A DNA stretch of 39,407 bases from the NCBI RefSeq assembly GCF_016903815.1, contig NZ_CP069970.1, one strand, 5' to 3'. This stretch comes from Escherichia coli. GTDB taxonomy: Bacteria > Pseudomonadota > Gammaproteobacteria > Enterobacterales > Enterobacteriaceae. This document shows, piece after piece, positions 1-39,407 of the stretch (positions within the stretch are counted from its first letter, which is position 1; each line of letters opens with the position of its first letter). The translations under genes and the position numbers were made by a program. The notes under the pieces were generated by a model. It did not search any database, had not been told where the DNA came from, and saw nothing but the letters and a program-made list of their open reading frames with translations.

Positions 1-1255
1 ATTCCGTTGATTTTACGGATTCACGAAAAAACTTTCTCAATTCATAATGGAATGAATCGCTGAAAGTATGGCTAAAACCTGATTCTTTTACTTCATCCAG
101 ATAATTTTTATCGACCTCGTAATTGTAACTTCTTTTGATAGAGGTATAGGTATCTGTTAATCGTTCAATCCCTGTTCTGAAGACGCTAATATTTTTATCG
201 TTAAGCGCATCGTAAGCCTCACCAAAGAAATCAAAAGTAATATCATCCAGATCCCTTTTGTTCTCAGGGCGCCCTGTTACAATACAACGACGCAATAACC
301 ACCGCCACAATCCTGAAACAGGCTTGACATTTCTCGATGACAATAAAGTCAGTTCACCAGAACGAACACCAAAGGAGGGCAGAATGATAATTTCCGCATC
401 CTGCCCATCTACCGCCTCTAGCCTTCTCAGTAGGAATAAAAAAGGCCTTATATAAATATCAGTAACAACATCACCTTTACTGATATTAGATTTAACATGA
501 AGCATATCGTCTTTCTCAGAAATTGAGTAAGGCAGTATTTTAATATTACCGAGGTAATTTTGACCTACATGACCCCCCGGGTAACGCAGCCACGCCTGAA
601 TATATGCTTTTTGAATGTAGTCATCCACTATCTGAGATAAAAAAAACTTATTCATTAGTCGATCGCGTTTGCTCTCATCCAGGACATTCAGACTGGAGAC
701 GAAGAACCAGATAGACAGAATAATATTGAAAAGCATCCACACAAAAGCTGTTACGGCAAAAGAAGTATTAAGATATCCGTCACCTATAGATAACGTCATA
801 CCGCCCAGCACGACAAATGCAGCCAGTGAAAGACCACTCAGGCCCGCAAACATATATCCGGAATGAAGTTGATACGCGGACTGAATATGGATCCTTGCTG
901 ATTTCTTTTGAAATAAAACACTTATAAGCCCCACAACCAGCGGAAATACAATACCGATTATAGTCAACTGGCTACCCAGTAAATTAGACATCCAATCTGA
1001 AAGCTTGGTAATGCCCTTAAAATGCTGCACAGCGAAAGGTAGCAATACAGGGCGAAAATATTCGACCACGCCAACAGCCCCGAAGGCTGCGGACCATAGA
1101 ACCAGCATAGCCCGGACGTAATGGGTGGAGCAGGAAACAAGTATTCTCTCCACCGGGTTCCAGCGAAGTTTTTTGTAATCCCGGTTCGACTTCAGGCTCC
1201 GTCGGAGTTCAGCTCTCACCTGCCATGAGACACTTTTCAGAAGTTTTCCAAACAT
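1..1255 (-). CDS. membrane protein, N-terminal part (gene runs off the window start)
   Basis: Hand translation of the minus strand: ATG at 1255-1253 (MFGKLLKSVSWQVRAELRR...), frame open to position 1 (at least 418 codons). Four hydrophobic helices in the first ~190 aa, then a soluble domain. AGGA lies 6 nt upstream of the ATG. Absent from the ORF track because no stop lies inside the window. Confidence 0.45.
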   Translation of the reverse strand, partial: MFGKLLKSVSWQVRAELRRSLKSNRDYKKLRWNPVERILVSCSTHYVRAMLVLWSAAFGAVGVVEYFRPVLLPFAVQHFKGITKLSDWMSNLLGSQLTIIGIVFPLVVGLISVLFQKKSARIHIQSAYQLHSGYMFAGLSGLSLAAFVVLGGMTLSIGDGYLNTSFAVTAFVWMLFNIILSIWFFVSSLNVLDESKRDRLMNKFFLSQIVDDYIQKAYIQAWLRYPGGHVGQNYLGNIKILPYSISEKDDMLHVKSNISKGDVVTDIYIRPFLFLLRRLEAVDGQDAEIIILPSFGVRSGELTLLSSRNVKPVSGLWRWLLRRCIVTGRPENKRDLDDITFDFFGEAYDALNDKNISVFRTGIERLTDTYTSIKRSYNYEVDKNYLDEVKESGFSHTFSDSFHYELRKFFRESVKSTE

Positions 1256-1414
1256 AGATATCCTGCGTATTACATAAGAAATTTTATGAATAATAAGCGG
1301 TAGGAACCTTTTTTTCTCTGGAAAATGTCACCCGATACCCTTCATACAGGCTTTGTCATCCTAAAATCCGGTTTAACCTTTTTTCGGATCTCCGATAAAA
1401 AAGAAAGAAATAGA

Positions 1415-1545
1415 GATATGCATAAACATATGCCTGGCATCTACATATGCTACCGCTATACATATGCCACACATCTGCCTATACTAAACATATGCACACA
1501 CCCGGTGCTTTGAATATTCCGGATATGTTTCACATATCCATATGC
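1415..1545. repeat. array of five ACATATGC-type direct repeats (CATATG cores near 1427, 1444, 1461, 1489, 1539) upstream of vapB
   Basis: Seen directly: the first three copies are spaced 17 bp apart, iteron-like. The array ends ~20 bp before the vapB start. Confidence 0.4.
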
Positions 1546-1561
1546 TCGGGAGAGAAAGAAC

Positions 1562-1792
1562 ATGAGAACCGTATCGATATTTAAAAATGGCAACAACCGC
1601 GCCATCCGTCTGCCTCGTGATCTGGATTTTGAGGGGGTGAGCGAGCTCGAGATCGTCCGGGAAGGGGACAGCATCATCCTGCGCCCCGTCCGGCCAACCT
1701 GGGGATCATTCCTAGAGTACGAAAAAGCCGATCCAGATTTTATGGCGGAGCGCGAGGATGTTGTCAGCGACGAAGGGCGATTTAACCTGTGA
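1562..1792 (+). CDS. vapB: VapB/VagC-family antitoxin (AbrB/SpoVT-type)
   Basis: 76-aa protein MRTVSIFKNGNNRAIRLPRDLDF..., closely resembling plasmid VagC antitoxin. Its stop overlaps the start of the next gene (GTGA). Confidence 0.85.
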   Translation: MRTVSIFKNGNNRAIRLPRDLDFEGVSELEIVREGDSIILRPVRPTWGSFLEYEKADPDFMAEREDVVSDEGRFNL

Positions 1793-2205
1793 ACAAGACT
1801 TATATGCTTGATACCTGTATCTGCTCGTTCATCATGCGTGAACAGCCAGAAGCCGTCCTGAAGCGTCTGGAGCAGGCGGTGCTACGCGGCCACCGTATAG
1901 TGGTCTCGGCCATCACCTACTCTGAAATGCGCTTCGGGGCTACCGGCCCAAAGGCCTCACCACGTCACGTCCAACTGGTCGATGAATTCTGCGCCCGCCT
2001 CGATGCCATCCTGCCCTGGGATCGCGCCGCAGTAGACGCCACCACGAAGATTAAAGTGGCACTGCGGCTGGCCGGGACGCCGATCGGCCCGAACGACACG
2101 GCGATTGCCGGGCACGCCATCGCCGCCGGGGCGATACTGGTAACGAATAATACAAGAGAATTTGAGCGAGTGCCTGACCTGGTGCTGGAAGACTGGGTGA
2201 AGTAA
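1789..2205 (+). CDS. vapC: VapC/VagD-family PIN-domain toxin
   Basis: PIN signature: N-terminal MLDTCIC (Asp), internal acidic residues, C-terminal TNNTREFERV. GTG start overlaps the vapB stop by 4 nt. Confidence 0.85.
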   Translation: MNKTYMLDTCICSFIMREQPEAVLKRLEQAVLRGHRIVVSAITYSEMRFGATGPKASPRHVQLVDEFCARLDAILPWDRAAVDATTKIKVALRLAGTPIGPNDTAIAGHAIAAGAILVTNNTREFERVPDLVLEDWVK

Positions 2206-2242
2206 GACACTCTTTTCAAAGTCAGGAGATAAGGGCACCAAG

Positions 2243-2267
2243 AAACAGCCCGTATACGGGCTGTTTT
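2243..2267. terminator. hairpin AAACAGCCCG-TATA-CGGGCTGTTTT between convergent vapC and ATPase genes
   Basis: Perfect 9-10 bp stem with A-run upstream and T-run downstream, placed between two convergent gene ends (2205 and 2367). Confidence 0.6.
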
Positions 2268-2366
2268 AACAGATATCTACAGTAAGCGGTCCTAAACTGT
2301 AGGGTATCTTCGAAGATCAGACTATCAGGGAGCTAAAGCCTATCTTCCGGCGGCAAAAACAGTGGC

Positions 2367-4505
2367 TCAAGCGATACGGGCAACCGAGCTCTGGTTTGCT
2401 GCCGGTGGCAGGGCGATGAGCTTGTCACATTCCATAATCACGTACTCCGGGATGAGATCGAATCTGGACGGATCTAGTTGACAGATGAACTCATTTTCAA
2501 TGTGGTACGTTTCGTTAACGAATTTTCGTATTACCGGATGGTCCTGATCCAGTTCCAGTAAACGGAATACCTGCAGTTTTTCATAGCCGTTACGACAGCG
2601 ACGGTACAGGTTTTTTATTTCATCTGGGCTGCTGACGAGAGCCTGAAGTCGCGGGTAATCAAAACTGTCCACATACTCCCGGATATCCCGCAAGGCCTGC
2701 TGAATTTTCTCAGGAGCCATTTTGGGATAGCCCGAGCCCGCAGCGGCAGGCTCGCGATAATCCAGCGGGGCGACGCGTCGATGGAATAGATTGGATAGAA
2801 GCTGATAAGCATCACCACGTTCGTCAACGATTTCAAAGTAGCGACGAAGATAGATGAGCTTAATGATCTCCTCACAGTCTGCTGACGCGGTGATGGATTT
2901 GCAGATCTGCATGAATGTCATGATATCGCCGTCGTTAACAGGTAATTCTTCTATGACTCCAGCAGACAGGCGCAGGCAGGAGGCGGTCACCTGATTACTG
3001 AACAACCTTCTGACTGACTTCAGCGTGTCAATCACAGGCTCCACGTCATGCGTCAGCATAAGTACAGTCCGGTTCTTCAGGCATTCACCACTTGCACGTC
3101 TGAACAGCATTTCAAGAATGGCAAACTTCTTGTTTTTATCAAAAGAAGATATGGGATCATCAAGGATAATCAGTCCCGGGTTTTTTGACAGGCATTCATA
3201 CATGAATAACACAATCGCAAAGGCGTTCCGTTCTCCATAGCTGAGATGCTGGCTACCGCCGCTGACGTACCCGTCAAAATCTATGTGTCGTAGCCTGAGT
3301 TTTCTCTGCTCTCCCTCGCCGGCTATATCCACCCTGTATTTATAGCCTGCATAAGTGAGGAAATTATTGATGTTTGTTTTGTGCTGTGCGATCAGCCGGA
3401 TCATGCTGTCCCGGTGCCGGTTAATTTTTCCCTGCAGCGGTCCGGCAAGGTTTATCAGGTCCATAAGGGCCGCGTTCAGTCTGTCGGTGATCCCCTGCAT
3501 GAGTTCGGATTGCAGATCAGGGAAGAACTGCAGGTCAATCAACCTGGCAGTGAGCACCTCCCGAACGTTCTGCTGTTCCTGCAGGCTGAAAACATTCAGG
3601 CCTCTCAGCGCAGTGAGTTTCTCTGTCAGCGTATCGGTCTGGCGTTTCAACGCCACTAGGTACTCGATATGTTCGGCTTCCGGACCGTTCTGAAGCATAG
3701 TAATGGCCAGAAGGCGTTCTCTGGCGCTCTCCGTCAGGTAATTACCGAGGTTTTCCACCAGTCTGATGATAGCGGTCAGGTTTTTAATGGTGGATTTATC
3801 GTATTCCTCTCTGACTTGGCGAATTTGTGCTTCCTTTCCCGTGATATCACCGGTACAGAACGGACAGCAGCCATCCGAAAGGGGCGAAAACTCGAGTCCC
3901 TTTGTCTGCCAGTCAATCCATTCCACGCGGCGTTCACTGCGGATGTAGGGTTGATAGTTCTCAAGACCAGCCGGAATGTGGTGTATTTTATTTCCGCCTG
4001 ACAGACCTCTCATGCCGGTTGAAGAACGTGAAATCCCGGAACTGGTTGATTTGAAAGCATTACTGAGTTCCTGTAGATGGTCTATCAGAGAGTTCAGCTC
4101 AGTGTGATCCGTGAAAACAGCCCGGATCTTTTGCGTCATTTCTTCTATTTCACGCTCTCTTTCCGCATGGGCTTGATTGCGGATAAGAATATTAAAGCTG
4201 TCACTGATGAGCTCGTCCGGTTGGAACGTAAACTGACTGACGTACTCCTCGTTGAAGCACATCACGTCCCCAATCCCGTCAGCACCGATGACAATGGGCC
4301 CGGTGCTATCGGGGTTTTCTCCGCGCAGCCGGAAGGGCATCAGTGCCTGTAGTCCCTGAATGTCGTCCCGCGCCGCACAGCTTATGGCCCGTGACAGCGT
4401 ACTTTTTCCAGTACCATTTGGCGCAAACTTAATGTTCAGTTTATCGGCAGTGAGGGTGATATGTGCTCGTACGATGTTATTGCAGTGGCGTATTTCAATG
4501 TCCAT
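2367..4505 (-). CDS. ABC-type ATPase with coiled-coil zinc hook (AAA_13 family; RloC/PrrC-like candidate)
   Basis: 712 aa. Walker A FAPNGTGKST (aa 27-36), CCPFC zinc-hook-like motif inside a long predicted coiled-coil insert, ABC signature-like LSYGERN, Walker B LIILDDP, H-loop LTHD. C-terminal region has R-x3-E (LRRYFE) followed by His (LFHRR), reminiscent of the PrrC/RloC anticodon-nuclease triad. Confidence 0.6.
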   Translation of the reverse strand: MDIEIRHCNNIVRAHITLTADKLNIKFAPNGTGKSTLSRAISCAARDDIQGLQALMPFRLRGENPDSTGPIVIGADGIGDVMCFNEEYVSQFTFQPDELISDSFNILIRNQAHAEREREIEEMTQKIRAVFTDHTELNSLIDHLQELSNAFKSTSSGISRSSTGMRGLSGGNKIHHIPAGLENYQPYIRSERRVEWIDWQTKGLEFSPLSDGCCPFCTGDITGKEAQIRQVREEYDKSTIKNLTAIIRLVENLGNYLTESARERLLAITMLQNGPEAEHIEYLVALKRQTDTLTEKLTALRGLNVFSLQEQQNVREVLTARLIDLQFFPDLQSELMQGITDRLNAALMDLINLAGPLQGKINRHRDSMIRLIAQHKTNINNFLTYAGYKYRVDIAGEGEQRKLRLRHIDFDGYVSGGSQHLSYGERNAFAIVLFMYECLSKNPGLIILDDPISSFDKNKKFAILEMLFRRASGECLKNRTVLMLTHDVEPVIDTLKSVRRLFSNQVTASCLRLSAGVIEELPVNDGDIMTFMQICKSITASADCEEIIKLIYLRRYFEIVDERGDAYQLLSNLFHRRVAPLDYREPAAAGSGYPKMAPEKIQQALRDIREYVDSFDYPRLQALVSSPDEIKNLYRRCRNGYEKLQVFRLLELDQDHPVIRKFVNETYHIENEFICQLDPSRFDLIPEYVIMECDKLIALPPAANQSSVARIA

Positions 4506-4653
4506 TTATCTGTCCTTTGCCAGTTATTCCGGGGGGATTCATATCCTGCCGCAAAATGTGCCCGCATGCTGTGATGCAGATACATAATACATTTCGTTTA
4601 TACCATTGCTTACACCTCTCCGAGATGTTCATATCAGAAACAAAGATTAGGTC

Positions 4654-4679
4654 GATCCGACTTTTACTTTTTTCGGATC
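4654..4679. promoter_or_regulatory. inverted repeat GATCCGA-N12-TCGGATC in the divergent ATPase/NTase intergenic region
   Basis: Seen directly. Its right arm and T-run (TTTTTTCGGATCTC, ~4668-4681) recur nearly identically at ~1379-1392 upstream of vapB. Confidence 0.3.
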
Positions 4680-4969
4680 TCTGGAGAGGGGAAGAAGGAT
4701 TTGTGCTGATGATGCAATACTAATGATATATTTTGAACTTAATTGCATTATTGCTTATCTGGCATTAATAACTGAAATACTTTGCATAATTATCAATGAA
4801 AGAACGAGGCTCATATTTCCCATGTAAATTATATGCCCTTGCAGAGAGCGAGACGGTAGTGAACTTGCGGCACTAATAATAAACTGTACCGACTCTTCCC
4901 GGGCACTGGAATGTTCAGATGTACGACAGAGCCCCGCGCCTTTTGCAATAAATAATTAAAGGACTGAAC

Positions 4970-5965
4970 ATGGCGACCACAGTAATAGCTGCCTTTAACG
5001 AATTTATGAAAGATACCGTGAATCTCAAAAAGGCAGATACCGATGACGCGCGTGCAAGTCGCGACTGGCTTATCGGTAAGATGAATGATTTTGAGAAGGA
5101 CGATAAATTTCCGGTGAGTTTTCCAGCGATCCATATTGCCTTTGGCTCCTTTGCCAGAAGAACCAAAATCCGTCCGCTTGATGATATCGATCTGATGTTT
5201 GGCTTAACCGGGCAAGGTGCCACCTATACCATCCTGAGTGACCGGATAACTGTAACCTCCTCCGGAGAGGGGTCACGTCTGCACAGTTACCGCCATTCCG
5301 GAGCTGACACCGTCTGCTCCGTCAGAATTCTGAATGCCTTTAAAAACCGCCTGCAGGACATTGCCCAGTACGCCCAGGCTGATATCAGGCGTAACCAGGA
5401 AGCTGTCACGCTGAAACTGGTCAGCAAGGACTGGAATTTTGACATCGTCCCCTGCTTTATTACCAGCGAAGATGCCTTTGGACGGACTTACTACCTGATC
5501 CCCGATGGCAACGGCCACTGGAAGTTTACCGACCCCCGTAAAGACAGGGACAGAGTCACTACTATCAATGTGCAGAATAACGGCAATGTGCTCAATGTCA
5601 TCAGAGCAGTCAAATACTGGCAGCGGCGACCGACGATGCCATCCATGAGTTCCTACCTGCTGGAAACGCTGATTCTGGACTATTACGCTGGCAGGACATC
5701 CTGCTCATCGTTTGTTGACATGGAGCTGGAAGCGCTTTTCCGCCACCTTGGTCAATCCGTGCGGTACTCTGTCAACGATCCCAAAGGCATACAGGGTGAT
5801 ATCAACTCACTTTCAGCCGAGGCACGTAAGGCGATATCGGACAGATGTTATCTCGATGCGCAAAAGGTATCGGAGGCGAGATGGTTTGAAAATAATAAAG
5901 AGTATGAAAAATCCATCAATAAATGGCGCGATGTGTTCGGGCCATTCTTTCCTGTTTACGGGTGA
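4970..5965 (+). CDS. Pol-beta superfamily nucleotidyltransferase, SMODS / cGAS-DncV-like (CD-NTase-like)
   Basis: 331 aa. Active-site pattern G59-S60, then D72-x-D74 (HIAFGSFARRTKIRPLDDIDLMF), third Asp D158 in NFDIVPCF. Good SD (AAAGGA) before the ATG. Confidence 0.65.
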   Translation: MATTVIAAFNEFMKDTVNLKKADTDDARASRDWLIGKMNDFEKDDKFPVSFPAIHIAFGSFARRTKIRPLDDIDLMFGLTGQGATYTILSDRITVTSSGEGSRLHSYRHSGADTVCSVRILNAFKNRLQDIAQYAQADIRRNQEAVTLKLVSKDWNFDIVPCFITSEDAFGRTYYLIPDGNGHWKFTDPRKDRDRVTTINVQNNGNVLNVIRAVKYWQRRPTMPSMSSYLLETLILDYYAGRTSCSSFVDMELEALFRHLGQSVRYSVNDPKGIQGDINSLSAEARKAISDRCYLDAQKVSEARWFENNKEYEKSINKWRDVFGPFFPVYG

Positions 5966-5968
5966 ATC

Positions 5969-6901
5969 ATGAATGCCATTTACACAAACCAGTCGACCAG
6001 AGAAAACATGGATTTACTGTATGCGCAGGCCCGTGTCTACGACAGGGTAAAAAACTGGAACAGACTGAATTTTCTCTTCAGCATCATCGTACCGCTCCTG
6101 CTTTCTTTCGTTACCGTATACAACCGGAGCCGGGAATTTGTCGATTCAGAGTTGTTGTCTTCGCTGTTGGGGTTATATGGACTCCTGGTGCTTACCTTTA
6201 ACATTGTTATCAGTGGACACATCTCGGCTCTGCGCAGGAAGGCAGCCTCAATCCAGGAAATGTACGACTGCCGGGTACTTGGCATCCGGCGTAATGAACT
6301 GAAGGTGGAGGAGATCCCACGGGATGACATCATCCGGGAAGCTGCATATTTTAGAGACAGCCCGGAAAAAGCACGAAAGCGATTTGGCGAAGAGGGGTGG
6401 TACGTCAGTAAGGTGTATGACGCGCCGCAGGCCGTAATGGCGCTCCTTTGCCACGGAAAAAATCTCGGCTGGGACAAATCGCTCAGGGAGGTTCTGCACG
6501 TATTTTATCTTTCCGCTTTTATTGTCTCGCCTGTCGCGATGCTTGTTTACGGCATCGTCATGAAATCCGGGCTGAATGAGATCCTCTTCTATGTGGTGTT
6601 CACACTGCCGGTCATCCGCTATTTCTTGCTTCAGTTTCTGGATAATCGCAGCAGTATGAAAAGAAGCGAGAAGCTGAAAAAGTACGTTGAGAAGGAATTA
6701 TCCGGCATAAGGGTGTCCGGAAGGGCAGAAGAAGAGCAACTGGCTTATACGCTCCGGAATATCCAAGATGAGATGTTTACCTACCGGGCCTCATGTCCGC
6801 CCGTACCCAACGGTATTCAGCTGATAATGAAGCCCAAAAATGAACGAATTTATGTTGATTACTTTGAAACAAATCTGAAGGAGCTGCACCTTCAGAAGTA
6901 A
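5969..6901 (+). CDS. 4-TM membrane protein, putative effector partner of the nucleotidyltransferase
   Basis: 310 aa. ATG is 3 nt after the NTase stop, with an SD inside the NTase 3' end. Hydrophobic helices at ~aa 33-51 and 62-86, two more at ~175-225, a ~90-aa cytoplasmic insert and an ~80-aa C-terminal tail. Confidence 0.55.
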   Translation: MNAIYTNQSTRENMDLLYAQARVYDRVKNWNRLNFLFSIIVPLLLSFVTVYNRSREFVDSELLSSLLGLYGLLVLTFNIVISGHISALRRKAASIQEMYDCRVLGIRRNELKVEEIPRDDIIREAAYFRDSPEKARKRFGEEGWYVSKVYDAPQAVMALLCHGKNLGWDKSLREVLHVFYLSAFIVSPVAMLVYGIVMKSGLNEILFYVVFTLPVIRYFLLQFLDNRSSMKRSEKLKKYVEKELSGIRVSGRAEEEQLAYTLRNIQDEMFTYRASCPPVPNGIQLIMKPKNERIYVDYFETNLKELHLQK

Positions 6902-7037
6902 TCCCTCCTTAGCTCCGGTGTAGGATTTACGTATGCCGGAGCACATCCGATAAACAATTCTTGGTTGCCTGAGTGTCAGCGTAAACCCATAGTCACCTTC
7001 GCCTCAGACGGTTAGTAACACAGGTAATGACTCCAAC

Positions 7038-7541
7038 TTACTGATAGTGTTTTATGTTCAGATAATGCCCGATGACTTTGTCATGCAGCTCCACCGATTT
7101 TGAGAACGACAGCGACTTCCGTCCCAGCCGTGCCAGGTGCTGCCTCAGATTCAGGTTATGCCGCTCAATTCGCTGAGTGTAACGCTTGCTGATTACGTGC
7201 AGCTTTCCTTTCAGGCGGGATTCATACAGCGGCCAGCCATCCGTCATCCATATCACCACGTCAAAGGGTGACAGCAGGCTCATAAGACGCCCCAGCGTCG
7301 CCATAGTGCGTTCACCGAATACGTGCGCAACAACCGTCTTCCGGAGCCTGTCATACGCGTAAAACAGCCAGCGCTGGCGCGATTTAGCCCCGACGTATCC
7401 CCACTGTTCGTCCATTTCCGCGCAGACGATGACGTCACTGCCCGGCTGTATGCGCGAGGTTACCGACTGCAGCCTGAGTTTTTTAAGTGACGTAAAATCG
7501 TGTTGAGGCCAACGCCCATAATGCGGGCTGTTGCCCGGCAT
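7038..7541 (-). CDS. insB: IS1 InsB reading frame (expressed as the InsAB' frameshift fusion)
   Basis: Protein matches the IS1 transposase InsB; overlaps insA as in canonical IS1. Confidence 0.9.
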
Positions 7542-7735
7542 CCAACGCCATTCATGGCCATATCAATGATTTTCTGGTGCGTACCGGGTTGAGAAGCGGT
7601 GTAAGTGAACTGCAGTTGCCATGTTTTACGGCAGTGAGAGCAGAGATAGCGCTGATGTCCGGCAGTGCTTTTGCCGTTACGCACCACCCCGTCAGTAGCT
7701 GAACAGGAGGGACAGCTGATAGAAACAGAAGCCAC
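7460..7735 (-). CDS. insA: IS1 InsA
   Basis: [30 protein letters not shown]... matches IS1 InsA; GTG start. Confidence 0.9.
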
Positions 7736-7948
7736 AGGAGCACCTCAAAAACACCATCATACACTAAATCAGTAAGTTGGCAGCATCACCGGCATTCAAA
7801 ATCATTATGACCGCGATCTATTTCTGGCTGTTCTCTATCACTTTTGGCGGCATCGTCGCTCATGGGTAAGGGGAGTATATTAGCCATTTGGAACCCCACG
7901 GTCTCTTGCGGGTTTAATTAAGAACCCGCAAGAAAAATACGAATTGGG

Positions 7949-10900
7949 CTATATTTTTCCGCCTACGCCTTTAAACTTCTCAATAAACGAGACGATTTTC
8001 TGGAAAACTGCCTGTTTTTTCGTTTTATATTGCGGATTCAACGGACTAAGTTTTGGTAATGTCTCGTTTAATTCTGTGCCATTTTCGGTGGCGTATTCGC
8101 GTTTTAAAGACGTGCGAATATAGCGTTTTGCTGCATCTTCATTGAGATTTTCTTCTTTAATCAATGCTTCTGCTTCACGTAGCTGTTCGCGTTGAGCAAA
8201 CGTAAAGAATGCCTCAATGATACTGGCTTTGTCTGGTAAATCATCCAGGTTCGTTTGCTGAATAAAATCGACCACCAGGCCCTCTTTCGCCCGGTTCCCC
8301 AGGCTTGAACGAATTAAGCGTTTGACCTCTTCGATCATTTCGCCCTTGCCTTTATTTTGTCTGTTATGTTCGAAAATCAGTCCAAGGATATAATCCAGGT
8401 TTATTTCCTGAGACTTCAGCAAATCGACCTCAAAAACCACGTCATCCCAGTCAGTGGTTGATTTCTCTTTTTTATCAGCTTCTTTCTCGCGGCGCTGCCA
8501 GTCGCGAATATCGTTATAGGCAGAACGATAATCCTGAATCTTGCGATCAGCAGGGAGACGAATCGTTTGCAATTCAGCGAACTTTTCATCATCCACATAA
8601 TGTTCTGCTTTGAATTTTTCTACCTGCAACAGGATCGCTAAGATCGATTTGTTGCAGGGCTTTCAGCGTGGCAAATTCATCATAGTTTTGCAGGATGTTC
8701 TCGGTACGCAGGTATTCACCAAACAGTTTAACGAAGTCTTTCTTCTCTTTTTCACTTTCAATACTGGCAGGGTCAGGGAACCGTTGTTCCAGTTCTGCAA
8801 CTACTGCCATAAAGCCGCGCTTAGCTTCACCAGTAGCAGCATCAGTAAAGCCTTCCATATACTCTGCATAACTCTTTTCTAAAACTACATTTTTGGTGTT
8901 TTTGTCACCAAACAGCGTTATGGCATCAATAGTTGAGCGTTCCAGATCCCGGAAAGTGACGATATTACCGAAGGTTTTAGTGGCATCATAAATACGGTTG
9001 GTGCGGGAAAATGCCTGCATCAGGCCGTGAAAACGAAGGTTTTTATCGACGAATAGCGTGTTCAATGTTGGAGCATCGAAGCCAGTTAAGAACATCCCCA
9101 CGACAATTAGCAGATCGATATCCTGATTTTTAACCCGCTGGGCTAAATCACGATAGTAGTTCTGAAAACCGTTACTGTCGGTGCTGAAGTTAGTTTTAAA
9201 ATAGCTGTTATACTCACGAATTGCAGCGTCCAGAAACTCTTTAGCACTGCTGTCCATTGCGCTGGTATCAAAAGTTTCATCGGAAATCTCACCAATGGCA
9301 TTTTGTTCTTCATTAGCGGCAAAGGAGAAGATTGTCGCAATACGCAGCGGTTTATAGGTAGCCGATTTATTAGCGGCTTCCTCTTGTAACCGTTTAAACG
9401 TCGCATAATAGGCTTTCGCAGCATCCACGCTGCTCACTGCCAACATAGCATTAAAGCCTTTTGAGCCTGGGAAGGTACGGTGAGTTTTCTGGCGGAAGTT
9501 ATTCAGAATATATTGCGTAATTTCCTGTATACGCATGGGATGAAGAAACGCCTGCTGATTTTCAGCCGCACTCAGTTTTTTCTCGTCAGTTTCTGTCTCT
9601 AAAGACTTAAACTGTGGCCGCACATCGTTGTAGTCCACCTTGAATTTAAGCACTTTTTCATCACGAATCGCATCGGTAATTACATACGAATGCAATTCAC
9701 GACCAAATACGCTGGCGGTCGTTTCTGAGCCTAAGGCGTTTTCCGGGAAAATAGGGGTACCGGTAAAACCAAACTGATAATAGCGTTTGAATTTCTTCTT
9801 CAGGTTTTTCTGTGCTTCTCCAAACTGGCTGCGGTGGCATTCATCAAATATAAACACCACTTGCTGATTATATACAGACAGGTCGCTTTCTGCTTTCATC
9901 AGGTTATTGAGTTTCTGAATAGTAGTGACGATAATTTTGTTATCGTCCTTATCCAGATTTCGTTTAAGACCTGCGGTATTTTCCGATCCATTGACACTGT
10001 CTGGCGAAAAACGCTGATATTCCTTCATGGTCTGGTAATCGAGGTCTTTCCTGTCGACCACGAAGAAGACTTTATCAATAAAGTCCAGTTCTGTTGCCAG
10101 ACGCGCGGCTTTAAAGCTGGTCAGGGTTTTACCAGAACCGGTAGTGTGCCAGATAAAGCCACCACTTTCGGGGTTAGACCAGTTTTTCGCTTTATAGGAG
10201 CTGTTGATTTTCCATAAGATACGTTCAGTGGCGGCAATCTGGTACGGTCGCATCACCAGTAGCGTCTGGACTACTGTCAAAAACGCTGTAGTTCACCAGA
10301 ACATTCAGCAGAGTATGTTTCTGGAAAAAGGTAGCGGTAAAGTCTTTGAGGTCTTTAATCAGCGTGTTGTCTGATTTCGCCCAATTCATGGTGAAGTCAA
10401 AACTGTTTTTATCGCGCTTTGTCGTGTTGGCAAAATAACGGGTATCGGTGCCGTTAGAAATGACAAACAGTTGCAGATACTTAAACAGGGAATTTTCGCT
10501 GTTAAAACTCTCTTTACTGTAACGATGTATCTGGTTGAAAGCCTCACGAATCGCCACCCCGCGTTTTTTTAGTTCGATTTGCACCAGCGGTAAACCATTA
10601 ACCAGGATCGTGACGTCATAACGGTTAGCATGAGAACCCGTCTGTTCAAACTGCTGGATAATCTGCACCTTATTGCGCATGAGATTCTTTTTATCTATCA
10701 AATAGATGTTCTCAAGTCGCCCGTCGTCAAAAATAAAGTCGCAGATATAGTCGATATGGATTTTACGGGTTTTATCCAGAATACCATCGCTGGGGTTGTC
10801 CAGATACTGCTCCGTGAAGCGCCGCCACTCGCTGTCATTAAACATCACACCATTGAGGCTCTGAAGCTGTTCCCGAACATTAGACAGCATTGCCGACTGT

Positions 10901-11067
10901 GATTTTACGGAAATAAATTCATAACCCTGATTCCGCAGGTCCTGAATCAGTTCACGTTCCAGGTCCGATTCGCTCTGGTAGCTGTCGCTTGTTTGCTCAG
11001 CTTTGATGTACTTATCAAGGACGATAAAGTTATTGGATTCAGCAATGGTGTGTGTTTGATGAGTCAT
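7949..11067 (-). pseudogene. hsdR: type I restriction enzyme R subunit, split into three frames by two +1 frameshifts
   Basis: Three consecutive minus-strand ORFs in three frames (10225-11067, 8589-10280, 7949-8629) that together read as one ~1040-aa HsdR (N-terminal nuclease region, RPYQ-type helicase start, C-terminal domain). Frame changes coincide with A5/T5 runs at 10279-10283 and 8615-8619; removing one base at each restores a continuous frame. Confidence 0.7.
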
Positions 11068-11188
11068 AGCGCATCCTTTGTGCCGCCTGGCAAGAGCCGG
11101 AAGGGCGTTAAGAGTGACTTCCGGCGCGTAAAAAATAGTCTATATACTGACCGGATGTTAAGGTGAGCCGGTCTGTAGCAATGGTCAA

Positions 11189-12441
<1,253 letters not shown>

Positions 12442-12445
<4 letters not shown>

Positions 12446-14004
12446 TTCTGCACCTCGCAGCCTTCAATTTCAGCCACAATCGCATCAATATCTTTGCGCA
12501 ACTGGTCGATTTTGCTGACCGTGGTTTTCAGCTCAGCATTCAGCTCAGCGATATCGATAATTTCGCGAGTATCTTTCGCTTCCACATAGCTGCTCACCGA
12601 CAGGTTATAGTCATTCGCGACAACAGTCTCAAACGCAACAGATTTCGCCAGATGAGCAACATCTTCCTTGCTGGCAAATACCTGCATAATTTTTTCGATA
12701 TGGGCATCGGTCAGGATGTTGTTGTTAGTCTCTTTTTTGAACAGTTCGCTGGCGTCAATAAACTGAACTTTGGTATCCGTTTTATGTTTAGACAGAACCA
12801 GAATGTTTACGGCAATGGTGGTGCCAAAGAACAGGTTCGGAGCCAGTGAAATCACGGTTTCGACATAGTTATTATCGACCAGATACTGACGGATTTTCTG
12901 CTCCGCGCCGCCACGGTAAAAAATGCCTGGGAAGCAGACAATCGCAGCGCGACCTTTGGCCGAAAGATAGTTCAGCGCATGTAATACAAACGCAAAGTCA
13001 GCTTTGGATTTGGGGGCCAGAACGCCAGCCGGGGCAAAACGTTCATCGTTAATCAGCGTCGGGTCATCGCTGCCAATCCATTTCACCGAATACGGCGGGT
13101 TAGAAACGATGGCATCAAACGGTTTTTCATCTCTGAAGTGCGGCTCAGTCAGTGTATTACCCAGCTTGATATCAAACTTGTCGTAGTTGATGTTGTGCAA
13201 AAACATGTTCATACGCGCCAGGTTATAGGTCGTATGGTTGATTTCCTGACCAAAAAAACCTTCTTCGATGATATGGTCATCAAACTGTTTTTTAGCCTGC
13301 AACAACAGCGAACCGGAGCCTGCTGCCGGGTCGTAGATTTTGTTAACGTGGGTCTGCCCGTGCATAGCCAGTTGTGCAATCAGCTTAGAGACGTGCTGCG
13401 GTGTAAAGAACTCGCCGCCTGACTTACCGGCATTCGCCGCATAGTTAGAAATCAGGAACTCATAGGCGTCACCGAACAGGTCAATCTGATGTTCGTGGAA
13501 GTCACCAAGTTTTAACCCTTCAACCCCTTTCAGAACCGCAGCCAGGCGGGCATTTTTATCCTTAACGGTATTCCCCAGGCGGTTACTGGTTGTATCGAAA
13601 TCAGCAAACAAACCTTTGATGTCAGCTTCTGAAGGATAACCGTAAGCAGAACTTTCGATAGCAACGAAGATGCTGTTTAAATCCGCATTCAGTCTGTCAT
13701 TGGTATTTGCTTTCGCCGCTACGTTGCAGAAAAGCTGACTGGGGTAGATGAAGTAACCTTTGGTTTTGATGGCATCGTCTTTAATGTCATCAGTAATTAC
13801 GCTGTCATCCAGTTTCGCATAACAGATACTGTCATCACCGGCTTCAATATAGCTGGAAAAATTTTCGCTGATAAAACGGTAAAAAAGCGCGCCCAAAACG
13901 TACTGCTTAAAATCCCATCCATCGACTGAACCCCTGACATCGTTAGCAATTTGCCAGATCTGGCGATGAAGCTCTGCACGTTGTTGAATACTTGTCATTT
14001 TCAT
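12442..14004 (-). CDS. hsdM: type I restriction-modification N6-adenine DNA methyltransferase subunit
   Basis: 520 aa with SAM-binding motif [10 protein letters not shown] and catalytic NPPYS; N-terminus [25 protein letters not shown] is typical of HsdM. Confidence 0.9.
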
Positions 14005-14143
14005 CCACTTATTTCAGGTTTAAGTAATTGGATGTGATTCTACAGCAACTTGGATGCTTTAGCAGTTCGGACATTAGGCTACGAATGACCTGCCTAGAGG
14101 TTTGTTAAGCCGCAAAGTGCTGGTGCTTTATGCCTGTGAAGTT

Positions 14144-14171
14144 TATAATTGTGTACACATAACGAGTACAC
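14144..14171 (+). promoter_or_regulatory. phd-doc promoter -10 (TATAAT) with palindromic operator-like sites TGTGTACACA and GAGTACAC
   Basis: TATAAT at ~14144-14149 followed by a perfect 10-bp palindrome and a related half-site immediately upstream of the phd ATG. Phd/Doc autoregulation through palindromic operators is established. Confidence 0.5.
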
Positions 14172-14180
14172 GAGGTATTT

Positions 14181-14402
14181 ATGCAATCCATTAACTTCCG
14201 TACCGCGCGCGGCAACCTTTCTGAAGTGCTCAACAATGTTGAGGCCGGGGAAGAGGTTGAAATCACCCGCAGAGGCCGTGAGCCAGCAGTAATTGTCAGC
14301 AAGGCTACTTTCGAAGCCTACAAAAAAGCGGCGCTGGATGCTGAATTTGCATCCCTGTTTGACACCCTGGACTCCACCAACAAGGAACTGGTTAACCGAT
14401 AA
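14181..14402 (+). CDS. phd: Phd antitoxin (prevent host death)
   Basis: 73 aa, [39 protein letters not shown]..., recognised as P1 Phd; TAATG overlap with doc. Confidence 0.95.
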
Positions 14403-14782
14403 TGAGGCATATATCACCGGAAGAACTTATTGCGCTTCATGATGCGAATATAAGCCGCTACGGCGGCCTGCCGGGAATGTCAGATCCGGGTAGGGCAGAG
14501 GCCATTATCGGGAGAGTTCAGGCCAGAGTTGCCTACGAAGAGATCACCGACCTTTTCGAAGTCTCCGCCACCTACCTGGTGGCTACAGCGAGAGGGCATA
14601 TATTCAATGATGCCAATAAGCGTACCGCGCTAAACAGTGCGCTGCTATTTCTACGCCGTAACGGGGTGCAGGTATTTGATTCACCAGAACTGGCAGACCT
14701 TACCGTAGGGGCTGCGACCGGAGAGATATCTGTATCTTCTGTCGCCGACACGTTACGTAGATTGTATGGTTCCGCGGAGTAG
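14402..14782 (+). CDS. doc: Doc toxin (Fic-fold kinase, death on curing)
   Basis: 126 aa, [25 protein letters not shown]..., recognised as P1 Doc. Confidence 0.95.
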
Positions 14783-14966
14783 ATTAATGGCACGTAAATA
14801 CAACAAATTGTCCCGTGAAGCGTTAAAGATGCTTCTTGATGGCGTGAGTCGCCGCGAGGTAAAGCAATACCTGGTTGGTAAGCAAATTGGTGCTAGGACC
14901 GCTATTGCTGTGTTATGCCGTCAGGAAATGGTTGTGCTTAAACAGAGAATGCCGGGCAGCAGATAA
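14766..14966 (+). CDS. pdcA: post-doc protein A
   Basis: Small ORF directly after doc, as in P1; the real start may be the internal ATG at ~14787 (MARKYNK..., preceded by GGAG). Confidence 0.55.
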
Positions 14967-14993
14967 AGCCCAATCAGTGATGAAAGGTGTGAT

Positions 14994-16037
14994 GTGAAAG
15001 CCGTAATTACTCCCTTTGTACAAAAAGAGCTTGGCGTCGCCACATTCAAAGTGGATCAGGAAGTCAGAAAGCTGGTGGAGGCTGGCCGTAAATTTATTAT
15101 GGAGCCGGTGCCGCGTGAGTTAATCGAGCACATGGACGACGGCCTCGTTGTTTCCGAGCAAACTATGGCAACAAATGAGGCGTTGCAGCCGTTTTTTAAC
15201 AGCGATGAACTGTTTCGCCGTATTGGTGGAATTGACGCGCTGGTGGCGTGGTTGCGCAGGAAAGAGGGGCAATGCCAGGCCGCAGATCGTAGCTGGTGTG
15301 ACAACCATATTGTCCACGCAGAACGAGACAATAGCGCGGTGTTGTTGTGCTGGCATCACGATAACCATTACCGGATGCGTGGTTTTAATGAGCTGAAAGA
15401 AACGCTGCATAATAATCGCGTTAACTGGATACTGGATGTCGCCCGTCAGGAAATGGGGCTTTCAGATGGCCATGTTCTAAGTATTCAGGAACTGTGCTGG
15501 TGGGCTTTCATGCGCAACATGATGCACCTGATGCCTGAAGAAGTTTGCCGTATATCAATAAATAAGATGAAAGCCGCAACGCAGGATAGCGGACCTCTGA
15601 AAGAGGCGGATATTCGCCCGTATGACGATCGCGCTACAGCATATGTTCAGATGATGGAAGAACGCGCCGCGCCGATGCGTGCAAAAGTATGCCCTGTGGA
15701 TGTTGACTCCGACCCTGGCATGGCGCATTTCAAAATACCAAAACTGCAATCGCTAAAATTACCTGAGTACATGGACTTTGTTGCTTCCCGTCCATGCTGT
15801 GGGTGTGGAGCGGCGGGAGCTGGCGCTCACATTACGCCTTATATCGTTCGTCATAGTCGATTATGCGCGCATGACATTTACGCAATTCCTCTGTGCCAGT
15901 CATGCCAGCGTGATATTGAGCGTGACCGCGATAATTGGGAGAAGACGCACGGCAGGCTGGCGATGCATCAACGATTGTTCTTTGATTACGCGCTTGGAGT
16001 CGGCGCTATCACAAGTCACTCGTCGAGCGTTAGATAA
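14994..16037 (+). CDS. pdcB: post-doc protein B
   Basis: 347-aa ORF in the P1 pdcB position between doc/pdcA and lpa; GTG start; Cys/His-rich C-terminal part. Confidence 0.65.
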
Positions 16038-16038
16038 A

Positions 16039-16055
16039 ATTGCTCTAATGTATTG
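16039..16055 (+). promoter_or_regulatory. C1 operator-like site ATTGCTCTAATGTATTG upstream of lpa
   Basis: Matches the P1 C1 operator 17-mer consensus at ~14/17 positions, 2 nt after the pdcB stop and ~70 bp before lpa. Confidence 0.6.
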
Positions 16056-16125
16056 CTATTTCTTTAATCGATGGTATTATATTCGTCGTTGATTAGTTGA
16101 CATGGGCTAATCAGTAGGTGACAGG

Positions 16126-16578
16126 ATGTTACTTAACTGGCAGGGACGCCACTTCATGGAAATAAATCACTCACGAATTACATCGTATGAGATTGCGGAT
16201 TACATGATTCGCACTAAATCTCTTCTATCAGCGAAAGAACTCGCAGCAATCCTTGAAAAGGAATACCCGCATCTGGATGTCGATAAGCGCGATGTTTATC
16301 TGCGCTTAAAGGCTATCGCTGTGTCTAAGTATTCGTCTGTTTTGATTGATGACAGTACACGCCCACGTAGATTTCAGATCCACTCTCTGAATCCTGAATT
16401 CTTTCGCCGTAGCCGCGCTCCGCGCCGGTTTGATGAAAAACTCCAGAACGAACTCTATATGACGCAGGACGAAAAGGAACGCCGGGAGCACCAGCCTTGG
16501 GTAATGGCGCGTCAACTTTTCAATAAGGTGGCCCGTCAGCACCGTCATTACGGTAATGCCACATCCGCACGTATCTGA
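16126..16578 (+). CDS. lpa: late promoter activator Lpa
   Basis: 150-aa ORF immediately upstream of pacA, preceded by a C1 operator-like site; position and size fit P1 lpa (gene 10). Confidence 0.75.
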   Translation: MLLNWQGRHFMEINHSRITSYEIADYMIRTKSLLSAKELAAILEKEYPHLDVDKRDVYLRLKAIAVSKYSSVLIDDSTRPRRFQIHSLNPEFFRRSRAPRRFDEKLQNELYMTQDEKERREHQPWVMARQLFNKVARQHRHYGNATSARI

Positions 16579-16663
16579 TTGATTGCTTGCCCGTTCCGGG
16601 CCTTTTGACATGTGACTTTCGTTACCCTCGCGTCAAAAAGAGTTTTTACGAAAGGAAGCATAA

Positions 16664-17857
16664 GTGACCTGGGACGATCACAAGAAGAATTTTGCTCGCC
16701 TGGCGCGAGATGGTGGTTACACCATCGCACAGTATGCCGCCGAGTTTAATCTTAACCCTAATACTGCACGTCGTTATCTCCGTGCCTTCAAAGAAGACAC
16801 CAGGACAGCGGACAGCCGCAAGCCAAATAAACCAGTCAGGAAGCCACTAAAAAGCATGATCATTGATCACTCTAATGATCAACATGCAGGTGATCACATT
16901 GCGGATGAAATAGCGGAAAAACAAAGGGTTAATGCCGTTATCAGTGCCGCAGTCGAGAATGCGAAGCGCCAAAATAAGCGTATAAATGATCGTTCTGATG
17001 ATCATGACGTGATCACCCGCGCCCACCGGACCTTACGTGATCGCCTGGAACGCGACACCCTGGATGATGATGGTGAACGCTTTGAATTCGAAGCTGGCGA
17101 TTACCTGATAGATAACGTTGAAGCGCGGAAGGCCGCTCGCGCTATGTTGCGTCGGTCCGGGGCCGATGTTCTGGAAACCACTCTTCTGGAAAAGTCTCTT
17201 TCTCATCTCCTTATGCTGGAGAACGCCAGGGATACGTGTATTCGTCTGGTGCAGGAAATGCGCGATCAGCAAAAAGACGATGATGAAGGGACTCCGCCTG
17301 AATATCGTATCGCGAGCATGCTAAACAGCTGTTCCGCGCAGATAAGCAGCCTGATCAACACCATTTACAGCATCCGGAATAACTATCGAAAAGAAAGCCG
17401 GGAGGCGGAAAAGCACGCTTTATCTATGGGGCAAGCTGGCATTGTTAAGCTGGCATACGAACGAAAGCGTGAAAATAACTGGTCAGTGCTGGAAGCAGCT
17501 GAATTCATCGAGGCGCATGGCGGAAAAGTGCCGCCCCTGATGCTGGAGCAAATCAAAGCCGATCTGCGTGCTCCTAAGACCAATACCGATGATGAGGAAA
17601 GGCAAACAGCCGTCGGTGGCCCTTCTCTTGAAGATCTGGACAAAGTTGCGCGAGAACGGGCCGCCAACCGCCGCGCCGATGCCGCATTGTGGATTGAGCA
17701 GCGTAGGGAAGAAATCGCCGATATCGTTGATACAGGCGGTTATGGAGATGTTGATACTGAAGGTGTATCAAACGACCCATGGCTGGAACAAGACCTGGAC
17801 GAAGACGAGGAGGAAGACGAAGAAGTTACCCGCAAGCTATACGGGGATGATGATTAA
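16664..17857 (+). CDS. pacA: terminase/pacase small subunit PacA
   Basis: 397 aa, GTG start after AAAGGAAG; contains the pac hexamer clusters in its 5' part; TAATG overlap with pacB. Confidence 0.9.
16857..17016. other. pac packaging site: four TGATCA(N) elements (16857-16897), then three (16987-17016)
   Basis: Seen directly: TGATCAT, TGATCAC, TGATCAA, TGATCAC, then ~90 bp, then TGATCG, TGATCA, TGATCAC. Each has a GATC Dam site. This is the established P1 pac architecture inside pacA. Confidence 0.75.
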
Positions 17858-19341
17858 TGGCCAGAAGTTGCGTAACGGATCCACGTTGGCGCGAGCTGGT
17901 GGCGCTATATCGTTATGACTGGATTGCTGCCGCTGATGTTTTGTTCGGCAAAACACCTACCTGGCAGCAGGATCTGATTATTGAGTCTGTGCAGGAACAG
18001 GGTAGCAAGACATCTGTTTCGTCTGGTCACGGTACCGGGAAATCAGACATGACTTCTATCATGATCATGTTGTTCATAATCATGTATCCCGGTGCCCGCG
18101 CCATTATCGTTGCGAACAAAATTCAGCAGGTAATGACCGGTATATTCAAGTACATCAAGATAAACTGGGCTACTGCCACCAGCCGTTTTCCATGGCTTGC
18201 TGATTATTTTGTTCTGACAGAAACCGCTTTCTATGAGGTTACTGGTAAAGGTGTATGGACTGTAGTACCGAAGGGCTTTCGTCTGGGAAGTGAAGAAGCT
18301 CTCGCCGGTGAACACGCAGATCATCTTCTGTATATTATCGATGAAGCCTCCGGTGTCAGTGATAGAGCTTTCGGTATCATCACCGGTGCTCTTACCGGAC
18401 AGGATAACCGCATCTTATTGCTGTCACAGCCTACACGCCCAAGCGGCTATTTCTACGATACACACCATAAACTGGCCAAGCGTCCTGGTAACCCTGATGG
18501 CGTTTATACGGCGATCACGCTTAACAGTGAGGAATCACCGTTGGTAACGCCAGCATTTATCAAAATGAAGCTGGCGGAGTACGGCGGGCGTGATAACCCT
18601 ATGTACATGATTAAGGTACGCGGCCTATTCCCTAAATCACAGGATGGCTTCCTTCTTGGACGTGATGAGGTTGAACGTGCAACGCGGCGGAAAGTCAAGA
18701 TTGCCAAAGGATGGGGCTGGCTTGCATGTGTGGACGTTGCTGGTGGTACGGGACGGGATAAGTCCGTTATCAATATCATGATGGTGTCCGGCCAGCGAAA
18801 TAAACGCCGTGTAATCAACTATCGAATGCTGGAATACACAGACGTTACAGAAACGCAGCTTGCCGCCAAAATTTTCGCAGAATGTAATCCTGAGCGATTC
18901 CCAAATATCACCATAGCGATAGACGGCGATGGCCTGGGTAAAGCAACGGCGGATCTGATGTACGAGTATTATGGTATTACCGTACAGCGTATACGCTGGG
19001 GTAAAAAGATGCATAGCCGTGAAGATAAGAGCCTGTACTTTGATAAACGTGCTTATGCCAACGTTCAAGCCGCAGAGGCCGTAAAATCTGGTCGTATGAG
19101 ACTGGATAAGGGTAATGAAACTATTGAGGAAGCGTCGAAAATCCCTGTAGGGATTAACTCCGCAGGTCAATGGAAGGTGATGAGTAAGGAGGATATGAAG
19201 AAAAAACTCAACCTGCACTCACCAGACCATTGGGATACATATTGTTTCGCTATGCTGGCGGATTATGTTCCCCAGGATGAAGTGCTTAGCGTCGAAGACG
19301 AAGCGCAGGTTGATGAAGCTCTGGCATGGCTTAATGAATGA
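17857..19341 (+). CDS. pacB: terminase/pacase large subunit PacB
   Basis: 494-aa ORF translationally coupled to pacA; terminase-like ATPase region. Confidence 0.9.
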
Positions 19342-19344
19342 ATA

Positions 19345-19361
19345 TTTGCTCTAATAAATTG
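19345..19361 (+). promoter_or_regulatory. C1 operator-like site TTTGCTCTAATAAATTG at the pacB 3' end
   Basis: 15/17 match to the C1 operator consensus, 4 nt after the pacB stop and ~190 bp upstream of the c4-like RNA. Confidence 0.5.
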
Positions 19362-19544
19362 TGTTTTTTAACTACCGATGTTACATTGAGCCTGACCTCT
19401 TGCGCCTTGAGGCATTTTCGGTTTATGCTTATCAGGCACCTCATTAAAACGGGTGCCGGGATTGGCCTCCCGCTTAAGTCTAAGGCGATACAGACGCCGC
19501 TCGCGTCTTTTTTTTGTATCGGCGTACACGCACACCTCTACAAT

Positions 19545-19624
19545 GGTGGGCTGTATGGGGCTACCTTCGGGTAGGCTGGTTACCTTGGACGCCAGTAAGG
19601 CCAACTCCGTACAGTCCACCGCCA
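19545..19624 (+). ncRNA. c4: C4-like antisense RNA (tRNA-like acceptor stem with 3' GCCA)
   Basis: 11-bp closing stem GGTGGGCTGTA (19545-19555) pairs with TACAGTCCACC (19610-19620) with one G-U, followed by GCCA. Internal UUCG-tetraloop hairpin CTACC-TTCG-GGTAG. Candidate -10 TACAAT at 19539-19544. Size ~77-80 nt. Internal boxes are complementary to repeated target boxes on both sides. Confidence 0.55.
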
Positions 19625-19628
19625 GCAA

Positions 19629-19672
19629 GATTGGTCTCTTCTGCGGTGGTTACATACCAACGTCTAAGGAGG
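19629..19672 (+). promoter_or_regulatory. icd leader with antisense target boxes (GATTGGTCTC and CGTCTAAGG overlapping the AAGGAGG Shine-Dalgarno)
   Basis: Box CGTCTAAGG (19661-19669) is complementary to RNA segment CCTTGGACG (19583-19591); box TTGGTCT is complementary to RNA AGGCCAA (19598-19604). A second copy of both boxes lies upstream at 19460-19485. Confidence 0.45.
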
Positions 19673-19680
19673 CTGCCAAT

Positions 19681-19902
19681 ATGGCTACTATCCCTACCCC
19701 AACTCATCCTGAATTTATCTGGCGCTTTTACTCCTGCCAAAAACGTCACTATCACTTCGTTATTGCACCGACAGAAGATGAGGCCCGCTCTCAGCTTCCT
19801 GACGCCCCATGTATTTTCTCTGCCCGTTTTTCCACTGATTCACGCAATTCTCTCAGTTACTGGTGCCTCCCTGTTAACGCTTCTGCTCAGGAGGGACTAT
19901 GA
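19681..19902 (+). CDS. icd: Icd-like cell-division inhibitor (73 aa)
   Basis: Strong SD TAAGGAGG 8 nt before the ATG; 73 aa MATIPTPTHPEFIWRFYSCQKRHYHFVIAPTEDEARSQLPDAPCIFSARF... with an Icd-like motif; stop overlaps the next start (ATGA). Confidence 0.6.
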   Translation: MATIPTPTHPEFIWRFYSCQKRHYHFVIAPTEDEARSQLPDAPCIFSARFSTDSRNSLSYWCLPVNASAQEGL

Positions 19903-21017
19903 GAACGTCATTAGTCACCCGTGAAGAGATGATCGAGGCAATTGAACAGCACACTGCCTGTATCAGTACCAGGGATATACCAGGCGTTATTGCCAACTAC
20001 TTCATGATCACCAAACAACTTTACCGGAGAAAGGACAAGAACGCGGTTCACCGTATCCTGTTGTCTGATATCCGCGAATACCTGCTCGAACAGGGTCATC
20101 TGAATTACGCAACCGCCGCAGCCGAAGCACGCAAGGAGGCACACAGAATGAAAGCAACTAACGTTAAATCAGAAAAAATTCATGCACCTTCAGTTCAAGA
20201 ATCGGAGCTGGTGGTTGTTCAGAATCAGTCTGATGAAATTCCCGTTCTGGAATGGCAGGGAGTGCGTGTAGTGACAACCGAGACTCTTGCTAGAGGGTAT
20301 GGGACAGAAACAATCCGTATTCGCCAAAATCATCATGAGAACAAAGTACGCTTTGTTGAAGGGAAGCACTTTTTCAAAGTTGAAGGAGAATCATTGCGCG
20401 AGTTGAAGCACAGAGTAGCTTTAAACTACTCTGTAAAAATTGCTCGCAATGTTCGCTCACTCACCCTCTGGACAGAACGCGGCGCAGCCCGCCACGCTAA
20501 AATGCTCGAAACCGATCAGGCATGGGCATTCTTTGAAAAACTGGAAGACAGCTACTTCCGACAAAAAGAACAGCAACCGATCGCAATCCCCCAGACGCTT
20601 CCTGAAGCCCTACGCCTGGCTGCCGAACTGGCTGAACAAAAGCAACTTCTGGAACAGAAAGCCCACCAGCTAAATCAGCAGCTGGTGGCCGCCGCTCCTA
20701 AAGTCGATTTTGCCGACCGGGTATCAGTAGCTAAAGGGATCCTGATTGGGAATTTTGCAAAGGTTGTTGGACTTAAACAAAACGCGCTGTTTGTCTGGTT
20801 ACGGGAGAACGGCATCCTGATAGCGTCCGGTGGACGTAAAAATGTGCCGTTCCAGCAGTACATCAACGCGGGGTATTTCACGGTGAAAGAAGTGGTGCTG
20901 GATGATGAAGATGGCTACCAGATACGGTTGACGCCTCAATTAACGGGTAAAGGCCAGCAGTGGTTGACGCGTAAACTGCTCGATGCTGGCTTGTTAAAAC
21001 CGGTGGCGGCTGAATAA
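19899..21017 (+). CDS. ant: antirepressor Ant (N-terminal ORF6N/KilA-N-like domain + C-terminal KilAC/ANT domain)
   Basis: 372 aa (~42 kDa) with an in-frame internal Met near aa 83 that would give a ~32 kDa product, like P1 Ant1/Ant2. LEWQGVRVVTTETLARGYG... is ORF6N-type; the C-terminal AAPKVDFADRVSVAKGILIGNFAKVVG... is ANT/KilAC-type. Confidence 0.7.
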   Translation: MRTSLVTREEMIEAIEQHTACISTRDIPGVIANYFMITKQLYRRKDKNAVHRILLSDIREYLLEQGHLNYATAAAEARKEAHRMKATNVKSEKIHAPSVQESELVVVQNQSDEIPVLEWQGVRVVTTETLARGYGTETIRIRQNHHENKVRFVEGKHFFKVEGESLRELKHRVALNYSVKIARNVRSLTLWTERGAARHAKMLETDQAWAFFEKLEDSYFRQKEQQPIAIPQTLPEALRLAAELAEQKQLLEQKAHQLNQQLVAAAPKVDFADRVSVAKGILIGNFAKVVGLKQNALFVWLRENGILIASGGRKNVPFQQYINAGYFTVKEVVLDDEDGYQIRLTPQLTGKGQQWLTRKLLDAGLLKPVAAE

Positions 21018-21049
21018 TGGAAGAATGCCCGGTTGATGCCGGGCATAAT

Positions 21050-21901
21050 TTATTGCGCGCTTTCGGGGTTGTCGTTTACTGGCTGCCCCTTCTTGGTTTT
21101 ACGGCTGCGCGTAACTGATGCGGCTGACTTAACCTTTTTCTCTTCGCGAGTGATGGCAATTTGTTTTTTTACATTTTCAATATCTGCCAGGCGATATATT
21201 TTTGCTTGCGGCCAGCGGTCGCAGATGATCGGTTCTATGGAGTCATAAAGGCTAAATTTTGCTTTTTCGAATTCACCGTTGATGATAATTCCATCACGGA
21301 GAGTTTCATCGCAGATAAACACGCCACACAGTGGCACATGGTAACTAACTGATTTACCATCATTGTAGTTAGGGCTACTGGAAATGTAGTGGACGCGCAG
21401 CATTGTTTCGCTAAAGCCGTGTACGCGCATACGGAATTTTTCATCCTCCGGGTACTGCTTCATTAGCTCTTTTGTTGCTTCCAGGTTCTCTATGTATTTC
21501 GCACTGTGCTCATTGATCCCCGCGCTTTTTTGGATGCGAATGTCCTTATCAATCAGATGAATAATGCGGCCAGCGGTCATGTTGACGCTGTTCACAGCTT
21601 CTGTCTGATAAGTTGTAACCTTACGCACACCGCGAAGGATGTTAGGCACTGGATATAAAATAGTCTTTGGGATATTGAGGTCTGGGTACTGTTCCAGTTC
21701 CCGCGCCATTAAAGTCCATTTATCAATTTCAGCCTGAATGCTGTCAGTTTCTTTGAACGGTAGAACGACAACCGGGCGTACAGGACGACCGTCGCTGGCT
21801 GTATCAACGTGTTGGGCGCGTGCAACAGCTTTTTTTAGAAAGAGATCCCTGAAGCTGACGAACTCCTGGTACAGTTGTTCGCCGTAGACATAATTTATCA
21901 T
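21050..21901 (-). CDS. c1: C1 repressor of lysis (primary immunity repressor)
   Basis: 283 aa, MINYVYGEQLYQEFVSFRDLFLKKAVARAQ..., recognised as P1 C1. Confidence 0.95.
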   Translation of the reverse strand: MINYVYGEQLYQEFVSFRDLFLKKAVARAQHVDTASDGRPVRPVVVLPFKETDSIQAEIDKWTLMARELEQYPDLNIPKTILYPVPNILRGVRKVTTYQTEAVNSVNMTAGRIIHLIDKDIRIQKSAGINEHSAKYIENLEATKELMKQYPEDEKFRMRVHGFSETMLRVHYISSSPNYNDGKSVSYHVPLCGVFICDETLRDGIIINGEFEKAKFSLYDSIEPIICDRWPQAKIYRLADIENVKKQIAITREEKKVKSAASVTRSRKTKKGQPVNDNPESAQ

Positions 21902-21995
21902 TGATCCTCCTCCAGAATTGACATGGTCAATAACGCCCGGCTGAGAAAACCGGTCATTACTGACCTATATTATAGAGGGATCAAACAAAAATAAT

Positions 21996-22012
21996 AGATT
22001 TATTAGTGCATT
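21996..22012 (-). promoter_or_regulatory. C1 operator-like site between c1 and coi
   Basis: AGATTTATTAGTGCATT is a 14/17 reverse-complement match to the operator consensus. Confidence 0.4.
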
Positions 22013-22221
22013 TATTGTGAGTCTAACTGGTTAGTTGCCATGAGATATTCGATTGTGTCAGTGAGGTCATCCAAGTCGTCTTGGGTGATGCGGTACTCCT
22101 GATTGGATATCTTTGAGTAGTGTTCAGCAATGGCGCGGGCAGCGTCGGTTTCGGCAGGGTCTACAGATAAAGCGTTAGAGCAATGTCTAACGTCGTCGAT
22201 GGTTGGTTGAATGAAAGCCAT
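22012..22221 (-). CDS. coi: Coi, C1 inactivator
   Basis: 69 aa, MAFIQPTIDDVRHCSNALSVDPAETDAARAIAEHY..., directly upstream of c1 on the same strand. Confidence 0.9.
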   Translation of the reverse strand: MAFIQPTIDDVRHCSNALSVDPAETDAARAIAEHYSKISNQEYRITQDDLDDLTDTIEYLMATNQLDSQ

Positions 22222-22459
22222 AATTATGCCTCACTGTATTGACAACACAGAGCCTGAAGCTCTGACCTACTGTTTCACCCATGATCCATGCTGGGGTAAT
22301 CTAACAACATTGCGCTGTGTGTAAGATGAGCAATGCATAGCTGTAATGCCGTTGTATAAGGTTTCCCTGTTTGCTCATTTCCTTCTGAGCCGCTCTACAA
22401 CGCTGAAGACACATTAAATAGTGAATCCAAAGTCGTATTACGTAACGGCGGCAAAACTA

Positions 22460-22476
22460 TAATTTATTAGAGCAAT
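22460..22476 (-). promoter_or_regulatory. C1 operator (Op99-type) upstream of the c1 operon
   Basis: The reverse complement reads ATTGCTCTAATAAATTA, a 16/17 match to consensus. Confidence 0.65.
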
Positions 22477-22542
22477 TGTCAAACAACTATGAAAAACAAT
22501 CCAGTTTTTAGCTGGTGGAGTGGGATTTTTCTCTCCAAATTT

Positions 22543-22559
22543 ATTGCTCTAATAATTCT
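22543..22559 (+). promoter_or_regulatory. C1 operator-like site next to loxP
   Basis: ATTGCTCTAATAATTCT, a 14/17 match. Confidence 0.5.
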
Positions 22560-22602
22560 TGATTTTTGTGCGCAGCTGGACGTAAACTCCTCTTCGGACC
22601 TG

Positions 22603-22636
22603 ATAACTTCGTATAGCATACATTATACGAAGTTAT
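22603..22636. other. loxP: loxP recombination site
   Basis: Exact 34-bp ATAACTTCGTATA-GCATACAT-TATACGAAGTTAT. Confidence 0.97.
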
Positions 22637-22817
22637 CTTAAGGGTTATTGAACATGATCAATTTACCTGTAAATCCATACAGTTCAATACCTTATCAGGT
22701 CAAATAGTGATCATTTGATCAAGGTTGCGCTACGTAAAATCTGCGAAATGTTGGCAGTGTTAGTGCTCCAGATTTCGCGTAGCGCACTTAGCACCACCAA
22801 TCAATCAGAGGTGAAAA

Positions 22818-23039
22818 ATGGGATATTCAGCTGCTAAAGTGTCCACTCATCTTGAGCTTGAGAAAAACCGTGGTTACTGGCGGGCAAAAGGGTTTGATCG
22901 TGATAGTTGTCAACTGTCATTATCGCGCGGTGAAGAGAAAATAGAACGCACGCGCGGTCGCTGGCGTTTCTATGACGAGAACCATAAACAGGTAAAGGCA
23001 GAGCCGATCCTGTACACTTTACTTAAAACCATTATCTGA
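22818..23039 (+). CDS. hypothetical small protein between loxP and cre
   Basis: 73-aa ORF with SD GAGGTG 5 nt before the ATG; no recognisable domain; lies in the cre promoter region with two GATC sites and an imperfect inverted repeat upstream. Confidence 0.25.
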   Translation: MGYSAAKVSTHLELEKNRGYWRAKGFDRDSCQLSLSRGEEKIERTRGRWRFYDENHKQVKAEPILYTLLKTII

Positions 23040-23046
23040 GTGTTAA

Positions 23047-24078
23047 ATGTCCAATTTACTGACCGTACACCAAAATTTGCCTGCATTACCGGTCGATGCA
23101 ACGAGTGATGAGGTTCGCAAGAACCTGATGGACATGTTCAGGGATCGCCAGGCGTTTTCTGAGCATACCTGGAAAATGCTTCTGTCCGTTTGCCGGTCGT
23201 GGGCGGCATGGTGCAAGTTGAATAACCGGAAATGGTTTCCCGCAGAACCTGAAGATGTTCGCGATTATCTTCTATATCTTCAGGCGCGCGGTCTGGCAGT
23301 AAAAACTATCCAGCAACATTTGGGCCAGCTAAACATGCTTCATCGTCGGTCCGGGCTGCCACGACCAAGTGACAGTAATGCTGTTTCACTGGTCATGCGA
23401 CGGATCCGAAAAGAAAACGTTGATGCCGGTGAACGTGCAAAACAGGCACTGGCGTTCGAACGCACTGATTTCGACCAGGTTCGTTCACTCATGGAAAATA
23501 GCGATCGCTGCCAGGATATACGTAATCTGGCATTTCTGGGGATTGCTTATAACACCCTATTACGTATAGCCGAAATTGCCAGGATCAGGGTTAAAGATAT
23601 CTCACGTACTGACGGTGGGAGAATGTTAATCCATATTGGCAGAACGAAAACGCTGGTTAGCACCGCAGGTGTAGAGAAGGCACTTAGCCTGGGGGTAACT
23701 AAACTGGTCGAGCGATGGATTTCTGTCTCTGGTGTGGCTGATGATCCGAATAACTACTTGTTTTGCCGTGTCAGAAAAAATGGTGTTGCCGCGCCATCTG
23801 CCACCAGCCAGCTATCAACTCGCGCCCTGGAAGGGATTTTTGAAGCAACTCATCGATTGATTTACGGCGCTAAGGATGACTCTGGTCAGAGATACCTGGC
23901 CTGGTCTGGACACAGTGCCCGTGTCGGAGCCGCGCGAGATATGGCCCGCGCCGGAGTTTCAATACCGGAGATCATGCAAGCTGGTGGCTGGACCAACGTA
24001 AATATTGTCATGAACTATATCCGTAACCTGGATAGTGAAACGGGGGCAATGGTGCGCCTGCTGGAAGATGGCGATTAG
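23047..24078 (+). CDS. cre: Cre site-specific tyrosine recombinase
   Basis: 343 aa, MSNLLTVHQNLPALPVDATSDEVRKNLMDMFRDRQAFSEHTWKMLLSVCRSWAAWCKLNN..., recognised as P1 Cre. Confidence 0.98.
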   Translation: MSNLLTVHQNLPALPVDATSDEVRKNLMDMFRDRQAFSEHTWKMLLSVCRSWAAWCKLNNRKWFPAEPEDVRDYLLYLQARGLAVKTIQQHLGQLNMLHRRSGLPRPSDSNAVSLVMRRIRKENVDAGERAKQALAFERTDFDQVRSLMENSDRCQDIRNLAFLGIAYNTLLRIAEIARIRVKDISRTDGGRMLIHIGRTKTLVSTAGVEKALSLGVTKLVERWISVSGVADDPNNYLFCRVRKNGVAAPSATSQLSTRALEGIFEATHRLIYGAKDDSGQRYLAWSGHSARVGAARDMARAGVSIPEIMQAGGWTNVNIVMNYIRNLDSETGAMVRLLEDGD

Positions 24079-24095
24079 CCGTTCATTTGCGCTTG

Positions 24096-24112
24096 ATTGC
24101 TCTAATCATTTG
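24096..24112 (+). promoter_or_regulatory. C1 operator-like site between cre and cra
   Basis: ATTGCTCTAATCATTTG, a 14/17 match. Confidence 0.5.
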
Positions 24113-24128
24113 ATATTTATGGTGACAC

Positions 24129-24440
24129 ATGCGGAAGGATTTCAAAATAGACGGAAAATATGTGGTGCTGTCTGTAAGCTCTCAAATTCAGTCACCATCT
24201 GTCATTGTCACCGTAAAGTTGAGCGATAGGATGCCTGATATCGACTCGATATCTGTTGCGTTCCCCGTTAAAAGTATGCGGAGTGCTGAACATTTTGTGA
24301 TGAATGCAACGGAGGAGGAAGCGCGGCGCGGGCTTACTAGAGTGATGGCGGAATTTGGCGAACTCCTGGGTAAGGTAAACAATGCCCTTTCAATCAGTTC
24401 AGCAAGATCCAAAGCGTTAACAGCTTCCATGATGAAATAA
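24129..24440 (+). CDS. cra: Cra (cre-associated function)
   Basis: 103-aa ORF immediately downstream of cre, as in P1. Confidence 0.6.
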   Translation: MRKDFKIDGKYVVLSVSSQIQSPSVIVTVKLSDRMPDIDSISVAFPVKSMRSAEHFVMNATEEEARRGLTRVMAEFGELLGKVNNALSISSARSKALTASMMK

Positions 24441-24571
24441 AAAAAGCCTGGCAAGGAGCCAGGCTGCACAAAAGAGCGGGTTTGTATTCCGCATCCAATC
24501 AATCAAGAAGGAGTATAGCACACAGGTACTGAAGTGAAAAAATGTGATTCGCGATTAACAAAATATCTACC

Positions 24572-24595
24572 ATTGCTCTAATTGATTGCTATAAT
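24572..24595 (+). promoter_or_regulatory. C1 operator ATTGCTCTAATTGATTG overlapping an extended -10 promoter (TGCTATAAT) for ref
   Basis: Operator-like 17-mer at 24572-24588; extended -10 TGnTATAAT at 24587-24595. Confidence 0.6.
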
Positions 24596-24655
24596 TAAGC
24601 CGCAGTTTTTGTCAACTACGAAGACGTTGCCATTACTTAACTCCTTGACATCATT

Positions 24656-24681
24656 GGCGGCCATTAGGCCGCCTTTTTTTT
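24656..24681 (+). terminator. leader hairpin GGCGGCC-ATTA-GGCCGCC followed by T8, 6 nt before the ref ATG
   Basis: Perfect 7-bp GC stem with a T8 run, placed between the C1-controlled promoter and the ref start. Confidence 0.45.
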
Positions 24682-24686
24682 GCCAT

Positions 24687-25247
24687 ATGAAAACAATCGA
24701 ACAAAAACTTGAACAGCGCCGCGAGTGGCAGAAGGCTGCCAGAGAACGAGCGATCGCTCGGCAACGGGAAAAGTTGGCTGACCCCGCTTGGCGAGAATCG
24801 CAATATCAGAAAATGCGGGATTCTATCGACCGCCGTATCGCTAAACAGAAAGAGCGCCCACCAGCCAGCAAAACGCGGAAAAGCGCGGTAAAAATAAAAT
24901 CTCGTGGCTTGAAGGGGAGAACACCAACGGCGGAGGAACGGCGCATCGCCAATGCTCTTGGCGCTCTCCCCTGCATTGCCTGCTACATGCATGGAGTAAT
25001 ATCTGAAGAGGTATCTCTGCACCATATCTCCGGTCGTACCGCGCCGGGTTGTCACAAAAAGCAATTGCCCCTTTGTAGATGGCACCACCAGCATGCAGCA
25101 CCGGCTGAAGTAAGAGAAAAATACCCCTGGCTGGTCCCTGTTCATGCCGATGGTGTGGTTGGAGGCAAGAAAGAATTCACCTTGCTGAACAAGTCAGAGA
25201 TGGAGTTGCTGGCTGACGCCTATGAGATGGCAAACATCATGCACTAA
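24687..25247 (+). CDS. ref: Ref, recombination enhancement function (HNH-type endonuclease)
   Basis: 186 aa from MKTIEQKLEQRREWQKAARER...; Cys/His cluster CIACYMHG...HH...CRWHH. The track ORF start at 24582 lies inside the operator and is rejected. Confidence 0.9.
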   Translation: MKTIEQKLEQRREWQKAARERAIARQREKLADPAWRESQYQKMRDSIDRRIAKQKERPPASKTRKSAVKIKSRGLKGRTPTAEERRIANALGALPCIACYMHGVISEEVSLHHISGRTAPGCHKKQLPLCRWHHQHAAPAEVREKYPWLVPVHADGVVGGKKEFTLLNKSEMELLADAYEMANIMH

Positions 25248-25397
25248 TAAATATATTATTTTTAATCTGAAATAATTGACAACTGACAAGTGACTTCAGT
25301 CAGAATCATCACATGCCCGGTACGGATGGATCCCTTTTCAAATATTCCATGGACGGCACAGTCTGAGTACCGGGCGCTACCTTCAGTTGTATTGCTA

Positions 25398-25424
25398 AGC
25401 CGCCGCTGGTGGCTTTTCTTTTTT
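25398..25424 (+). terminator. hairpin AGCCGCC-GCT-GGTGGCT followed by a T-rich run, ~10 nt before the next start codon
   Basis: 7-bp stem (one G-U) plus TTTCTTTTTT. Confidence 0.4.
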
Positions 25425-25436
25425 GTAGGGGGCGCT

Positions 25437-26078
25437 ATGGATAAGAAAATATGCGTTGTGTCGATGAGCGTCGGCAAACCGGCGTCAATGACTGCTGCAT
25501 GGATCAATAACGAGCTGATAATGGCTGAGCGGACCAGCTACCCTGAACGCCGCCGCGATATGGAACTCCAGCTGCTGCGCGAATTGCGAGAAAAAGAGGA
25601 AAAGGGTTTTATCGTGCTGGTGGAAGAGGAAAACAGCTTTATTACTGGTCGAGTTGGCCAGCGTGTAAGGTTGCGCGATCCCTTCATGAACGGCAGGCCG
25701 GTACTAATTGAGGCAATGCAGATTTATAAGGAGCTGGAACGCCAGAAAGCAATCAAGTTACCGCGCAAGGAATCCGGCAAATACATTCTCCACCAAAGCA
25801 TCTTCGATTCCGAACACGATAAAAAAGGCGATGAATTTTTCAACATCAACTGGAGCGAAATAACGACAGAGCATGTTCTGACGTTACTATGTTGCTTTGC
25901 GACGGAATACAACAACGTTGCCAGCGCCGACTACATCAGGGCAATGGCTGGAGAAGTTGAGGCCCGCCAAGAACCATCGTTACTAAGTCCACTGATTAAC
26001 ATAATTCTGGGCACCCAGATACTGGAACAAAAAAAAGTGCCGAAAGGGGTATTAACAGGCAAGCATAATTATTTTTAA
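25437..26078 (+). CDS. hypothetical protein in the P1 mat position
   Basis: ATG at 25437 preceded by GGGGG; 213 aa. The track ORF extends to an upstream GTG at 25290. No recognisable motif. Confidence 0.5.
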   Translation: MDKKICVVSMSVGKPASMTAAWINNELIMAERTSYPERRRDMELQLLRELREKEEKGFIVLVEEENSFITGRVGQRVRLRDPFMNGRPVLIEAMQIYKELERQKAIKLPRKESGKYILHQSIFDSEHDKKGDEFFNINWSEITTEHVLTLLCCFATEYNNVASADYIRAMAGEVEARQEPSLLSPLINIILGTQILEQKKVPKGVLTGKHNYF

Positions 26079-26171
26079 CAATTACATACAGTAATTTTGT
26101 GGTTACATTCTCCATTGATTTTCTAACCGCTTTATCATTAGATGTAACAGCATGTAAATCATTTAAAATGG

Positions 26172-27308
26172 ATGAAAGCAATGGGGAATGAAGTTTATCA
26201 AAGTCAAAAATGCAAGTTGAAATATTCAAAATCTCAAATTGATAGGGCTGCTCAATTGATAAGGCACGGGTGTAGTGACGAAGAAAGGCAGCAATCTATT
26301 GAAATGATACAAAATTTCCGTGAGCTGCATCTTTATCCATTAATGCTCATGAAAAATCATTTAGCAAGAGCAGCTGCTAAGGTTGACAAGGACAAAAAGA
26401 TTCTCGTTGCAAGAAGACTTAAGCGACTTTCTACCATAATAGATAAACTAGAGCGTCCTAGTCTTGATGGAGGCAGAACTAGCAATGCAATTAAATTAAC
26501 ACGGATGCAGGACGTTGGCGGATGTAGGGCCATTGTCAGAAACTTAGACCAGTTGATACAGCTAAAGGAACGTCTTTTAAAAAGCAAATCTGTTCATAGG
26601 ATTGTTAAAGAGTATGATTATCTTACTCCCAAAGACAGCGGCTATAGTGGAATCCACCTTGCATACAGTTGCTTCGATCAGAAAGAGGATCAATATCCGT
26701 GGCGAAAAACAAAGATTGAGATACAGTTAAGAACTCAATTGCAGCATGCTTGGGCTACCAGCCTTGAAATAATTGATACCCTTGAAGGTATCAAGCTGAA
26801 AACTTCAAGTGAAGGGCATCCAGAATGGAGACGATTTTTCTATCTAGCCGGATGTCTTGTAGCGCACGACGAAAAAGCCTGCACTCTTGATGAGCTAGTT
26901 GTATCTCAGTATGAAGGCGAGCTTAAAGAGCTGGAACGGACTTTATCTGTACGGAGGAAACTAAGCACATACACCATCGCCTTAAATTTAACTTCTGACG
27001 CGAATTTGATTAAGAAGTTGCCAAAAAATCATAAGGGGCATTACTTAGTAACAATGAGAAATGCAGAAAACAAGCCCAATACAAAAAACAAAAAAATGTT
27101 CCTAGTGTCTGTTCGCGCATTTAAAACAAAAGAAGCAGATGAAGCCCTTGAGGCCTTAAATAAAGACGATTCTAATCCTAATGTATTGATATCTGTTCTC
27201 GTTGCTACAGATAACATTAAGTCACTAAAAAAAGCCTACCCCAACTATTTTGGCTCAACAAACCAGTTTACAAAATTCTTAGATAAGCATCTTCGTAACG
27301 AAGGATAG
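26172..27308 (+). CDS. capRel: fused toxSAS (RelA/SpoT-like nucleotidyltransferase) with C-terminal extension; CapRel-like
   Basis: 378 aa. RelA/SpoT synthetase-fold motifs: DVGGCRAIV, DYLTPKDSGYSGIHL, IEIQLRTQLQHAWA. ~110-aa C-terminal extension without Cys. No separate small antitoxin ORF adjacent. AT-rich relative to flanks. Occupies the slot between the mat-position gene and lxc where P1 has res-mod. Confidence 0.7.
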   Translation: MKAMGNEVYQSQKCKLKYSKSQIDRAAQLIRHGCSDEERQQSIEMIQNFRELHLYPLMLMKNHLARAAAKVDKDKKILVARRLKRLSTIIDKLERPSLDGGRTSNAIKLTRMQDVGGCRAIVRNLDQLIQLKERLLKSKSVHRIVKEYDYLTPKDSGYSGIHLAYSCFDQKEDQYPWRKTKIEIQLRTQLQHAWATSLEIIDTLEGIKLKTSSEGHPEWRRFFYLAGCLVAHDEKACTLDELVVSQYEGELKELERTLSVRRKLSTYTIALNLTSDANLIKKLPKNHKGHYLVTMRNAENKPNTKNKKMFLVSVRAFKTKEADEALEALNKDDSNPNVLISVLVATDNIKSLKKAYPNYFGSTNQFTKFLDKHLRNEG

Positions 27309-27314
27309 TTGCTT

Positions 27315-27343
27315 AATTTTGCCCGGTAATTCCGGGCAAAATT
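27315..27343. terminator. bidirectional terminator AATTTTGCCCGG-TAATT-CCGGGCAAAATT between the toxSAS gene and lxc
   Basis: Perfect 11-12 bp inverted repeat flanked by A/T runs, between convergent genes. Confidence 0.7.
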
Positions 27344-27344
27344 G

Positions 27345-27593
27345 TCAATCTGCATTCAGGAGCAATGCGTTATCTATGATGATCTGCTCCCATTCTTCGA
27401 ATGCCCGATCGCGGACGCCCTGGGGAACACTGTTAGTTTTGAAATCGACCACCGTCCGCCATTTCCCGTCCGGGCGGTACATGCGCAGAGCTTTACTTCC
27501 CCCTTCCCTGCGCACCTCAACGTTATGCTTATCAGCAAACTCTTGTAATGCTCGTAGCGTCCCATGCTTTACTGTGTAGTATCGCTTTTTCAA
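27345..27593 (-). CDS. lxc: Lxc/Bof, C1 co-repressor
   Basis: 82 aa, MKKRYYTVKHGTLRALQEFADKHNVEVRREGG...; size and position match P1 lxc. Confidence 0.8.
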   Translation of the reverse strand: MKKRYYTVKHGTLRALQEFADKHNVEVRREGGSKALRMYRPDGKWRTVVDFKTNSVPQGVRDRAFEEWEQIIIDNALLLNAD

Positions 27594-28030
27594 GTTTTCT
27601 CTCCAGCCTGTGCCAAGGCTTCAACTTCCAAATCGTAAGACTCAAACTCATAGTCCTGGTCGTCAACTTCTTCAGGCACTGGCAGTAAATGCCAGGCTGA
27701 GTATATCTGACCATTATCAAAACGCTCCTGGCTGTAGAGCGTCGCGGCTATGAGTGTTAGCGCCGGGCGGTCATAACGGTAAATTTTGCGAACGTCACGG
27801 TCAACGAGACGACCGAAATTACCATAACCGCGCTCCAGTAATAATTTTTTAATTTCCGGCCAGTATGGGCCATAGCTGCGGTACAGGCGGGGATTTTTCA
27901 GTAATCGCCCGCGTAGCCCTGACAGGAAGAAATCAACGTATTCGTCTTCTGTCTTTCCTAACAATGCCGTACGCAGTACCGCCTCAAGATATGTTTTATT
28001 CGGTTTTATTGTATCAGATAGTGTGGCCAT
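27590..28030 (-). CDS. ulx: Ulx (upstream of lxc)
   Basis: 146-aa ORF between lxc and darB, as in P1. Confidence 0.7.
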   Translation of the reverse strand: MATLSDTIKPNKTYLEAVLRTALLGKTEDEYVDFFLSGLRGRLLKNPRLYRSYGPYWPEIKKLLLERGYGNFGRLVDRDVRKIYRYDRPALTLIAATLYSQERFDNGQIYSAWHLLPVPEEVDDQDYEFESYDLEVEALAQAGEKT

Positions 28031-28063
28031 ATTATGCGACGCCCGGCGAACCGGGCGCTCCTG

Positions 28064-31000
28064 TTATGCGTATTGTTGGATGACGGCCAGAACGTCCGCC
28101 ACGTTGTGTTTTGTCTCGATAATCCACCAGTTACCCGGGAAATCGCTGTTCTTCGCCTTCGCTGGCAGCCAGCGAGCGCCGAATTTCGCCTTGATTGCGT
28201 CTTTCGCACGGAAAAGAACGCCTTTCATGCCTGAGGCTTCCTGAAGCCCAAATACCTCGCCAGCGGCGAATTTTGGTGCGTACATCATCTTCAGGTCGGC
28301 GGTGGATACGCGATAATTCAGACCAAGAGACTGAGCTATGCTGGTGGCATCACCCTGTATTGATGATAACTCTTCTTGTTTCTCGTTTCTGGCGGCAATT
28401 TCTTCCTCCGTGATGTTGCCAAGGGCCAGGTTTATCCGATCAGCGTCGGCCTGTTTCTCTTCATCGGTGCGTCCGGCAAGAACCGTGTTAACTCTCTGCA
28501 ATATCTCCACATGATTCTTGCGCATGCTGAGCAATTCCGGCGTAACCTCGTTAAGATCCACCAGCCCAAGGATGGCAAGGTCGGAAAACATTGATACCAG
28601 GTTGTAGGTCATGCGATAGCTGAGTTGACCATAGGCTGATGGCAACTTCACCGCATCCATTTGATAGGCATCCATAAATTTAGAGCCGTCGTTTACGACA
28701 TCCGCAATTGCCGGTGTGATTTTTCCTGTGGTGGCGGCCTCCCTGATTGCTGTTACCCACGATTGAGTCAGCGCGGCGACTGCATGATTCAGATTGGCTT
28801 TCCGTTCTGCTGCAATGCGCGCACTTGCTGCGTCCATTGCCTGCTTGATCTCGTCTTTATTGCTGTAAATGCCAATGGTGCCAAACTGTGCTGTGGTGAT
28901 CTCATAATCTGACGCCCGGAACTCATGGGTACCGAAAATGGCATTGGTGACCTCAAGTTCAGAATCCCCGTTACGAGTAGCCCCCTGGCTTGTTTTCTCC
29001 GGCATTTTTGCGATCGCATCCGCTATTTTCTCCTGAATTGCTTCAGGGGATAGCGTATCTCCGTATGACGCGATTACATCGCCATAATTGGAGCCAAACA
29101 ATTCAACCAGGAATGTTTCTGCCGAACGGATCTGGCGGTTATTCCCTTCCGACATCATACCAAGCACCCATTTTGCAATTGACGACTTCAGCGCGCCGTC
29201 ACGGCGATCCGGGTAAACCGCATGCTTCAGTGGGTCCGTATAGGTGCCAACAAAATCAATGCTATAGCCTGACTCTGTAGTCTGAACGCCGTATGAGTCA
29301 GTGATTTTGATCATGCCGCGCTGCTGGAAACGGTAGAAATCGTCACAGGAAATGATGTCGTTAATCCCGGCGATGGAGACGCCACCACTGATTTTCTGCA
29401 TAACAGCATCTTCATCGGGAGTTACATCCACCTGTTTATCCAGCGTCTTCACATCCCAGTTACCCGATTTGGTGCCTTTGAAGGTAAAGATGATCTCCAC
29501 GTCTGCGCGCTGGCTGTCGAAGTCCAGCGACTTAATGCGAACGATATCACCGGCACAATCATAGTATTGGCCTACACGCCATGAGCGATCGCCGATAACA
29601 AGGAACTCATTCGCATGGTTAACCAGATCAGGATCAACATCCAGAATGCCTTTATTTATTGCATCCTCCACCAGCGGGCGCAGGCGTTTGATATCCGTCG
29701 CGGCCTTCTGAGTACGGTTCAATAATTTCTCATAGCGGGAGATGGCCTGAGAGATATTAGCCTTGCGCTGAATGGCGCTTTTCAACGACGCGCGATACTG
29801 TGCTAACAACATACGGTCTGTGTGATGGACGCTACCCCAGCGGGCTTTCCAGTCTGCGTTATCAGCTGCTTTGGCCATTACCGCCTGTTTGAATTTGGCG
29901 ACGTCGGCGGTGGTCTTTTCAAGTTCCGCTTTGCTTCGCTCCAATTCAGCGGTAAGTACCTCCACATCCTCACCAGCTGCGTGCTGCGCCTTGATGTAGT
30001 TCTGAAGGTCGATAGTAGCCTGTTCTTTCTGGCGAGCGCGTTTCGCAGCTTTCGCCTTATCCATTTGAACCTGCATCATTACCAGACGTTCGCCATCATC
30101 CTTAGCGGTATACATCTGCATTTCGATCATATCGTTGGCGTCGGCGTTCTCCATTTCTGACTTATCTGAACGGAGGATATCGGAGATCCAGCCTGCTTTA
30201 CGCTTCAGCGTCTTCAGTCGGTATTCATCGAAAGAACCCTTGCCGCAGTAGTAATGAACGCGAACGCTTGCACGGTTGGAGCCAACTCGAGCACCGCGAC
30301 CGTTACGCTGTGCGATACTGGCTGGTGTCCATGGCAACGTCAGATGATGGATGTCAGTCGTTCCTCGATGCAGGTTGATACCCACCTCTGCCTTTTTGTT
30401 GCAGATGATGATCGGAGTCCGGCCCTCCTGGAAGTCGGCTGCAATCTTTTCCAGACCGCCCAACGACATTTCATTTTGCTGCGCGATATAGGCGTCATAC
30501 AGAGCCATTTGCTCGTTGTATTTCGCTATCTGTGCATCTGTTGGTTCATCCGGTAACTCTTTCGGCGGTTTAACCGCTTTCAGTTTCTTACCGGTTTTAC
30601 CTGCCTCGGCAACCGTCTGAGCATTCAGGATCCCCACCTTTGAAGGTTCAAGGTTAAGAGCATTGCAGATAATGCGCTTGAGCTTCTGGTGCTGCGTTTT
30701 TTCGTCCGTGAAGATGATTTGCTTACCTTCCGGGAAAAACGCCTTCAGCGTGGCGATCAGCTTCGCGTATTTGGGTGTAACGGGGTGAGTTACGGTCTGT
30801 TCGTCAATGCCAAACTTGGCCAGGCGATTATTCACTTCCTGCTCAAATGCTTCCGGTACCTGCAACTGAATAAACTCGCCCTTATCTATCAGGGAGTATT
30901 GCGATTGCTGCGTGATCGAATCATCACTGTCGTCGTCTTCGCTGGTGGCTTGTTTAGGCAAACTGTCCGCCAGCTGCTGCACCGCATCGGCGTACTCCGG

Positions 31001-34000
31001 CAGGAAACGATAGGTGATCCTGCGATAGTACAGGTCCATGTCAGTACATACGCGGTCCATATCCCTGATTATTGAGAAGATCGGACGGGCTTTCTCGTGC
31101 TCAATCACGCCGTCTTCATTGACCGAGGTCGTTACGCCATTGTTGGCTTTGGCTGCCGCTTCCGCCTGCTGACGCAATTCTTCATACGCCGCCAGTTGTT
31201 CTTCCGTAAGTGGTGCATCCTGCTGGTGTTCGTCCAGTTCCGGGATCTCCACGGTATCCTTAACGTCTTCCGCCGTTTTAAGCGTTGTCCAGCGATGGAA
31301 TATGCCGCGCAGCGCATCAAGGTTTTCAAAGCCCACCAGCGCCATTTTTTCTTCAACTTCACCGCTGATTTTCTGTACCGTTTCCAGCCTGGTCTTGCCG
31401 AAGAATTTAACGAAGTCATCAGGACCGTAGATCCCCATCTTCTGCCAGTATTCCTTCGGCAGCACATGAGAAAGCATGTTGTATGCATCGATCGGGGTGT
31501 TAACGACTGGCGTTGCAGTCAGGAGAACCGGTCCGCGCCCACCATTCTTTTTCATCAGGTACGCGTTTTTAATTGCCATATCCCGCGCCGATTGCGCCAC
31601 CGCGCTGGTGGGCAGATAGGCCAGTTGTGACGCTTCGCGACCATTTTTATAGCTATTGCGGTAGTTGTGACCTTCGTCAGCGATCACACTATCGAAGCCC
31701 ATATCCTCAAAGTACGGATACTTCTCTGCTTTTTCGGTGCCGGTATCTGAATACTCCGACAATACCCGGCGACGCGCGGCCTCTTTGCGGTGGGAGTCGG
31801 AGTCCATTGCGCTGGCTACGCGCCCGGCGGCAACGAAGTCATAAAGCATATCCTGTGCATGCTCATCTACGGTGTCATCACGTAGCGGAATGCGGGCGTA
31901 TTGTTCTTTGGTAAACACGACTGCACGGTAATTTGAGTGCGGGATCGCGTTCATCCGCGCCGTGATAGTGGCTTCATCTGCCAGTTTTAGGGCATCGCGC
32001 ATAACTGGAGTGCCATCAGTACCAAGAACAGGTTTACCGTTCTCATCGAGCACCGGCACCTGGCGAATCTGATCGCCATCCATCAGCACATCAAGACCGA
32101 CGAACAGGTAGTTACTGAATGCCTCTTCACTCAGGAATTCTTTTGCTTCGTAATACCAGTTTTCCAGCACTGATTTAGGCACTACATACGCAGTACGGGT
32201 GGAGCGACCGTTCTCATAGTTGAACGCCTCAAGCGCCAGCGCGGTCGTAGTTTTACCCAGCCCGGTGCCGAAGCCCAGGATGCCGCGCCCATCTTCGGAC
32301 AGTCGGCGCACTTCGCTATTCTGGTAATCAAATGGCTGGCGCTTACCGCTTAATCCCTTCAACCCAAGCGGATCGCCAGAGTGTTCATACGGGATATTGC
32401 TATTGAACACATCGTTGTATTTGGCAACCAGTTCATCGTAGCGATCGTGCGTCTTGATCCACTTATTGAACTGGTCCTCAAGCAGTGCCATCTGCTCGCG
32501 GTAGCCGTTCGCCGTCGCGCTATCTTTGCCACCGATACGCGCACCATTGAGATACTTTTCCAGCTGTGCCGGGAACCCGGTCGCGTTTTCACCTGATTTA
32601 CGGTCCCACTCGTAGCGGATCTCGCCTGTTTCTTTATCCTTGCGCTGGACGACACCGTATCGGTGCCCGACGAACAGGCCATCACCACCGTGATAGGTGT
32701 CAGAAACCATTTCGTCGCCTTCCAGCTGCACTGACTGCACATAGCGCAGATCCGGATAGCCGTTTTCCTGCAAAAACTCCAGAATGACGGAGCGGTCGAA
32801 CCAACGGCTATTGAGCTTAAAGCGGATATTCTCTGCTGGCGTCTTGATGCGCTTCTCTTCGATCGCTGCCAGCTGATTAAGGACGTTGTTCTTTACTGGA
32901 CCGTCGGGGAGTGTGGCAAGGAATTCCTGTTTTGGAGCCACTATCTCGTTAATGTCGCCGCTGGTGGCGCGGGCGAACGGAACAATCCCGCCATACGGAG
33001 AAACCGCAATACCAGGAGTGCTGGCCAATAAATTAAGCAACTCTTCATCACTGGCTGGCAGTTCGCCGGTAAACGCAAGGCGGAAATCATCGAGCTGGAT
33101 TGGATCGCGGGTAAGATCGCTATAGAGATAACGCAGGGTGTCCTGATAGCTGGTGGAGTCATAACTGGCGCTGGAATCATGCGTAACCAGCTTTCCTGTT
33201 AGCTCGTCAGAAATAGTGCCATCCAGCTTAATTGCACCACGGAAAGCAAACCAGGCGCGCGCACCGCTTCCCGATAATTTAGCTATCGGACCGCGACCGG
33301 GGTTACCAAAACGGTCAATCTCTGCCTGCAAACGGGACACCAGAGAAAGGCGCTGCTGTTCGATTTGTTCAGCACTATGCCCGGCGGCCTTCATATCCTG
33401 ATATTCAATTAACATCCGGCCAATCATCGCCCCACGATACAAGCGTTCACGGTATTTTTCAGGCTGGCTGTTAATCCAGTCCACCAGCTGCACCATATCG
33501 TCGCTGATTGATGTGGTGTACTTATCGCGGACATTTGCCATCTGGGTAAATGTCATACCGAGACGGCCTTCTGTTGTAGTCAGGTTACGCTGAAGAGCCT
33601 CCCAGCTATCCGCGCCATAACTGGCAGCATCAATCTTAAGCTCCTTACCAGCATCAGCTTCAATCCAGCGACCACCAGCATATTTTTGCCATACGCCATT
33701 AATCAGGCGCATTTCCCCTTCATCAACAACATCTGCGGTCGGTGACGGTTCAGCCATATCGAGCAAAGACCAGTCGATACGACTTTCGAAACGATGAATC
33801 AGCTTCGCTTTAAGAGCCTGGTTATCAATCTGACCGTCGGCACGAACCTCAATACGCCCCTGGAAGCCCTTTTCCTGGGTGCCATGAACAAACCGGCGGC
33901 CATCCTTTTCAAACCACTTGCCAGAAATAAACGTTGGCCAAAGCACATTTGCCGATTCAAGAGTGCTTTCATCCACCAGGGGGATTTTCTCAGCCATCTC

Positions 34001-34831
34001 TGCCGGATGTTTGCGCATCAGCACCACATCAACGACTGTACTGGTCCCGTTTGCGTCAAAAGTACCGGTAGGCAAGCGGTGAGCGCCAAGAAATTCAGCT
34101 TTACGGGATAAGCGCAGGCGTAACCGCTTCATGTTTGAACCTGAAACAATGGACGGCGGCACAATCACGCACATGAATCCGCCTGGCTTTATCTTGTCCA
34201 GCATGCGGAGCATGAAGTAAGAACCCATGTCCGTTTCTTCTGCGTAAGGCTTATCGATGTTGCGTGTGTTATCACGACCGCCGAACGGAACGTTACCCAC
34301 AACATGGTCGAATGAATCGTTAGGCGTGCTTATAGCCAGCTGTTCGAACGGGGAAATCTGTACGCTGTCTTCCGGGTGTAACAACTGGTTTATACGACCG
34401 GAAACACTGCTGATCTCAGTCGCGGTCATCACCGTACCAACCGGTTTTGTCTCATTAAAAACGCCGGTTCCCGCCGATGGTTCCAGAGTGTTACCTACGT
34501 CCGCGCCGTAGAGCTTCATGATCTCCCAGACACCTTCAGCGATCGGCTTTGGTGTGTAATATTCGGAGACGGACCCGCCAATGCCGCCTTCACCGGTGTA
34601 CCCAGCCAGGATCTGGCGCTGTTCATCTGTCAGTGTCGCGCCGTCCACCAGCGAATTAAGCAAATCTATCGCCTTCTGATTCGCCTCCCGGCGCAGTCGG
34701 TCATAGCTTTTGCCTTCCACCTTTTCCACGCCGTATTTAATCGGCGCTCGGTGAGATGTTATTGCCCTAATGTATTTCAATATTTCGCTGACACTTGAAC
34801 AGCGAAACACCCCCATAAATAGCTTGTTCAT
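28064..34831 (-). CDS. darB: DarB, defence against restriction (methyltransferase-helicase, virion-packaged)
   Basis: 2255 aa, the same length as P1 DarB; N-terminal methyltransferase-like region and central DExH helicase motifs. Confidence 0.9.
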   Translation of the reverse strand: MNKLFMGVFRCSSVSEILKYIRAITSHRAPIKYGVEKVEGKSYDRLRREANQKAIDLLNSLVDGATLTDEQRQILAGYTGEGGIGGSVSEYYTPKPIAEGVWEIMKLYGADVGNTLEPSAGTGVFNETKPVGTVMTATEISSVSGRINQLLHPEDSVQISPFEQLAISTPNDSFDHVVGNVPFGGRDNTRNIDKPYAEETDMGSYFMLRMLDKIKPGGFMCVIVPPSIVSGSNMKRLRLRLSRKAEFLGAHRLPTGTFDANGTSTVVDVVLMRKHPAEMAEKIPLVDESTLESANVLWPTFISGKWFEKDGRRFVHGTQEKGFQGRIEVRADGQIDNQALKAKLIHRFESRIDWSLLDMAEPSPTADVVDEGEMRLINGVWQKYAGGRWIEADAGKELKIDAASYGADSWEALQRNLTTTEGRLGMTFTQMANVRDKYTTSISDDMVQLVDWINSQPEKYRERLYRGAMIGRMLIEYQDMKAAGHSAEQIEQQRLSLVSRLQAEIDRFGNPGRGPIAKLSGSGARAWFAFRGAIKLDGTISDELTGKLVTHDSSASYDSTSYQDTLRYLYSDLTRDPIQLDDFRLAFTGELPASDEELLNLLASTPGIAVSPYGGIVPFARATSGDINEIVAPKQEFLATLPDGPVKNNVLNQLAAIEEKRIKTPAENIRFKLNSRWFDRSVILEFLQENGYPDLRYVQSVQLEGDEMVSDTYHGGDGLFVGHRYGVVQRKDKETGEIRYEWDRKSGENATGFPAQLEKYLNGARIGGKDSATANGYREQMALLEDQFNKWIKTHDRYDELVAKYNDVFNSNIPYEHSGDPLGLKGLSGKRQPFDYQNSEVRRLSEDGRGILGFGTGLGKTTTALALEAFNYENGRSTRTAYVVPKSVLENWYYEAKEFLSEEAFSNYLFVGLDVLMDGDQIRQVPVLDENGKPVLGTDGTPVMRDALKLADEATITARMNAIPHSNYRAVVFTKEQYARIPLRDDTVDEHAQDMLYDFVAAGRVASAMDSDSHRKEAARRRVLSEYSDTGTEKAEKYPYFEDMGFDSVIADEGHNYRNSYKNGREASQLAYLPTSAVAQSARDMAIKNAYLMKKNGGRGPVLLTATPVVNTPIDAYNMLSHVLPKEYWQKMGIYGPDDFVKFFGKTRLETVQKISGEVEEKMALVGFENLDALRGIFHRWTTLKTAEDVKDTVEIPELDEHQQDAPLTEEQLAAYEELRQQAEAAAKANNGVTTSVNEDGVIEHEKARPIFSIIRDMDRVCTDMDLYYRRITYRFLPEYADAVQQLADSLPKQATSEDDDSDDSITQQSQYSLIDKGEFIQLQVPEAFEQEVNNRLAKFGIDEQTVTHPVTPKYAKLIATLKAFFPEGKQIIFTDEKTQHQKLKRIICNALNLEPSKVGILNAQTVAEAGKTGKKLKAVKPPKELPDEPTDAQIAKYNEQMALYDAYIAQQNEMSLGGLEKIAADFQEGRTPIIICNKKAEVGINLHRGTTDIHHLTLPWTPASIAQRNGRGARVGSNRASVRVHYYCGKGSFDEYRLKTLKRKAGWISDILRSDKSEMENADANDMIEMQMYTAKDDGERLVMMQVQMDKAKAAKRARQKEQATIDLQNYIKAQHAAGEDVEVLTAELERSKAELEKTTADVAKFKQAVMAKAADNADWKARWGSVHHTDRMLLAQYRASLKSAIQRKANISQAISRYEKLLNRTQKAATDIKRLRPLVEDAINKGILDVDPDLVNHANEFLVIGDRSWRVGQYYDCAGDIVRIKSLDFDSQRADVEIIFTFKGTKSGNWDVKTLDKQVDVTPDEDAVMQKISGGVSIAGINDIISCDDFYRFQQRGMIKITDSYGVQTTESGYSIDFVGTYTDPLKHAVYPDRRDGALKSSIAKWVLGMMSEGNNRQIRSAETFLVELFGSNYGDVIASYGDTLSPEAIQEKIADAIAKMPEKTSQGATRNGDSELEVTNAIFGTHEFRASDYEITTAQFGTIGIYSNKDEIKQAMDAASARIAAERKANLNHAVAALTQSWVTAIREAATTGKITPAIADVVNDGSKFMDAYQMDAVKLPSAYGQLSYRMTYNLVSMFSDLAILGLVDLNEVTPELLSMRKNHVEILQRVNTVLAGRTDEEKQADADRINLALGNITEEEIAARNEKQEELSSIQGDATSIAQSLGLNYRVSTADLKMMYAPKFAAGEVFGLQEASGMKGVLFRAKDAIKAKFGARWLPAKAKNSDFPGNWWIIETKHNVADVLAVIQQYA

Positions 34832-34897
34832 TGGTAATCCTTAACAAGTGACTAGTGTTAAATTCCGTTCAAACACGATGCGAATTATTCTAATTAA

Positions 34898-36628
<1,731 letters not shown>

Positions 36629-37903
36629 ACGGCAAACATTCCCAATTCACAGAGTCCGACCTAAACCACATGAAGCGGCTTAGGAATTACAGACTCTCCA
36701 AGGGCTAACACTGCCAGCCCGGCAGCTTTTATATTACGGGCCGCGTTAATATCACGATCATGCTCTGCGCCACATTCCGGGCAGTGCCATTTACGAATAT
36801 TAAGAGGCATTTTTTGCATGGTGAAGCCGCAACTGCTGCAACGTTTGGAAGAAGGGAAATACTGGTCGATAGCGACAATGCTACGTCCACCCCATTCTCC
36901 TTTGTACTGGAGTTGGCGTACAAGTTCGCTCCAGCCTGCGTCAGCTATTGCTTTAGACAGCTTCGGGTTACGGATCATGTTTTTCACTTTAAGGGATTCG
37001 ACGCAAACAACTTGGTTTTCGTTAATCAGTTTGCGGGACAACTTATGCAGGTTATCCATCCGACAATCGACTATTCTCGCGTGGAGGCGGGCAACCTTTA
37101 AACGTGCTTTGGCGCGGTTCTTTGAGCCTTTTTGTTTCTTGCTCAATCTGCGCTGTAACACTGCTAATCGCTTCGCGTATTTAGCGTTGTGTCGAGGATT
37201 GCCAGTTTTAAAACCGGTATCGGTGACGAACAAATCTTTTAAACCAATATCAATGCCGACCGTGGAAACGGTGATCGGCAGTGATACAGGCTCAAACTCG
37301 CAGAGACAGGATACAAAATATCGTCCGGCAGCATCCCTGGTGATAGTGACAGTGGATGGAGCAGACGGCAACGGACGGCTCCAGCGAACATCTAACGGCT
37401 CTTTGCTCTTTGCCATGTACAGCTTGCCGTCACGGTATTTAAATGCGCTGGCAGTTAGTTCTGCGGCCTGTTTATGCCGCTTGCTCTTAAAAACTGGGTA
37501 TGCAGCACGCCCGGCGAAAAAGTTAGCAAAAGCCGTTTGTTGGTGGCGCAGAGACTGCTGGAGGGGGACGCAGGAAACGTCATTCAGCCAAGCGAATTCT
37601 GGTTCTTTTTTCAGTGCCGTTAATTTGGCGCTGGCTTGTGCATAGCCGACCCTCTCATGGCGTGCGTAGTACGCATCGGTGCGCCAGCGAAGGAGGCTGT
37701 TATAGACAAAACGCACACACCCAAAAGTCCGGGCTAATAGCTCGGTTTGTTCGGGAGTTGGATAGAATCGATATTTATAGGCACGCTTCATGTTCTATAT
37801 AATACATTGAAACTAATGAGTATATAAATGAATACACGGACGAAAATGTTATCAAAGCCAATATACCAACAGACATTAGGTAAGGTAGCTGGAGGGCAAT
37901 ATA
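36629..37903 (-). mobile_element. IS200/IS605-family element carrying only tnpB (IS1341-type), boundaries approximate
   Basis: tnpB fills the whole prt-pro intergenic interval; no tnpA present; exact ends not determined. Confidence 0.5.
36661..37791 (-). CDS. tnpB: TnpB (OrfB) RuvC-like RNA-guided nuclease
   Basis: 376 aa. RuvC-I GIDIGLKD, Glu in VVCVESLK, zinc finger CSSCG...CPECG, RuvC-III HDRDINAARNI. Confidence 0.85.
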   Translation of the reverse strand: MKRAYKYRFYPTPEQTELLARTFGCVRFVYNSLLRWRTDAYYARHERVGYAQASAKLTALKKEPEFAWLNDVSCVPLQQSLRHQQTAFANFFAGRAAYPVFKSKRHKQAAELTASAFKYRDGKLYMAKSKEPLDVRWSRPLPSAPSTVTITRDAAGRYFVSCLCEFEPVSLPITVSTVGIDIGLKDLFVTDTGFKTGNPRHNAKYAKRLAVLQRRLSKKQKGSKNRAKARLKVARLHARIVDCRMDNLHKLSRKLINENQVVCVESLKVKNMIRNPKLSKAIADAGWSELVRQLQYKGEWGGRSIVAIDQYFPSSKRCSSCGFTMQKMPLNIRKWHCPECGAEHDRDINAARNIKAAGLAVLALGESVIPKPLHVV

Positions 37904-38923
37904 ATGACTGATGTTTTGAAAACGGTCACTGACCGCTTTTGTCTCTATAGCAATGCTCGAAAAGGTCGCCAGAACGGGCGACAGTATGTATTAAGCGCGG
38001 TTAAGACCATGCTTGAAAGCAAGGAAACTCAGGAAGGTTTACGCCTTGGAGAGCTTTTCGGCTATTACGGTCACGGTCGCCGACAGCTGACCGGCAAACT
38101 GGAAGTACCAGAAACCAGCGTAATCATGGTGGAAGGTCGCCCGGTCGTAATCGACAATGTTCCAGCGTGCCGCACAGTGGCTATATCCGTTGACGACAAC
38201 GGCATCGTTACCCATACACAGGAAATTCTTAACACAGAGCCGGGTAAAATTGTCGCCGCGATGATCGAAAGCCGAGCTGGTGGCTGGAGCTGGGCCACTG
38301 GCGGGCGTGAGTCCGGGAAAATCGCTGTAACCACCAGCTTCCATGGTGTGGATTATGTGACAACGCCGAACTATATCAGTCTGGATCATCCTGCCAGCGC
38401 CGGAATGTTTGAAAGCGCGGATTCTAAATCTTTACTGGCAGAGTCCCTGGCGGCGCATGGGTACTCCGACGAGTCAGTGCAGGCCGTTATATCCCATTAC
38501 GGCAAAATGGCTGAACTGGAAATGATGGTGGAGGCGACAGAGCGTACGGCAGAACTGGAAACTGCACTACTCGAAAGCCAGGGCCGCCACCTCGAAGCAA
38601 TGGCCAAGATCGCAGATGCTGAAGCGCGAATCGCTTTGCTGGAGGAAACAGCGGGTATCCGCGACGATGTGCTGGCAGCAATGCAAGACGAACTGGATAA
38701 CCTCCCGATCTTCGTCTCCGCCGCCCAAAAAGACGCATTCCGCCTCAAAGAACCTGGTGATGCAAAAATCGTTGCCACACTTTTCGAATCTCTGATCAAA
38801 GTTGGCGCACGCAACTTGCCTGTCACCAAGAAAATTAAGGAGGTTCCGCAAGCGGCTAACGTCCAGGCACCGCGTGAGACAAGCATCATCACGTTTAATA
38901 ATTCAATCAATCCGTTTAAATAA
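37904..38923 (+). CDS. pro: head processing protease Pro
   Basis: 339-aa ORF with SD GGAGGG; N-terminal protease-like region and C-terminal coiled-coil (scaffold-like); position after prt as in P1. Confidence 0.65.
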   Translation: MTDVLKTVTDRFCLYSNARKGRQNGRQYVLSAVKTMLESKETQEGLRLGELFGYYGHGRRQLTGKLEVPETSVIMVEGRPVVIDNVPACRTVAISVDDNGIVTHTQEILNTEPGKIVAAMIESRAGGWSWATGGRESGKIAVTTSFHGVDYVTTPNYISLDHPASAGMFESADSKSLLAESLAAHGYSDESVQAVISHYGKMAELEMMVEATERTAELETALLESQGRHLEAMAKIADAEARIALLEETAGIRDDVLAAMQDELDNLPIFVSAAQKDAFRLKEPGDAKIVATLFESLIKVGARNLPVTKKIKEVPQAANVQAPRETSIITFNNSINPFK

Positions 38924-38934
38924 CCACCAAAAAT

Positions 38935-38962
38935 AACCCCGGCAGCTGCCGGGGTTCTCGTT
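38935..38962. terminator. palindrome CCCCGGCAGCTGCCGGGG flanked by A-run and T-rich run, after pro
   Basis: Perfect 18-bp palindrome between the pro stop (38923) and the stop of a convergent minus-strand ORF (38968). Confidence 0.6.
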
Positions 38963-38967
38963 AACTA

Positions 38968-39222
38968 TTATCGCCTTCGTGCCATATATTTGCGCACCGC
39001 GCGGCGTGGACAATCTGAAGCGGTTTCTTTCTGCTGCATCAATCTCGCAGCCATGCTCAAAAATGTCAGGCACAGCCGAAGCCCGGCATACAATAGCGGT
39101 TCCAGTGGCCACGTCTCATTGAGCACATATACCGCCATGAAAATCGAGTCAAAAACTATCGCCGCCAGCGATAACTTCATTGTCGAAAGTCGGCGGAGCT
39201 GCCGGAGTTTATTCATTGACAA
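38968..39222 (-). CDS. small membrane protein with two hydrophobic helices (holin-like)
   Basis: 84 aa with two TM-like segments (LSLAAIVFDSIFMAVYVL; LLYAGLRLCLTFLSMAARL); convergent with pro and separated from it by the terminator. Confidence 0.35.
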   Translation of the reverse strand: MSMNKLRQLRRLSTMKLSLAAIVFDSIFMAVYVLNETWPLEPLLYAGLRLCLTFLSMAARLMQQKETASDCPRRAVRKYMARRR

Positions 39223-39407
39223 GCCCCGTCAGGCAAAGCTGGCGTTCTTTTTCACGGCGAATCTTTAAACCTCGCAGGGGCACGCCGTTACTGTTCACGA
39301 AATCAGGGAGATGGTTACACATATTCACCCATTCCCCTTTCTGCGCCCACTTGTGGATGGACGTTTCTACTCGCATGCCTCGCGCTTTGCTGTAGTAGGT
39401 CCGTAAG

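Follow-up and report, generated by a model that had tools for sequence, protein, structure and literature searches.

The left edge of a 39,407-nucleotide stretch of Escherichia coli plasmid DNA (contig NZ_CP069970.1; hereinafter the window) raised the question of whether a reading frame that runs off this edge is a gene, and, if so, whether it belongs to the defence island lying next to it. Inspection of the letters alone had led to the original prediction of an uncalled minus-strand frame of at least 418 codons, reaching from position 1255 to the window start, preceded by a plausible ribosome-binding site and continuing outside the window. Translation bears this out: the minus strand holds a stop-free run of 418 codons that begins at a well-placed ATG behind a suitably spaced AGGA (Table 1), and its absence from the list of open reading frames results from the fact that the program skips frames running off the end of the source. 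Extending the sequence leftwards through IncF plasmids that are 100% identical over window positions 1-1500 (e.g. NZ_CP023845.1) recovered a complete gene of 1,039 codons; the window thus covers codons 1-418, and the other 621, which lie to its left, were taken from these identical plasmids. The product is annotated only as "hypothetical protein". The initiating methionine and an N-terminal motif are kept in 48 homologues, and comparison with copies that are 91-94% identical at the DNA level gave a dN/dS of ~0.2 in all four regions of the protein. Given that the frame runs on to 1,039 amino acids, that its start and N-terminal motif are conserved, and that it is under such selection, its length is beyond chance, and the left-edge frame is the start of a real, constrained and hitherto unannotated plasmid gene. 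In a minority of the plasmids the copy is cut short, carries frameshifts that split it, or is disrupted by an IS2 insertion.

Table 1. Features of the left end of the window; residue numbers refer to the 1,039-aa product.
Feature	Window positions	Strand	Basis or remark
5' part of the gene, codons 1-418 of 1,039	1-1255	-	open frame; WP_001553851.1 in identical plasmids
ATG start (1255-1253) with AGGA ribosome-binding site (1264-1261)	1253-1264	-	spacer 5 nt; read from the sequence
Basic N-terminal segment, aa 1-45	1121-1255	-	11 Lys/Arg, 3 Asp/Glu; short helices predicted
Four-helix transmembrane (TM) domain, aa 46-192	680-1120	-	hydropathy, AlphaFold2 (AF2), conservation
Stalk helix, aa 194-224 (continues TM4), and small beta-rich domain, aa ~238-330	251-676	-	AF2 secondary structure
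Start of all-alpha solenoid/toroid-like middle domain, aa 336-418 of ~336-760	1-250	-	
Divergent intergenic region between the gene and vapB; presumably holds both promoters	1256-1561	.	

Within the intergenic region that separates the gene from the divergently transcribed vapB lies an array of CATATG-centred repeats (1402-1547). A consensus scan of this region recovered a single promoter-like site, located on the plus strand (1457-1485); the minus strand, which encodes the gene, gave none.

To place the protein we searched it against sequence, family and defence-model collections. The 1,039-aa product has no match in Pfam, NCBIfam, PADLOC, PHROGs or the sequences of the PDB, and eight distant members of the family likewise match no family, including MFS_1 and Chromate_transp. 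In PADLOC-DB 2.0.0, with its 5,027 defence protein models, not one family was matched at E-values up to 1; the same library strongly matches the window neighbours PDC-S06, the CBASS cyclase and the CBASS 4TM protein. Among 107 homologues none is meaningfully named and none has Pfam domains. Clustering at 50% identity gave 796 clusters, nearly all of them with collinear members of ~1,030-1,180 residues, and on these sequences we regard the family as a large one of fixed architecture that has not been described before. Searches for the TM or the C-terminal domain in other architectures returned only fragments of the same family, a weak negative given that these searches were limited by their word index; they lend no support to the idea that sensor and effector are modular. 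WP_001553851.1 was found neither in the literature searched nor in the text and supplements of DefensePredictor, and the literature yielded no published experimental report of phage protection by family members.

Several more ordinary identities were considered and set aside. The original prediction had named a housekeeping transporter or a plasmid conjugation/maintenance protein as the outcomes that would speak against it, and neither emerged from Pfam, NCBIfam, PADLOC or PHROGs. A few homologues do bear the names of MFS or chromate transporters, but the protein has only four TM segments, as against twelve in the MFS fold, and neither it nor the eight distant members match the corresponding domains, so that annotation carry-over is the likely source of these names. 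As to plasmid maintenance or conjugation, there is no Pfam or NCBIfam match, and the gene is uncommon in plasmids, sometimes disrupted, and also present in chromosomal restriction-modification (R-M) operons. A prophage structural gene is likewise disfavoured by the lack of any tblastn match in 50,697 phage genomes and by the accessory positions that the gene occupies in predicted prophages. The membrane-bound nuclease SNIPE (10.1101/2025.11.03.685801) is unrelated.

The claim that four N-terminal TM helices precede a soluble domain holds up in both hydropathy analysis and structure prediction. Kyte-Doolittle windows place hydrophobic segments at about residues 46-66, 90-118, 132-158 and 162-193, and AF2 predicts helices in this region at 46-66, 82-114, 134-155 and 160-192. 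In the full-length model (pLDDT 85.5, pTM 0.71) the 4-TM domain is followed by a stalk with a small beta domain, then by an alpha-solenoid, and finally by the C-terminal domain. Based on the 11 Lys/Arg in the first 45 residues and the positive-inside rule, we infer that the protein starts in the cytoplasm and that its large C-terminal part lies there as well. Within the family, conservation is greatest in the TM domain, with a peak at residues 91-150 and a mean pairwise identity of 0.28; Q96, P105, W173, N177 and F184 are invariant in the alignment of this domain and Y128 and S140 nearly so, and 203 of 204 full-length members have three to five TM segments, mostly four. The invariant polar residues Q96 and N177 inside the TM helices argue for a functional domain as opposed to a passive anchor. 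The stalk/beta and C-terminal regions are the most variable, each with a mean pairwise identity of 0.19. The intervening alpha-solenoid, of ~400 residues, has a conserved polar/aromatic pocket, and all the best-conserved soluble residues fall in this helical domain (W490, E491, W493, H514, D539, W544, N600, D604, R663, R698 and Y700). No other set of conserved polar residues outside the membrane is as marked, and sensing or catalysis might in truth take place here. The overall pattern is that of a conserved TM domain, the putative effector, accompanied by variable C-terminal and stalk/beta regions that would form the putative sensor.

The C-terminal domain (~270 residues, aa ~770-1039), encoded outside the window, offered a structural lead: it is predicted to adopt the fold of the HK97 capsid protein. 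The region was localized by separate modelling of residues 700-1039. A Foldseek search against the PDB returned HK97-fold capsid or encapsulin chains for nearly all of the top 50 matches, and the solved structures matched all belong to shell-forming proteins, namely capsids, encapsulins, a gene transfer agent and capsid-forming satellites. The predicted model contains the HK97 core elements in canonical order: an A-domain with a beta-sheet and flanking helices, and a P-domain with a long spine helix and long beta-strands. Since both query structures are predictions, the identity to the matches is as low as 4-13%, and the Foldseek statistics are marginal (E-values of 2e-4 to 2e-2; target-normalised TM-scores of 0.22-0.46), the likeness might in principle stem from the modelling itself, or be a coincidental alpha/beta similarity without functional significance, in a membrane protein of unknown fold. 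We regard this as very improbable, as the resemblance recurs in two independent predictions made from different alignments, at pLDDT 85-92, and a second structure-comparison method agrees with Foldseek; the lone outlier aligns just 100 residues.

At the sequence level the domain stands apart from capsid proteins: no capsid or encapsulin profile was matched in Pfam or in a PDB profile search, and 50 C-terminal domains compared with PHROGs matched no major-head family; descent from a capsid gene is therefore unsupported. In the model, the secondary structure that precedes the long helices 771-802 and 807-827 consists of helices only, with no beta-hairpin, and the E-loop and N-arm, which make capsomer contacts, may be absent from the domain. 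A closed icosahedral shell is unlikely, because the 4-TM domain tethers the protein to the membrane; in addition, no portal, terminase, protease, scaffold or encapsulin cargo genes are conserved nearby in 20 loci.

To understand what such a protein might do we examined its distribution and gene contexts. It is present in 223 of 5,426 complete E. coli genomes (~4%) and, in full length, in 232 PLSDB plasmids. The IncF plasmids with the window copy come in many cases from human clinical samples and are also found in Klebsiella, Salmonella and Enterobacter; further homologues reside on plasmids and ICEs. The original prediction, which pointed to vapBC, an ATPase and a nucleotidyltransferase/4-TM pair as neighbours, had proposed that the gene might be a further defence or abortive-infection component and that co-occurrence with these neighbours be checked. 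The window copy adjoins vapBC, PDC-S06, a type I CBASS and a type I R-M system, but none of these associations is general: across 20 diverse loci no neighbour family is common. A two-gene system with the downstream DUF3800 gene was likewise rejected, as DUF3800 is absent beside the copies that are 91-94% identical in DNA and beside every distant homologue. The gene is thus a single-gene unit without a conserved partner and does not share an operon with the CBASS pair, the ATPase or vapBC; its proposed role in defence is supported by context.

In a qualitative survey of ~30 loci, family members from unrelated genomes repeatedly lie close to known defence genes. In three lineages the gene is inserted between hsdS and hsdR, its reading frame overlapping or abutting those next to it: the order hsdM-hsdS-[gene]-hsdR is confirmed by Pfam in Aliikangiella and in an IMG/VR contig, and the third embedding, in Kangiella, was assigned solely by similarity to the hsdM and hsdR of the window plasmid. 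A relative lies inside a DISARM-like cluster, where stop and start codons abut. Other members follow McrBC in a Salmonella ICE, occur with SIR2_2 and PIN in Vibrio, and form part of an island with AAA_15/21 and a D5-type primase or of a methyltransferase/SLFN-ATPase/ResIII (type III-like R-M) cluster. In an Edwardsiella prophage the gene lies downstream of a cI-like repressor, beside an nSTAND1-like NTPase, and in another predicted prophage it follows the tail gene D. Because it is located in anti-phage gene hotspots of many bacteria, we consider the protein to be probably a new kind of phage-defence protein.

The same survey also bears on the notion that the gene has no anti-phage role but encodes a membrane protein accessory to mobile elements, concerned with plasmid or ICE competition, exclusion, or a membrane or stress function, that merely settled in variable regions where defence genes also gather. 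It is always on or beside mobile elements, many of its flanking genes elsewhere are ordinary transfer, integration or housekeeping genes, and its sparse occurrence in complete E. coli genomes would fit cargo of this kind. The embedding between hsdS and hsdR in three lineages, along with the DISARM-like cluster, is however hard to reconcile with unrelated cargo. Abortive-infection genes, PrrC among them, are classically found in type I R-M operons. The position after cI in the prophage moreover mirrors that of rexAB in lambda. We hold this reading to be improbable.

Taken together, the explanation that we favour, tentatively and at somewhat less than an even chance, is that of a stand-alone, mobile-element-borne defence gene of an undescribed family, in which the capsid-like domain would sense capsid proteins of the phage and the membrane would be permeabilised by the TM domain. 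At a late stage of infection, the capsid-like domain would be bound by phage major capsid proteins, or by capsomer or procapsid intermediates, in a 'like binds like' manner that uses the normal association surfaces of HK97-fold proteins. Such binding might cluster or rearrange the membrane protein, whereupon the conserved TM domain would open, or assemble into, a pore; the membrane potential would collapse, and the infection would abort before progeny are completed. The stricter form of this idea, a membrane-tethered capsid mimic in which an exapted HK97 fold senses the capsids of tailed phages and clusters the 4-TM domain into a lethal pore, is more doubtful. A lack of the E-loop and N-arm would weaken the co-assembly model, and dN/dS, uniform at ~0.2, does not point, at this resolution, to diversifying selection acting on the capsid-like domain. 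That capsid proteins can act as defence triggers has precedents in CapRelSJ46, Lit and PifA (PMC9712102). Escape mutations against type I CBASS are reported to fall in virion assembly proteins (10.1101/2023.05.21.541620).

Two further readings retain a role in defence and assign the capsid-like domain a different part. In the first, which we deem rather unlikely, the domain is a self-assembly scaffold that arranges the protein beneath the membrane in patches or in rings resembling pentamers or hexamers and thereby builds a multi-subunit channel, and sensing of a phage protein, peptide or small molecule takes place elsewhere, most likely in the solenoid pocket. The location of the strongest conserved soluble residues in the helical and not the capsid-like domain suits this reading, as does the full-length pTM, which suggests a fixed inter-domain arrangement; yet few regions are as poorly conserved as the capsid-like domain, although a purely structural scaffold ought to be conserved. 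In the second, the tethered capsid mimic would interfere with assembly non-abortively, co-assembling with phage capsid protein and sequestering or poisoning procapsids at the membrane without killing the cell, the TM segments serving mainly as an anchor. Related strategies are on record: the PLE-encoded TcaP remodels ICP1 capsids (PMC10002752), and interference with tail assembly is an established mode of defence, as in Tai (PMC11364771). A mere anchor would nevertheless not be so constrained as this TM domain, the most conserved part of the protein with its invariant intramembrane polar residues, and a protein that poisons an abundant capsid protein stoichiometrically would have to be strongly expressed; we hold this alternative to be improbable, more so than the scaffold.

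Under the favoured reading, in which the capsid-like domain is the sensor and the TM domain the effector, the protein would represent a new use of the capsid fold. Keyword searches of the literature yielded no precedent for defence proteins with a capsid fold, and no report was found of an HK97-fold domain within an integral membrane protein in defence hotspots. To our knowledge, all tailed phages share the HK97 capsid fold. If the proposal is true, a sensor built on this fold might, in principle, detect the assembly of capsids in widely differing phages, which bears on how single-gene abortive systems reach broad recognition; it would amount to an immune sensor that mimics the protein fold most conserved among tailed phages and that travels on epidemic IncF resistance plasmids. 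The IncF-borne copy could then influence the outcomes of phage therapy. The scale is considerable, with ~800 clusters at 50% identity and no meaningful annotation for any member named in the source databases.

Comparison with known systems helps delimit what is distinctive here. HK97-fold major capsid proteins and encapsulins (T4 gp24, lambda gpE, HK97 gp5) have their counterpart here in a predicted domain that makes up the last quarter of an integral membrane protein of 1,039 aa and in whose secondary structure the E-loop or N-arm is not evident. Ccm of SaPIbov5 (PDB: 7rwz) is a satellite-encoded HK97-fold protein that redirects the capsid assembly of the helper phage; it is, however, a soluble, full homologue of capsid proteins and is incorporated into the small capsids that the satellite uses to package itself, whereas the present protein is membrane-anchored, much larger and unaccompanied by packaging genes. 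PrrC similarly is a stand-alone gene inserted between hsd genes, but it encodes a soluble ABC-ATPase/anticodon nuclease to which Pfam and PADLOC searches revealed no homology. The CBASS S-4TM effector encoded 5 kb away (window 5969-6901) also has four TM helices and is a presumed membrane disruptor; kinship of its TM domain with that of our protein was rejected, as the profile-profile comparison revealed no relationship (hhalign probability 0.9%).

In lambda RexAB, the 4-TM effector RexB is coupled to the cytoplasmic sensor RexA, and its action entails loss of the membrane potential. The combination of a 4-TM membrane part with a cytoplasmic part is shared with our protein, and its relative in the lambdoid prophage holds the post-cI position that rexAB has in lambda. 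The differences are that a single polypeptide takes the place of two, that no defence model is matched, and that the soluble part spans ~850 residues with the solenoid and the predicted HK97-fold domain. PifA, which mediates the exclusion of T7 by the F plasmid, is membrane-associated and brings about membrane leakage on infection. It too is a single protein on an IncF plasmid near the RepFIA region, but it has another domain architecture and is not known to contain a capsid-like fold, and our protein matched no PADLOC model at E-values up to 1, any model for PifA included. T7 mutants that escape PifA map to the major capsid protein (PMC9712102). CapRelSJ46 and Lit would share with the present protein a trigger of the same class, the phage major capsid protein (PMC9712102). 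Their sensors, by contrast, are an antitoxin-like pseudo-ZFD and a protease and not capsid mimics, and their effectors hit tRNA or EF-Tu, whereas the putative target of the protein described here would be the membrane.

Translation of the minus strand over window 1-1255 gives 418 codons without a stop, with a plausible ribosome-binding site ahead of the start codon, in agreement with the original prediction. The frame is missing from the ORF track, as was also pointed out there, solely because the lister skips ORFs that run off the source end. Many E. coli plasmids match window 1-1500 with 100% identity. Among 5,426 complete E. coli genomes, 223 carry at least 80% of this segment, almost always plasmid-borne, and the sequence also occurs on plasmids of Klebsiella, Salmonella, Enterobacter and Shigella. 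Leftward extension, proposed earlier as a check, recovered the full gene: in plasmid NZ_CP023845.1 the frame runs on to 1,039 aa (WP_001553851.1, named "hypothetical protein"). The full-length gene is found on 232 PLSDB plasmids. IS2 insertions or frameshifts disrupt a few of the PLSDB copies, so the gene is accessory and not essential to the plasmid, for which it is dispensable and possibly costly. In the PLSDB matches H31, H51 and H52-H57 the gene either contains a 1.3-kb IS2 insertion or is split by the annotation into three or four ORFs.

Features of the gene start (window nucleotides) and of the predicted product (residues)
Feature	Position	Strand	Basis or remark
Start codon ATG	1255-1253	minus	read from sequence
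AGGA	1264-1261	minus	five bases upstream of ATG
N-terminal helices	residues 1-44		AlphaFold2
Four TM helices	residues 46-192		AlphaFold2
Stalk helix, continuous with TM4	residues 194-224		AlphaFold2
Small beta domain	residues about 238-330		AlphaFold2
All-alpha domain	residues about 336-760		AlphaFold2
Alpha/beta C-terminal domain, opening with two long helices (771-802, 807-827)	residues about 770-1039		AlphaFold2

The protein belongs to no family in Pfam, PADLOC, NCBIfam or PHROGs, and sequence searches of PDB gave no match. Of the 107 homologues that a word-indexed search recovered, essentially all are close to 1,040 aa in length and none carries a Pfam domain; an exhaustive profile search recovered 796 clusters at 50% identity (346 with an E-value of 1e-30 or better), of which almost all span about 1,030-1,180 aa and align collinearly with the query. 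The members that have names belong to the Gammaproteobacteria (Enterobacterales, Vibrio, Shewanella, Pseudoalteromonas, Alteromonas, Kangiella, Aliikangiella and Bermanella) and the most distant ones are metagenomic; all, the most distant included, retain the N-terminal TM domain and a TM2 motif, Q-x-T...(I/V)-Y-P-(L/I)-V. Against copies 91-94% identical at the DNA level, dN/dS is about 0.2 in each of four gene regions. Judged by its sequence, this is a real gene under constraint, of a previously undescribed family. Matches to a transporter or to a conjugation or maintenance protein, which the original prediction had named as contrary to its reading, were looked for and not found. We reject a transporter on the lack of any such domain match and the four hydrophobic segments, and a plasmid maintenance or transfer protein on the lack of a Pfam or NCBIfam match and the occurrence on 232 PLSDB plasmids, with some copies broken. 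Membership of a known PADLOC defence family fails for lack of a match, and the neighbouring S-4TM effector proved unrelated on comparison.

Hydropathy places the hydrophobic segments at about residues 46-66, 90-118, 132-158 and 162-193, so that the protein was correctly described as four N-terminal TM helices followed by a soluble part. Residues 1-45 contain 11 Lys/Arg, a basic stretch that under the positive-inside rule probably places the N-terminus, and with it the large C-terminal part, in the cytoplasm. HMM searches and structure prediction had been proposed as checks; the former yielded no profile family, and the latter a confident full-length AlphaFold2 model (48-sequence alignment; pLDDT 85.5, pTM 0.71). 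In Foldseek comparisons with PDB this model obtained marginal scores (E-values 2e-4 to 2e-2), yet HK97-fold major capsid proteins and encapsulins made up nearly all of its best 50 matches, an unexpected result of the analysis. To locate and re-test the capsid match, residues 700-1039 were modelled separately with a different 50-sequence alignment (pLDDT 92.5, pTM 0.83). The structural matches of this model include phage capsids, encapsulins, the RcGTA and cf-PICI capsids, SaPIbov5 Ccm and herpesvirus capsids, the single exception being an alignment of 100 helical residues. We found no sequence-level link between the C-terminal domain and capsid families, and the secondary structure of the 700-1039 model has no beta-hairpin at the E-loop position. 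Modelling makes it very probable that this domain, encoded just outside the window, has the HK97 fold; that the resemblance is a modelling artefact appears highly improbable.

Conservation peaks sharply at residues 91-150, comprising TM2, a cytoplasmic loop and TM3. In a TM-domain alignment of 26 sequences Q96, P105, W173, N177 and F184 are invariant; among 119 sequences with less than 60% mutual identity, P105 and N177 remain at 100% and the other three at 95-97%. A second set, W490, E491, W493, H514, D539, W544, N600, D604, R663, R698 and Y700, lies in the helical domain (alpha-solenoid residues 490-700, left of the window), each residue being conserved in 92-99% of these 119 sequences. This polar and aromatic constellation, for which no fold or family match accounts, resembles a binding pocket or an active site. 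Mean pairwise identity is 0.28 in the TM domain, 0.22 in the helical domain and 0.19 in both the stalk/beta and C-terminal regions. Comparison of the IncF plasmid copy (L001:10139-13255) with another copy (L014:7001-10117) gives a synonymous divergence of 0.067 in codons 1-195 versus 0.27-0.36 across the remainder. The alleles are therefore mosaic through recombination inside the gene, with a breakpoint dividing the TM domain from the soluble part.

In NZ_CP023845.1 the gene lies in the IncF RepFIA region. On the window side it is flanked by vapBC, a 712-aa ATPase, a SMODS cyclase with an S-4TM effector, IS1 and a type I R-M system, and on the other by a DUF3800 gene, a 94-aa HTH-like gene, ccdAB, a resolvase-type integrase, repE and sopAB. 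The neighbours named originally are thus present; PADLOC assigns the ATPase to candidate system PDC-S06 (E-value 3e-286) and the cyclase-4TM pair to type I CBASS (4e-152 and 1e-165), and these matches at 2367-6901 confirm a defence island at the window's left end. The 306-bp divergent gap between the gene start (1255, minus) and vapB (1562, plus) holds, at 1402-1547, five CATATG-centred direct repeats spaced 17, 17, 11 and 50 nt, plus short inverted repeats; the array looks like a VapB autoregulation operator and may also affect the divergent gene. On the other flank (L001:8436-9873, minus, left of the window), the 377-aa DUF3800 protein and the HTH-like protein (phrog_8351, E-value 4e-13) are encoded directly downstream of the gene only in the E. 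coli IncF version. In published papers DUF3800 is mentioned alongside retrons and rare CRISPR-Cas variants, and the pair could be a separate defence candidate.

Co-occurrence with the adjacent genes was not borne out: clustering of all flanking ORFs revealed no family common to 20 diverse loci beyond the gene itself, and the DUF3800 pair is absent even where Enterobacter and Klebsiella carry copies of the gene with 91-94% DNA identity. The gene is a stand-alone single-gene unit; the type of neighbourhood recurs across loci, but individual neighbours do not. In Aliikangiella marina and in one IMG/VR contig flanked by an integrase, where Pfam confirms a type I R-M operon, the gene follows hsdS and precedes hsdR, the frames overlapping or abutting; Kangiella aquimarina has the same layout, assigned by similarity of flanking ORFs to the hsdM and hsdR of the window plasmid. 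The A. marina island (L030:4004-17564) encodes on a single strand a PRTase-CE/wHTH protein with a reverse transcriptase, hsdM, hsdS, the family gene, hsdR and a NucS-like protein. A DISARM-like cluster (L018:1-15670) combines a DEAD/ResIII/MZB helicase, a SNF2 protein, a 198-aa protein, an MmeI/Eco57I-type methyltransferase whose stop at 8000 abuts the gene start at 8001, an unannotated 548-aa protein and a PLD protein. Elsewhere the gene immediately follows McrBC as cargo amid the transfer genes of a Salmonella ICE, adjoins an AAA_15/AAA_21 ATPase in a Pantoea island that also encodes an integrase and a D5-type primase, lies directly 3' of a methyltransferase/Schlafen-AlbA_2 ATPase/ResIII cluster, and adjoins a Schlafen-type ATPase in a conjugative element. 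In Vibrio mytili it accompanies SIR2_2 and PIN genes adjoining a resolvase. Two assemblies of this species (L002 and L004) carry the modules [455 aa + PIN_12 + HTH] and [family gene + HTH + 139 aa + SIR2_2] beside a serine resolvase in opposite order, which suggests recombinase-driven shuffling of defence cassettes. In an Edwardsiella lambdoid prophage the gene closely follows, in the same direction, a cI-like repressor (Peptidase_S24 + HTH), the place of rexAB in lambda, with an nSTAND1-like NTPase on its other side; in a P2-like prophage it immediately follows tail gene D. Eleven IMG/VR predicted prophage or viral contigs carry a homologue; none was found among 50,697 deposited phage genomes. 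The remaining flanks are ordinary mobile-element or island-border genes, as might befit a non-defence accessory function, which we consider quite unlikely. The neighbourhoods make a strong guilt-by-association case for defence, and the gene is probably a defence or anti-mobile-element gene; the earlier suggestion of a further defence component is thus supported by context as to defence, but not as to being a component.

Single-protein defences usually couple a conserved effector with a variable sensor, and HK97-fold proteins naturally associate with one another. In this protein the 4-TM domain with its invariant polar intramembrane residues forms the conserved module, and the capsid-like and small beta domains form the variable ones. 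Capsid proteins trigger CapRelSJ46, Lit and PifA (PMC9712102). On these grounds we tentatively propose that, late in infection, the cytoplasmic capsid-like domain would bind capsid protein or capsomer intermediates of the phage, that the resulting clustering or rearrangement would pass through the solenoid and stalk, and that the TM domain would then permeabilise the inner membrane, aborting infection. It is rather doubtful that the capsid-like domain is an oligomerisation scaffold only, with the conserved solenoid pocket sensing infection. On another, unlikely reading, which draws on Ccm and similar satellite proteins, the protein would sequester or poison capsid assembly at the membrane non-lethally.

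Encapsulins are given as the cellular recruits of the HK97 fold in a 2022 review on the exaptation of genes from mobile elements (PMC8987985). No defence protein with an HK97-fold domain came up in repeated searches of the literature. With the HK97 superfamily the protein would share the core fold of its C-terminal domain, whereas it lacks that family's sequence and gene-context features and may lack the E-loop as well. Its logic is like that of RexAB and PifA and its genomic embedding like that of PrrC, while as a mobile-element-encoded protein of predicted HK97 fold it resembles Ccm.

Follow-up and report, generated by a model that had tools for sequence, protein, structure and literature searches.

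A strictly phased array of CATATG half-sites upstream of a plasmid-borne vagCD-type vapBC module: a probable multi-unit operator of the antitoxin VapB

The window analysed here, a stretch of 39,407 nucleotides of Escherichia coli DNA, carries a vapBC toxin-antitoxin pair on its plus strand. The first gene, vapB (1562..1792), encodes a vagC-type antitoxin of 76 amino acids with an N-terminal AbrB/MazE swapped-hairpin DNA-binding domain (match to PF04014, MazE/AbrB, E = 3e-9). The second, vapC (1789..2205), encodes a vagD-type PIN-domain toxin of 138 amino acids (PF01850), and the two genes overlap by 4 nt at the vapB stop. The module is the vagCD of the plasmid literature; a 96%-identical form is carried by pEK499 (locus L003), and pEC958 has been reported as a carrier of vagDC. 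The segment is 100% identical to the E. coli IncF plasmid p123 (NZ_CP023378), and a megablast search found the vapBC pair in 4,833 PLSDB records, mainly from Klebsiella, Escherichia, Salmonella and Enterobacter. Upstream, the region at 1381-1561 sits between vapB and a divergent minus-strand ORF that starts near 1255. The neighbours of the pair in the window include a membrane-type hypothetical gene, an AAA_13 ATPase gene (2367-4505, minus strand) and a SMODS/S-4TM pair (4970-6901).

Several features of the surrounding DNA were recorded in passing. The SMODS nucleotidyltransferase gene (PF18144, 4970-5965) is followed by that of an S-4TM membrane effector (PF18159, E = 7e-47, 5969-6901), a composition like that of minimal CBASS anti-phage systems; with this CBASS-like pair lying next to vapBC and the AAA_13 ATPase, the stretch looks like a small defence island. 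A GC-rich hairpin, AAACAGCCCGTATACGGGCTGTTTT, at 2247-2262 separates the convergent genes for VapC and the AAA ATPase and resembles a bidirectional intrinsic terminator; it is absent from the output of the consensus scan. The window as a whole is a mosaic, in which the first ~7 kb are IncF-plasmid accessory DNA, followed by an IS1-like ORF (~7038-7541) and, from 7790 on, by DNA with 99.7% identity to P1-like phage-plasmids of ~96 kb that carry a type I restriction-modification system (hsdRMS), the KilAC antirepressor and terminase.

An array of short repeats occupies positions 1414-1545, and its final copy ends 16 nt 5' of the vapB ATG (1562), close to the ~20 bp given in an earlier note on this DNA. 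The 8-mer ACATATGC, which is built on the perfectly palindromic core CATATG, occurs exactly four times within the array (1426-1433, 1443-1450, 1460-1467 and 1488-1495). The earlier note had counted five copies, the first three of them spaced by 17 bp. The spacing is exact (1426, 1443, 1460) and four of the copies stand, but the fifth, at 1538-1545, reads CCATATGC and matches ACATATGC at only 7 of 8 positions while keeping an exact CATATG(C). The count was also incomplete, as four further copies with one mismatch had been overlooked: AGATATGC at 1414, ACATCTGC at 1471, and ACATATCC at 1521 (minus strand) and 1532. When the whole 39.4-kb window was scanned, one more exact ACATATGC was found outside the array, at 15639 on the minus strand, which gives five observed against 1.44 expected. 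Nine copies with at most one mismatch thus fall inside 135 bp, and the largest cluster in 300 dinucleotide-preserving shuffles of the window held four (mean, 2.15); the repeat cluster is therefore real and non-random. Tandem Repeats Finder reported no tandem repeat at 1300-1600, because conservation is limited to the cores and the spacers vary.

The upstream regions of homologous modules were then compared. The sample was drawn from 8 diverged plasmid loci and 80 loci of distinct species found via VapC, in which vapB was then located, and the resulting comparison set comprised 86 loci ranging from Escherichia to Vibrio, Pseudomonas and Xenorhabdus, with VapB identities of 60-100%. CATATG was present upstream of vapB in 85 of the 86 loci. 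Over the 200 nt that precede vapB its density was 12.8 per kb, compared with 0.11 per kb elsewhere in these loci (274 kb), a more than 100-fold enrichment. The genes flanking the module vary by locus (ccdAB, DUF3800, IS26, a nuclease, a restriction enzyme and others), and so do the replicons, which include IncF, IncK2/Z, IncR and IncHI1B as well as some chromosomal contigs. The conservation that had been proposed as a check on the repeats is thus borne out among unrelated neighbours, and the site is inherited together with vapB whatever the genomic context, as is expected of an operator. Across plasmid classes, nucleotide homology begins at window positions 1380-1438 and extends to the vapC stop; being confined to the stretch from the array through vapC, it indicates that the array is part of the vapBC cassette alone.

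The 5' edge of this cassette is marked by a separate element of ~50 bp with the form AGATCCGGAACT-N8-TTTTTTCGGATCT-N6-GAAAAAGAGAGAA, found at 1378-1412 in the window, where its left arm is degenerate; in consensus form the left part reads (A)GATCCGG(A/G)ACT. Its inverted GATCCG/CGGATC arms create two Dam GATC sites about 22 bp apart. The element bounds the vapBC cassette in 37 enterobacterial loci and occurs elsewhere too, at 4653-4700 of the window and in other plasmids (loci L001, 4700-4745; L092, 1505-1550; L093, 1500-1545). It also lies, in the same orientation, 5' of unrelated genes, namely the SMODS gene of the window, a gene annotated as RelB/DinJ and hypothetical genes next to ccdAB, and a blastn search with it matched no fewer than 3,975 plasmids. 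A role at module junctions, in regulation or in recombination is possible. Since the TTTTTTCGGATCT box recurs upstream of unrelated genes, it was rejected as a part of the VapB array. The idea that recombination sites bound the cassette on both sides was likewise dropped, as a matching inverted repeat downstream of vapC was present in just 2 of 84 loci.

Across the comparison set, the repeat unit is not an isolated 8-mer but a 17-bp lattice that holds two CATATG-like cores at alternating distances of 11 and 6 bp. With a core counted as CATATG-like at one mismatch or fewer, neighbouring cores were 11 bp apart in 212 cases and 6 bp apart in 139, with hardly any other spacing, and the distances between all pairs of cores fell at 6, 11, 17, 23, 28, 34, 40, 45, 51 and 57 bp. 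In loci with just two cores, the spacing was nearly always 11 bp. The lattice consensus is CAT(A/C)TG-CATATGC-NNNN, of which the second core is the strong one; the 17-bp spacing reported earlier is the period of this lattice, and the 8-mer is the strong core plus its flanking bases. In the window, strong cores start at 1427, 1444, 1461 and 1489, and weak or degenerate lattice positions lie at 1421, 1438, 1455, 1472 and 1478, with 2-3 mismatches at 1421, 1438, 1455 and 1478. A downstream trio of cores follows at 1522, 1533 and 1539, in steps of 11 and then 6 bp. In total, the window contains 4-5 putative operator units and 13 lattice positions.

Read from its distal end, the array begins with the near-copy AGATATGC (1414..1421), whose core GATATG (1415-1420) lies 12 bp before the next strong core and one base off the lattice. 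The weak core CATAAA (1421..1426), with two mismatches to CATATG, lies 6 bp before the strong core at 1427. The first putative operator unit (1426..1443) combines a strong ACATATGC (1426-1433) with the weak CATCTA (1438-1443), 11 bp downstream, and by analogy with related systems it is the putative site of one VapB4C4 complex. In the second putative unit (1443..1460), a strong ACATATGC (1443-1450) is joined by a degenerate core (1455-1460) that overlaps the -35 hexamer. The third (1460..1477) pairs a strong ACATATGC (1460-1467) with ACATCTGC (core CATCTG, 1472-1477), again 11 bp downstream, and occupies the spacer between -35 and -10. A further strong ACATATGC core (1488..1495) lies 3 nt after the -10 box and over the expected transcription start, and its partner position is 1478, 11 bp upstream. 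The leader-proximal sites (1521..1545) consist of GGATATGT (core 1522), ACATATCC (core 1533, +11 bp) and CCATATGC (core 1539, +6 bp), of which GGATATGT and ACATATCC form a perfect 8-nt inverted repeat.

A promoter was predicted within the array by consensus matching (9 of 12 positions), with the -35 hexamer TATACA at 1457..1462 and the -10 hexamer TATACT at 1480..1485, both on the plus strand; the expected start is ~1492. The predicted -35 hexamer overlaps the strong core at 1461, and the predicted -10 hexamer lies on the weak lattice core CCTATA (1478-1483). A Shine-Dalgarno-like GGGAGAG (1548..1554, plus strand), read from the sequence, stands 7 nt before the vapB ATG. The array therefore adjoins vapB directly and encloses both predicted promoter elements, which is the placement of an operator.

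This arrangement recurs among the relatives. TATACT was found upstream of vapB in 68 of the 86 loci, and in 55 of these 68 a core lies exactly 3 nt after it. TATACA at -35, 17 nt from TATACT, was found in 47 of the 68, and the distant relatives have TTGACA in an equal register. In 29 distinct expanded arrays, the cores keep fixed offsets from the -10 box of +9, -2, -19, -36, -42, -53, -59, -70, -76, -87 and -93. A core with at most one mismatch is present at the upstream lattice positions in 79-100% of these arrays, against a background of 6%, while the spacer bases vary. The position at -36, which belongs to the window's 1443..1460 unit, holds a core in all 29 arrays (100%), and that at -59, where the window has the weaker CATAAA at 1421, does so in 90%. 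Such conservation of the cores beside variable spacers points to selection acting on the upstream units.

The extent of the array differs between clades. Distant relatives from Vibrio, Photobacterium, Pseudomonas, Xenorhabdus and Shewanella, with VapB identities of 60-75%, have one or two 11-bp pairs, that is, 2-4 cores each, flanking a TTGACA-17-TATACT promoter. In one example, CATATGCTTGACATATGC lies over the TTGACA -35 element and is followed by a 17-nt spacer, TATACT, 3 nt and CATATG-N5-CATATG; an 11-bp pair downstream of the -10 box, like that at 1522/1533 in the window, is thus present in distant relatives as well. In the Enterobacterales clade, which includes the window, 8-19 lattice cores extend across 110-190 bp in fixed register with the -10 box. 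The upper end of this range is an Enterobacteriaceae genome (MGYG-HGUT-00110, locus L049), in which two units have undergone a 34-bp tandem triplication (catctGCATATGCcatgcagatGCATAtcctgag x3) at ~90-220 nt upstream of vapB, giving 19 cores. Amplification of the array by duplication is therefore ongoing.

Given that the motif travels with vapB, keeps register with the promoter and consists of palindromic paired half-sites, we consider that the array is most probably a multi-unit autoregulatory operator for VapB or VapBC, laid over -35, -10 and the predicted start. VapB is the one DNA-binding gene product that constantly accompanies the motif, which makes it the likely ligand. Its N-terminus, FKNGNNRAIRLPRD, contains N9, G10, N12 and R16, which are invariant in 86 of 86 VapBs. 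N9 and position 11 align with Asn9/Gln11 of Rickettsia felis VapB2 and with Ser11/Asn13 of Caulobacter crescentus VapB1, so that the base-contact residues seen in the solved complexes (PDB 3ZVK, 5L6L) are kept in this AbrB-type VapB. The half-sites are palindromic and lie about one helical turn apart, 11 bp being the dominant spacing (212 cases), as in an operator of this kind. The suggestion in the earlier note that the repeats form a multi-site VapB operator is thus favoured by co-inheritance across the 86 loci, by promoter register and by half-site form.

We infer the binding of VapB or VapBC, its stoichiometry, repression and conditional cooperativity from homologous systems, and on that basis the following scheme can be proposed. 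Each palindromic CATATG core would serve one VapB dimer, which would contact it with the AbrB-type swapped-hairpin domain. Cores at a distance of 11 bp would lie in neighbouring major grooves on the same side of the helix, and such a pair would be the operator unit of a single VapB4C4 hetero-octamer with its two AbrB-type domains; the candidate pairs in the window are (1427, 1438), (1444, 1455), (1461, 1472), (1478, 1489) and (1522, 1533). The 4-5 units would tile the DNA from ~65 bp upstream to ~50 bp downstream of the predicted start, one per 17 bp. With VapBC bound, RNA polymerase would be kept off the promoter and vapBC would be transcribed at a low level, and when the labile VapB is lost or VapC is in excess, the complex would be released and transcription induced. 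The binding species may be the VapBC complex and not VapB alone, because VapB-1 of nontypeable Haemophilus influenzae (NTHi) alone did not bind DNA (PMC3302801). A step of 17 bp is a non-integer number of helical turns and rotates the site by ~220 degrees, which would place neighbouring complexes on approximately opposite sides of the helix, so that perhaps not all units can be filled at once.

The most serious alternative is that only the promoter-proximal sites, namely the ancestral pair or pairs around -35 and after -10, are functional and that slipped-strand or tandem duplication has added the upstream copies, which would be neutral. Such copying would account for the recent 34-bp triplication in L049 and for a copy number that ranges from 8 to 19 between close relatives, and distant relatives do manage with 2-4 cores. 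However, the positions from -36 to -93 are conserved to an extent (79-100% of the 29 arrays) that equals or exceeds that of the promoter-embedded positions, and the spacers of 4-5 nt are near random, which fits selection on the cores and not decay. We regard neutral duplication as unlikely. The repeats might instead bind another protein, either a global regulator of the host or a regulator encoded elsewhere on the plasmid, and the adjoining TTTTTTCGGATCT element (1378-1391), being common to unrelated cassettes, shows that a non-VapB element is present at the locus. Against this, vapB is accompanied by the CATATG lattice, whether on a plasmid or on a chromosome, in Enterobacterales, Vibrio, Pseudomonas, Shewanella and Cellvibrio; CATATG is more than 100-fold rarer in the flanking 3 kb; and the form of the sites matches the solved AbrB-VapB complexes. 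A ligand other than VapB is thus quite improbable.

Control at the RNA level was also considered, in which the leader hairpin GGAUAUGUUUCACAUAUCC would regulate translation or mRNA stability. A perfect 8-bp inverted repeat does lie at 1521-1539, within the predicted 5' UTR and 9 nt upstream of the Shine-Dalgarno sequence, but both of its arms are operator cores at the canonical 11-bp spacing, and shuffled sequence folds as well as the predicted leader does (z = -0.3). Transcription from the predicted start would leave out the greater part of the array, and an Rfam scan of 1100-2400 at a permissive threshold gave one meaningless match to a eukaryotic miRNA (E = 0.67). An RNA function was rejected on these grounds, and we rate its probability as very low. 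The label "iteron-like" had been attached to the array in the earlier note, with a replication or partition module as a possible host. Phased short repeats on a large low-copy plasmid do recall replication-origin iterons or a parC/parS-like centromere linked to the toxin-antitoxin pair: the iterons of RepE and RepFIB replicons are likewise short repeats phased at ~17-22 bp on large plasmids, and RepE and RepB-family genes lie ~8 kb to either side in the otherwise identical plasmid. Unlike those iterons, the array lacks a neighbouring rep gene, an AT-rich region and a DnaA box. In none of the loci examined does a rep or par gene adjoin it, no partition gene lies within 8 kb in the identical plasmid, and a search for DnaA boxes found none within 11 kb, the nearest being at 13194. 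RepFIB-type iterons were sought at 8200-11200, where the window leaves p123 for P1-like phage-plasmid DNA, and the absence of an iteron family from that stretch bears on neither reading. Iteron repeats would be asymmetric and conserved over their full 17-22 bp; here, just palindromic cores of 6-8 bp are conserved. The array is carried by different replicon types and by chromosomal contigs, and plasmid homology ends at the vapC stop, so that it is inherited with vapB and not with a replicon. The replication or partition reading was accordingly rejected, having almost no likelihood left, and the label is misleading.

Returning to the autoregulatory VapB operator, we tentatively raise the possibility, which we hold to be less than likely, that an ancestral two-pair operator was amplified in the enterobacterial, largely plasmid-borne vagCD clade and that the resulting lattice could nucleate a higher-order VapBC assembly. 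In such an assembly, successive hetero-octamers would sit on alternating faces of the helix, or would use overlapping alternative binding registers. If this is true, the lattice might sense the VapB:VapC ratio in an ultrasensitive manner, or might buffer free VapBC by serving as a DNA sink, and it would set how abruptly the addiction module is triggered when the plasmid is lost. We know of no characterised VapBC operator with such higher-order, ratio-sensing or sink behaviour. The vagCD-type vapBC pairs are among the commonest addiction systems of IncF plasmids and of Klebsiella resistance and virulence plasmids. In the full-text literature available without subscription, we found no description of a vagCD operator, of its CATATG core or of a 17-bp lattice, and no published binding, footprint, reporter or transcription-start results for this family. 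The core RCATATGY, the spacing rule (11-bp pairs, 17 bp between units) and the promoter register can be used directly in experiments, for the design of binding and reporter assays, for promoter annotation and possibly for anti-plasmid targets that derepress the toxin. The progression from 2-4 sites to 8-19 phased sites offers a natural series on operator multiplicity in toxin-antitoxin regulation.

Many short repeats around a promoter, bound cooperatively by a repressor in higher-order complexes, are known from the F-plasmid ccdAB operator, the omega heptad arrays and R1 parC. The repressors of these systems have an unrelated fold (ribbon-helix-helix), and their repeats and periodicities are different, so the likeness is a functional analogy only.

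Closer parallels are found among the VapBC operators. The best structural match to the DNA-binding domain of the window's VapB is C. crescentus VapBC1 (5L6L, 5L6M; E about 1e-6). In that system, a palindromic half-site, GTATATAC, is accompanied by a second half-site ~10 nt away in the adjacent major groove; Ser11 and Asn13 read the bases, and one half-site is perfectly palindromic while the other is degenerate (PMC5389673). These two residues correspond to positions 9 and 11 of the window's VapB. The GTATATAC site lies over the -10 box, the two domains dock on the same side of the DNA, and the ~10-nt pair is the equivalent of the 11-bp pair described here; the combination of a strong and a degenerate half-site is common to the C. 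crescentus operator and the units in the window. C. crescentus differs in having a single unit, another core sequence and a chromosomal location.

In R. felis VapBC2 (PDB 3ZVK), Asn9 and Gln11 make base-specific contacts, and each dimer reads an internally palindromic half-site; the operator holds A(A/G)TAT-ATA(C/T)T twice, a palindrome of alternating T/A steps with proven binding (PMC3326315). The NTHi VapBC-1 complex footprints on two copies of TAGTATATAC, which is palindromic and centred on alternating T/A steps, and single-base changes in it cut binding 5-10-fold (PMC3302801). The base-reading residues of both proteins align with N9 and N11 of the window's VapB. Both operators differ from the array in their wider site spacing (22 bp in NTHi and about 14 bp in R. 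felis) and in having two sites each without an extended lattice, and in the R. felis complex the two domains reach the DNA from different sides.

The VapBC system of Salmonella enterica LT2 has two footprinted operators, over -35 and -10, and shows conditional cooperativity (PMC3378870). Its vapO1 and vapO2, together with the related mvpAT of Shigella pMYSH6000, share with the window an AbrB-type VapB, the overlap with -35 and -10, and two half-sites per operator (PMC3378870). The plasmid loci of the LT2 type carry GTATATCC/GGATATAC repeats in this two-operator layout, which is also that of the distant members of the CATATG family, with one pair at -35 and one after -10. The cores are GTATAT/ATATAC-type inverted repeats in LT2 and CATATG in the vagCD family, and the VapBs share little identity (phmmer E = 6e-9 against PDB 6IFM). 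LT2 has two operators, whereas 4-5 units are present in the window and as many as 19 cores, on a strict lattice of 17 bp, in its relatives.

Collectively, these comparisons suggest that the vagCD-type family follows the operator grammar of AbrB-type VapBC systems with a core of its own, CATATG. The array would then be of a known kind, a type II toxin-antitoxin autoregulatory operator. Its new feature is an unusually long and strictly phased array: characterised VapBC operators have one or two units, against 4-5 predicted here and up to about 9 in relatives.

Follow-up and report, generated by a model that had tools for sequence, protein, structure and literature searches.

The rfsF site and the recombinase ResD of plasmid F have been known since the 1980s, and the original experimental definition of the site reportedly goes back to O'Connor et al. 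and to Lane et al., both in 1986. On RepFIA-type and related plasmids of the Enterobacterales, ResD is encoded beside oriV1-ccdAB and serves multimer resolution. Counterparts of the system occur on R64, on IncR plasmids and, as crs/RsdB, on Salmonella virulence plasmids. Moreover, rfsF has been described as a point at which gene sets are exchanged, both on IncI1 plasmids (PMC8004404) and on IncR/IncFII plasmids, for which ResD-mediated acquisition of segments has already been proposed (PMC9412624).

Here we analyze a stretch of 39,407 nucleotides from Escherichia coli (contig NZ_CP069970.1; hereafter the window), in which two divergent intergenic regions contain one copy each of a short repeat, called site A and site B below. 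The two copies belong to a resD-linked family of inverted-repeat sites, stand in a co-oriented array, and enclose the points at which homology between plasmids switches. Judging from comparisons of sequence, they are very probably secondary, half-degenerate targets of ResD of the rfsF type, forming joints between the cassettes of the array, with ResD as the presumed enzyme. They share with rfsF the design AGATCCG-N14-CGGATCT, the arm AGATCCGAAAA and the flanking tract, and are oriented as is the canonical site beside oriV1-ccdAB-resD on identical IncF plasmids. The difference is that the copies in the window appear to be secondary, each having one degenerate arm and a different centre, and to flank cassettes, not to act as the single resolution site.

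Two further systems are comparable in organization. As in integron arrays (IntI, attI, attC), a tyrosine recombinase gene lies by the primary site and is followed by co-oriented cassettes, each with an imperfect site that is split at a fixed point on insertion, and the cargo includes toxin-antitoxin (TA) and anti-phage genes. However, the rfsF array has no IntI-type integrase, no GTTRRRY core and no long folded attC with extrahelical bases; with up to three genes and promoters of their own, its cassettes exceed those of integrons in size (2-4 kb), the arrays are short (2-4 sites), and recombination presumably takes place between double-stranded sites. An attC identity of sites A and B was rejected, as they lack the GTTRRRY core and the neighboring recombinase is ResD of the Phage_integrase family. 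The pdif modules of Acinetobacter, in turn, resemble the rfsF cassettes in that their boundaries are 28-bp sites (layout 11-6-11) that stem from a system for multimer resolution, and in that they occur in varied plasmid contexts, but they depend on host XerCD and not on a plasmid-encoded ResD, their arm sequences are unrelated, and the modules (resistance, toxin-antitoxin) typically lie between inverted sites, whereas the rfsF-type sites considered here are all direct. A Xer site (dif, cer or pdif) was also rejected as a candidate: the layout is similar, but the AGATCCGnnnn arms, which are unlike those of dif and cer, share no sequence with the XerC and XerD arms, which read about GGTGCGCATAA and TTATGTTAAAT around a 6-8-bp centre.

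While rfsF and its role at mosaic junctions are thus already known, an integron-like array of defense and TA cassettes may be undescribed. In the literature searched, no description was found of arrays of secondary, half-degenerate rfsF-like sites, or of such arrays delimiting TA and anti-phage cassettes across genera.

A short repeat in two divergent intergenic regions

The window contains exactly two copies of TTTTTTCGGATCTC, at 1379-1392 and 4668-4681, each on the plus strand and part of a wider repeat of 27 nt (1366-1392 versus 4655-4681, 22 of 27 positions identical); the longest exact stretch common to the two copies is the 15-mer CTTTTTTCGGATCTC. Site B is in the gap that separates vapB (1562) from a 1039-aa gene (start at 1255, minus strand), and site A in the gap from the start of a gene for a 712-aa ATPase (4505, minus strand) to that of a cyclase/nucleotidyltransferase gene (4970), both gaps being divergent. 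The original prediction, that a 14-mer recurs in two intergenic gaps with the same arm geometry, is thus confirmed by exact copies starting at 1379 and 4668, except that the ATCCG and CGGAT arms, given there as some 12 nt apart, are spaced by 14 nt in each copy. The search for additional copies that it had suggested, run on plasmid pEcIMT16316 (145,883 bp), found the 14-mer only twice.

Exact direct repeats of 15 nt were present at a mean of 0.83 per dinucleotide-shuffled window, with at least one in 49% of the shuffles, and the window itself contains several further repeats of 26-27 nt with 81% identity. The 15-mer repeat alone is therefore at chance level, and its significance must rest on independent evidence.

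Identity with rfsF and linkage to resD

The 28-mer AGATCCGAAAACCCCAAGTTACGGATCT begins at nt 45,922 of plasmid F (NC_002483.1), between pifC and oriV1-ccdA-ccdB-resD, and at nt 43,620 of R64, upstream of resD. The first of these coordinates is the position at which, according to the paper on pEC958 (PMC4398462), the RepFIA region begins with 'two rfsF sites', and the second is the start of the segment 'rfsF to yfcA' in a paper on IncI1 plasmids (PMC8004404); the assignment of rfsF to the 28-mer rests on the coordinates quoted in these two papers.

ResD of the IncF plasmids, a protein of 268 aa from the Phage_integrase family, was used as a query to fetch 68 loci from one-genome-per-species collections, covering Klebsiella, Enterobacter, Citrobacter, Kluyvera, Raoultella, Pantoea, Brenneria, Hafnia, Buttiauxella, Ewingella, Rahnella, and other genera. 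The rfsF sites of F and R64 and 37 resD-adjacent sites in other species have the same AGATCCG-N14-CGGATCT design, and exact ATCCG-N14-CGGAT was found 37 times in the ResD loci, versus approximately one occurrence expected by chance in 1.09 Mb. A weight matrix of 46 nt was then built from 36 resD-adjacent sites of other species, the window not being included in the training set. It yielded 49 matches above 14 bits in 54 ResD loci, all 49 on the strand of resD and upstream of it, at a median distance of 1.5 kb; where 2.5 kb or more of sequence upstream was available (46 loci), 39 loci had a match. In about 1.1 Mb of shuffled sequence, and likewise in 50 shuffles of the 146-kb plasmid, the scores never rose above 10 bits. 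Canonical sites score at least 27.6 bits (median 48.6). The scores of site A (22.1 bits) and site B (31.9 bits) are below this median, one arm being degenerate in each, and we count this against our assignment. Of 72,556 plasmid records, at least 5,000 contain a homolog of ResD with 80% identity or more.

In F-like plasmids, approximately 170 bp from the canonical rfsF toward ccdA, AAAGTCGGATC occurs beside TTCCGGAAAGT repeats, in three of the loci at the following positions:

L001, 1808-1845
L006, 2098-2136
L005, 2303-2340

These repeats resemble the degenerate arm of site A (CGATCCGACTTT), and may represent the 'second rfsF site' of pEC958 or accessory ResD-binding sequences.

Anatomy of sites A and B

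The two sites and their flanks are as follows; the canonical orientation of rfsF corresponds to the minus strand of the window in both cases.

1364-1391, minus strand: site B, 28 bp, rfsF-like, AAATCCGGTTT AACCTT TTTTCGGATCT, 31.9 bits; degenerate arm 1364-1374, centre 1375-1380, conserved arm 1381-1391
1392-1416, plus strand: purine-rich tract after site B; beyond it, as far as about 1500 and still upstream of vapB, ACATATGC-type repeats
4653-4680, minus strand: site A, 28 bp, rfsF-like, CGATCCGACTT TTACTT TTTTCGGATCT on the plus strand, 22.1 bits; degenerate arm 4653-4663, 6-bp centre 4664-4669, conserved arm 4670-4680
4681-4699, plus strand: purine-rich tract ctggagaggggaagaagga, adjacent to the conserved arm of site A and part of the CBASS cassette

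The matrix scores in the minus orientation reflect an intact AGATCCGAAAA arm and a pyrimidine-rich flank in each site, the latter being the purine-rich tract on the plus strand of the window. The other arm is degenerate, CGATCCGACTT in site A and AAATCCGGTTT in site B. With CGATCCG-N14-CGGATCT in site A and AAATCCG-N14-CGGATCT in site B, each retains 13 of the 14 core positions. The equivalent pyrimidine-rich flank is kept beside the canonical sites of 36 loci, and the leader found on the vapB side of site B adjoins the canonical rfsF in other genera.

Repeats of the ACATATGC or CATCTGC type occupy window positions 1410-1500, between site B and vapB, and the same repeat-rich leader follows rfsF in several other genera; presumably, these are VapB operator repeats.

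Host plasmid and site array

Over positions 1-7000, the window has 100% identity to many E. coli plasmids of the IncF (FIA/FIB/FII) group; 50,697 phage records contain no match to this stretch, by which a phage origin of this island was ruled out. In one of the identical plasmids, pEcIMT16316 (NZ_CP023816.1), the gene order is resD (annotated as 'site-specific integrase'), ccdB, ccdA, three small genes (one of them DUF3800), the 1039-aa gene, vapB, vapC, AAA ATPase (minus strand), nucleotidyltransferase, S-4TM effector, IS1, hsdR, hsdS, and hsdM; the window begins within the 1039-aa gene.

For the matrix scan, pEcIMT16316 was reassembled from five pieces (145,883 bp). Only four sites were found, at record positions 44319, 46274, 49683 (site B), and 52972 (site A), all co-oriented, within 8.7 kb beside oriV1-ccdAB-resD, and one per inter-module gap; block shuffles of the plasmid gave 0.12 matches above 8 bits and none above 10. 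Sites B and A are 5.4 and 8.7 kb from the canonical site, and the four 6-bp centres on this one plasmid are TGCCGG, AATGAG, AACCTT, and TTACTT. The sites are found in what look like 'regulatory regions' because those gaps are the joints between gene cassettes.

The window itself holds no copy of resD, a fact that also counts against the assignment; on plasmids identical to window positions 1-7000, resD is located approximately 5 kb past the left end. On pEcIMT16316 it is 6-10 kb from the sites, all four of which are in the canonical orientation, and the window is chimeric. An intI1 gene is present on a related plasmid about 55 kb away, in a resistance region.

Homology breakpoints and the point of exchange

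Both intergenic regions were compared by BLAST with 72,556 plasmid records, and the matches split at both of them across more than 1,000 plasmids. In the region of site A, hundreds of records match 4664-4969 alone, while others match 4506-4663 alone, placing the break at 4663|4664. In the region of site B, matches begin at window positions 1362-1376 or end at 1394, with a break also at 1374|1375. Breakpoint records at other joints invariably show (A)GATCCG, 14 nt, CGGATCT, and then a purine-rich tract.

The junctions were aligned base by base, each site being divided, in the orientation of the window, into 11 + 6 + 11 nt. Each of the seven pairs compared between plasmids lost homology at site positions 11|12 to 13, among them:

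Site A and the site of a Salmonella plasmid (L003): only the right side in common, with identity beginning at position 12
L003 and the canonical pEcIMT16316 site: the left side alone in common, up to and including position 12
L003 and the canonical R64 site: the left side alone in common, up to and including position 13
Site A and a site of pCS18F-NDM-Fos: only the left side in common, through position 11
Site B and its counterpart in pCS18F-NDM-Fos: only the right side in common, from position 12

According to these junctions, the exchange point lies where the resD-proximal (degenerate) arm meets the 6-bp centre. No coupling of centre and cassette is seen when genera are compared, since eight different centres precede vapBC leaders, so a fixed crossover is documented among close relatives only. 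In the set of 38 canonical sites, the resD-proximal flank was homologous in 408 of 703 locus pairs and the distal flank in 83 of 703. An attempt to place the crossover from these 38 sites of different species was abandoned, since divergence scatters the alignment ends too widely and only the asymmetry of the flanks is usable.

A synthetic query representing precise excision of the vapBC/ATPase cassette, that is, the left part of site B joined to the right part of site A, had no full-length match in the 72,556 plasmids. Like the loose relation of centre and cassette across genera, this result weighs against the assignment.

Cassettes and their reuse

With the breakpoints as boundaries, the left part of the window is divided as follows.

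1-1374, minus strand: end of the preceding cassette, with the 5' part of the 1039-aa gene (start 1255), the sequence upstream of this gene, and site B's degenerate arm
1375-4663: vapBC and PDC-S06 ATPase cassette, from the centre and conserved arm of site B to the degenerate arm of site A
1562-1792, plus strand: vapB
1789-2205, plus strand: vapC
2367-4505, minus strand: 712-aa AAA_13 ATPase, full-length match to the candidate defense family PDC-S06
4664-7015: type I CBASS cassette, starting with the centre and conserved arm of site A; the distal arm is missing
4970-5965, plus strand: SMODS cyclase
5969-6901, plus strand: S-4TM effector
7023-7790, minus strand: IS1, which cuts the array short and links the IncF segment with P1-like phage-plasmid DNA

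The same units were found in other combinations on other plasmids:

pJIE186-2, order after resD: site, HTH-RES, site, vapBC and PDC-S06, site, second vapBC with an ATPase and a UvrD-like helicase
Klebsiella pneumoniae p2_FT39: the 1039-aa gene directly after the canonical site
Salmonella, Klebsiella, and Enterobacter plasmids: the CBASS pair directly after the canonical site
Leclercia pP10164-NDM: only the CBASS leader after the site, then IS1

In p2_FT39, it is a copy approximately 85% identical to the end of the preceding cassette that adjoins the canonical rfsF. The vapBC and PDC-S06 cassette has other neighbors in pJIE186-2 and pCS18F-NDM-Fos, and the vapBC/PDC-S06, 1039-aa, and DUF3800 cassettes occur in varying orders. 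Homologs of vapBC with 88-95% amino acid identity are located directly distal of the canonical site, at the spacing seen in the window, in nine other ResD loci or genera. On IncR plasmids, vagCD adjoins rfsF (PMC9412624). Enterobacter plasmid pEh10_1 has the pif operon after the CBASS pair, while in F pif is the first unit after rfsF. In other genera, Tmn is encoded between two sites, as are a HEC-04-like ATPase together with a PDC-S64-like protein, DUF3800 proteins, and one protein with a RelB domain.

The CBASS cassette was met in five different left-hand contexts. Through all of them TTACTT (TTGCTT in Enterobacter) and TTTTCGGATCT are constant, and the left arm varies with the neighbor. The cassette ends in a degenerate arm of its own, GCATCCGGMTT, or GCATCCAGCTT in Salmonella. 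Within window positions 6902-7022, homology to the Salmonella copy ends at about 7015, seven bases (TAACACA) before the inverted repeat of IS1, and it is at this point that the Salmonella, Klebsiella, and Enterobacter copies have the arm of the GCATCC... type and the next site.

In Raoultella, Enterobacter, and Superficieibacter, known or candidate defense genes (Tmn; the HEC-04-like ATPase with the PDC-S64-like protein) lie between a secondary and the canonical site, in these stretches:

L010, 1682-8030
L049, 4366-8530
L015, 4591-8502

A second family of leaders, GCGCGGCGGGAAAcccGCAA..GATATGATAAT..ATAAAATCATAC..TGTGATATTT, is present to the right of sites in several genera, before otherwise different cassettes, and could be a promoter-operator or an accessory recombination sequence. 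Examples are:

L002, 7655-7760
L077, 6137-6240
L036
L010

Alternative explanations

Several other readings of the repeat were considered. First, a dimeric regulator could bind the inverted GATCCG arms as an operator and co-regulate the divergent promoters of vapBC, the ATPase, and CBASS. Both sites do lie in divergent intergenic regions, they are palindromic targets of the kind bound by proteins, and each cassette leader next to a conserved arm has promoter-proximal repeats. Moreover, the D protein of F, besides being a resolvase, was reportedly found by Lane et al. in 1986 to repress transcription, so a side effect of ResD binding on the transcription of the flanking genes is possible. However, the site adjoins unrelated cassettes (pif, Tmn, DUF3800, CBASS, and vapBC), its orientation is fixed relative to resD and not to the adjacent genes, no sigma-70-like hexamers overlap either copy, and an operator leaves the homology breakpoints inside the site unexplained; we therefore regard this reading as unlikely. 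The initial suggestion of a shared protein site or of a small repeated element was right in that the two copies are protein targets of the same kind and members of a repeated family, but not in treating them as promoter-associated hairpins or as operators of the neighboring genes.

Second, and with still lower probability, the sites could serve another enzyme (host XerCD or a second plasmid tyrosine recombinase) or be relics of miniature transposon ends. The 11-6-11 layout does resemble that of Xer sites, a second tyrosine recombinase gene is present on related IncF plasmids, and many plasmids have two or three ResD paralogs. Nevertheless, the sites track the position and orientation of resD in 39 of 46 loci, and all copies are direct, with neither paired inverted ends nor target duplications.

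Third, the repeat could act as structured nucleic acid, either RNA or single-stranded DNA, by terminating transcription, by directing processing, or by signaling single-strand initiation. In favor of this, site A can form a stem of 7 bp (z about -2 to -2.9), and a terminator-like stem with a T-rich run behind it was reported at 4649-4663 by a consensus scan. But the 7-bp stem is weak (about -5 kcal/mol) and closes a 12-nt loop, site B does not form the hairpin in its minimum-energy fold, terminator-like matches are at the level of shuffled sequence, and no plus-strand gene ends there; furthermore, compensatory changes that would preserve pairing are not seen between the two arms of secondary sites, one of them decaying instead. 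The hairpin described in the original prediction was not borne out for much the same reasons, as the single-strand fold is weak, neither site is overlapped by promoter-like hexamers, and a comparison with Rfam gave no match; an intrinsic terminator or a structured RNA was rejected on the same grounds, and a role of this kind seems highly improbable.

Finally, the possibility that unrelated intergenic sequences share a 15-mer and a 5-nt arm by accident, or that the motif is simply as frequent as chance would have it, is negligible despite the approximately 0.8 exact 15-mers per shuffled window and the other 26-27-nt, 81%-identical repeats in the window, because a matrix trained independently scores the sites at 22.1 and 31.9 bits, with nothing above 10 in shuffles, and because the same design recurs at cassette joints in many plasmids.

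Proposed mechanism

The reading of sites A and B as secondary targets of ResD suggests the following scheme. ResD, a tyrosine recombinase, would bind the two arms and exchange strands at the edges of the 6-bp centre, and circular cassettes inserted or exchanged at rfsF by this enzyme would give rise to the joints observed. On insertion of a circle with one site, the conserved arm, the centre, and the leader would travel with the distal cassette, and the degenerate arm would be left at the end of the proximal one. A joint at 11|12 between unlike centres could, speculatively, result from the exchange of one pair of strands followed by replication, for which there are precedents in integron and some Xer reactions. 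The combination of unlike centres and decayed arms would make recombination between neighboring sites inefficient and deletion rare; rare deletion fits both the stability of the array across hundreds of records and the absence of the excision joint.

In its broadest form, which we put forward tentatively and consider somewhat short of an even chance, this scheme makes ResD/rfsF the engine of an integron-like cassette platform on F-like, IncR, IncI1, and related plasmids of Enterobacterales, in which each TA or anti-phage circle would bring a half-degenerate site, exchange would occur at a fixed point, and co-oriented arrays would be reshuffled. The cargo of such a platform may include vapBC, Xre-RES, pif, CBASS, PDC-S06, Tmn, and Gabija-like ATPase-helicase pairs.

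Remainder of the window

The window is chimeric, consisting of the IncF segment (1-7022), IS1 (7023-7790), and P1-like phage-plasmid DNA (7790-39407), the latter being 99.9% identical to Escherichia phage vB_EcoM-673R5 over 15000-39407. The join between the IncF and P1-like parts is spanned by no PLSDB record and no complete E. coli genome, and may be either a rare IS1-mediated cointegrate or an assembly artefact. The P1-like part includes an open reading frame of 2255 aa (28064-34831), which has the length of DarB. A motif of about 17-23 nt containing ATTGCTCTAAT recurs in the P1-like part at 16039, 19345, 22540, 24096, 24572, and 34761; it resembles the asymmetric operator of the C1 repressor of phage P1, and may be a version of it. 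In hsdS, which encodes a type I specificity subunit, the 12-nt unit GGTAAGCTCAGC is repeated 3.5 times (11831-11872, minus strand); in type IC enzymes such as EcoR124I/II, the copy number of the hsdS repeat sets the length of the spacer in the recognition sequence.

Significance for plasmid biology

The assignment of the repeat to the rfsF family explains why one short motif is present in several 'regulatory' gaps of very common clinical plasmids of E. coli, Klebsiella, and Salmonella: these gaps are recombination joints. If the secondary sites are, or were, substrates of ResD, they would offer plasmids a simple route to gain and exchange stability and anti-phage modules, and, if this is true, the site model would be a practical marker for delimiting cassettes and finding new defense genes near resD.

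Follow-up and report, generated by a model that had tools for sequence, protein, structure and literature searches.

A SMODS and S-4TM gene pair on Escherichia coli plasmid DNA, very likely a two-gene type I CBASS operon of the EcCdnD12-4TM kind

Results

Gene layout and upstream region

The window, that is, the whole stretch of 39,407 nucleotides of E. coli DNA that was analysed, carries two co-oriented genes on its plus strand. The first (4970..5965) starts with ATG and encodes a CD-NTase (SMODS) cyclase of 331 aa, clade D-like and listed in RefSeq as WP_000246636.1. The second (5969..6901), also with an ATG start, encodes an S-4TM membrane effector of 310 aa (WP_000991832.1). The cyclase stop codon TGA at 5963-5965 is followed by ATC and then by the effector ATG at 5969, which gives a spacing of 3 nt. 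Both ORFs are intact and tightly coupled, and the coordinates and spacing given for them in the initial annotation were exact. The vapBC pair, ATPase and IS1 that it described beside the genes are all located at the flanks. On the left lie vapBC (1562-2205) and the ATPase (2367-4505), which is on the minus strand, divergent from the operon, corresponds to PADLOC PDC-S06 and has weak LmuB/SMC-like similarity; IS1 (7038-7735) lies on the right. The surrounding plasmid region is crowded with toxin-antitoxin modules, namely vapBC, ccdA and phd/doc. Among the operon neighbours there are no CBASS accessory genes of the Cap2/Cap3 (E1/E2/JAB), HORMA/TRIP13 or Cap6-8 types.

How far does the module extend? 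On pSLK172-2, at 34759-36690, lies an operon that agrees with the window pair in its two-gene architecture, in both gene lengths and in the 3-nt spacing, and its homology to the window begins abruptly at about 4660, where the mismatch rate changes from 0.70 (4400-4659) to 0.05 (4660-4969). A terminator-like hairpin at 4649-4663 forms the left edge of the shared region. By this homology, 4660..4969 on the plus strand would be an upstream leader/promoter region travelling with the operon. The flanks differ: in the window they hold the PDC-S06 ATPase and vapBC (left) and IS1 (right), in pSLK172-2 other genes. The module therefore consists of no more than the two genes and about 310 nt of upstream DNA. 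Within the upstream region, an AAGGA Shine-Dalgarno sequence stands 7 nt 5' of the cyclase ATG. No convincing sigma-70 promoter was found there, the best matches being weak (8/12) and a stricter scan giving zero. An operator search gave one imperfect inverted repeat of 10 nt, and an Rfam search gave no match near the operon.

The cyclase

The PADLOC model Cyclase PDLC00802 matches the first protein at full length (residues 1-331, 4.3e-152). The Pfam SMODS matches are weak taken alone (6.8e-7 and 1e-3), and the NCBIfam CBASS cyclase models score under their curated cut-offs (115 vs 200 bits). The catalytic residues lie where the initial annotation had put them: the GS motif G59-S60 in FGSF (codons at 5144..5149), the metal-binding motif D72-I73-D74 in LDDIDL (5183..5191) and the third catalytic Asp, D158 in NFDIV (5441..5443), all on the plus strand. 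Both residues of the GS motif, D72, D74 and D158 are invariant in 51 homologues with 52-92% identity, and the DxD motif aligns with the DIDIF motif of PaCdnD.

In a profile search of the PDB the best match was PaCdnD (6p82, 7.5e-23), and further CdnD and CdnC entries came next. Structure prediction, which the initial annotation had proposed for both proteins, gave for the cyclase an AF2 model of CD-NTase fold (pLDDT 91.6), for which the best Foldseek matches were PaCdnD (E 4.5e-16, TM 0.67-0.77) and EcCdnC. By profile and predicted fold together, the closest solved relatives are PaCdnD, EclCdnD, EcCdnC and the Cap10-CdnD complex, from clades D and C, which are close to each other; this fits the published label 'CdnD12'. 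On sequence and model, the enzyme looks like a clade D CD-NTase. PaCdnD, from the type III CBASS of P. aeruginosa ATCC27853 (6p82/6p8u/6p8j), shares with it the GS/DxD/D motifs and a C-terminal FGxxFP motif, but the identity is only 21-23%, and in the window cyclase the DxD strand is separated from the helix that follows by about 28 extra residues, predicted to be structured (aa ~80-118). The operons differ as well: HORMA/TRIP13 regulators and a NucC nuclease effector accompany PaCdnD, and the window operon has none of these.

Is the enzyme switched on by cleavage? EcCdnG and some clade D enzymes have a protease-cleaved activation loop (Hobbs & Kranzusch, PMC12991175), which occurs in only about 18% of clade D (PMC12991175). 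The ~30-aa disordered surface loop of the EcCdnG type is missing from the model of the window cyclase, in which aa 61-70 is the sole block with pLDDT <80. Since the model contains no long disordered loop, the cleaved-loop mechanism is probably inapplicable to this cyclase, and we rejected it.

The membrane effector

The initial annotation had stated that the second protein matched nothing nameable. This does not hold, for the protein belongs over its full length to Pfam S_4TM (PF18159) and is named by both RefSeq and PADLOC. The Pfam match (8.8e-47) aligns residues 2-293 with model positions 1-282 of 291; PADLOC Effector 4TM PDLC00717 covers residues 1-307 (1.1e-165), and all PADLOC effector matches of the protein are '4TM'. 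RefSeq calls it 'S-4TM family putative pore-forming effector', where 'pore-forming' is a prediction. NCBIfam gave no match. The other part of the description was borne out: S_4TM is the sole match in the Pfam scan, with no SAVED, CARF or other nucleotide-binding domain and no beta-barrel or SLATT domain, and the four transmembrane helices, the insert (89 aa, given as ~90) and the tail (85 aa, given as ~80) are all present.

A hydropathy scan places the four transmembrane segments at aa ~31-53, 62-85, 175-200 and 203-225. The first two form the TM1-TM2 hairpin (6059..6223), inside the model helices H11-55 and H60-104, and the last two the TM3-TM4 hairpin (6491..6643, aa ~175-197 and ~203-225), which is seen by hydropathy and in the AF2 model. 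Between them lies the insert (aa ~86-174, 6224..6490), and a C-terminal helical tail (aa ~226-310, 6644..6898), defined by the alignment and the model, follows; all are on the plus strand. Because the K/R-rich stretches, aa 85-175 with 18 K/R and aa 228-310 with 15, fall in the insert and the tail, the sequence fits an N-in/C-in topology with both of these parts in the cytoplasm.

In an alignment of 126 S-4TM sequences, conservation is concentrated in these putative cytoplasmic parts, and P214 is the sole conserved residue of a transmembrane helix. Most of the conserved residues are in the insert (Q96, E97, D100, W144, Y145, C161, N165, D169 and R173), with R263, Q266 and R273 in the tail; D100, W144, Y145, Q266 and R273 are invariant. 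The AF2 model of the effector (pLDDT 95, pTM 0.91) is all-helical, and its four transmembrane helices extend into a cytoplasmic bundle. Comparison with PDB chains, by single sequence and by the 126-sequence profile, gave nothing meaningful, and the model found no structural relative among solved structures. The family comprises 1098 cluster representatives of similar length. For distant homologues (22-35% identity), a SMODS gene was directly adjacent on the same strand in all three examined, in either order.

A nearly identical operon in E. coli SLK172

The cyclase is identical to its pSLK172-2 counterpart (WP_000246635) at 330 of 331 aa (L19I), and the effector at 307 of 310 aa (M14L, V209M, A259G). 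Strain SLK172 is given as the origin of EcCdnD12-4TM, an operon of clade D (Richmond-Buccola et al., Cell Host Microbe 2024; bioRxiv 10.1101/2023.05.21.541620). From the strain name, the clade and the effector type, we infer that the published construct is the pSLK172-2 locus. EcCdnD12-4TM restricts phages of five families at least 10^4-fold, and a DDAA mutant of its two catalytic Asp is neither toxic nor defensive (bioRxiv 10.1101/2023.05.21.541620). Its trigger is the non-enzymatic scaffold domain of a T1-like phage prohead protease, co-expression of which is toxic; over-expression of the operon delays growth, and no in vitro synthesis by EcCdnD12 was seen, with or without phage proteins (bioRxiv 10.1101/2023.05.21.541620). 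An operon of about 99% identity has thus, in all probability, already proved able to block many phages. The accession WP_000246636 itself was not mentioned in a full-text literature search. A 'CdnD12' in the E2-CBASS preprint was considered as the window enzyme and rejected, as the string is EcCdnD followed by the superscript reference number 12.

Distribution of the operon

The operon is plasmid-borne in 635 of 5,426 complete E. coli genomes (~12%), and 1029 of its 1044 places in E. coli are on plasmids. In PLSDB, 812 plasmids carry it, most of them conjugative. A search of 50,697 phage records gave no match to it, and so it is to be regarded as plasmid cargo and not as part of the adjacent P1-like segment. 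Few plasmid-borne defence modules in Enterobacteriaceae are as widespread as this operon.

Discussion

What kind of system does the gene pair encode? The initial annotation had left two options, type I CBASS with a SLATT or S-4TM effector and a Hailong-type pair, and had held that sequence could not decide between them. PADLOC, Pfam and the PDB relatives confirm type I CBASS with S-4TM and speak against Hailong and SLATT. The HMM searches that it proposed returned SMODS and S_4TM in Pfam, and a CBASS cyclase and a 4TM effector in PADLOC, both at full length. The cyclase has an intact GS...DxD...D active site, the adjacent co-oriented gene encodes a recognised effector (S_4TM) with four transmembrane helices, a full-length PF18159 match and an association with SMODS genes, and the operon has no accessory genes. 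We therefore regard it, with high confidence, as a two-gene type I CBASS of essentially the same allele family as EcCdnD12-4TM, situated on IncF-type accessory plasmid DNA. Type I CBASS is chosen over Hailong because of the full-length PADLOC pair, the Pfam combination of SMODS and S_4TM, and the clade D/C relatives of the CD-NTase. As a two-gene anti-phage system in Pfam, PADLOC and RefSeq, it is already known.

Could the pair nevertheless be a guard of the Hailong type? The NTase would then constitutively make a short DNA signal that closes a channel, and phage nucleases would release the channel. The two-gene layout is superficially equal, an NTase with a growth-arresting membrane protein that has no recognisable sensor domain. 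HalB reportedly primes DNA synthesis on its C-terminal Tyr, and the window cyclase ends in ...FPVYG, with a Tyr beside the C-terminus; however, several homologues have Phe in place of this Y330 (FPEFG, FPVFG, FPRFG), which an essential priming hydroxyl would not allow. In Hailong, which consists of the HalA channel and the HalB NTase, the signal represses the effector (Tan et al., Nature 2025, as summarised in PMC13276650). This regulatory logic is opposite to that of CBASS, and a repressor signal would predict the opposite of the non-toxic, non-defensive DDAA mutant of the ~99% identical operon. Both window proteins match CBASS models at full length, the neighbours of the NTase in the PDB, whether by sequence or by fold, are without exception CD-NTases or cGAS, and no solved membrane protein resembles the 4TM model. 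Neither a HalB-type NTase (none in 15 profile matches or the top 50 of Foldseek) nor a HalA-type channel with a DNA-binding crown domain was recognised, and no sequence or fold similarity to Hailong was detectable, in PDB copies that may not include HalA/HalB. The Hailong reading is thus very improbable.

Slightly less improbable, but still unlikely indeed, is that the operon mainly serves plasmid maintenance or inter-plasmid competition as an addiction-like toxic module. It is almost exclusively plasmid-borne, mostly on conjugative plasmids, it sits in a region packed with toxin-antitoxin modules, and over-expression of its near-identical counterpart delays growth. But defence systems commonly cluster with such modules on plasmids, so location does not discriminate. 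Moreover, the operon has no antitoxin-like partner, and the near-identical operon strongly restricts phages, and its toxicity depends on a phage protein as well as on the active site of the cyclase. The pair might also be a non-signalling NTase (antibiotic NTase, AbiEii or MNT-type toxin) beside an unrelated housekeeping transporter, as the weak SMODS matches and the NCBIfam scores below cut-off would allow. The initial annotation had said that profile placement of the proteins in such families would count against its own reading. No antibiotic-NTase, AbiEii or transporter family appeared in the Pfam, NCBIfam or PADLOC results, and the full-length PADLOC CBASS matches, the CD-NTase fold and the conserved SMODS/S-4TM pairing contradict this possibility, which has almost no probability left.

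How would the type I CBASS operon work? The clade D-type CD-NTase would be inactive in uninfected cells and would be switched on late in infection by a cue from phage virion assembly. Judging from the published operon that is nearly identical, a T1-like prohead protease may provide a sufficient cue with its scaffold domain. EcCdnG, too, is a CBASS cyclase for which genetics links activation to the prohead protease gene of the phage; the difference is that the EcCdnD12 trigger is a non-enzymatic scaffold domain and not cleavage of a loop. The GS/DxD/D active site would then make a nucleotide second messenger, to be sensed by the co-translated S-4TM protein in the inner membrane, presumably at its conserved all-helical cytoplasmic module built from the extensions of the four transmembrane helices, the N-terminal helix and the C-terminal tail. 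In response, S-4TM would compromise the inner membrane, and growth would stop or the cell would die before progeny release. What we infer in this scheme is which signal is made, where S-4TM binds it, and that the cell is killed by disruption of its membrane.

The presumed end point, damage to the inner membrane after nucleotide signalling, is shared with Cap15 beta-barrel-TM, 2TM-SAVED and SLATT effectors, which like S-4TM are common partners of type I cyclases. S-4TM differs from them in being all-helical, with no SAVED, beta-barrel or SLATT domain. A biochemical mechanism or structure of S-4TM was not found in the PDB or the literature searched, nor in that literature an experiment showing nucleotide binding or membrane permeabilisation by it. 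S-4TM may be an undescribed kind of nucleotide-gated membrane protein, whose sensor is an all-helical cytoplasmic bundle with no solved relative; we offer this as a tentative reading, somewhat short of an even chance. The putative sensor may comprise the transmembrane-helix extensions and the N- and C-terminal helices, with K28, Q96/E97/D100, W144-Y145, N165/D169/R173 and R263/Q266/R273 conserved. This reading concerns the entire named S-4TM family, and it gains nothing new from the locus itself.

The initial annotation had ranked the second protein first in the window as a candidate for an uncharacterised effector. This view is not supported, as the family is catalogued and a ~99% identical operon lies in the strain from which the experimentally validated EcCdnD12-4TM came; it holds only in a narrower sense, in that the mechanism and structure are absent from the sources just named. 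As a published screen of type I CBASS relied heavily on an essentially identical operon, the locus has little discovery value. Its interest is narrower and concerns the biochemistry of the S-4TM effector and the signal of EcCdnD12; for the former, the confident monomer model with its map of conserved cytoplasmic residues offers concrete targets for mutagenesis. What is more, the operon is carried along by clinically important resistance plasmids of the IncF type, with a possible influence on host range in phage therapy.

A two-gene type I CBASS operon

Both open reading frames reported by the initial annotation are present exactly where it placed them on the plus strand. The cyclase gene (4970..5965, 331 aa) is preceded by an AAGGA Shine-Dalgarno signal, and its stop codon TGA (5963-5965) is followed by ATC and then by the ATG at 5969 of the effector gene (5969..6901, 310 aa), leaving a gap of 3 bases. 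No Cap2/Cap3, HORMA/TRIP13 or other accessory genes were found among the genes beside the operon, and this layout is a type I architecture in the sense of Richmond-Buccola et al.

What do the two genes encode? Profile searches and structure prediction had been proposed as checks. The first protein (RefSeq WP_000246636.1, 'SMODS domain-containing nucleotidyltransferase') matches the CBASS oligonucleotide-cyclase model PDLC00802 of PADLOC over its full length (4.3e-152) and the Pfam family SMODS (PF18144) in two pieces (6.8e-7 and 1e-3); NCBIfam CBASS cyclase models also match it, with scores under their curated cut-offs. The nucleotidyltransferase motifs G59-S60, D72-x-D74 and D158 were read correctly, and they are invariant in 51 aligned homologues (52-92% identity). 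A PDB sequence search with the cyclase and its family profile returned CD-NTases only: P. aeruginosa CdnD at the top (7.5e-23), and also the unnamed CD-NTase 9sa4/9sa5, E. cloacae and Salmonella CdnD, E. coli CdnC and Cap10-bound CdnD. The AlphaFold2 model (pLDDT 91.6) has the CD-NTase fold, and Foldseek gave the same ranking, with PaCdnD (E 4.5e-16, TM 0.67-0.77) followed by CdnC/CdnD and then by cGAS, CdnB and DncV.

The second protein matches the CBASS '4TM' effector model PDLC00717 of PADLOC over its full length (1.1e-165) and Pfam S_4TM (PF18159, 8.8e-47, residues 2-293 on a model of 291 positions). The statement that it resembles nothing nameable is therefore corrected: it is a full-length member of the S-4TM family, and is so named in RefSeq (WP_000991832.1, 'S-4TM family putative pore-forming effector'). 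The Pfam scan detected no SAVED, CARF, SLATT or transporter family in it, in agreement with the initial annotation as to SAVED and CARF. From the PADLOC, Pfam, PDB sequence and Foldseek matches, it follows that protein 1 is a true CD-NTase from the neighbourhood of clades D and C, and protein 2 an S-4TM family member. These identities exclude the pairing of an antibiotic NTase or AbiEii-like protein with a housekeeping transporter.

Features of the S-4TM effector

Four hydrophobic segments (about aa 31-53, 62-85, 175-200 and 203-225) are found in the effector, with an 89-aa insert and an 85-aa tail, much as first described. The short loops between segments hold few charges while insert and tail are rich in K/R, a distribution consistent with an N-in/C-in protein in which both are predicted to be cytoplasmic. 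The AlphaFold2 model (pLDDT 95, pTM 0.91) is helical throughout. Four long helices (11-55, 60-104, 154-197 and 213-250) cross the membrane and extend into the cytoplasm, where short helices 118-139 and, from the C-terminus, helices 255-275 and 281-305 pack against them. PDB sequence and fold searches gave no solved relative of this fold.

Conservation was read from 126 family members with a mean column identity of 30%. Invariant or nearly so are Q8, A19, Y24, K28, Q96, E97, D100, W144, Y145, C161, N165, D169, R173, P214, R263, Q266 and R273; according to this alignment and the hydropathy topology, P214 is the only one outside the cytoplasmic parts. Judged from alignment columns alone, the conserved aromatic pair and several Arg/Lys would supply what a candidate nucleotide pocket needs. 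The cyclase appears much better conserved than the effector, in sets that were sampled differently and are unpaired by genome: identity to the window cyclase is still 52-55% in homologues from Clostridium, Ignavibacteriales and Flavobacteriales, while most of the diverse S-4TM representatives (50%-identity clusters) share only 22-30% with their query.

Relation to EcCdnD12-4TM and to Hailong

When type I CBASS operons were screened for phage restriction, EcCdnD12-4TM of E. coli SLK172, which encodes a clade D CD-NTase, restricted phages of all five families tested by at least 10,000-fold, an effect abolished by the DDAA mutation of the two catalytic Asp (Richmond-Buccola et al., bioRxiv 10.1101/2023.05.21.541620). 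CBASS-dependent toxicity followed when the scaffold domain (T222-M370) of the Bas13 prohead protease was co-expressed, and the escape substitution T361P relieved it; with purified EcCdnD12, no nucleotide synthesis was seen in vitro, whether or not phage proteins were added (bioRxiv 10.1101/2023.05.21.541620). The SLK172 plasmid pSLK172-2 (NZ_CP017633) carries at 34759-36690 a SMODS and S-4TM operon with the same gene lengths and spacing as in the window, and the proteins are identical at 330/331 (cyclase) and 307/310 (effector) residues. Strain, clade and effector type argue strongly that EcCdnD12-4TM represents the operon family of the window, which has very probably been tested experimentally already. 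As a type I CBASS with a clade D-like cyclase and an S-4TM effector, the locus is already catalogued.

The initial annotation had left two readings, CBASS with a membrane effector or a Hailong-type pair, and the former stands. In Hailong, as summarised in PMC13276650, the NTase HalB constitutively makes short DNA that keeps the channel HalA closed, a mechanism that the bare pairing of an NTase with a membrane protein had suggested here. Four points argue against it. Both window proteins are full-length members of CBASS families in PADLOC; no HalB- or HalA-like entry is among the PDB sequence or fold matches, in PDB copies that may not include HalA/HalB; and several cyclase homologues have Phe in place of the Tyr close to the C-terminus (Y330). 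Moreover, a pair whose signal represses the effector should become toxic once that signal is lost, whereas the DDAA mutant of the near-identical published operon is non-toxic (bioRxiv 10.1101/2023.05.21.541620).

For type I CBASS there is a further question: how is the cyclase switched on? Some CD-NTases have a protease-cleaved activation loop, which the majority of clade D enzymes lack (Hobbs & Kranzusch, PMC12991175). Unlike the EcCdnG-type enzymes with this loop, the cyclase is modelled without a long disordered surface loop, the dip in confidence being confined to aa 61-70 (about pLDDT 59), so it probably belongs to the clade D majority. This agrees with a non-enzymatic scaffold domain as the published trigger.

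Distribution and genomic setting

A megablast of 4500-6950 (at least 80% cover) found the operon in 635 of 5,426 complete E. coli genomes, and 1029 of its 1044 places there are on plasmids. PLSDB has it on 812 plasmids with at least 80% cover; matches by genus were Escherichia 614, Salmonella 165 and Klebsiella 98, plus others, and 741 of all 959 matching records are predicted conjugative. It was not found in the phage collection searched.

Compared with pSLK172-2, homology begins abruptly near 4660 and spans both genes up to IS1; the leader (310 nt) has diverged by 5% and the genes by 0.4-1%, and the flanking DNA is unrelated. These sharp limits define the unit as the two genes with their leader (about 310 nt). 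The SMODS/S-4TM pairing is itself a conserved feature of the S-4TM family: in three of three distant homologues (22-35% identity; metagenomes and one genome) a SMODS gene directly adjoins S-4TM on the same strand, in either order. E. coli plasmid NZ_LS992186.1 (8550-10243) illustrates how an IS element can disrupt or re-wire the operon leader: there a second IS1 has entered directly upstream of the cyclase gene, whose annotated length is 960 bp, 12 codons less.

The divergent 712-aa ABC/SMC-like ATPase at 2367-4505 (minus strand), transcribed away from the operon, is just 'AAA family ATPase' in RefSeq; it matches the PADLOC candidate family PDC-S06 over its full length (3e-286) and has weak LmuB-like similarity. 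Since it does not adjoin CBASS in pSLK172-2, it is a separate single-gene candidate defence system, and together with vapBC it is separate cargo outside the CBASS unit. As first described, all three lie on the same side of IS1 (7023-7790; InsA/InsB ORFs 7038-7735), which sits exactly at the junction of a mosaic, with IncF-type accessory DNA to its left and P1-like phage-plasmid DNA to its right. From 7790 onward the DNA is 99.7% identical to P1-like plasmids of about 96 kb, and the IS1-hsdRSM-phd/doc junction is common to many IncF plasmids.

The P1-like segment contains hsdRSM, phd/doc, C4 and isrK RNAs, c1, a tyrosine recombinase and a 2255-aa ORF. Relative to the intact 3117-bp copy of NZ_CP023845, hsdR (type I restriction; 7949-11067, minus strand) is split into three ORFs by two 1-nt insertions (near 8624 and 10270), with 64 mismatches otherwise, so that it is a pseudogene unless the assembly is wrong here; hsdS and hsdM (11189-14004) appear intact. 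Features of P1-type immunity and recombination are the isrK-like sRNA and C4 antisense RNA (19436-19626, plus strand; 61 and 76 bits in Rfam), the C1 repressor (21050-21901, minus; NCBIfam 1.6e-183), the 343-aa recombinase (23047-24078, plus) and the 2255-aa ORF (28064-34831, minus), the last two having the sizes of P1 Cre and DarB. A 378-aa RelA/SpoT-like protein (26172-27308, plus; GTP diphosphokinase region 8e-9) matches the PADLOC candidate family PDC-S33 (6.7e-86), and may represent a fused toxin-antitoxin defence gene of CapRel type in this segment. For the 375-aa TnpB/Cas12f-like ORF (36661-37791, minus; PADLOC Cas12f models 7e-65), a TnpB of the IS200/IS605 family is the most likely identity, ahead of a CRISPR effector.

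Proposed mechanism

Between them, this analysis and the work cited show a cyclase that needs its active site, an effector in the membrane and a trigger linked to the late assembly of virions. In the scenario we propose, the cyclase would make a diffusible nucleotide signal; its closest characterised relatives make cyclic trinucleotides. S-4TM may bind this signal through its cytoplasmic part and would in turn damage the inner membrane. The 4-TM protein had been ranked as the best candidate in the window for an uncharacterised effector, a view that the catalogued status of the locus does not support.

Follow-up and report, generated by a model that had tools for sequence, protein, structure and literature searches.

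An IS1 junction between IncF-type and P1-derived DNA, and a blended hsdR allele, in an Escherichia coli contig

An insertion sequence that has no target-site duplication raises the question of how it came to lie where it does. We asked this of an IS1 copy in Escherichia coli contig NZ_CP069970.1, which stands between a set of plasmid defence genes and a type I restriction-modification (hsd) locus, and we asked further whether it marks the point at which one replicon gives way to another. The stretch of DNA analyzed, hereafter the window, is 39,407 nucleotides long. Our preferred reading, to which we give a probability of about 0.8, has two layers that belong together: ordinary IS1-junction biology and an assembly artefact in hsdR. 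A missing target-site duplication is usually put down to recombination between IS copies or to adjacent deletion (PMC11708052). That IS1 copies of this kind mark cointegration or deletion junctions is textbook knowledge.

The IS1 copy and its two flanks

The left part of the window and the IS1 copy itself contain the following features.

1562 to 2205, plus strand: toxin-antitoxin pair vapB (1562-1792) and vapC (1789-2205), with Pfam matches MazE_antitoxin and PIN; vapB/VapC are annotated in pIP1206
2367 to 4505, minus strand: AAA_13 ATPase (Pfam AAA_13), defence candidate PDC-S06 (PADLOC PDC-S06, E = 3e-286)
4970 to 6901, plus strand: two-gene type I CBASS, made up of an SMODS cyclase (4970-5965) and an S-4TM effector (5969-6901)
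7016 to 7022: seven bases, TAACACA, between the end of the homology to CBASS relatives (...GGTTAG, 7015) and the IS1 end
7023 to 7790, minus strand: complete IS1 (IS1A-like), 768 bp, with the IRR end at 7023 and the IRL end at 7790, without a target-site duplication
7460 to 7735 and 7038 to 7541, minus strand: insA and insB', with the A6C frameshift site at about 7478-7484

We assigned the element to the IS1 family based on its length of about 768 bp, terminal inverted repeats of about 23 bp (GGTGATGCTGCCAACTTACTGAT / GGTAATGACTCCAACTTA..) with both ends present, and insA and insB' frames that match Pfam Zn_ribbon_InsA, HTH_Tnp_IS1, and DDE_Tnp_IS1. The ends are canonical, with GGTAATGACTCCAACTTA at 7023 and TAAGTTGGCAGCATCACC finishing at 7790, and the A6C motif (AAAAAAC) for the programmed -1 frameshift lies at position 307 of the element. 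It is 98.2 to 98.4% identical to the IS1 of phage P1, and 100% identical to the copies at the same junction in pIP1206 and two further records.

Simple IS1 insertion leaves a duplication of 9 bp, occasionally 8 to 10 bp, and we found none at 7023-7790. The original prediction, that the 9 bp at the two ends differ and that no duplication is present, held on re-examination of the ends and flanks. The 9-mers beside the element are AGTAACACA on the left (7014-7022) and GGCATTCAA on the right (7791-7799), and they match at 3 of 9 positions. For every k from 5 to 14 we compared the k bases that end the left flank with the k bases that open the right flank; no direct repeat across IS1 emerged, and the best score was 6 of 14 matches. 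Neither 9-mer, nor the reverse complement of either, occurs again within the window. This is the only IS1 copy in the window, with no second copy bracketing a mobilised segment as in a composite IS1 transposon; in pIP1206, the P1-derived block ends without IS1, and an IS5 lies about 0.9 kb further on.

The left 7 kb consists of IncF-plasmid DNA that shows two mismatches to pIP1206, and the window stays IncF-type as far as 7790. Its type I CBASS was assigned based on Pfam SMODS and S_4TM and on PADLOC matches to a cyclase (E = 4e-152) and a 4TM effector (E = 1e-165). Homology to a class of CBASS relatives that have no IS1 stops at window position 7015. These relatives read ...GGTTAG followed by CATCCAG, three of them having CATCC(A/G)GCTTT where the window has TAACACA and IS1. 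The natural continuation of the left flank is ...GGTTAG followed by CATCCAGCTTT, and the window reaches IS1 as ...GGTTAGTAACACA. Because TAACACA lies between the break in CBASS homology and IS1, one more event, or several, must have taken place on the left. The left-flank allele including TAACACA is present in 494 records, and a 24-mer from the left flank had no match in the GTDB representative genomes.

On the right, IS1 is followed by a short ORF remnant, hsdR, and these features.

7791 to 7869, plus strand: remnant of a short hydrophobic P1-like ORF (Orf75 of phi456), the left end of the P1-derived block
11189 to 14004, minus strand: hsdS (11189-12445) and hsdM (12442-14004), identified by Pfam, of P1-like allele type throughout
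14181 to 15271, plus strand: phd (14181-14402), doc (14402-14782), pdcA (14787-14966), and the 5' part of pdcB, with coordinates carried over from pMB9880_2

Homology to P1-like elements (vB_EcoM-673R5, phi456, pMB9880_2, and p1002-1) starts exactly at 7790/7791, in the small ORF that lies downstream from pap. In P1-like phage-plasmids the sequence is pap...ATGAACAC followed by GGCATTCAA, so that IS1 cost the ORF its first 8 nt (ATGAACAC). Four P1-like records read ...AGGAGCTGAAGATATGAACAC followed by GGCATTCAAAATC at this ORF. The natural leftward continuation of the right flank is the P1 pap region, ...GAAGATATGAACAC followed by GGCATTCAA. The two flanks have unrelated origins, which bears out the view that this copy did not arrive by simple transposition into the site. 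It had also been proposed that IS1 joins the defence island to the 3' end of hsdR; the joining stands, but IS1 does not touch hsdR, whose stop codon (7949-7951) is 158 bp to the right.

In IncF plasmids, the P1-derived block is 7.5 kb long and comprises hsdRSM, phd, doc, pdcA, and a truncated pdcB. These plasmids leave the block within pdcB, a P1 backbone gene, at position 15271, and the P1 backbone of the window runs on. Both ends of the block cut through P1 backbone genes, the small ORF at one and pdcB at the other, which gives the transfer a direction: out of a P1-like element and into IncF. This both confirms and corrects the earlier idea that the left 7 kb came from another replicon: that DNA is of IncF type, but the captured DNA is the P1-derived block on the right.

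The junction across plasmids and IS1 activity

The region with the type I CBASS-IS1-hsdR junction is present in at least 274 PLSDB plasmids at about 99% identity, the matches listed being of IncF type. Judged by these comparisons, the join of CBASS-TAACACA, IS1, and GGCATTCAA-hsdR is a genuine, old, and conserved junction of IncF-type plasmids. The join had been taken for an event in this molecule, but so many plasmids already have it that it was not made here. We found no published description of this specific IncF junction in the literature.

Its composition, with an IncF CBASS module on the left and a block starting inside a P1 ORF on the right, is that of a cointegrate or IS-IS junction. 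The left junction of IS1 is unchanged in 10 different contexts, and the right junctions vary, leading into hsdR-distal DNA, two points in hsdM, or unrelated DNA. The two endpoints in IncF-type hsdM represent independent rightward deletions 40 bp apart (pIP1206 locus 16587 and 16627). One fixed IS end with varying endpoints on the other side is the pattern of IS1-adjacent deletion, and the same IS1 has stayed active in other contigs and plasmids, making adjacent deletions rightward.

IS1 classically forms cointegrates and adjacent deletions. The present copy resembles such cases in its intact IS, absent duplication, unrelated flanks, single fixed end, and nested deletions. It differs from them in that PLSDB yielded neither the reciprocal junction nor the primary cointegrate, and in the TAACACA beside the IRR end, which one event does not explain.

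We suggest that an IS1 adjoining the plasmid CBASS module mediated an event that involved a P1-like phage-plasmid, most likely replicative transposition, giving a cointegrate at the target GGCATTCAA in the small P1 ORF; IS1-IS1 recombination is an alternative that would give the same product. Later deletions would then have cut the phage part down to the 7.5-kb block (hsdR, hsdS, hsdM, phd, doc, pdcA, and truncated pdcB). A junction formed in this way has a donor flank on one side and a target flank on the other, hence no target-site duplication.

We searched PLSDB with a composite short-junction query, and a local control confirmed that the design would detect each target. There was no PLSDB match to the empty site (a 43-mer across the joined flanks), to the reciprocal IS1 flank (IS1 with AGTAACACA, in both orientations), or to a P1-like element in which IS1 lies beside a duplicated GGCATTCAA (P1, GGCATTCAA, and IS1, likewise in both orientations). 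Such reciprocal products may have been lost. The matching reciprocal IS1 flanks that the original prediction had proposed to look for are thus missing from PLSDB, and since these are the predicted products, the exact IS1 pathway that we infer is unproven. We also looked for what would speak against the non-simple origin, an 8- or 9-bp repeat at the ends or IS1-free relatives in PLSDB with both flanks contiguous. Neither was found; each flank, in its IS1-free relatives, runs into unrelated DNA. No P1-like record in PLSDB or the complete E. coli genomes has an IS1 at this site.

P1-like phage-plasmids and plasmids are already known to exchange restriction-modification and toxin-antitoxin modules; such exchange is frequent and is enriched in restriction-modification systems and transposases (Pfeifer & Rocha 2024, PMC10879196). 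The block studied here is similar in its restriction-modification genes and phd/doc, its adjoining transposase, and its 96 to 98% identity between P1-like and IncF versions. It goes beyond that likeness in that the direction of transfer can be read from the sequence.

A random mixture of two alleles in hsdR

The coding sequence of hsdR and its surroundings contain the following features.

7949 to 11067, minus strand: hsdR (EcoR124-type), interrupted by two +1 insertions that leave three ORFs (226, 563, and 280 aa)
7810 to 10423: blended zone with 95 sites at which IncF and P1 differ, 47 of them IncF, 47 P1, and 1 neither
8624 to 8625: frameshifting insertion with both alleles in tandem; window CTAC[CT]GCAAC, IncF CTAC[T]GCAAC, P1 CTAC[C]GCAAC
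10269 to 10270: frameshifting insertion with both alleles in tandem; window TCTG[GA]CTAC, IncF TCTG[G]CTAC, P1 TCTG[A]CTAC

The IncF and P1 alleles of hsdR are 96.4% identical, and the gene is intact (1038 aa) in both parental types, as seen in pIP1206 and pMB9880_2. Across the blended zone the window switches allele at 48 of 94 opportunities, where random shuffles give 48.5 ± 4.8; no run of one allele exceeds 5 sites, and switches occur within 6 to 9 bp, an example being the series 8159 (IncF), 8165 (P1), 8181 (IncF), and 8190 (P1). The hsdR of phi456, a natural recombinant, falls instead into blocks: it switches 22 times, and its longest run is 23. All three window-private changes fall on polymorphic sites. 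Beyond 10423, the P1 allele is present at 30 of 30 differing sites. With Klebsiella phage p4727 as the outgroup, 66 sites could be polarised: the window is ancestral at 35 and derived at 31 of them. Based on those 31 derived states, we rejected the window allele as an ancestor common to the IncF and P1 alleles.

From about 10.5 kb onward the window is identical to a P1-like phage-plasmid. It has no mismatch to pMB9880_2 after 10423, and its last 25 kb (14408-39407) are 100.0% identical to several plasmids. Elsewhere the window is clean, so the anomalies are confined to a repeat shared by two replicons. A consensus of mixed haplotypes over a collapsed repeat is a general assembly artefact, and the hsdR zone resembles it in having a random allele in each column, insertions of both alleles in tandem, errors at heterozygous columns, and a restriction to the shared repeat within an otherwise perfect sequence. 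The probably collapsed repeat contains the change from IncF to P1, so the replicon switch is not at IS1, where the original prediction had placed the boundary, but inside hsdR (7810-10423).

The IncF segment (1-7790) and the complete P1-like backbone (about 10.5-39.4 kb) would then be connected only through hsdR. The sequence at 7810-10423 would be a consensus taken column by column from the reads of two co-resident copies, one of the IncF and one of the P1 allele, and would correspond to no real molecule. The contig would be either a chimeric mis-join of two replicons or a cointegrate made by homologous recombination, in which the hsdR copies were blended in polishing. From its pattern, we infer that the blend arose in assembly or polishing. 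One observation counts against this explanation: the second segment common to IncF and P1, over which pIP1206 homology spans 12384-15271, is purely P1-type and unblended, so the assembler must have kept those two copies separate.

Searches for a second copy agreed in finding none. Among 1,324 full-length hsdR records from 5,426 complete E. coli genomes, the closest match was 98.2% identical. A blend-specific 41-mer was absent from IMG/VR and the JGI metagenomes, and exact look-up of the three hsdR fragment proteins found none among 15 billion proteins. No record in PLSDB or the complete E. coli genomes has the architecture of IncF left part, IS1, hsd, and P1 backbone, and window positions 6000-17500 were covered to at most 84% in the complete E. 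coli genomes.

Competing explanations and practical consequences

A close comparison for the whole contig is p1002-1 (NZ_CP021203.1), in which a P1-like genome, 100.0% identical to window 14408-39407, is united with an IncF conjugative backbone. It differs in having IS26 copies and resistance genes between the two parts, suggesting an IS26-mediated join, and in its pure P1-type hsdR with pap alongside. We rejected it as source or precedent for the window, given the IS26 between its IncF and P1 parts and no CBASS-IS1 junction at the hsd locus. It does bear on the idea that IS1 is itself the replicon boundary, at which a P1-like phage-plasmid gained the left 7-kb defence island. That idea can point to p1002-1 as a suggested IncF::P1 cointegrate formed by an IS element, to the missing duplication, to the position of IS1 between IncF-type and P1-homologous DNA, and to gene swapping between P1-like elements and plasmids via IS elements (PMC10879196). 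It nevertheless predicts pure P1-type hsdR from 7791, and as far as 10423 the diagnostic sites are IncF in half of the cases. Hundreds of plasmids, of IncF type in the matches listed, have the IS1-hsdR junction with the IncF-type hsdR allele, and the lack of any P1-like record with IS1 at the site weighs in the same direction, making this idea very improbable. That a simple insertion lost its 9-bp duplication to later point mutations has a negligible chance: old insertions may lose their repeats (a possibility listed in PMC11708052), but here 3 of 9 positions match beside an intact IS1, the IS1-free relatives of each flank run into unrelated sequence, PLSDB has no empty site, and the separate origins of the two flanks refute it.

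The remaining alternatives concern hsdR. Its mosaic could be a genuine allele, either hyper-recombinant through heteroduplex repair or an ancestral intermediate; natural alleles of the family are mosaic, as in phi456, and a three-way comparison alone cannot tell a blend from an internal-node sequence. The derived states argue against an ancestral sequence, however, and the switch count equals the random expectation with switches as close as 6 bp, whereas E. coli mismatch repair works in long patches. The frameshifts place two alleles in tandem, which is not a recombination product, and the allele is absent from the complete E. coli genomes, IMG/VR, the JGI metagenomes, and the 15 billion proteins; we regard a genuine allele as extremely improbable. 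Possible, though doubtful, and a sub-case of the preferred reading, is a real cointegrate or hybrid formed by RecA-dependent recombination between the hsd blocks, in which only the base sequence of hsdR was corrupted. The two replicons have about 3.5 kb and about 2.9 kb in common at 96 to 98% identity, an ample substrate, and IncF::P1 cointegrates such as p1002-1 exist. The 47:47 allele ratio fits 1:1 copies on one molecule, but F and P1 are low-copy replicons, and two separate ones would give 1:1 too. The architecture is absent from complete E. coli genomes and PLSDB plasmids, and the one known cointegrate examined was apparently joined at IS26 and not at hsd.

The practical value of the preferred reading, a conserved IS1 junction together with an artefact in hsdR, is one of quality control. 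It would be a mistake to read the window as a phage-plasmid with a CBASS/PDC-S06/vapBC defence island or to take the "pseudogenised" hsdR as real, and claims that rest on linkage across 7.8-10.5 kb call for read-level support. A by-product is the recognition of IncF-type plasmids (at least 274 PLSDB records) in which an active IS1 borders a 7.5-kb block of P1-derived homology. This block is a plausible substrate both for real recombination between IncF and P1 and for assembly mis-joins in co-resident replicons. A real IncF/P1-like hybrid replicon, fused by homologous recombination through the IS1-delivered, P1-derived hsd block, is rather unlikely. If it were true, common resistance plasmids would have a phage-derived "landing pad" for recurrent fusion of plasmids with phage-plasmids, and the fused element could be packaged or conjugated whole, with its CBASS, PDC-S06, and vapBC cargo.

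Four rows of the genome comparison start at the IS1 coordinate. We inspected one of them, pF829-1, and set it aside as a P1-like derivative into whose match a distant IS1 had been chained. As a separate observation, the assembly of strain 405 contains both an IncF plasmid and a P1-like one.

IS1 and its unmatched flanks

We examined the IS1 copy that lies between the left segment of the window, with its vapBC genes and two-gene CBASS module (SMODS cyclase and S-4TM effector), and the hsd locus. The element is complete; its insA and insB' products matched Zn_ribbon_InsA, HTH_Tnp_IS1, and DDE_Tnp_IS1, and it contains the A6C frameshift motif.

7023-7790, IS1, complete, 768 bp; IRR end starts GGTAATGACTCCAACTTA, IRL end finishes TAAGTTGGCAGCATCACC
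7460-7735, minus strand, insA
7038-7541, minus strand, insB'

The adjoining 9-mers, AGTAACACA on the left and GGCATTCAA on the right, match at 3 of 9 positions, and comparison of the flanks over 5 to 14 bp revealed no direct repeat at the IS1 ends, confirming the absence of a target-site duplication and the 9-mers named in the original prediction. IS1 neighbors hsdR, as also proposed, but does not abut its 3' end, since 158 bp separate the element from the hsdR stop at 7949. The element instead interrupts a short hydrophobic ORF, whose version in P1-like phages begins ATGAACAC followed by GGCATTCAA and whose first 8 nucleotides are lost in the window. This strongly hydrophobic ORF sits between pap and hsdR in P1-like phage-plasmids (window 7791-7869; 13746-13905 in L005, a P1-like locus), follows a Shine-Dalgarno sequence, and has the sequence MNTAFKIIMTAIYFWLFSITFGGIVAHG; the phi456 annotation lists it as the 44-aa Orf75; in the IncF-type plasmids examined, IS1 decapitates it.

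Missing target-site duplications are usually explained by recombination between IS copies or by adjacent deletion (PMC11708052). Based on sequence comparison, uninterrupted configurations of the left and right flanks both exist and are unrelated to each other. On the left, IS1-free CBASS relatives on E. coli, Salmonella, and Klebsiella plasmids (pEC316_3, pZ1323HSL0067-2, and pC3001-4-KPC) align to window position 7015 (…GGTTAG) and then read CATCC(A/G)GCTTT…. The 7 bp between this homology break and the IS1 end (TAACACA, 7016-7022) imply at least one further rearrangement to the left of IS1, preceding or accompanying the arrival of the element. On the right, homology to the P1-like phage-plasmids vB_EcoM-673R5, phi456, pMB9880_2, and p1002-1 begins exactly at 7790/7791; to the left of the equivalent point, these have pmgS and pap, without IS1. 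The view that IS1 did not arrive by simple insertion and joins DNA of different origin thus holds. The searches suggested for other IS1 flanks and an IS1-free configuration succeeded for the uninterrupted form of each flank, but a composite junction query of PLSDB, of a design shown to work by a local control, found no empty site, no reciprocal IS1 flanks, and no P1-like element with IS1 and a GGCATTCAA duplication.

Between vapBC and CBASS, a 712-aa AAA_13 ATPase (2367-4505) is a near-full-length match to PDC-S06, a PADLOC candidate defense family (E = 3e-286). Some IncFIA contexts (loci L007, L010, L013, and L015) instead have ccdAB and a Phage_integrase-family gene beside CBASS.

Origin and later history of the junction

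The order CBASS cyclase, S-4TM effector, IS1, hsdR also occurs outside the window: at least 274 PLSDB plasmids span 5000-10000 in one piece, and the best 30 of these are 99.1% identical to it and IncF-type where checked. One plasmid with the junction, pIP1206, carries an IS1 there that is 100% identical to the window copy, and it differs from window 1-7790 at 2 positions. IncF plasmids share this P1-derived block only as far as 15271, within the P1 backbone gene pdcB.

7791-15271, P1-derived block in IncF plasmids: small ORF remnant, hsdR, hsdS, hsdM, phd, doc, pdcA, truncated pdcB

Because both ends of the block cut inside P1 genes, it can be read as having left a P1-like element and entered IncF plasmids. 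The original proposal that a phage-plasmid gained the left island via IS1 is unsupported; the junction is an inherited IncF structure, and the captured DNA is the right side. The IS1 next to the CBASS module may have inserted by replicative transposition at GGCATTCAA in a P1-like phage-plasmid of the same cell, or it may have recombined with an IS1 already in such an element. Either route would produce a cointegrate junction that pairs a donor flank with a target flank and therefore shows no duplication, and the remaining phage DNA would have been lost through later deletions. P1-like phage-plasmids are documented to exchange restriction-modification and toxin-antitoxin modules with plasmids, together with transposases (PMC10879196).

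The left junction, GTTAGTAACACA followed by IS1, is constant in each of 10 distinct genomic settings that encode the exact S-4TM protein, while the right junction varies among GGCATTCAA on the hsdR side, two points in hsdM, and unrelated DNA. This combination is characteristic of IS1-adjacent deletions that start at the IRL end while the element itself stays in place. The hsdM endpoints lie in IncF-type hsdM (pIP1206 locus 16587 and 16627, 40 bp apart, 100% identity) and belong to L007 and L015 (contigs DASANK010000006.1 and CP069488.1), right of IS1 at locus position 7823. These are two independent deletions with the same left junction, each of about 4.8 kb, with loss of hsdR, hsdS, and the hsdM 3' end and retention of phd/doc.

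A blended hsdR at the apparent join between replicons

The transition from IncF to P1 sequence in the window is not at IS1 but within hsdR. The 25 kb at 14408-39407 match P1-like plasmids about 96-97 kb long at 100.0% identity, and vB_EcoM-673R5 at 99.9%. Two accessory genes of this P1-like backbone, one between ref/mat and darB and one between prt and pro, have the following coordinates, mapped from pMB9880_2.

26181-27308, RelA/SpoT-domain gene
36661-37791, TnpB-family RNA-guided endonuclease gene

Between 7810 and 10423, the IncF (pIP1206-like) and P1 (pMB9880_2-like) hsdR alleles differ at 95 sites (3.6%). Of these, 47 show the IncF base in the window, 47 the P1 base, and 1 neither. The allele switches in 48 of 94 adjacent pairs, compared to 48.5 ± 4.8 in random shuffles, with a longest run of 5 and switches within 6-9 bp (8159 IncF, 8165 P1, 8181 IncF, 8190 P1). 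Beyond 10423, the window agrees with the P1 allele at each of the 30 sites that distinguish the two (p about 1e-9 if mixing were 50:50). The blended zone is where the two replicons are most alike, bounded by IS1 on one side and by the more divergent hsdR 5' part and hsdS on the other. Only 3 differences are private to the window, all at sites where the alleles differ. Two 1-bp insertions, each consisting of both alleles side by side, split hsdR into three ORFs (226, 563, and 280 aa).

Insertion 1, window CTAC[CT]GCAAC: IncF T, P1 C
Insertion 2, window TCTG[GA]CTAC: IncF G, P1 A

Tandem-allele insertions of this kind are what a column-wise consensus of mixed reads yields, whereas recombination or mismatch repair does not yield them. 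The idea that the window allele is the common ancestor of both alleles was rejected: with the 82% identical homologue of Klebsiella phage p4727 as outgroup, 35 polarizable sites show the ancestral base in the window and 31 the derived one. Searches for a second copy of the blended allele were negative: among 1,324 full-length hsdR records from 5,426 complete E. coli genomes, the closest full-length match reaches 98.2% identity; a 41-mer diagnostic of the blend is absent from IMG/VR and JGI metagenomes; and a collection of 15 billion proteins contains none of the fragment proteins.

Most probably, the source cell contained both a P1-like phage-plasmid and an IncF plasmid bearing the P1-derived hsd block, and the hsdR repeat was collapsed or cross-polished, such that the contig crosses there from IncF into P1 sequence. 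With lower probability, the two replicons may also have been physically fused through the common hsd block, as a homologous-recombination cointegrate with two hybrid copies. The 1:1 allele ratio is compatible with two low-copy replicons or with one molecule. Real recombination between the two allele pools is shown by the hsdR of phi456 (OR339795.1), a natural recombinant, but this is a coarse block mosaic (22 switches, longest run 23 sites), whereas the window switches at the random-shuffle rate. An IncF::P1 cointegrate is on record: the 183.5-kb p1002-1 (NZ_CP021203.1) combines an IncF conjugative backbone with a complete P1-like genome that matches window 14408-39407 at 100.0% identity, with IS26 copies and the resistance genes blaCTX-M-15 and aac(3)-IIe between the parts. 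Its hsd region is of pure P1 configuration. The joined architecture was found neither in PLSDB plasmids (best coverage 94%, in pieces) nor among 5,426 complete E. coli genomes (best coverage 84%). If true, fusion via the hsd block would make it a recurrent landing pad for plasmid/phage-plasmid fusion. The apparent plasmid/phage-plasmid join in the window lies in consensus-blended hsdR, and the result is mainly cautionary, in that neither a "defense island on a phage-plasmid" nor an "hsdR pseudogene" should be trusted at face value; the behavior of IS1, the trading of DNA by P1-like elements with plasmids, and artifacts of repeat collapse are all already known.

Compared with P1-like plasmids that are otherwise identical, the hsdR/hsdM region of vB_EcoM-673R5 (ON470615.2) has several single-base deletions (window-equivalent positions 8055, 8300, 8468, 8671-8672, and 10959), which split its hsdR into the annotated "HsdR1/HsdR2." These look more like sequencing indel errors than biology.

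Follow-up and report, generated by a model that had tools for sequence, protein, structure and literature searches.

The secondary immunity region immI of phages P1 and P7 consists of an operator, c4, icd and ant1/ant2, in that order, and lies between sim and kilA-repL. The arrangement has a relative in the isrK-orf45-anrP locus of Gifsy-1, in which pairing of the small RNA IsrK, supplied in trans, with the "orf45" region raises translation of the antirepressor gene anrP more than 100-fold (PMC4825925). Hershko-Shalev et al. 2016 do not mention C4 and take this pairing to switch the structure of orf45 (PMC4825925). The orf45 region is itself an Rfam C4 match, with the recognition sites a1/a'/a2 and b1/b'/b2 matching there too, and the Rfam models for IsrK (RF01394) and c4-a1b1 (RF03163) both match the same stretch of Gifsy-1. 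Some P1-like elements have also been reported to carry an "ant" inserted between pacB and c1, namely RCS47 and pTZ20_1P (Venturini et al. 2019, PMC6906374; GenBank FO818745). As described in the searchable text of that paper, the insertion holds an antirepressor gene plus two short hypothetical ORFs only; RNA genes, an operator, a recognition code and a relation to immI do not occur in that text. Searches of the accessible literature for prior accounts of the RNA part, or of two immI modules together, lead only to this one-sentence mention, and the JL22 paper contains no discussion of the module.

The window considered here is a stretch of 39,407 nucleotides from an Escherichia coli replicon (contig NZ_CP069970.1). 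In P1 (NC_005856), the pacB stop (93206) and the c1 end (93231) are separated by a 24-bp spacer, and the canonical immI lies ~45 kb away. In the window, the pacB stop is at 19341 and the c1 stop codon at 21050; the ~1.7 kb between them stands in place of the P1 spacer (Table 1). A sequence-only reading had proposed that an immI-type module was inserted here, given that pacB and c1 are nearly adjacent in P1. Every element that it listed was recovered, the order of parts supports the P1/P7 immI organisation, and alignment with P1 finds no such c4-icd-ant block between its pacB and c1. The segment is a real second immI-type secondary-immunity module, probably functional and predicted to use an orthogonal RNA code of its own. 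The "ant" of RCS47 and pTZ20_1P is the same module at the same locus, and the RCS47 copy is 92% identical (allele B).

Table 1. Features between pacB and c1, in window coordinates
Feature	Position	Strand	Evidence
Whole extra segment	19342..21046 (right end approximate)	+	Alignments with P1, RCS47 and JL22 junctions; P1 annotation
C1 operator-like 17-mer TTTGCTCTAATAAATTG	19345..19361	+	2 mismatches to C1 operator consensus
Putative operator-overlapping promoter (TTGTGT, 17-nt spacer, TG-n-TACATT)	19359..19387	+	Read from sequence
Putative leader promoter (TTGCGC, 18-nt spacer, TATGCT)	19400..19429	+	Read from sequence
IsrK-family leader RNA	19436..19513	+	Rfam RF01394, 60.8 bits (gathering 50), model positions 1-77 of 77
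a1 (UUGGCCU), in loop of leader hairpin 2	19462-19468	+	Fold; a1:a' covariation
b1 (GUCUAAGG), in leader linker	19478-19485	+	b1:b' covariation
C4 antisense RNA	19539..19626	+	Rfam RF01695, 75.9 bits (gathering 45), full model length
b' (CCUUGGACG), loop of C4 hairpin 2	19583-19591	+	Fold, covariation
a' (AGGCCAA), single-stranded junction of C4	19598-19604	+	Fold, covariation
a2 target (UUGGUCU), icd-ant mRNA leader	19631..19637	+	7 bp with a', -8.3 kcal/mol; covariation
b2 target (CGUCUAAGG), overlaps icd Shine-Dalgarno	19661..19669	+	9 bp with b', -13.9 kcal/mol; covariation
icd Shine-Dalgarno UAAGGAGG	19665-19672	+	Overlapped by b2
icd-like gene, 73 aa	19681..19902	+	80% identity to P1 Icd; phrog_1426
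ant, Ant1-like antirepressor gene, 372 aa	19899..21017	+	Pfam; phrog_63; 56% identity to P1 Ant1
Hairpin ATGCCCGG-TTGATG-CCGGGCAT, between convergent ant and c1	21025..21046	.	Terminator scan

The module resembles the immI of P1 and P7 in its order of parts, in a C1 operator homologous to Op51, in the fold of C4, in the placement of a' and b' at the same structural positions with b2 on the icd Shine-Dalgarno, and in a 73-aa Icd, an ATGA icd-ant overlap, nested Ant1/Ant2 starts and the Ant termini. It differs in lying between pacB and c1, convergent with c1, rather than between sim and kilA-repL; in having an IsrK-type leader with a strong hairpin plus T8; and in its other recognition code, its ORF6N Ant centre and its coexistence with a canonical immI. 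With Gifsy-1 it shares an IsrK-family leader, a terminator whose read-through would lead into the antirepressor operon, as it does in Gifsy-1 (PMC4825925), an upstream ORF coupled to the antirepressor gene by an ATGA overlap, and pairing of the leader with a region ~130 nt downstream at the same distances. Unlike the module, Gifsy-1 has no separate icd and no C1 operator, places b2 on the anrP ribosome-binding site, and encodes a different antirepressor protein that feeds into AntQ. The IsrK-C4 RNA part recurs, with the same three-site logic and other codes, in Stx-converting (Oslovirus) phages (~79% identity) and in P4-like satellites at yicC/rph (84-89% identity), the latter with an Icd-like ORF directly after b2. 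In both, however, Rha-family regulators or P4-type primase operons lie downstream, and the C1 operator and Ant1/Ant2 are absent.

The operator that the sequence-only reading had noticed aligns with Op51 of P1 and P7, as the predicted counterpart of Op51/Oc4. C1 operator-like sites at three or fewer mismatches number eight across the window, against 0.14 expected. The -35 hexamer of the upstream putative promoter begins 3 nt before the operator end, the same geometry as in P1 P2c4, and we infer that this promoter is the counterpart of P1 P51a. As judged by these alignments, a predicted C1 operator overlapping the putative upstream promoter stands in front of the module, as belongs to an immI. 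The putative leader promoter stops 6 nt short of where the IsrK model begins, a position that matches the CTATATT-N6 arrangement preceding isrK in Gifsy-1. Both promoters were assigned by hand and are given as putative because no + strand promoter in the leader reached the 9-of-12 threshold of the consensus scan. A counterpart of P51b aligns with the module, its -10 hexamer not conserved, and the promoter scan detected no strong promoter between the leader terminator and c4-icd-ant.

The leader consists of hairpin 1, hairpin 2, a linker and a terminator hairpin followed by a T run. The T8-terminated hairpin, listed as an element by itself in the sequence-only reading, is present (stem 19492-19508 in the terminator scan; 19492-19516 with T8) and is the 3' end of the IsrK-family leader RNA carrying a1 and b1, not a free-standing terminator; c4-icd-ant follows directly downstream. 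The c4-a1b1 model RF03163 scores 20.5 bits on this leader against a gathering threshold of 46.7; a1 and b1 are present and co-vary with their partners. The ~77-80-nt RNA described as tRNA-like is the C4 antisense RNA, with a fold of -41.6 kcal/mol (z = -3.75); ARAGORN finds no tRNA there. In RefSeq the C4 gene is labelled as a partial "ash family protein" pseudogene and no RNA is annotated. Two other reading frames were set aside as spurious overlaps of the RNA genes: a 78-aa ORF (19338-19574) and an N-terminally extended 149-aa icd frame, which match no family beyond the Icd domain.

Each of the C4 sites a' and b' has two matching targets, one in the leader (a1/b1) and one over the ribosome-binding site of icd, TAAGGAGG (a2/b2). 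Complementarity to a2 and b2, with b2 covering the icd ribosome-binding site, is what characterises an immI. When the whole read-through leader is folded, a1 pairs with a' and b1 with b' in cis at minimum energy; this fold and the a1:a' and b1:b' covariation show the pairing between the leader and the region preceding the antirepressor gene that characterises IsrK.

The recognition sites co-vary at all three places across the four alleles of the pacB-c1 locus (36 IMG/VR contigs plus reference phages) and their relatives in Stx phages, Gifsy-1 and P4-like satellites. Among nine IsrK-type leaders, a1:a' and b1:b' together give 98.5% paired cells, with changes on both sides in 11 of 15 pairs; none of 500 shuffles reached the observed value, and slid controls were 32-52% paired. 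For a':a2 plus b':b2, 92.6% of cells are paired, 10 of 15 pairs are compensatory, and again no shuffle in 500 does as well. Cognate duplex energies, a crude measure taken without positional constraint, range from -19.6 to -22.2 kcal/mol, each the strongest in its row and in its column; on the same measure the known heteroimmune pair P1/P7 gives -9.3 and -14.3 kcal/mol. A single non-cognate duplex reaches -18.0 kcal/mol, through a 4-bp GGCC palindrome match plus an interrupted b contact.

The module code (a = GGCCAA, b = CCUUGGAC) has, on comparison of these motifs, no relation to the one used by the canonical C4 in the same replicon (a = CUGCUAA, b = CGUAAGU). The canonical locus is itself variable, with at least five different a/b combinations (P1, P7, JL22, 673R5 and pMB9880_2).

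By sequence, the homology of the module proteins to P1 Icd and Ant is unambiguous. The 73-aa icd-like ORF and its ribosome-binding site are as the sequence-only reading described, and Icd matches the NCBIfam family phage_ICD_like (NF033153) at 49.8 bits against a cut-off of 25. Also borne out is the translationally coupled antirepressor, with its two domains (ORF6N at residues 116-202, ANT/KilAC at 260-361) and internal in-frame start. In all 26 copies examined, its ATG and the stop of icd overlap as ATGA. The nested Ant2-like start (20148, M84; AAGGAGG-N7-ATG) has the same 83-codon offset as in P1 ant1/ant2 and is kept, with its AAGGAGG, in 25 of the 26.

Relative to P1 Ant1, the N-terminal 83 aa of Ant are ~65% and the C-terminal ~145 aa ~90% identical, and the centre has been replaced: the central third is ORF6N, a domain without counterpart in P1 Ant1. 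Because the centre is a different domain, it is the conserved ends only that point to C1 as the target. An intact module could instead encode an Ant that does not act on P1 C1 and targets the repressors of other resident prophages or is itself a Roi/Rha-like DNA-binding regulator, in which case it would serve inter-element warfare or control of lytic growth, not P1 heteroimmunity. The ORF6N centre fits such a role, as do the name "Roi DNA-binding protein" that the protein bears in GenBank records and the IsrK-C4 front ends that drive Rha-family regulators in Stx phages and an antirepressor of another circuit in Gifsy-1. A target other than C1 is nonetheless improbable, given that both ends and the nested start offset are those of P1 Ant1/Ant2, that the module lies under a predicted C1 operator with homology to Op51, and that the module adjoins c1, annotated alongside in every copy checked, wherever copies were retrieved via the pacB-side junction.

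Both genes are mostly intact, and their substitution patterns indicate purifying selection. The 73-aa Icd is intact in all 26 copies examined (dN/dS 0.02-0.14); ant is 370-372 aa long in 20 of the 26 and shortened or altered in five (dN/dS 0.16-0.36). In PLSDB, 289 of 702 P1-like plasmids (~40%) carry the module and 314 have a contiguous pacB-c1 junction; the module is also present in 259 of 5426 complete E. coli genomes. A decaying recombination remnant, passively carried and no longer regulated or expressed, could account for the weak promoter consensus, for the truncated ant of some copies and for a partial tandem duplication in one contig, and P1 and P7 thrive without the segment. Against such decay stand the intact reading frames, the low dN/dS values, the compensatory changes kept at three RNA sites in four alleles and the abundance of the module, and it is most improbable.

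The sequence-only reading left open whether the module was relocated or additional. It is additional. A second immI near kilA-repL, which that reading had suggested looking for, is present: plasmid pMB9880_2, 100% identical to the window over 15000-39407, also has the canonical c4-icd-ant-kilA-repL block, and RCS47, JL22 and vB_EcoM-673R5 likewise retain a canonical immI adjoining kilA-repL. In plasmids identical to the window, another immI thus occupies the canonical position between sim and kilA-repL. Relocation is rejected because the canonical immI is still there. A recent duplicate of the resident immI is ruled out as well, since synonymous divergence between the module and P1 immI is saturated (dS > 1) and the RNA part is nearest to that of P4-like satellites. 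The module is of mosaic origin.

The polarity of the event could also be reversed, with a module ancestral to the P1 group that functions as proposed here and with P1 and P7 as deletion derivatives. The right end of the segment, a probable two-way terminator between the convergent ant and c1, is partly shared by the P1 spacer, which keeps only ATGCCGG, half of the hairpin; the two haplotypes are about equally common among the 702 plasmids, and the module split from the canonical immI long ago. ATGCCGG is only a short shared sequence, however, and the closeness of the RNA part to P4-like satellites, not P1, fits acquisition by recombination. On balance an ancestral module is unlikely, though it deserves consideration.

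Several steps can be proposed for how the second immI-type module would work. In a lysogen, C1 would shut the operator-overlapping promoter. The weaker leader promoter would keep the leader made, with most transcripts ending at the T8 terminator to give a short IsrK-like RNA. Because this intrinsic terminator sits between the promoters and c4, the supply of C4 depends on read-through; read-through transcripts would serve as the C4 precursor, to be trimmed by RNase P as in P1. Mature C4 would then pair with a2/b2 and block translation of icd, and with it synthesis of Ant, via the coupling and probably Rho-dependent polarity. Once made, Ant would inactivate C1. The short leader RNA, with its perfect a1/b1 decoys, likely titrates C4 and sets a threshold, a role that would parallel the activation of antirepressor translation by IsrK in Gifsy-1.

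Since the two codes are unrelated, each module would give the phage an antirepressor "key" and a C4 "lock" independent of those of the other. Incoming Ant genes of either specificity should be silenced when the phage is the resident prophage, and in superinfection only residents with a matching C4 for both modules should withstand it. The altered heteroimmunity anticipated in the sequence-only reading is consistent with such an orthogonal recognition code.

A broader reading, offered tentatively, joins two proposals: that P1-like phage-plasmids use a two-locus combinatorial heteroimmunity code, and that the IsrK-type leader is a C4 sponge. If the first holds, each locus would be an antisense-RNA lock plus an antirepressor key, and the outcome of superinfection would depend on matching at both loci. 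As to the second, the leader RNA that ends at the terminator may act in trans as an anti-antisense RNA. If so, the activation of orf45 by IsrK in Gifsy-1 would really be IsrK titrating a C4 RNA, and IsrK (RF01394) and c4-a1b1 (RF03163) would be one functional element. The analysis ties together the separately curated RNA families IsrK and C4 with c4-a1b1, suggests a simpler mechanism for IsrK in Gifsy-1, and exposes an annotation gap in RefSeq, where a C4 gene passes as a protein pseudogene. Resistance genes in E. coli, Salmonella and Klebsiella are widely carried by P1-like phage-plasmids, and immunity decides which of these elements invade and which are displaced. A second orthogonal switch in ~40% of these elements would make superinfection, the induction of prophages by incoming relatives, and plasmid displacement open to prediction and test.

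The window comes from a P1-like (Punavirus) phage-plasmid, and its positions 15000-39407 are 100% identical to several ~97 kb E. coli plasmids, e.g. pMB9880_2 (NZ_CP103764.1) and NZ_CP027133.1. In the P1 reference, pacB ends at 93206 and c1 at 93231, leaving a 24 bp spacer; in the window the spacer is ~1.7 kb. Alignment with P1 places the left edge of the extra segment directly 3' of the pacB stop and the right edge ~4 nt before the c1 stop. The sequence-only reading recognized here a c4-icd-ant immunity module, and every element it listed is present at this locus, while P1 has no such block between pacB and c1. Comparison with P1 immI, the secondary immunity operon, supports that reading: the module is real and is probably a working second immI-type unit, with a recognition code of its own.

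Features of the window around the pacB-c1 module
Feature	Position	Strand	Sequence	Remark
pacA	16664-17857	+		
pacB	17857-19341	+		
extra segment	19342-~21046			
operator, promoters	19342-~19418			closest relative P1 Op51/P51a/P51b region
C1 operator-like 17-mer	19345-19361			2 mismatches
leader, C4, icd start	~19419-19722			closest relative P4-like satellites at yicC/rph, 84-89%
IsrK	19436-19513			60.8 bits, gathering 50
a1	19462-19468		UUGGCCU	loop of leader hairpin 2
b1	19478-19485		GUCUAAGG	linker preceding terminator
hairpin, then T8	19492-19516			
C4 antisense RNA	19539-19626			75.9 bits, gathering 45
b'	19583-19590		CCUUGGAC	loop of C4 hairpin 2; complementary to b1 and b2
a'	19598-19604		AGGCCAA	C4 single-stranded junction; complementary to a1 and a2
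a2	19631-19637		UUGGUCU	complementary to a'
b2	19661-19669		CGUCUAAGG	complementary to b'; overlaps icd Shine-Dalgarno UAAGGAGG
icd	19681-19902			73 aa
ant	19899-21017			372 aa
internal ant start (M84)	20148		AAGGAGG-N7-ATG	in frame
c1	21050-21901	-		
coi	22012-22221	-		
cre	23047-24078	+		

Positions 1-15000 match, at 98.6% identity, sequences on thousands of unrelated plasmids: a cluster for type I restriction-modification (HsdR/M/S), an AAA ATPase and IS2. This part is cargo, not P1 backbone. By identity to NZ_CP103764.1, genes annotated in positions 24100-39407 include those for an N-6 DNA methylase, a TnpB RNA-guided endonuclease and a protein with a RelA/SpoT domain; that plasmid also encodes an anti-phage dGTPase, at a place not covered by the window.

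The operator-like sequence is one of eight such sites in the window (0.14 expected), the remainder coinciding with known P1 operator positions. An IsrK Hfq-binding RNA (Rfam) has the T8 hairpin as its 3' end. The structured RNA that follows had been called tRNA-like; it is not a tRNA, and Rfam matches it to C4 antisense RNA over the full model length. In P1 immI the position equivalent to IsrK is occupied by the c4-a1b1 leader (RF03163), a model that reaches only 20.5 bits in the window; despite this low score, the a1/b1 functional content is retained in the IsrK-type leader. The leader (a1/b1), C4 (a'/b') and icd-side (a2/b2) sites follow the same logic as annotated in P1 immI, and when the entire read-through transcript is folded, its minimum-energy structure has a1 paired with a' and b1 with b' in cis. 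RefSeq/PGAP labels the C4 stretch (window 19543-19656; 2699-2812 of the retrieved sequence L053) as an incomplete "ash family protein" pseudogene and gives no RNA gene for it. The same label covers the IsrK-C4 region of P4-like satellites, and the "ash family" protein model may have been built from translated RNA sequence.

The predicted protein genes also stand. The icd-like ORF has 80% identity to P1 Icd and passes the NCBIfam Icd model, and the antirepressor ORF, with ORF6N and ANT/KilAC domains, overlaps the icd stop as ATGA. Its internal start lies at the same 83-codon offset as that between P1 ant1 and ant2. The 73-aa icd length and the ATGA overlap are kept in 26/26 copies, the internal start in 25/26, and an ant length of 370-372 aa in 20/26; dN/dS values are 0.02-0.14 (icd) and 0.16-0.36 (ant). 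These are real genes. Synonymous divergence from P1 icd and ant exceeds 1, which makes the module an old relative and no fresh duplicate.

Similarity to P1 varies along Ant as well: the N-terminal 83 aa share ~65% identity with P1 Ant and the C-terminal ~145 aa ~90%, whereas the centre is an ORF6N domain that P1 Ant1 lacks. As judged from these relationships, the module is a mosaic of the P1 immI design recombined with an IsrK-C4 front end common in other temperate elements. In two E. coli chromosomes (L046, L047), integrated P4-like elements lie between yicC and a gene for a P4-family primase; they have IsrK-C4-Icd-like modules that share 84-89% identity with the window's module over its RNA part. 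Their a code, GGCCAA, is the same as the window's and their b codes differ; if the a site is enough for some pairing, satellite and phage-plasmid could conceivably cross-talk.

The earlier choice between a relocated and an additional module is settled in favor of the latter: the canonical immI is kept beside kilA-repL in the same replicons, including the plasmid identical to the window. The extra segment is shared by RCS47 (92% identity), JL22 (87%) and vB_EcoM-673R5 (99.7%), all of which also have the canonical immI beside kilA-repL. Canonical codes are a UUGACAG, b GUUAGUG in P1; a UUAGCAG, b GAUUGUG in P7; P1-type a, P7-type b in JL22; P7-type a, b ACGAAUG in 673R5; and P7-type a, b ACUUACG in pMB9880_2. 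The code of the module is unrelated to all five. P1-like plasmids thus also vary at their canonical immI (L006, 673R5; L009, JL22; L049 27760-28130, pMB9880_2): the last two b codes are not seen in P1 or P7, and that of JL22 is a P1-a/P7-b recombinant. For plasmid pSvP1, a further icd-ant1/2 homologue set is described (region RD-1), inserted in res-mod, together with a modified ImmI (PMC6906374). This res-mod set suggests that icd-ant modules move among several variable sites in P1-like genomes.

Searching IMG/VR for the pacB-stop/operator junction gave 36 contigs, which together with reference phages contain four module alleles: A (window; a UUGGCC, b GUCUAAGG), B (RCS47; a UUGAGAC, b GUCAAAGG), C (JL22; a UUGAGAC, b GCAAAAGG) and D (retrieved sequences L014 and L022; a UUGGAAC, b GCAAAAGG). 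In every allele, a and b each change jointly at their three positions. When these alleles are aligned with the IsrK-type leaders of two P4-like satellites, Gifsy-1 and two Stx phages, a1:a' plus b1:b' are 98.5% paired, with both-side changes in 11/15 pairs (0/500 shuffles equal; slid controls 32-52%), and a':a2 plus b':b2 are 92.6% paired, with 10/15 pairs compensatory (0/500 shuffles). Cognate duplexes score between -19.6 and -22.2 kcal/mol and lead every row and column of a 9 x 9 matrix; P1/P7, the classical heteroimmune pair, give -9.3 and -14.3 in the duplex energy comparison. The single high off-diagonal value is due to a 4-bp GGCC palindrome and an interrupted contact. This covariation is evidence that the RNA pairing logic of the module is under selection. 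One contig (L043; IMGVR_UViG_2698536372_000019, reverse strand 6196-10540) has a module cut off within ant; after it come the 43 terminal nt of pacB and another module copy. This is due either to partial duplication in tandem or to misassembly. In vB_EcoM-673R5 (L001, ON470615.2), small indels relative to the window put isrK below gathering, shorten the annotated ant ORF and split c1 into several ORFs; these look like homopolymer sequencing errors, not biology.

The dynamics of P1 immI were reportedly worked out by Citron and Schuster, and by Heinrich and colleagues. The parts of the module and their complementarity are observed; its dynamics, which we infer from what is established for P1 (annotation of NC_005856), would be as follows. 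In a lysogen, C1 would hold the operator, which overlaps a putative promoter (TTGTGT-N17-TGnTACATT), while a second putative promoter (TTGCGC-N18-TATGCT), ending 6 nt short of where the IsrK model begins, would sustain leader transcription. The T8 terminator would end most transcripts, and read-through would yield the C4 precursor and icd-ant mRNA. Processed C4 would pair with a2/b2 and block translation of icd and, via coupling, of Ant. The short leader RNA, with perfect a1/b1 sites, could compete for C4.

Experimental weight for this competing role comes from Gifsy-1, where IsrK in trans raises antirepressor translation >100-fold (PMC4825925). The effect comes about through pairing of IsrK with transcript positions 159-173, inside "orf45", which is conserved in nucleotide but not amino-acid sequence and gives a ~80-nt processed RNA; the paper makes no mention of C4 (PMC4825925). 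We find that "orf45" (L048, the Gifsy-1 sequence NC_010392, 34329..34131, minus strand) matches Rfam C4 at 69 bits and that the 5' half of isrK matches c4-a1b1 at 48.1 bits, above gathering. Complementarity also holds among the Gifsy-1 sites a1/a'/a2 and b1/b'/b2, with b2 placed over the ribosome-binding site of anrP. IsrK and the a1b1 decoy known from C4 systems are likely identical. Some Stx phage records annotate the IsrK-C4 tandem, which was also noted previously in APSE phages.

Insertion between pacB and c1 has been noticed earlier and is common. The RCS47 GenBank record annotates "ant" there, and Venturini et al. mention it, naming RCS47 (PMC6906374). Among 702 PLSDB plasmids with pacB/c1 junction sequences, 314 have them contiguous as in P1 and 289 contain the module to 80% or more. 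Of 5426 complete E. coli genomes, 259 have 80% or more of the RNA-plus-icd part, at 538 plasmid and 140 chromosomal places; the chromosomal cases examined match P4-like elements, more weakly and only in part. The literature searched, largely outside the subscription journals, gave no description of the RNA genes, operator, code or double-immI arrangement. The multi-allelic two-locus code and the likely IsrK/a1b1 identity are the more interesting side results. With two orthogonal modules, a prophage would give two C4 species and an infecting phage would bring two independently controlled Ant genes, so that immunity between two such phages should need a resident C4 match for both incoming modules.

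Follow-up and report, generated by a model that had tools for sequence, protein, structure and literature searches.

The region between pacB and c1

The window, meaning the whole analysed stretch of 39,407 nucleotides, comes from Escherichia coli. Its pacB and c1 genes, only 24 bp apart in P1, are separated by an insertion of 1.7 kb. The right border of the insertion is formed by the c1 repressor gene (21050..21901, minus strand). On the plus strand, the region carries a C1-operator-like site, an IsrK-like leader, c4, icd and an overlapping ant gene. Together, these elements very probably constitute a complete C4-type antisense immunity module, similar to immI of P1, in a P1-like plasmid prophage of E. 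coli.

The icd gene (19681..19902, plus strand) begins with the ATG at 19681 and encodes a 73-aa protein that is 80% identical to P1 Icd; its RefSeq product name is 'host cell division inhibitor Icd-like protein'. The ant gene (19899..21017, plus strand) begins with the ATG at 19899 and encodes an antirepressor of 372 aa with ORF6N and ANT/KilAC domains. This protein is 56% identical to P1 Ant1, from which it differs in having its middle domain replaced by ORF6N. The gene order is c4-icd-ant, and the ant start overlaps the icd stop codon (ATGA), an arrangement from which translational coupling of ant to icd may be expected.

The module does not occupy the canonical immI position, between sim and kilA-repL, and is found instead between pacB and c1; this difference concerns position, not mechanism. 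One plasmid, 100% identical in the 581 bases used for comparison, has kept the canonical immI at another place as well, with different boxes (a' CTGCTAA and b' CATTCGTG in the co-resident C4). The module is an additional copy, with a pairing specificity of its own. In PLSDB, at least 274 plasmids match at least 80% of the 581-base query. The leader and c4 are 78-79% identical to Stx2a phages (blastn), and matches to P1 and P7 are limited to the icd part. The RNA genes carry no annotation in the examined records that contain the module. Several related phage records have a long coding sequence drawn across the RNAs, as is often seen in the database records of phages with the IsrK and C4 tandem described below.

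Upstream of the leader, the operator-like site TTTGCTCTAATAAATTG (19345..19361, plus strand) differs at two positions from the P1 C1 operator consensus ATTGCTCTAATAAATTT. The window holds eight operator-like sites against 0.14 expected. Because the P1 pacB-c1 gap measures 24 bp and has no operator, this site belongs to the insertion. It resembles the Oc4/Op51 layout of P1, and C1 may bind there. Two candidate promoters were read by eye on the plus strand. The putative promoter TTGTGT-17-TACATT (19359..19387) lies over the operator and may be an analogue of P2c4/P51a; the other, TTGCGC-18-TATGCT (19400..19429), ends 6 nt before the IsrK model, at the relative place where Gifsy-1 has TTGACA/TATATT. 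Both are weak matches, and in 19300-19950 no plus-strand promoter reached the thresholds of the scan.

The C4 RNA and the IsrK-type leader

Scanned with Rfam, the window gave matches to C4 and IsrK only and none to tRNA or tmRNA. The family RF01695 (C4 antisense RNA, clan CL00128) matches positions 19539-19626 with 75.9 bits against a gathering score of 45 (E = 2.9e-13), covering model positions 1-87. A score so far above the gathering score bears out the initial annotation, in which an RNA candidate had been proposed at 19545-19624. The predicted mature C4 RNA (19545..19624, plus strand) rests on this match, on its fold and on ends transferred from the P1 c4 annotation (1047-1123) via the Rfam alignment. 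Its predicted parts are a 5' end at AAU|GGU, a 16-bp closing stem, a UUCG hairpin, the b' hairpin, the a' joint and a 3' G-CCA.

RNA folding, named in the initial annotation as a check, was favourable to the candidate. The segment 19545-19624 folds with -41.8 kcal/mol (z = -3.67), a stability that none of 200 shuffles equals, and the minimum-energy fold is also the centroid. A long closing stem surrounds the tetraloop hairpin and the b' hairpin. The two recognition segments are unpaired, with b' in a 10-nt hairpin loop and a' in an 8-nt joint that costs 0.4 kcal/mol to open, and the 3' GCCA is free. Across 13 loci, pairing is 100% in the closing stem and in both hairpins, with 12 compensatory pairs; the closing stem alone is likewise 100% paired, and 7 of its 16 pairs are compensatory.

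The ends of the RNA required some revision. An 11-bp closing helix followed by GCCA had been described; the GCCA end stands, while the stem is 16 bp long. Nor is a full CCA literally a feature of P1 C4, since in P1 and P7 the stem is followed by an encoded ACCU. Genomic R-CCA is present in 12 of the 13 aligned IsrK-type loci, the window counted, and RCC is the part of the 3' tail shared by these loci with P1 and P7. Around the predicted 5' cut site, A-2, U-1 | G+1, G and U are invariant among the aligned loci, and the G+1:C pair is present. How RNase P processes C4 at GGU and what a' and b' do was reviewed in PMC5320573, and the interaction of RCCA with RNase P RNA was described in PMC12710915. 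A tRNA or tRNA-like element was rejected as a class, as there is no cloverleaf match and the likeness is limited to the acceptor-like stem and RCCA.

The leader belongs to another RNA family. Positions 19436..19513 (plus strand) match RF01394, the Hfq-binding IsrK family of leaders or small RNAs, with 60.8 bits where the gathering score is 50 (E = 9.2e-11); the match covers model positions 1-77 and takes in the terminator hairpin with its U-run. An intrinsic terminator, AGACGC-CGCTC-GCGTCT followed by T8 (19492..19515, plus strand), makes up the 3' portion of the model. The leader shows the IsrK-type fold, composed of hairpin 1, hairpin 2 with the a1 box in its loop, a single-stranded b1 box and then the terminator. 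In all 10 IsrK-type phages examined, an IsrK match lies just 5' of C4, at a distance of about 18-45 nt. The upstream boxes are thus more than a duplicated mRNA target, being located within an IsrK-family RNA with a strong terminator before c4. Synthesis of C4 requires read-through of this terminator, which lies between the candidate promoters and c4; this speaks against the module working as a C4 switch.

Recognition boxes and their covariation

The recognition elements of C4 are the b' loop CCTTGGACG (19583..19591) and the a' segment AGGCCAA in the unpaired joint (19598..19604), both verified in sequence, fold and covariation; these elements and all their targets are on the plus strand. The upstream box GATTGGCCTCC (19460-19470) includes a1, TTGGCCT (19462..19468), a perfect 7-bp complement of a'. 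The next box, AAGTCTAAGG (19476-19485), includes b1, GTCTAAGG (19478..19485), which pairs with b' over 8 bp with one G-U. Downstream of c4, the box GATTGGTCTC (19629-19638) includes a2, TTGGTCT (19631..19637), forming 7 bp with a' of which one is G-U, and b2, CGTCTAAGG (19661-19669), pairs with b' over 9 bp, again with one G-U. Together with the overlapping icd Shine–Dalgarno sequence AAGGAGG (19666-19672), b2 spans 19661..19672. All box sequences lie exactly where the initial annotation had placed them. Its description of target boxes present twice and complementary to b' and a', with the downstream one over the Shine–Dalgarno sequence and in an order compatible with antiparallel pairing, also agrees with the direct reading, which gives pairings of 7 and 8 bp upstream and of 7 and 9 bp downstream.

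The strength of these duplexes was compared with chance by 2000 dinucleotide shuffles of the target, in the window only. The b'-b2 duplex (-14.5 kcal/mol) is equalled by 15 of the 2000 shuffles; the a'-a2 duplex (-8.8 kcal/mol) is equalled or bettered by 887 and is, taken alone in the window, no better than chance. When a' and b' are considered jointly, 40 of 2000 shuffles of the downstream target are as good (21 with the right order), as are 22 for the upstream target (6 with the right order), and the summed duplex energies exceed those of 98-99% of shuffles. The comparison with shuffled controls proposed in the initial annotation is modestly favourable for b'-b2 and for the sums, and unfavourable for a'-a2 alone. 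RNAcofold cannot represent kissing loop-loop pairs (pseudoknots), and the C4-leader complex was assessed by opening and duplex energies. This separate accessibility calculation gave -10.1 kcal/mol for a1-a' versus -7.4 kcal/mol for a2-a', with opening costs of 1.5 (a1), 1.6 (b1), 4.9 (a2) and 8.3 kcal/mol (b2). Duplex energies from a single window are only modestly better than shuffles and cannot carry the argument; covariation was therefore used as the decisive evidence.

Among 83 loci, there are 15 distinct C4 sequences with 13 loop/linker combinations, and in every one of them a' is matched by both a1 and a2, and b' by both b1 and b2. At least 20 distinct specificity combinations are found in P1, P7, Stx, SfV, Gifsy-1 and other phages, and throughout them a' varies jointly with a1 and a2, and b' jointly with b1 and b2. 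The sequences vary chiefly in a' and b', and the targets mirror these changes exactly. The matching extends to the 10 IsrK-type phages, including SfV, phiP27, yong2, Tyrion and Gifsy-1, so the boxes looked for in related elements are present there and covary with their partners. For each of the 15 types, no target pairs better than the cognate one, which ranks first or shares first place; the mean energy is -20.8 for cognate and -12.0 +/- 3.3 for non-cognate targets.

The alignment designated A2 gives the same picture. In it, 92.9% of cells are paired, compared with 35-47% when the partners are slid, and compensatory changes occur in 30 pairs, values reached by none of 500 shuffles. For a1-a', compensatory changes affect 5 of 7 pairs with 98.9% of cells paired, and for b1-b' 6 of 8 pairs with 100% paired (11 of 15 pairs for both helices together). 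The downstream helices behave similarly, with 5 of 7 compensatory pairs and 98.9% of cells paired for a2-a', 7 of 9 compensatory pairs for b2-b', and 12 of 16 for the two combined. The terminator helix is only 62% paired in A2, where MAFFT appears to shift stems out of register; this low value should probably not be read as absence, because Rfam aligns the terminator in every locus. On the whole, the comparative evidence settles the pairing of a' and b' with a1, b1, a2 and b2.

Relation to known systems and proposed regulatory model

The C4 antisense mechanism has been textbook knowledge since 1990. In that year, Citron and Schuster reportedly described the C4 RNA of P1 and P7 as acting in trans and defining heteroimmunity, and Hartmann et al. 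(1995) also belong to the literature on the C4/immI operon of these phages. The comparison with P1 and P7 boxes suggested in the initial annotation gave a match of schemes: the P1 GenBank record annotates a1, b1, c4, a2, b2, icd, ant1 and Oc4, and its a' and b' relate to the four target boxes in the same way. The module resembles the P1/P7 immI operon (c4-icd-ant1/2) in RNA architecture, with a long closing stem, a tetraloop hairpin, the b' loop and the a' joint. The order a1, b1, c4, a2, b2, icd and overlapping ant, with b2 over the icd Shine–Dalgarno sequence, is also alike, as are the upstream C1-operator-like site and the putative RNase P site, AAU|GGU or UAU|GGU. The two differ in recognition, with a' AGGCCAA and b' CCTTGGAC here, CTGTCAA and CACTAAC in P1, and CTGCTAA and CACAATC in P7. 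They also differ in location (between sim and kilA in P1/P7, between pacB and c1 here), in the encoded 3' tail (ACCU versus GCCA) and in the leader, which is of the c4-a1b1 type in P1/P7 and of the IsrK type, with a canonical terminator, here.

The second relative is the isrK-orf45-anrP-isrJ region of Salmonella prophage Gifsy-1 (RF01394). Its leader is of the same family: the loop of hairpin 2 holds a1, b1 is single-stranded, and there is a terminator. As in the window, a C4 match lies about 25 nt downstream of IsrK, and a2/b2 cover the ribosome-binding site of the gene that follows, which in Gifsy-1 encodes an antirepressor. The differences are that Gifsy-1 has no icd, so that b2 lies directly over the anrP ribosome-binding site, that its boxes are a' ACGCCAA and b' CGGTGAT, and that the host phage is lambdoid rather than P1-like. 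The model of Hershko-Shalev et al. (2016; PMC4825925) is built on orf45 translation and cis structures and cites neither C4 nor RNase P. Tandems of IsrK and C4 also precede antirepressor, Rha, Ash or Bro genes in lambdoid and P22-like phages, for instance in Stx2a phages (e.g., phiON-2011), SfV, phiP27, Hafnia phage yong2 and Enterobacter phage Tyrion, and the tandem occurs in APSE phages as well (PMC7313666). Layout and box positions in the tandem phages are as in the window; the downstream effectors, host phage types and a'/b' alleles differ.

Based on the P1/P7 and Gifsy-1 literature, the following course of events may be proposed. Transcription would begin upstream of 19436, with a C1-operator-like site at 19345-19361 through which C1 might control it, and the transcript would pass through the IsrK-type leader carrying a1 and b1. 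Part of the transcripts would end at the terminator (19492-19515), and the rest would read through into c4. RNase P would then cleave between U19544 and G19545, where the determinants U-1, G+1:C and R-CCA are all present, and 3' trimming would free an RNA of about 80 nt. Acting in trans, the a' joint would pair with a2 and the b' loop with b2 in the leader of its own operon. Because b2 overlaps the icd Shine–Dalgarno sequence, icd would remain untranslated. The ant start lies inside the icd stop codon, and ant would therefore stay off, through lost translational coupling and, as in P1, Rho-dependent polarity. With Ant off, C1 would be active and the prophage would remain lysogenic. This antisense reading, which the initial annotation took from the P1/P7 textbook model, is supported by the Rfam score, the scheme in the P1 record, the covariation and the homology of icd.

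An alternative hairpin (19616..19649, plus strand), formed by CCACCGC of the C4 3' arm and GCGGTGG of the leader with a2 in the loop, belongs to the most stable fold predicted for the full precursor and can form only in the unprocessed transcript; compensatory changes affect 8 of its 13 pairs, and 87% of cells are paired. The Shine–Dalgarno region is predicted to be paired already in the free leader (GGUCUCUU at 19633-19640 with 19667-19674), and opening b2 is costly, as given above; for these reasons C4 may not be the sole brake on icd. The anti-Shine–Dalgarno pairing was judged allele-specific, because a2 varies and the Shine–Dalgarno sequence is fixed.

Other readings of the same region were considered. 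The terminated IsrK-like RNA (19436 to about 19513) could act as a decoy or anti-antisense RNA, pairing with a'/b' of C4 or its precursor and freeing the icd ribosome-binding site, with the switch set by the ratio of terminated leader to read-through, processed C4. This proposal, which extends the main model and does not exclude it, is a serious one, though its chance is put somewhat below even. A canonical terminator with a U8 run falls within the IsrK match, and P1 has no scan-positive terminator at the corresponding position. In addition, a1 and b1, in a hairpin loop and single-stranded, are cheaper to open than a2 and b2, a1:a' is perfect and more stable than a2:a' with its G-U, and covariation with a'/b' is as strict for a1/b1 as for a2/b2. 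In Gifsy-1, IsrK lies directly upstream of the C4 match, and the Rfam c4-a1b1 family overlaps IsrK. A 77-nt terminated IsrK and a read-through mRNA are found there, IsrK in trans boosts translation of the antirepressor gene downstream by a factor of more than 100, an activity that the a1-loop mutants G28A and G31A lack, and a processed STnc1160 of about 80 nt is complementary to IsrK (PMC4825925). The authors of that study, however, invoke the opening of a cis structure by IsrK and orf45 translation, not titration of C4, and co-expressed orf45/STnc1160 failed to relieve IsrK toxicity (PMC4825925). Moreover, each read-through transcript also frees one a1/b1 leader per C4, and net titration hinges on RNA stabilities.

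A purely cis conformational switch, after the structure A/structure B model of Gifsy-1, would need no diffusible antisense RNA: the leader boxes would pair with a'/b' in their own transcript, the C4 3' arm would pair with the icd leader, and translation from AUG 19543, an analogue of the orf45 start in frame with icd, would lead to ant by coupling. The 265-nt precursor indeed pairs a1-a' and b1-b' in cis in its minimum-energy fold, together with the covarying 3' arm-leader hairpin. From 19543 the frame runs on into icd without a stop, as it does in SfV, PhiR47_1 and yong2, and orf45 AUG mutations lower activation in Gifsy-1 (PMC4825925). This reading is nevertheless improbable. C4 of P1/P7 acts in trans and defines heteroimmunity (summarised in PMC5320573), and the conserved 16-bp closing stem and U-1/G+1/RCCA are as expected of a processed, released RNA. 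AUG 19543 has no preceding Shine–Dalgarno sequence, P1 has TAA in the corresponding frame, inside b', and a cis switch using a1/b1 would not need strict a2/b2 conservation. An open frame through C4 into icd was rejected as the primary function on the basis of that P1 stop and of the RNA-compensatory variation. That the boxes are chance matches, or that the region codes for small proteins, has practically no credibility left. In its favour, the boxes measure only 7-9 nt, a'-a2 by itself lacks significance, mechanical ORFs (19338-19574, 19453-19902 and, on the minus strand, 19368-19628) span the region, and several phage records annotate coding sequences over the homologous region. The covariation counts refute this view, with compensatory changes in every helix and all four intermolecular pairings and with a'/b' variation mirrored exactly in the targets; the Rfam E-values given above and the failure of the reading frame in the IsrK part to be kept between the window and SfV also speak against it.

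Returning to the C4 antisense model, its mechanism has been known since 1990, and the window holds a second copy of such a switch, with a specificity of its own, in a P1-like plasmid prophage. The finding mainly shows that a C4 switch is recognisable from raw sequence. A wider picture may be drawn tentatively, and it is thought clearly likelier to fail than to hold: in P1-like plasmid prophages of this type, two orthogonal antisense-RNA locks, the canonical immI and the pacB-c1 insertion, would each hold an antirepressor operon, with the IsrK-type leader acting as a terminated, C4-titrating anti-antisense RNA, likewise in Gifsy-1. The pacB-c1 lock would have a leader and c4 related to those of lambdoid phages and its own C1-operator-like site. 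If this is true, Gifsy-1 IsrK would be reinterpreted, orf45/STnc1160 being C4 and IsrK an a1/b1 decoy, and the C4 and IsrK literatures, treated as unrelated in the papers examined, would be joined. The homology of the IsrK leader to the a1/b1 region gives a testable function to the long-unexplained a1/b1 sites and lets the Gifsy-1 IsrK data be read more simply. Taken together, the a'/b' alleles make up a combinatorial specificity set that could predict mutual immunity or induction among P1-like plasmids and lambdoid prophages.

An additional c4-icd-ant module between pacB and c1

The window belongs to a P1-like E. coli plasmid prophage and has the gene order phd, doc, lpa, pacA, pacB, module, c1(-), coi(-), cre, ref, the module consisting of a C1-operator-like site, an IsrK-type leader, c4, icd and an overlapping ant. 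In P1, a stretch of only 24 bp, devoid of any operator, separates pacB from c1, whereas the window carries the module at that place; positions 19342-21049 are therefore a 1.7-kb insertion. Bases 19330-19910 (581) are 100% identical to several ~97-kb plasmids and 99.5% identical to phage vB_EcoM-673R5. An insertion of ant and two short ORFs between pacB and c1 was described in pTZ20_1P and RCS47 (PMC6906374), and a second c4-icd region in D6-like plasmids (PMC6799933), the RNAs of the present module being noted in neither report.

A candidate C1-operator-like 17-mer with 2 mismatches lies inside the insertion (19345-19361). It is one of eight such 17-mers (≤3 mismatches) in the window, at 16039, 19345, 21996, 22460, 22543, 24096, 24572 and 34761, against 0.14 expected by chance, which agrees with a C1 regulon of the P1 type extending through the window. 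The icd product shares 80% identity with P1 Icd, and the ant product, with ORF6N and ANT/KilAC domains, shares 56% with P1 Ant1, its middle part being replaced; the icd stop and ant start overlap in ATGA (19899-19902). In blastn searches against P1 and P7 only the icd part matches, and the leader-plus-c4 part is nearest to Stx2a lambdoid phages (78-79%).

The C4 RNA and covariation of its boxes

The C4 antisense RNA (RF01695) is recognized by Rfam at 19539-19626 (75.9 bits; gathering score 45). The predicted RNA at 19545-19624 folds with -41.8 kcal/mol (z = -3.67 against 200 shuffles), and its closing stem, given as 11 bp in the initial annotation, extends to 16 bp. The fold further contains a UUCG hairpin and a second hairpin holding the recognition segment b' (CCTTGGACG, 19583-19591) inside a 10-nt loop, while a' (AGGCCAA, 19598-19604) is located in an 8-nt unpaired joint and GCCA is unpaired at the 3' end. 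The sequences and coordinates proposed for all boxes proved correct on re-reading, both upstream (a1 and b1; 19460-19470 and 19476-19485) and downstream in the icd leader (a2 and b2; 19629-19638 and 19661-19669). As had also been stated, the box at 19661-19669 overlaps the AAGGAGG Shine-Dalgarno sequence. The latter (19666-19672) lies nine bases 5' of the icd ATG (19681).

Could such complementarity arise by chance? Each duplex was compared with 2000 dinucleotide shuffles of its target in the window. The b'-b2 duplex (-14.5 kcal/mol; 15/2000 shuffles equally good) and the sums of a' and b' on the downstream (-23.3 kcal/mol; 40/2000) and upstream (-24.0 kcal/mol; 22/2000) targets surpassed most of these controls, as the proposed pairing implied, while a'-a2 was unremarkable (-8.8 kcal/mol; 887/2000). 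The evidence against chance from the window alone is only moderate, and it is the comparison with related elements that is decisive.

This comparison covered 83 loci (P1, P7, JL22, phiON-2011 and 79 viral contigs located through Icd), with 15 distinct C4 sequences differing almost only at a' and b'. Among these, all 36 distinct variants of the locus have a1 and a2 complementary to a', and b1 and b2 complementary to b'. Six phages at greater distance follow this rule too (SfV, phiP27, Hafnia phage yong2, Enterobacter phage Tyrion, an Stx1a phage and PhiR47_1), as does Gifsy-1. When the a' + b' duplex energies of 15 alleles (13 from the loci, together with those of a co-resident immI and of Gifsy-1) were set out as a 15 x 15 matrix, no other leader outdid the cognate one in any of the 15 rows, for upstream and downstream targets alike (cognate mean -20.8 kcal/mol, non-cognate -12.0 +/- 3.3). 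Two-sided changes, counted on the 13-locus alignment A2, occur in 5/7 pairs of a':a2 and of a1:a' (98.9% of cells paired in each), 7/9 of b':b2 (83.9%), 6/8 of b1:b' (100%) and 7/16 of the C4 closing stem (100%). Taken as wholes, the two structures have 92.9% and 90.2% of their cells paired; this drops to 35-47% when partners are slid by 1-3 columns, and 0/500 shuffles matched the observed covariation.

Putative processing and the IsrK-type leader

The anatomy given in the P1 record for immI of P1 and P7, namely Oc4 and two promoters (with candidate counterparts in the module), a1, b1, c4, a2, b2, icd and overlapping ant1, is the same as that of the module, and PMC5320573 summarizes the same scheme. 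The P1/P7 mechanism is therefore adopted here and, by this analogy, applies with high confidence; together with the Rfam match and box covariation, this anatomy supports the original C4-type interpretation, with small corrections. RNase P would cut the precursor at AAU|GGU, releasing an ~80-nt RNA whose a' and b' would pair with a2 and b2 and block the icd ribosome-binding site, while ant would be kept silent by lost coupling and polarity. For the module itself, we infer processing, repression in trans, polarity and C1 control from these relatives. The module has the full set of RNase P determinants: A-2, U-1, G+1, G and U at the cleavage site are invariant in 13 loci, G+1 is paired with C, and R-CCA follows the stem in 12/13 IsrK-type loci. 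What the contact between RCCA and RNase P RNA contributes is described in PMC12710915. The window indeed encodes GCCA after the stem, but P1 and P7 encode A-CC-U, so naming GCCA as the feature of the P1 precursor was only partly right.

Alternative structures are also predicted. One can form between the 3' arm of the C4 stem (19616-19622 and inward) and GCGGTGG of the leader (19643-19649), which places a2 in a hairpin loop. The minimum-energy precursor fold includes this hairpin, which covaries (8/13 pairs compensatory) and can form only prior to 3' processing. Combined with a1:a' and b1:b' pairing in cis, it is reminiscent of 'structure A' from the Gifsy-1 study. For the processed leader by itself, pairing is predicted between 19633-19640 (GGUCUCUU, covering the 3' portion of a2 and bases past it) and 19667-19674 (AGGAGGCU), hiding the icd Shine-Dalgarno sequence without C4 (b2 opening cost 8.3 kcal/mol). 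This pairing is probably allele-specific, since a2 varies between elements.

The upstream boxes lie within a structured IsrK-family RNA (RF01394, 19436-19513; 60.8 bits, gathering score 50), in which hairpin 2 carries a1 in its loop, b1 is single-stranded and a canonical terminator (6-bp stem and T8) lies 3' of b1. The P1 leader, in contrast, is assigned by Rfam to c4-a1b1, and the terminator scan gave no positive in it. In Gifsy-1, Rfam matches for IsrK, c4-a1b1 (overlapping IsrK) and C4 stand in a row 5' of the antirepressor gene anrP, which makes IsrK the counterpart of the a1/b1 leader and 'orf45'/STnc1160 of PMC4825925 that of C4. That study, citing neither C4 nor RNase P, found that 77-nt terminated IsrK coexists with a read-through mRNA and raises anrP translation >100-fold in trans, a1-loop mutants being inactive; a 2025 review and an APSE phage paper (PMC7313666) treat IsrK and C4 as unrelated. 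The terminated leader might act as a decoy for C4, an extension of the main model rather than its competitor. The predicted opening costs (a1 1.5 and b1 1.6, against a2 4.9 and b2 8.3 kcal/mol) and the stronger pairing of a' with a1 than with a2 favor this idea, which nevertheless is considered somewhat less probable than its opposite.

AUG 19543 (AUGGUGGG), at the 5' arm of C4, corresponds to the 'orf45' start. It shares the reading frame of icd, whose own AUG comes 46 codons later without an intervening stop (19543-19902). An N-terminally extended Icd would be formally possible; no Shine-Dalgarno sequence precedes this AUG in the window, and P1 has TAA in the corresponding frame, which is open in the window. 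GenBank CDSs span the IsrK and C4 genes in SfV (orf37, L087 345-1181), PhiR47_1 ('Rha', L092 345-1493), yong2 ('Ash', L089 479-1162) and the Stx1 phage ('Ant', L091 477-1499). Because a conserved GGAGGCTGCCATCATGG start occurs just 3' of C4, these CDS starts are probably over-extended and the RNAs unannotated. In phiON-2011 (L004), Rfam sRNA-Xcc1 matches at 3023-3106 (79.6 bits), ~0.9 kb 3' of the IsrK-C4 pair, inside the annotated 'antB2' ORF and directly 5' of antB1. Another regulatory gene is thereby preceded by a small structured RNA, the second in this phage, which has a closing stem and ends in a 3' CACCC tail; in APSE phages sRNA-Xcc1 precedes an ORF6N gene (PMC7313666).

Two immI-type loci in one prophage

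Plasmid NZ_CP027133, 100% identical over the queried 581 bases, also retains canonical immI (c4-a1b1, C4, icd, ant, kilA, repL) with different boxes (a' CTGCTAA, b' CATTCGTG). Cross energies between the module and this immI (-14.5 and -8.6 kcal/mol, against cognate -22.5 and -19.6) are at the non-cognate level. Outside the window, positions 24918-25092 and 5849-7506 of this plasmid (L085) hold an Rfam sok antitoxin RNA match adjoining repL/kilA, as well as three tRNA genes.

In several IMG/VR contigs, c4-icd loci occur as pairs separated by a few kb (L013/L073, L061/L079, L056/L080, L022/L077), one locus with the window or JL22 scaffold and the other with that of P1. Three pairs are ~6-7 kb apart and face opposite ways; L022 and L077 are closer and share orientation. 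This layout differs from NZ_CP027133, where the loci are ~45 kb apart.

The type of mechanism is already known, the module being a P1/P7-like C4 system with an IsrK/lambdoid-type leader and c4; judged by sequence, what is new is its own a'/b' allele and the extra copy at a non-canonical site. Of moderate side interest are the equivalence of IsrK with a1/b1 and the presence, within a single prophage, of two putative antisense locks whose boxes differ.

Follow-up and report, generated by a model that had tools for sequence, protein, structure and literature searches.

The interval between loxP and cre was analysed in a 39,407-nt stretch of Escherichia coli DNA (the window). It holds, on the same strand as cre, a 73-codon open reading frame (ORF). 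Read rightward, the leader of this ORF comprises loxP, a LexA box, the GATC-bearing −35 hexamer of promoter pR1, a dyad with 18-bp arms of which the left covers the pR1 −10, the motif CCAATCAATCA and a strong Shine-Dalgarno (SD) sequence (Table 1). Over the 541 nt of positions 22560-23100, identity was 100% with Escherichia phage vB_EcoM-673R5 and 96-98% with P1, P7, SJ46, RCS47 and other P1-like phages; window position 22620 corresponds to P1 coordinate 1. Promoter positions are GenBank annotations marked 'putative' or 'predicted', transferred by alignment from P1.

An earlier note on this DNA had described a 73-aa ORF with a good SD between loxP and cre, and the frame, its ATG start and both flanks were recovered. 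The SD sequence given there, GAGGTG, is present at 22808-22813, but the gap to the start codon is 4 nt (AAAA, then ATG) and not 5 nt, or 6 nt when counted from the GAGG core; read by eye, GAGGTGA agrees with the SD consensus over 7 nt. The two GATC sites mentioned in the note were found at 22709 and 22717, just upstream of 22727, where it had the inverted repeat begin. The repeat itself exists, with an extent that differs from the ~22727-22775 proposed, a range that clips the right arm.

Table 1. Features of the loxP-cra-cre region, in window coordinates
Feature	Position	Strand	Basis
loxP, 13-bp arms, 8-bp spacer	22603..22636		annotated in X03453, AF234172
Dam site 1 (GATC) of the cre regulatory region	22656..22659		P1 annotation 37-40, transferred by alignment
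P2coi promoter (leftward), overlapping LexA box CTGTAAATCCATACAGTTCA (22665-22684)	22660..22687	-	P1/P7 annotation, transferred by alignment
GATC pair 8 bp apart, including pR1 (P3cre) −35 TTGATC at 22715-22720	22709..22720	+	annotation and alignment
pR1/P3cre −10 TAAAAT, within left arm of inverted repeat	22735..22740	+	annotation, transferred by alignment
Inverted repeat, left arm TGCGCTACGTAAAATCTG	22726..22743		repeat search and leader comparison
Inverted repeat, spacer/loop of 25 nt; length invariant, sequence variable	22744..22768		leader comparison
Inverted repeat, right arm CAGATTTCGCGTAGCGCA	22769..22786		repeat search and leader comparison
Conserved leader motif CCAATCAATCA, then SD GAGGTGA	22797..22814	+	sequence, leader comparison
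cra (ORF1, Upf0.2), 73 aa, 8.7 kDa, pI 9.6, ATG start	22818..23039	+	ORF call, annotation, homology, pN/pS
pR2 (P2cre) inside cra; −35 TTGATC 22894-22899 (contains GATC), −10 22918-22923	22894..22923	+	annotation, transferred
pR3 (P1cre) inside 3' end of cra; −35 TGTACA 23011-23016	23011..23035	+	P1 annotation
cre, 343 aa	23047..24078	+	ORF call, annotation

Identity and coding status of cra

The earlier note allowed that the ORF might be an unannotated small gene, and here the records say otherwise. In the 1986 record of the P1 cre region (X03453) it is entered as "pot. ORF1 (aa 1-73)" with a putative ribosome-binding site of its own, promoter pR1 being placed upstream of the ORF and pR2 and pR3 within it. 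The P1 genome record (AF234172) names the gene cra and its product Cra, with a "putative cre associated function", and also annotates three Dam sites, the LexA box, the leftward P2coi and the promoters P3cre (pR1), P2cre (pR2) and P1cre (pR3). In the P7 record the gene is called upf0.2, and the map in a paper of 2008 shows cra between loxP and cre (PMC2409434). The order loxP, cra, cre is the same in P1, P7 and X03453, with cra and cre on one strand.

The window protein was 98.6% identical to P1 Cra (AAQ13977; tblastn E=8e-43), the one amino-acid difference being T5 in the P1 reference and A5 in the window, and 100% identical to the Cra proteins of phiW39, SJ46 and others. P1 Cra shares the loxP-cre locus, the length and the SD of the window ORF; the P1 reference leader differs in having an 8-bp GATC unit that is absent from the window leader. 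A search against phage protein families matched phrog_804 with E=7.2e-35 (residues 3-73 aligned to positions 1-72 of the 72-position profile), and the core motif seen in the family alignments, E-x-E-K-x-x-G-Y-W-R-A-K-G-F ... R ... W ... L-x-x-L-L-K, is present in window Cra. This ORF is cra, a known gene of P1 that stands first in a rightward cra-cre transcription unit beginning just right of loxP. What is added here to this known gene is evidence that cra truly codes for protein and does not depend on cre, a more accurate description of the dyad and a number of minor observations. Cre-lox is among the most heavily used genetic tools, and this gene is the neighbour of cre in its native operon.

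Coding was assessed on 86 distinct full-length DNA versions of the gene. Among the 36 versions close to P1 (73 aa), pN/pS was 0.19 in frame as against 1.15 and 1.67 in the wrong frames, and 8, 11 and 27 segregating sites fell on the first, second and third codon positions. The nine versions from diverged P1-like elements (71 aa, 59-69% identity) gave 0.30 in frame, 1.23 and 1.55 out of frame, and 27, 21 and 58 sites, and the 41 from SSU5-like phage-plasmids (70 aa, ~40% identity) gave 0.135 in frame, 1.56 and 2.40 out of frame, and 31, 19 and 63 sites. All three groups show an excess of segregating sites at the third codon position. Invariant residues are spelled by three or four different codons, with four each for A23, G25, L35 and R46, and a GAGG-type SD or an ATGA stop-start coupling precedes the cra start in most lineages.

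Two natural frameshift alleles were found in P1-like plasmids. In one, TTGATCG has become TTGA-GG by a 1-nt deletion within the GATC of the pR2 −35; in the other, GCAAAAG has become GCAAAG, again by loss of 1 nt. Both cut Cra to 41 aa and leave cre intact (alleles P0043, in L318-L321, and P0045, in L322-L324, with the gene at 1501-1626). That two such alleles of independent origin are still present in many samples shows Cra to be dispensable, at least in the short term. The alleles are nevertheless rare, with 138 and 36 index blocks compared to 27,432 and 17,720 for the two commonest intact alleles (~174 against >45,000 blocks, a disruption of ~0.4%). Frame-disrupting indels, which the earlier note had named as evidence against a gene, thus exist but at low frequency, while the codon-level conservation across relatives that it had proposed as a check gave a synonymous-site signal in favour of coding.

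A second constraint may act on part of the same DNA. Promoters pR2 and pR3 lie inside the coding sequence of cra, so that one stretch serves two functions, and codons 65-67 (CTG TAC ACT, 23010-23018), which hold the pR3 −35 TGTACA, showed no synonymous variation in 45 distinct P1-like sequences, diverged ones among them, an invariance that fits such a constraint at the pR3 −35. It could accordingly be argued that the ORF is a chance open frame, the conservation of which reflects only pR2, pR3 and other embedded DNA signals. The annotation of both promoters within the ORF, the zero synonymous change over the pR3 −35, the circulation of truncating alleles with intact cre and the lack of a known domain in Cra would all agree with this. 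The substitution pattern, however, is specific to the frame (pN/pS 0.13-0.30 in frame, >1 otherwise, with the third-position excess), the AF2 fold of Cra is confident, and the GATC of the pR2 −35 is not conserved in diverged P1-like genes while the protein is. The SSU5-like homologues, moreover, retain the length and the invariant residues with no cre downstream, and as cre is absent from their vicinity, conservation there cannot come from cre promoters. The pN/pS pattern and the cre-less homologues effectively refute a chance ORF, which we consider very improbable, and with it falls the earlier suggestion that the ORF is coincidental.

These comparisons indicate that purifying selection acts on cra, which is a genuine gene and not merely promoter DNA, though dispensable in the short term. 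Its identity as cra and its coding status, taken jointly, are close to certain. The note's description of the interval as cre promoter region holds for pR1 upstream and for pR2 and pR3 inside the ORF; coding overlaps with this role and does not replace it. The two functions coexist, and the either/or framing was too narrow. The best overall explanation, a real cra gene with overlapping cre promoters and a conserved leader dyad, is given a probability of roughly 0.8.

The Cra protein and its relatives

An AF2 model of Cra built on a deeper alignment reached a pLDDT of 89.3 and a pTM of 0.75, with helices at residues 5-16 and 18-23, strands at 34-37, 40-45, 48-52 and 58-62 and a helix at 65-71. 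Cra is thus predicted to be a small basic alpha+beta protein in which a helix and a short helix are followed by a four-stranded sheet and a C-terminal helix. A first AF2 run on a shallow alignment had given a different, all-beta model (pLDDT 63) and was dropped in favour of the deeper-alignment model. Residues E13, G25, R37, W49 and L65 are invariant and the motif GYWRAKGF is conserved; all members of the family are basic, with pI values of 9.6-10.7.

Pfam returned no domain for Cra, only a sub-threshold match to CENP-H, and no NCBIfam model matched. A sequence profile search of the PDB gave nothing below E=0.5, and a search of BFVD retrieved uncharacterized phage proteins only; no convincing structural or family match for the predicted fold was obtained. 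A profile search of 1.84 billion representatives yielded only 24 clusters, all of small proteins. The Cra family is small and limited to phages and phage-plasmids (phrog_804).

The searchable literature yielded no functional or expression study of Cra, cra and cre are both absent from a paper on RNA-seq of P1vir, and purifying selection speaks only for the translation of Cra. It is established that Cre carries out lox recombination by itself and needs no cofactor. Since, in addition, the Cra family occurs without cre, "Cre-associated" describes a position and not an activity. The current understanding of Cre-lox is unchanged by these results. Cra is perhaps most likely a non-essential nucleic-acid-binding protein with an accessory or regulatory role in the plasmid-prophage state, rather than a recombination cofactor, although any specific function that might be assigned to it is doubtful.

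In NCBI, many copies of Cra are labelled 'creatininase' (clusters P0002, P0005 and P0024-P0031). Creatininase (creatinine amidohydrolase) enzymes are ~260 aa long, whereas Cra has only 73 aa, and neither Pfam nor NCBIfam finds such a domain (PF02633) in it, so a creatininase was rejected as a candidate. The label probably arose when the gene symbol cra was wrongly expanded, and has spread from there; as a name for Cra it is wrong, though widespread.

The homologues of SSU5-like elements (SSU5_068; CYRAN_62 of Cyrano, 'P1 Cra protein') have 70 aa, share ~40% identity and are likewise basic. Across the joint P1-like and SSU5-like alignment, E13, E15, G19, Y20, W21, R22, G25, L35, R37, I42, R46, W49, L65, L68, L69 and K70 are invariant. 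The surroundings differ: P1-like loci have cre and the leader dyad near lox, while SSU5-like loci have no cre and no such dyad (0/71 regions). There, an operon ends with cra, which overlaps the stop of a 111-aa gene (phrog_2077), is coupled to that gene in translation and lies ~600 bp from a divergent repA. The family to which the neighbour of cre belongs therefore reaches phage-plasmids that lack cre.

In a distant lineage, a Cra of only ~41% identity is followed 9 nt downstream by the start of a Cre homologue that is 64% identical, so by sequence comparison the cra-cre pairing persists even at this degree of Cre divergence. The contig of this most divergent cra-cre lineage (P0054) begins 38 nt before cra, which places its leader outside the covariation set described below, and no complete P0054 record was present in the phage and plasmid collections searched. 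Another distant Cra member (P0051, 73 aa; L327:3391-4170 and L328), on short metagenome contigs, divergently adjoins a pair of umuD-like (Peptidase_S24) and umuC-like (IMS) genes. The block c1-coi-lox-cra-cre was also seen within two chromosome-sized records, L325 (CP035320.1, 5.03 Mb, at 131228-134449) and L326 (CP050217.1, 6.65 Mb, near the record end); these are either integrated P1-like prophages or assembly joins.

The dyad in the cra-cre leader

The two arms of the inverted repeat are complementary at 16/18 positions across a 25-nt loop. A search of the window for 18-nt arms with at least 16/18 complementarity and a spacer of 3-40 returned no repeat but this one, and 19/20 composition-preserving shuffles contained none. 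Single arms recurred elsewhere in the window as two 2-mismatch matches only, consistent with chance. The repeat is not annotated as a feature in the X03453, AF234172 or P7 records.

The dyad was present in 92/93 distinct P1-like leaders and in 0/71 SSU5-like regions. The arms hardly vary across the 40 distinct loxP-to-cra leaders from close relatives, and the 25-nt spacer is the polymorphic hotspot, with two haplotypes plus recombinants. In 10/10 diverged leaders the core GCTACG...CGTAGC is invariant at a start-to-start distance of 43 bp, despite divergence of the spacer. Where a 356-aa gene has been inserted between leader and cra, the dyad stays with the leader upstream of that gene and hence belongs to the promoter/leader of the operon, not to cra. 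It is a conserved and previously unannotated part of the cra-cre promoter/leader, sitting on the first promoter of the cre operon, and probably a functional element of it.

Among the roles considered, that of an operator is slightly favoured on the comparative evidence, but only tentatively. The arguments for it are the overlap with the −10, the fixed spacing of the half-sites and the free sequence of the spacer: symmetry is conserved, the spacing of 43 bp is constant and the left arm lies over the annotated pR1 −10. Like generic repressor operators that overlap a −10, the dyad has a conserved motif of 15-18 bp in two inverted copies, with constant spacing and one copy on the −10. The half-sites of a classical dimer operator, in contrast, are far closer together than the 43 bp between the centres here, and the 25-bp gap is unusually long for a simple dimer.

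Alternatively, the repeat may form an RNA stem-loop in the cra-cre 5' leader that acts on mRNA stability, on processing (for example by RNase III) or on translation, which would need transcripts starting upstream of the left arm. The 109-nt hairpin has a predicted energy of −32 kcal/mol and folds moderately better than shuffled sequences (z=−2.57; 2/200 shuffles did as well), RNAalifold retained a 13-pair consensus stem, and one pair has changed from AU to UA in a diverged clade. In leaders of the L311 type the arms even match better (12 contiguous nt), though the −10-like hexamer is degraded. On the other side, the annotated −10 of pR1 falls within the left arm; RNA from pR1, expected to start at ~22746-22749, should therefore lack that arm. 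Covariation was not above that of shuffled alignments: over 10 distinct diverged leaders, 82.8% of cells were paired compared to a shuffled mean of 81.7%, 110/500 shuffles were as high, and double changes occurred at two pairs of the dyad, the same as in shuffles. A hairpin would not require a loop of strictly 25 nt with free sequence, no U-tract follows the repeat and the scan found no terminator, and Rfam gave no match at E up to 1. Covariation speaks for neither reading; an operator-like site is slightly favoured over an RNA hairpin, and we regard the hairpin as unlikely.

Somewhat less likely again is that the symmetry has no function of its own, the left arm being kept as the pR1 −10 and the right arm as initial transcribed or leader sequence, with the match between them a coincidence or left over from an old duplication or rearrangement. 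The absence of significant covariation and of other copies in the window is compatible with this, as is the rearrangement of the leader in evolution, in which cassettes of a 68-aa and a 356-aa gene are present or absent. The dyad was kept, however, where spacer and flanks have diverged almost completely, and the exactly complementary hexamers GCTACG/CGTAGC stand at fixed spacing in 10/10 diverged and 92/93 P1-like leaders. In L311-type leaders, furthermore, the left arm no longer has a good −10 but pairs better with the right arm.

Three other assignments were rejected. A lox-type Cre target with ATAACTTCGTATA arms would have a spacer of 8 nt instead of 25, and the arm match is weak (by eye, the right arm agrees with a lox arm plus two spacer bases at ~10/15 positions in the window and ~7/15 in L317). 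An intrinsic terminator or attenuator is contradicted by 0 terminator-like sites in 22400-23300, by the 25-nt loop and by the right arm being followed by CTTAGCACC with no T-run. Finally, compared by eye, the sequence resembles neither a C1 operator nor the LexA box nearby.

In the proposed mode of action, transcripts from pR1 would be translated into both Cra and Cre, while pR2 and pR3 would allow cre expression without cra. The dyad would most likely be a protein-binding operator gating pR1 or, as the alternative, act as a hairpin in RNA begun further upstream. A more far-reaching version, in which the dyad is the operator of an undescribed feedback loop in which the amount of Cre in P1-type plasmid prophages is controlled by a phage protein, Cra or Cre, and in which Cra represents a new family of small basic DNA-binding regulators common to P1-like and SSU5-like phage-plasmids, seems improbable.

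GATC units, diverged leaders and neighbouring repeats

A promoter and terminator scan of 22400-23300 called no promoter; the annotated promoters have non-canonical spacers, that of pR1 being 14 nt, so the scan counts neither for nor against them. As annotated, P1 pR1 would belong to the Dam-sensitive promoters with GATC in the −35, and its TTGATC hexamers stand 8 bp apart directly upstream of the dyad. The pIN promoter of IS10 is another that is sensitive to Dam methylation and has GATC in its −35. Further GATC sites were found at 22656, 22896 and 23006. Over the whole window, GATC occurred 152 times with 153 expected; the density being as expected, only the local pair spaced by 8 bp is special. 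The densest GATC cluster of the window lies elsewhere, at ~16830-17080 (4 sites per 100 nt over ~250 nt), and is probably the pac site inside pacA.

Other leaders carry three 8-bp units, TGATCACT, TGATCATT and TGATCAAG, the first of which reads TGACCACT in the P1 reference. The window has no first unit TGATCACT at 22707/22708, between AATAG and TGATCATT, while 39/39 other distinct P1-like leaders have it, leaving two GATC upstream of the dyad compared to three units in the relatives. As the units offer alternative −35 hexamers for pR1, loss of one could alter the strength of pR1 or its sensitivity to Dam.

Diverged P1-like leaders repeat the layout of the window in the order loxP, LexA box, GATC cluster, left arm, 25-nt spacer, right arm, CCAATCAATCA, SD and first gene, and the LexA box CTGTAAATCCATACAGTTCA is kept in them. 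Their first gene is the 356-aa gene (phrog_7674, with no Pfam or NCBIfam match), followed by cra through an ATGA overlap and then by cre. It was found in elements from Salmonella, Klebsiella and Cronobacter (L311:1434-2504, L005:2437-3507, L314, L317, L088, L089 and L315). The 68-aa gene sometimes precedes it, and P1 and the window have neither. In these two, the leader is joined directly to cra, which explains their different N-terminus, longer by 2 aa.

The motif CCAATCAATCA (22797-22807) stands directly before the SD of the first gene and is present in two copies in L088, before the 68-aa and the 356-aa gene; it could be a translation-leader signal or a short homology for the gain and loss of cassettes. 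A perfect 10-nt inverted repeat, GACCTGATAA/TTATCAGGTC (22597-22606 and 22692-22701), flanks the segment that holds loxP, Dam site 1 and the LexA box, its left copy overlapping the left lox arm; as the right copy TTATCAGGTC is mismatched in the P1 reference, this repeat may be due to chance. To the left of loxP, at 22543-22555, lies ATTGCTCTAATAA, which resembles the consensus of the P1 C1 repressor operator and is presumably the operator already described for the coi/imc promoter region.
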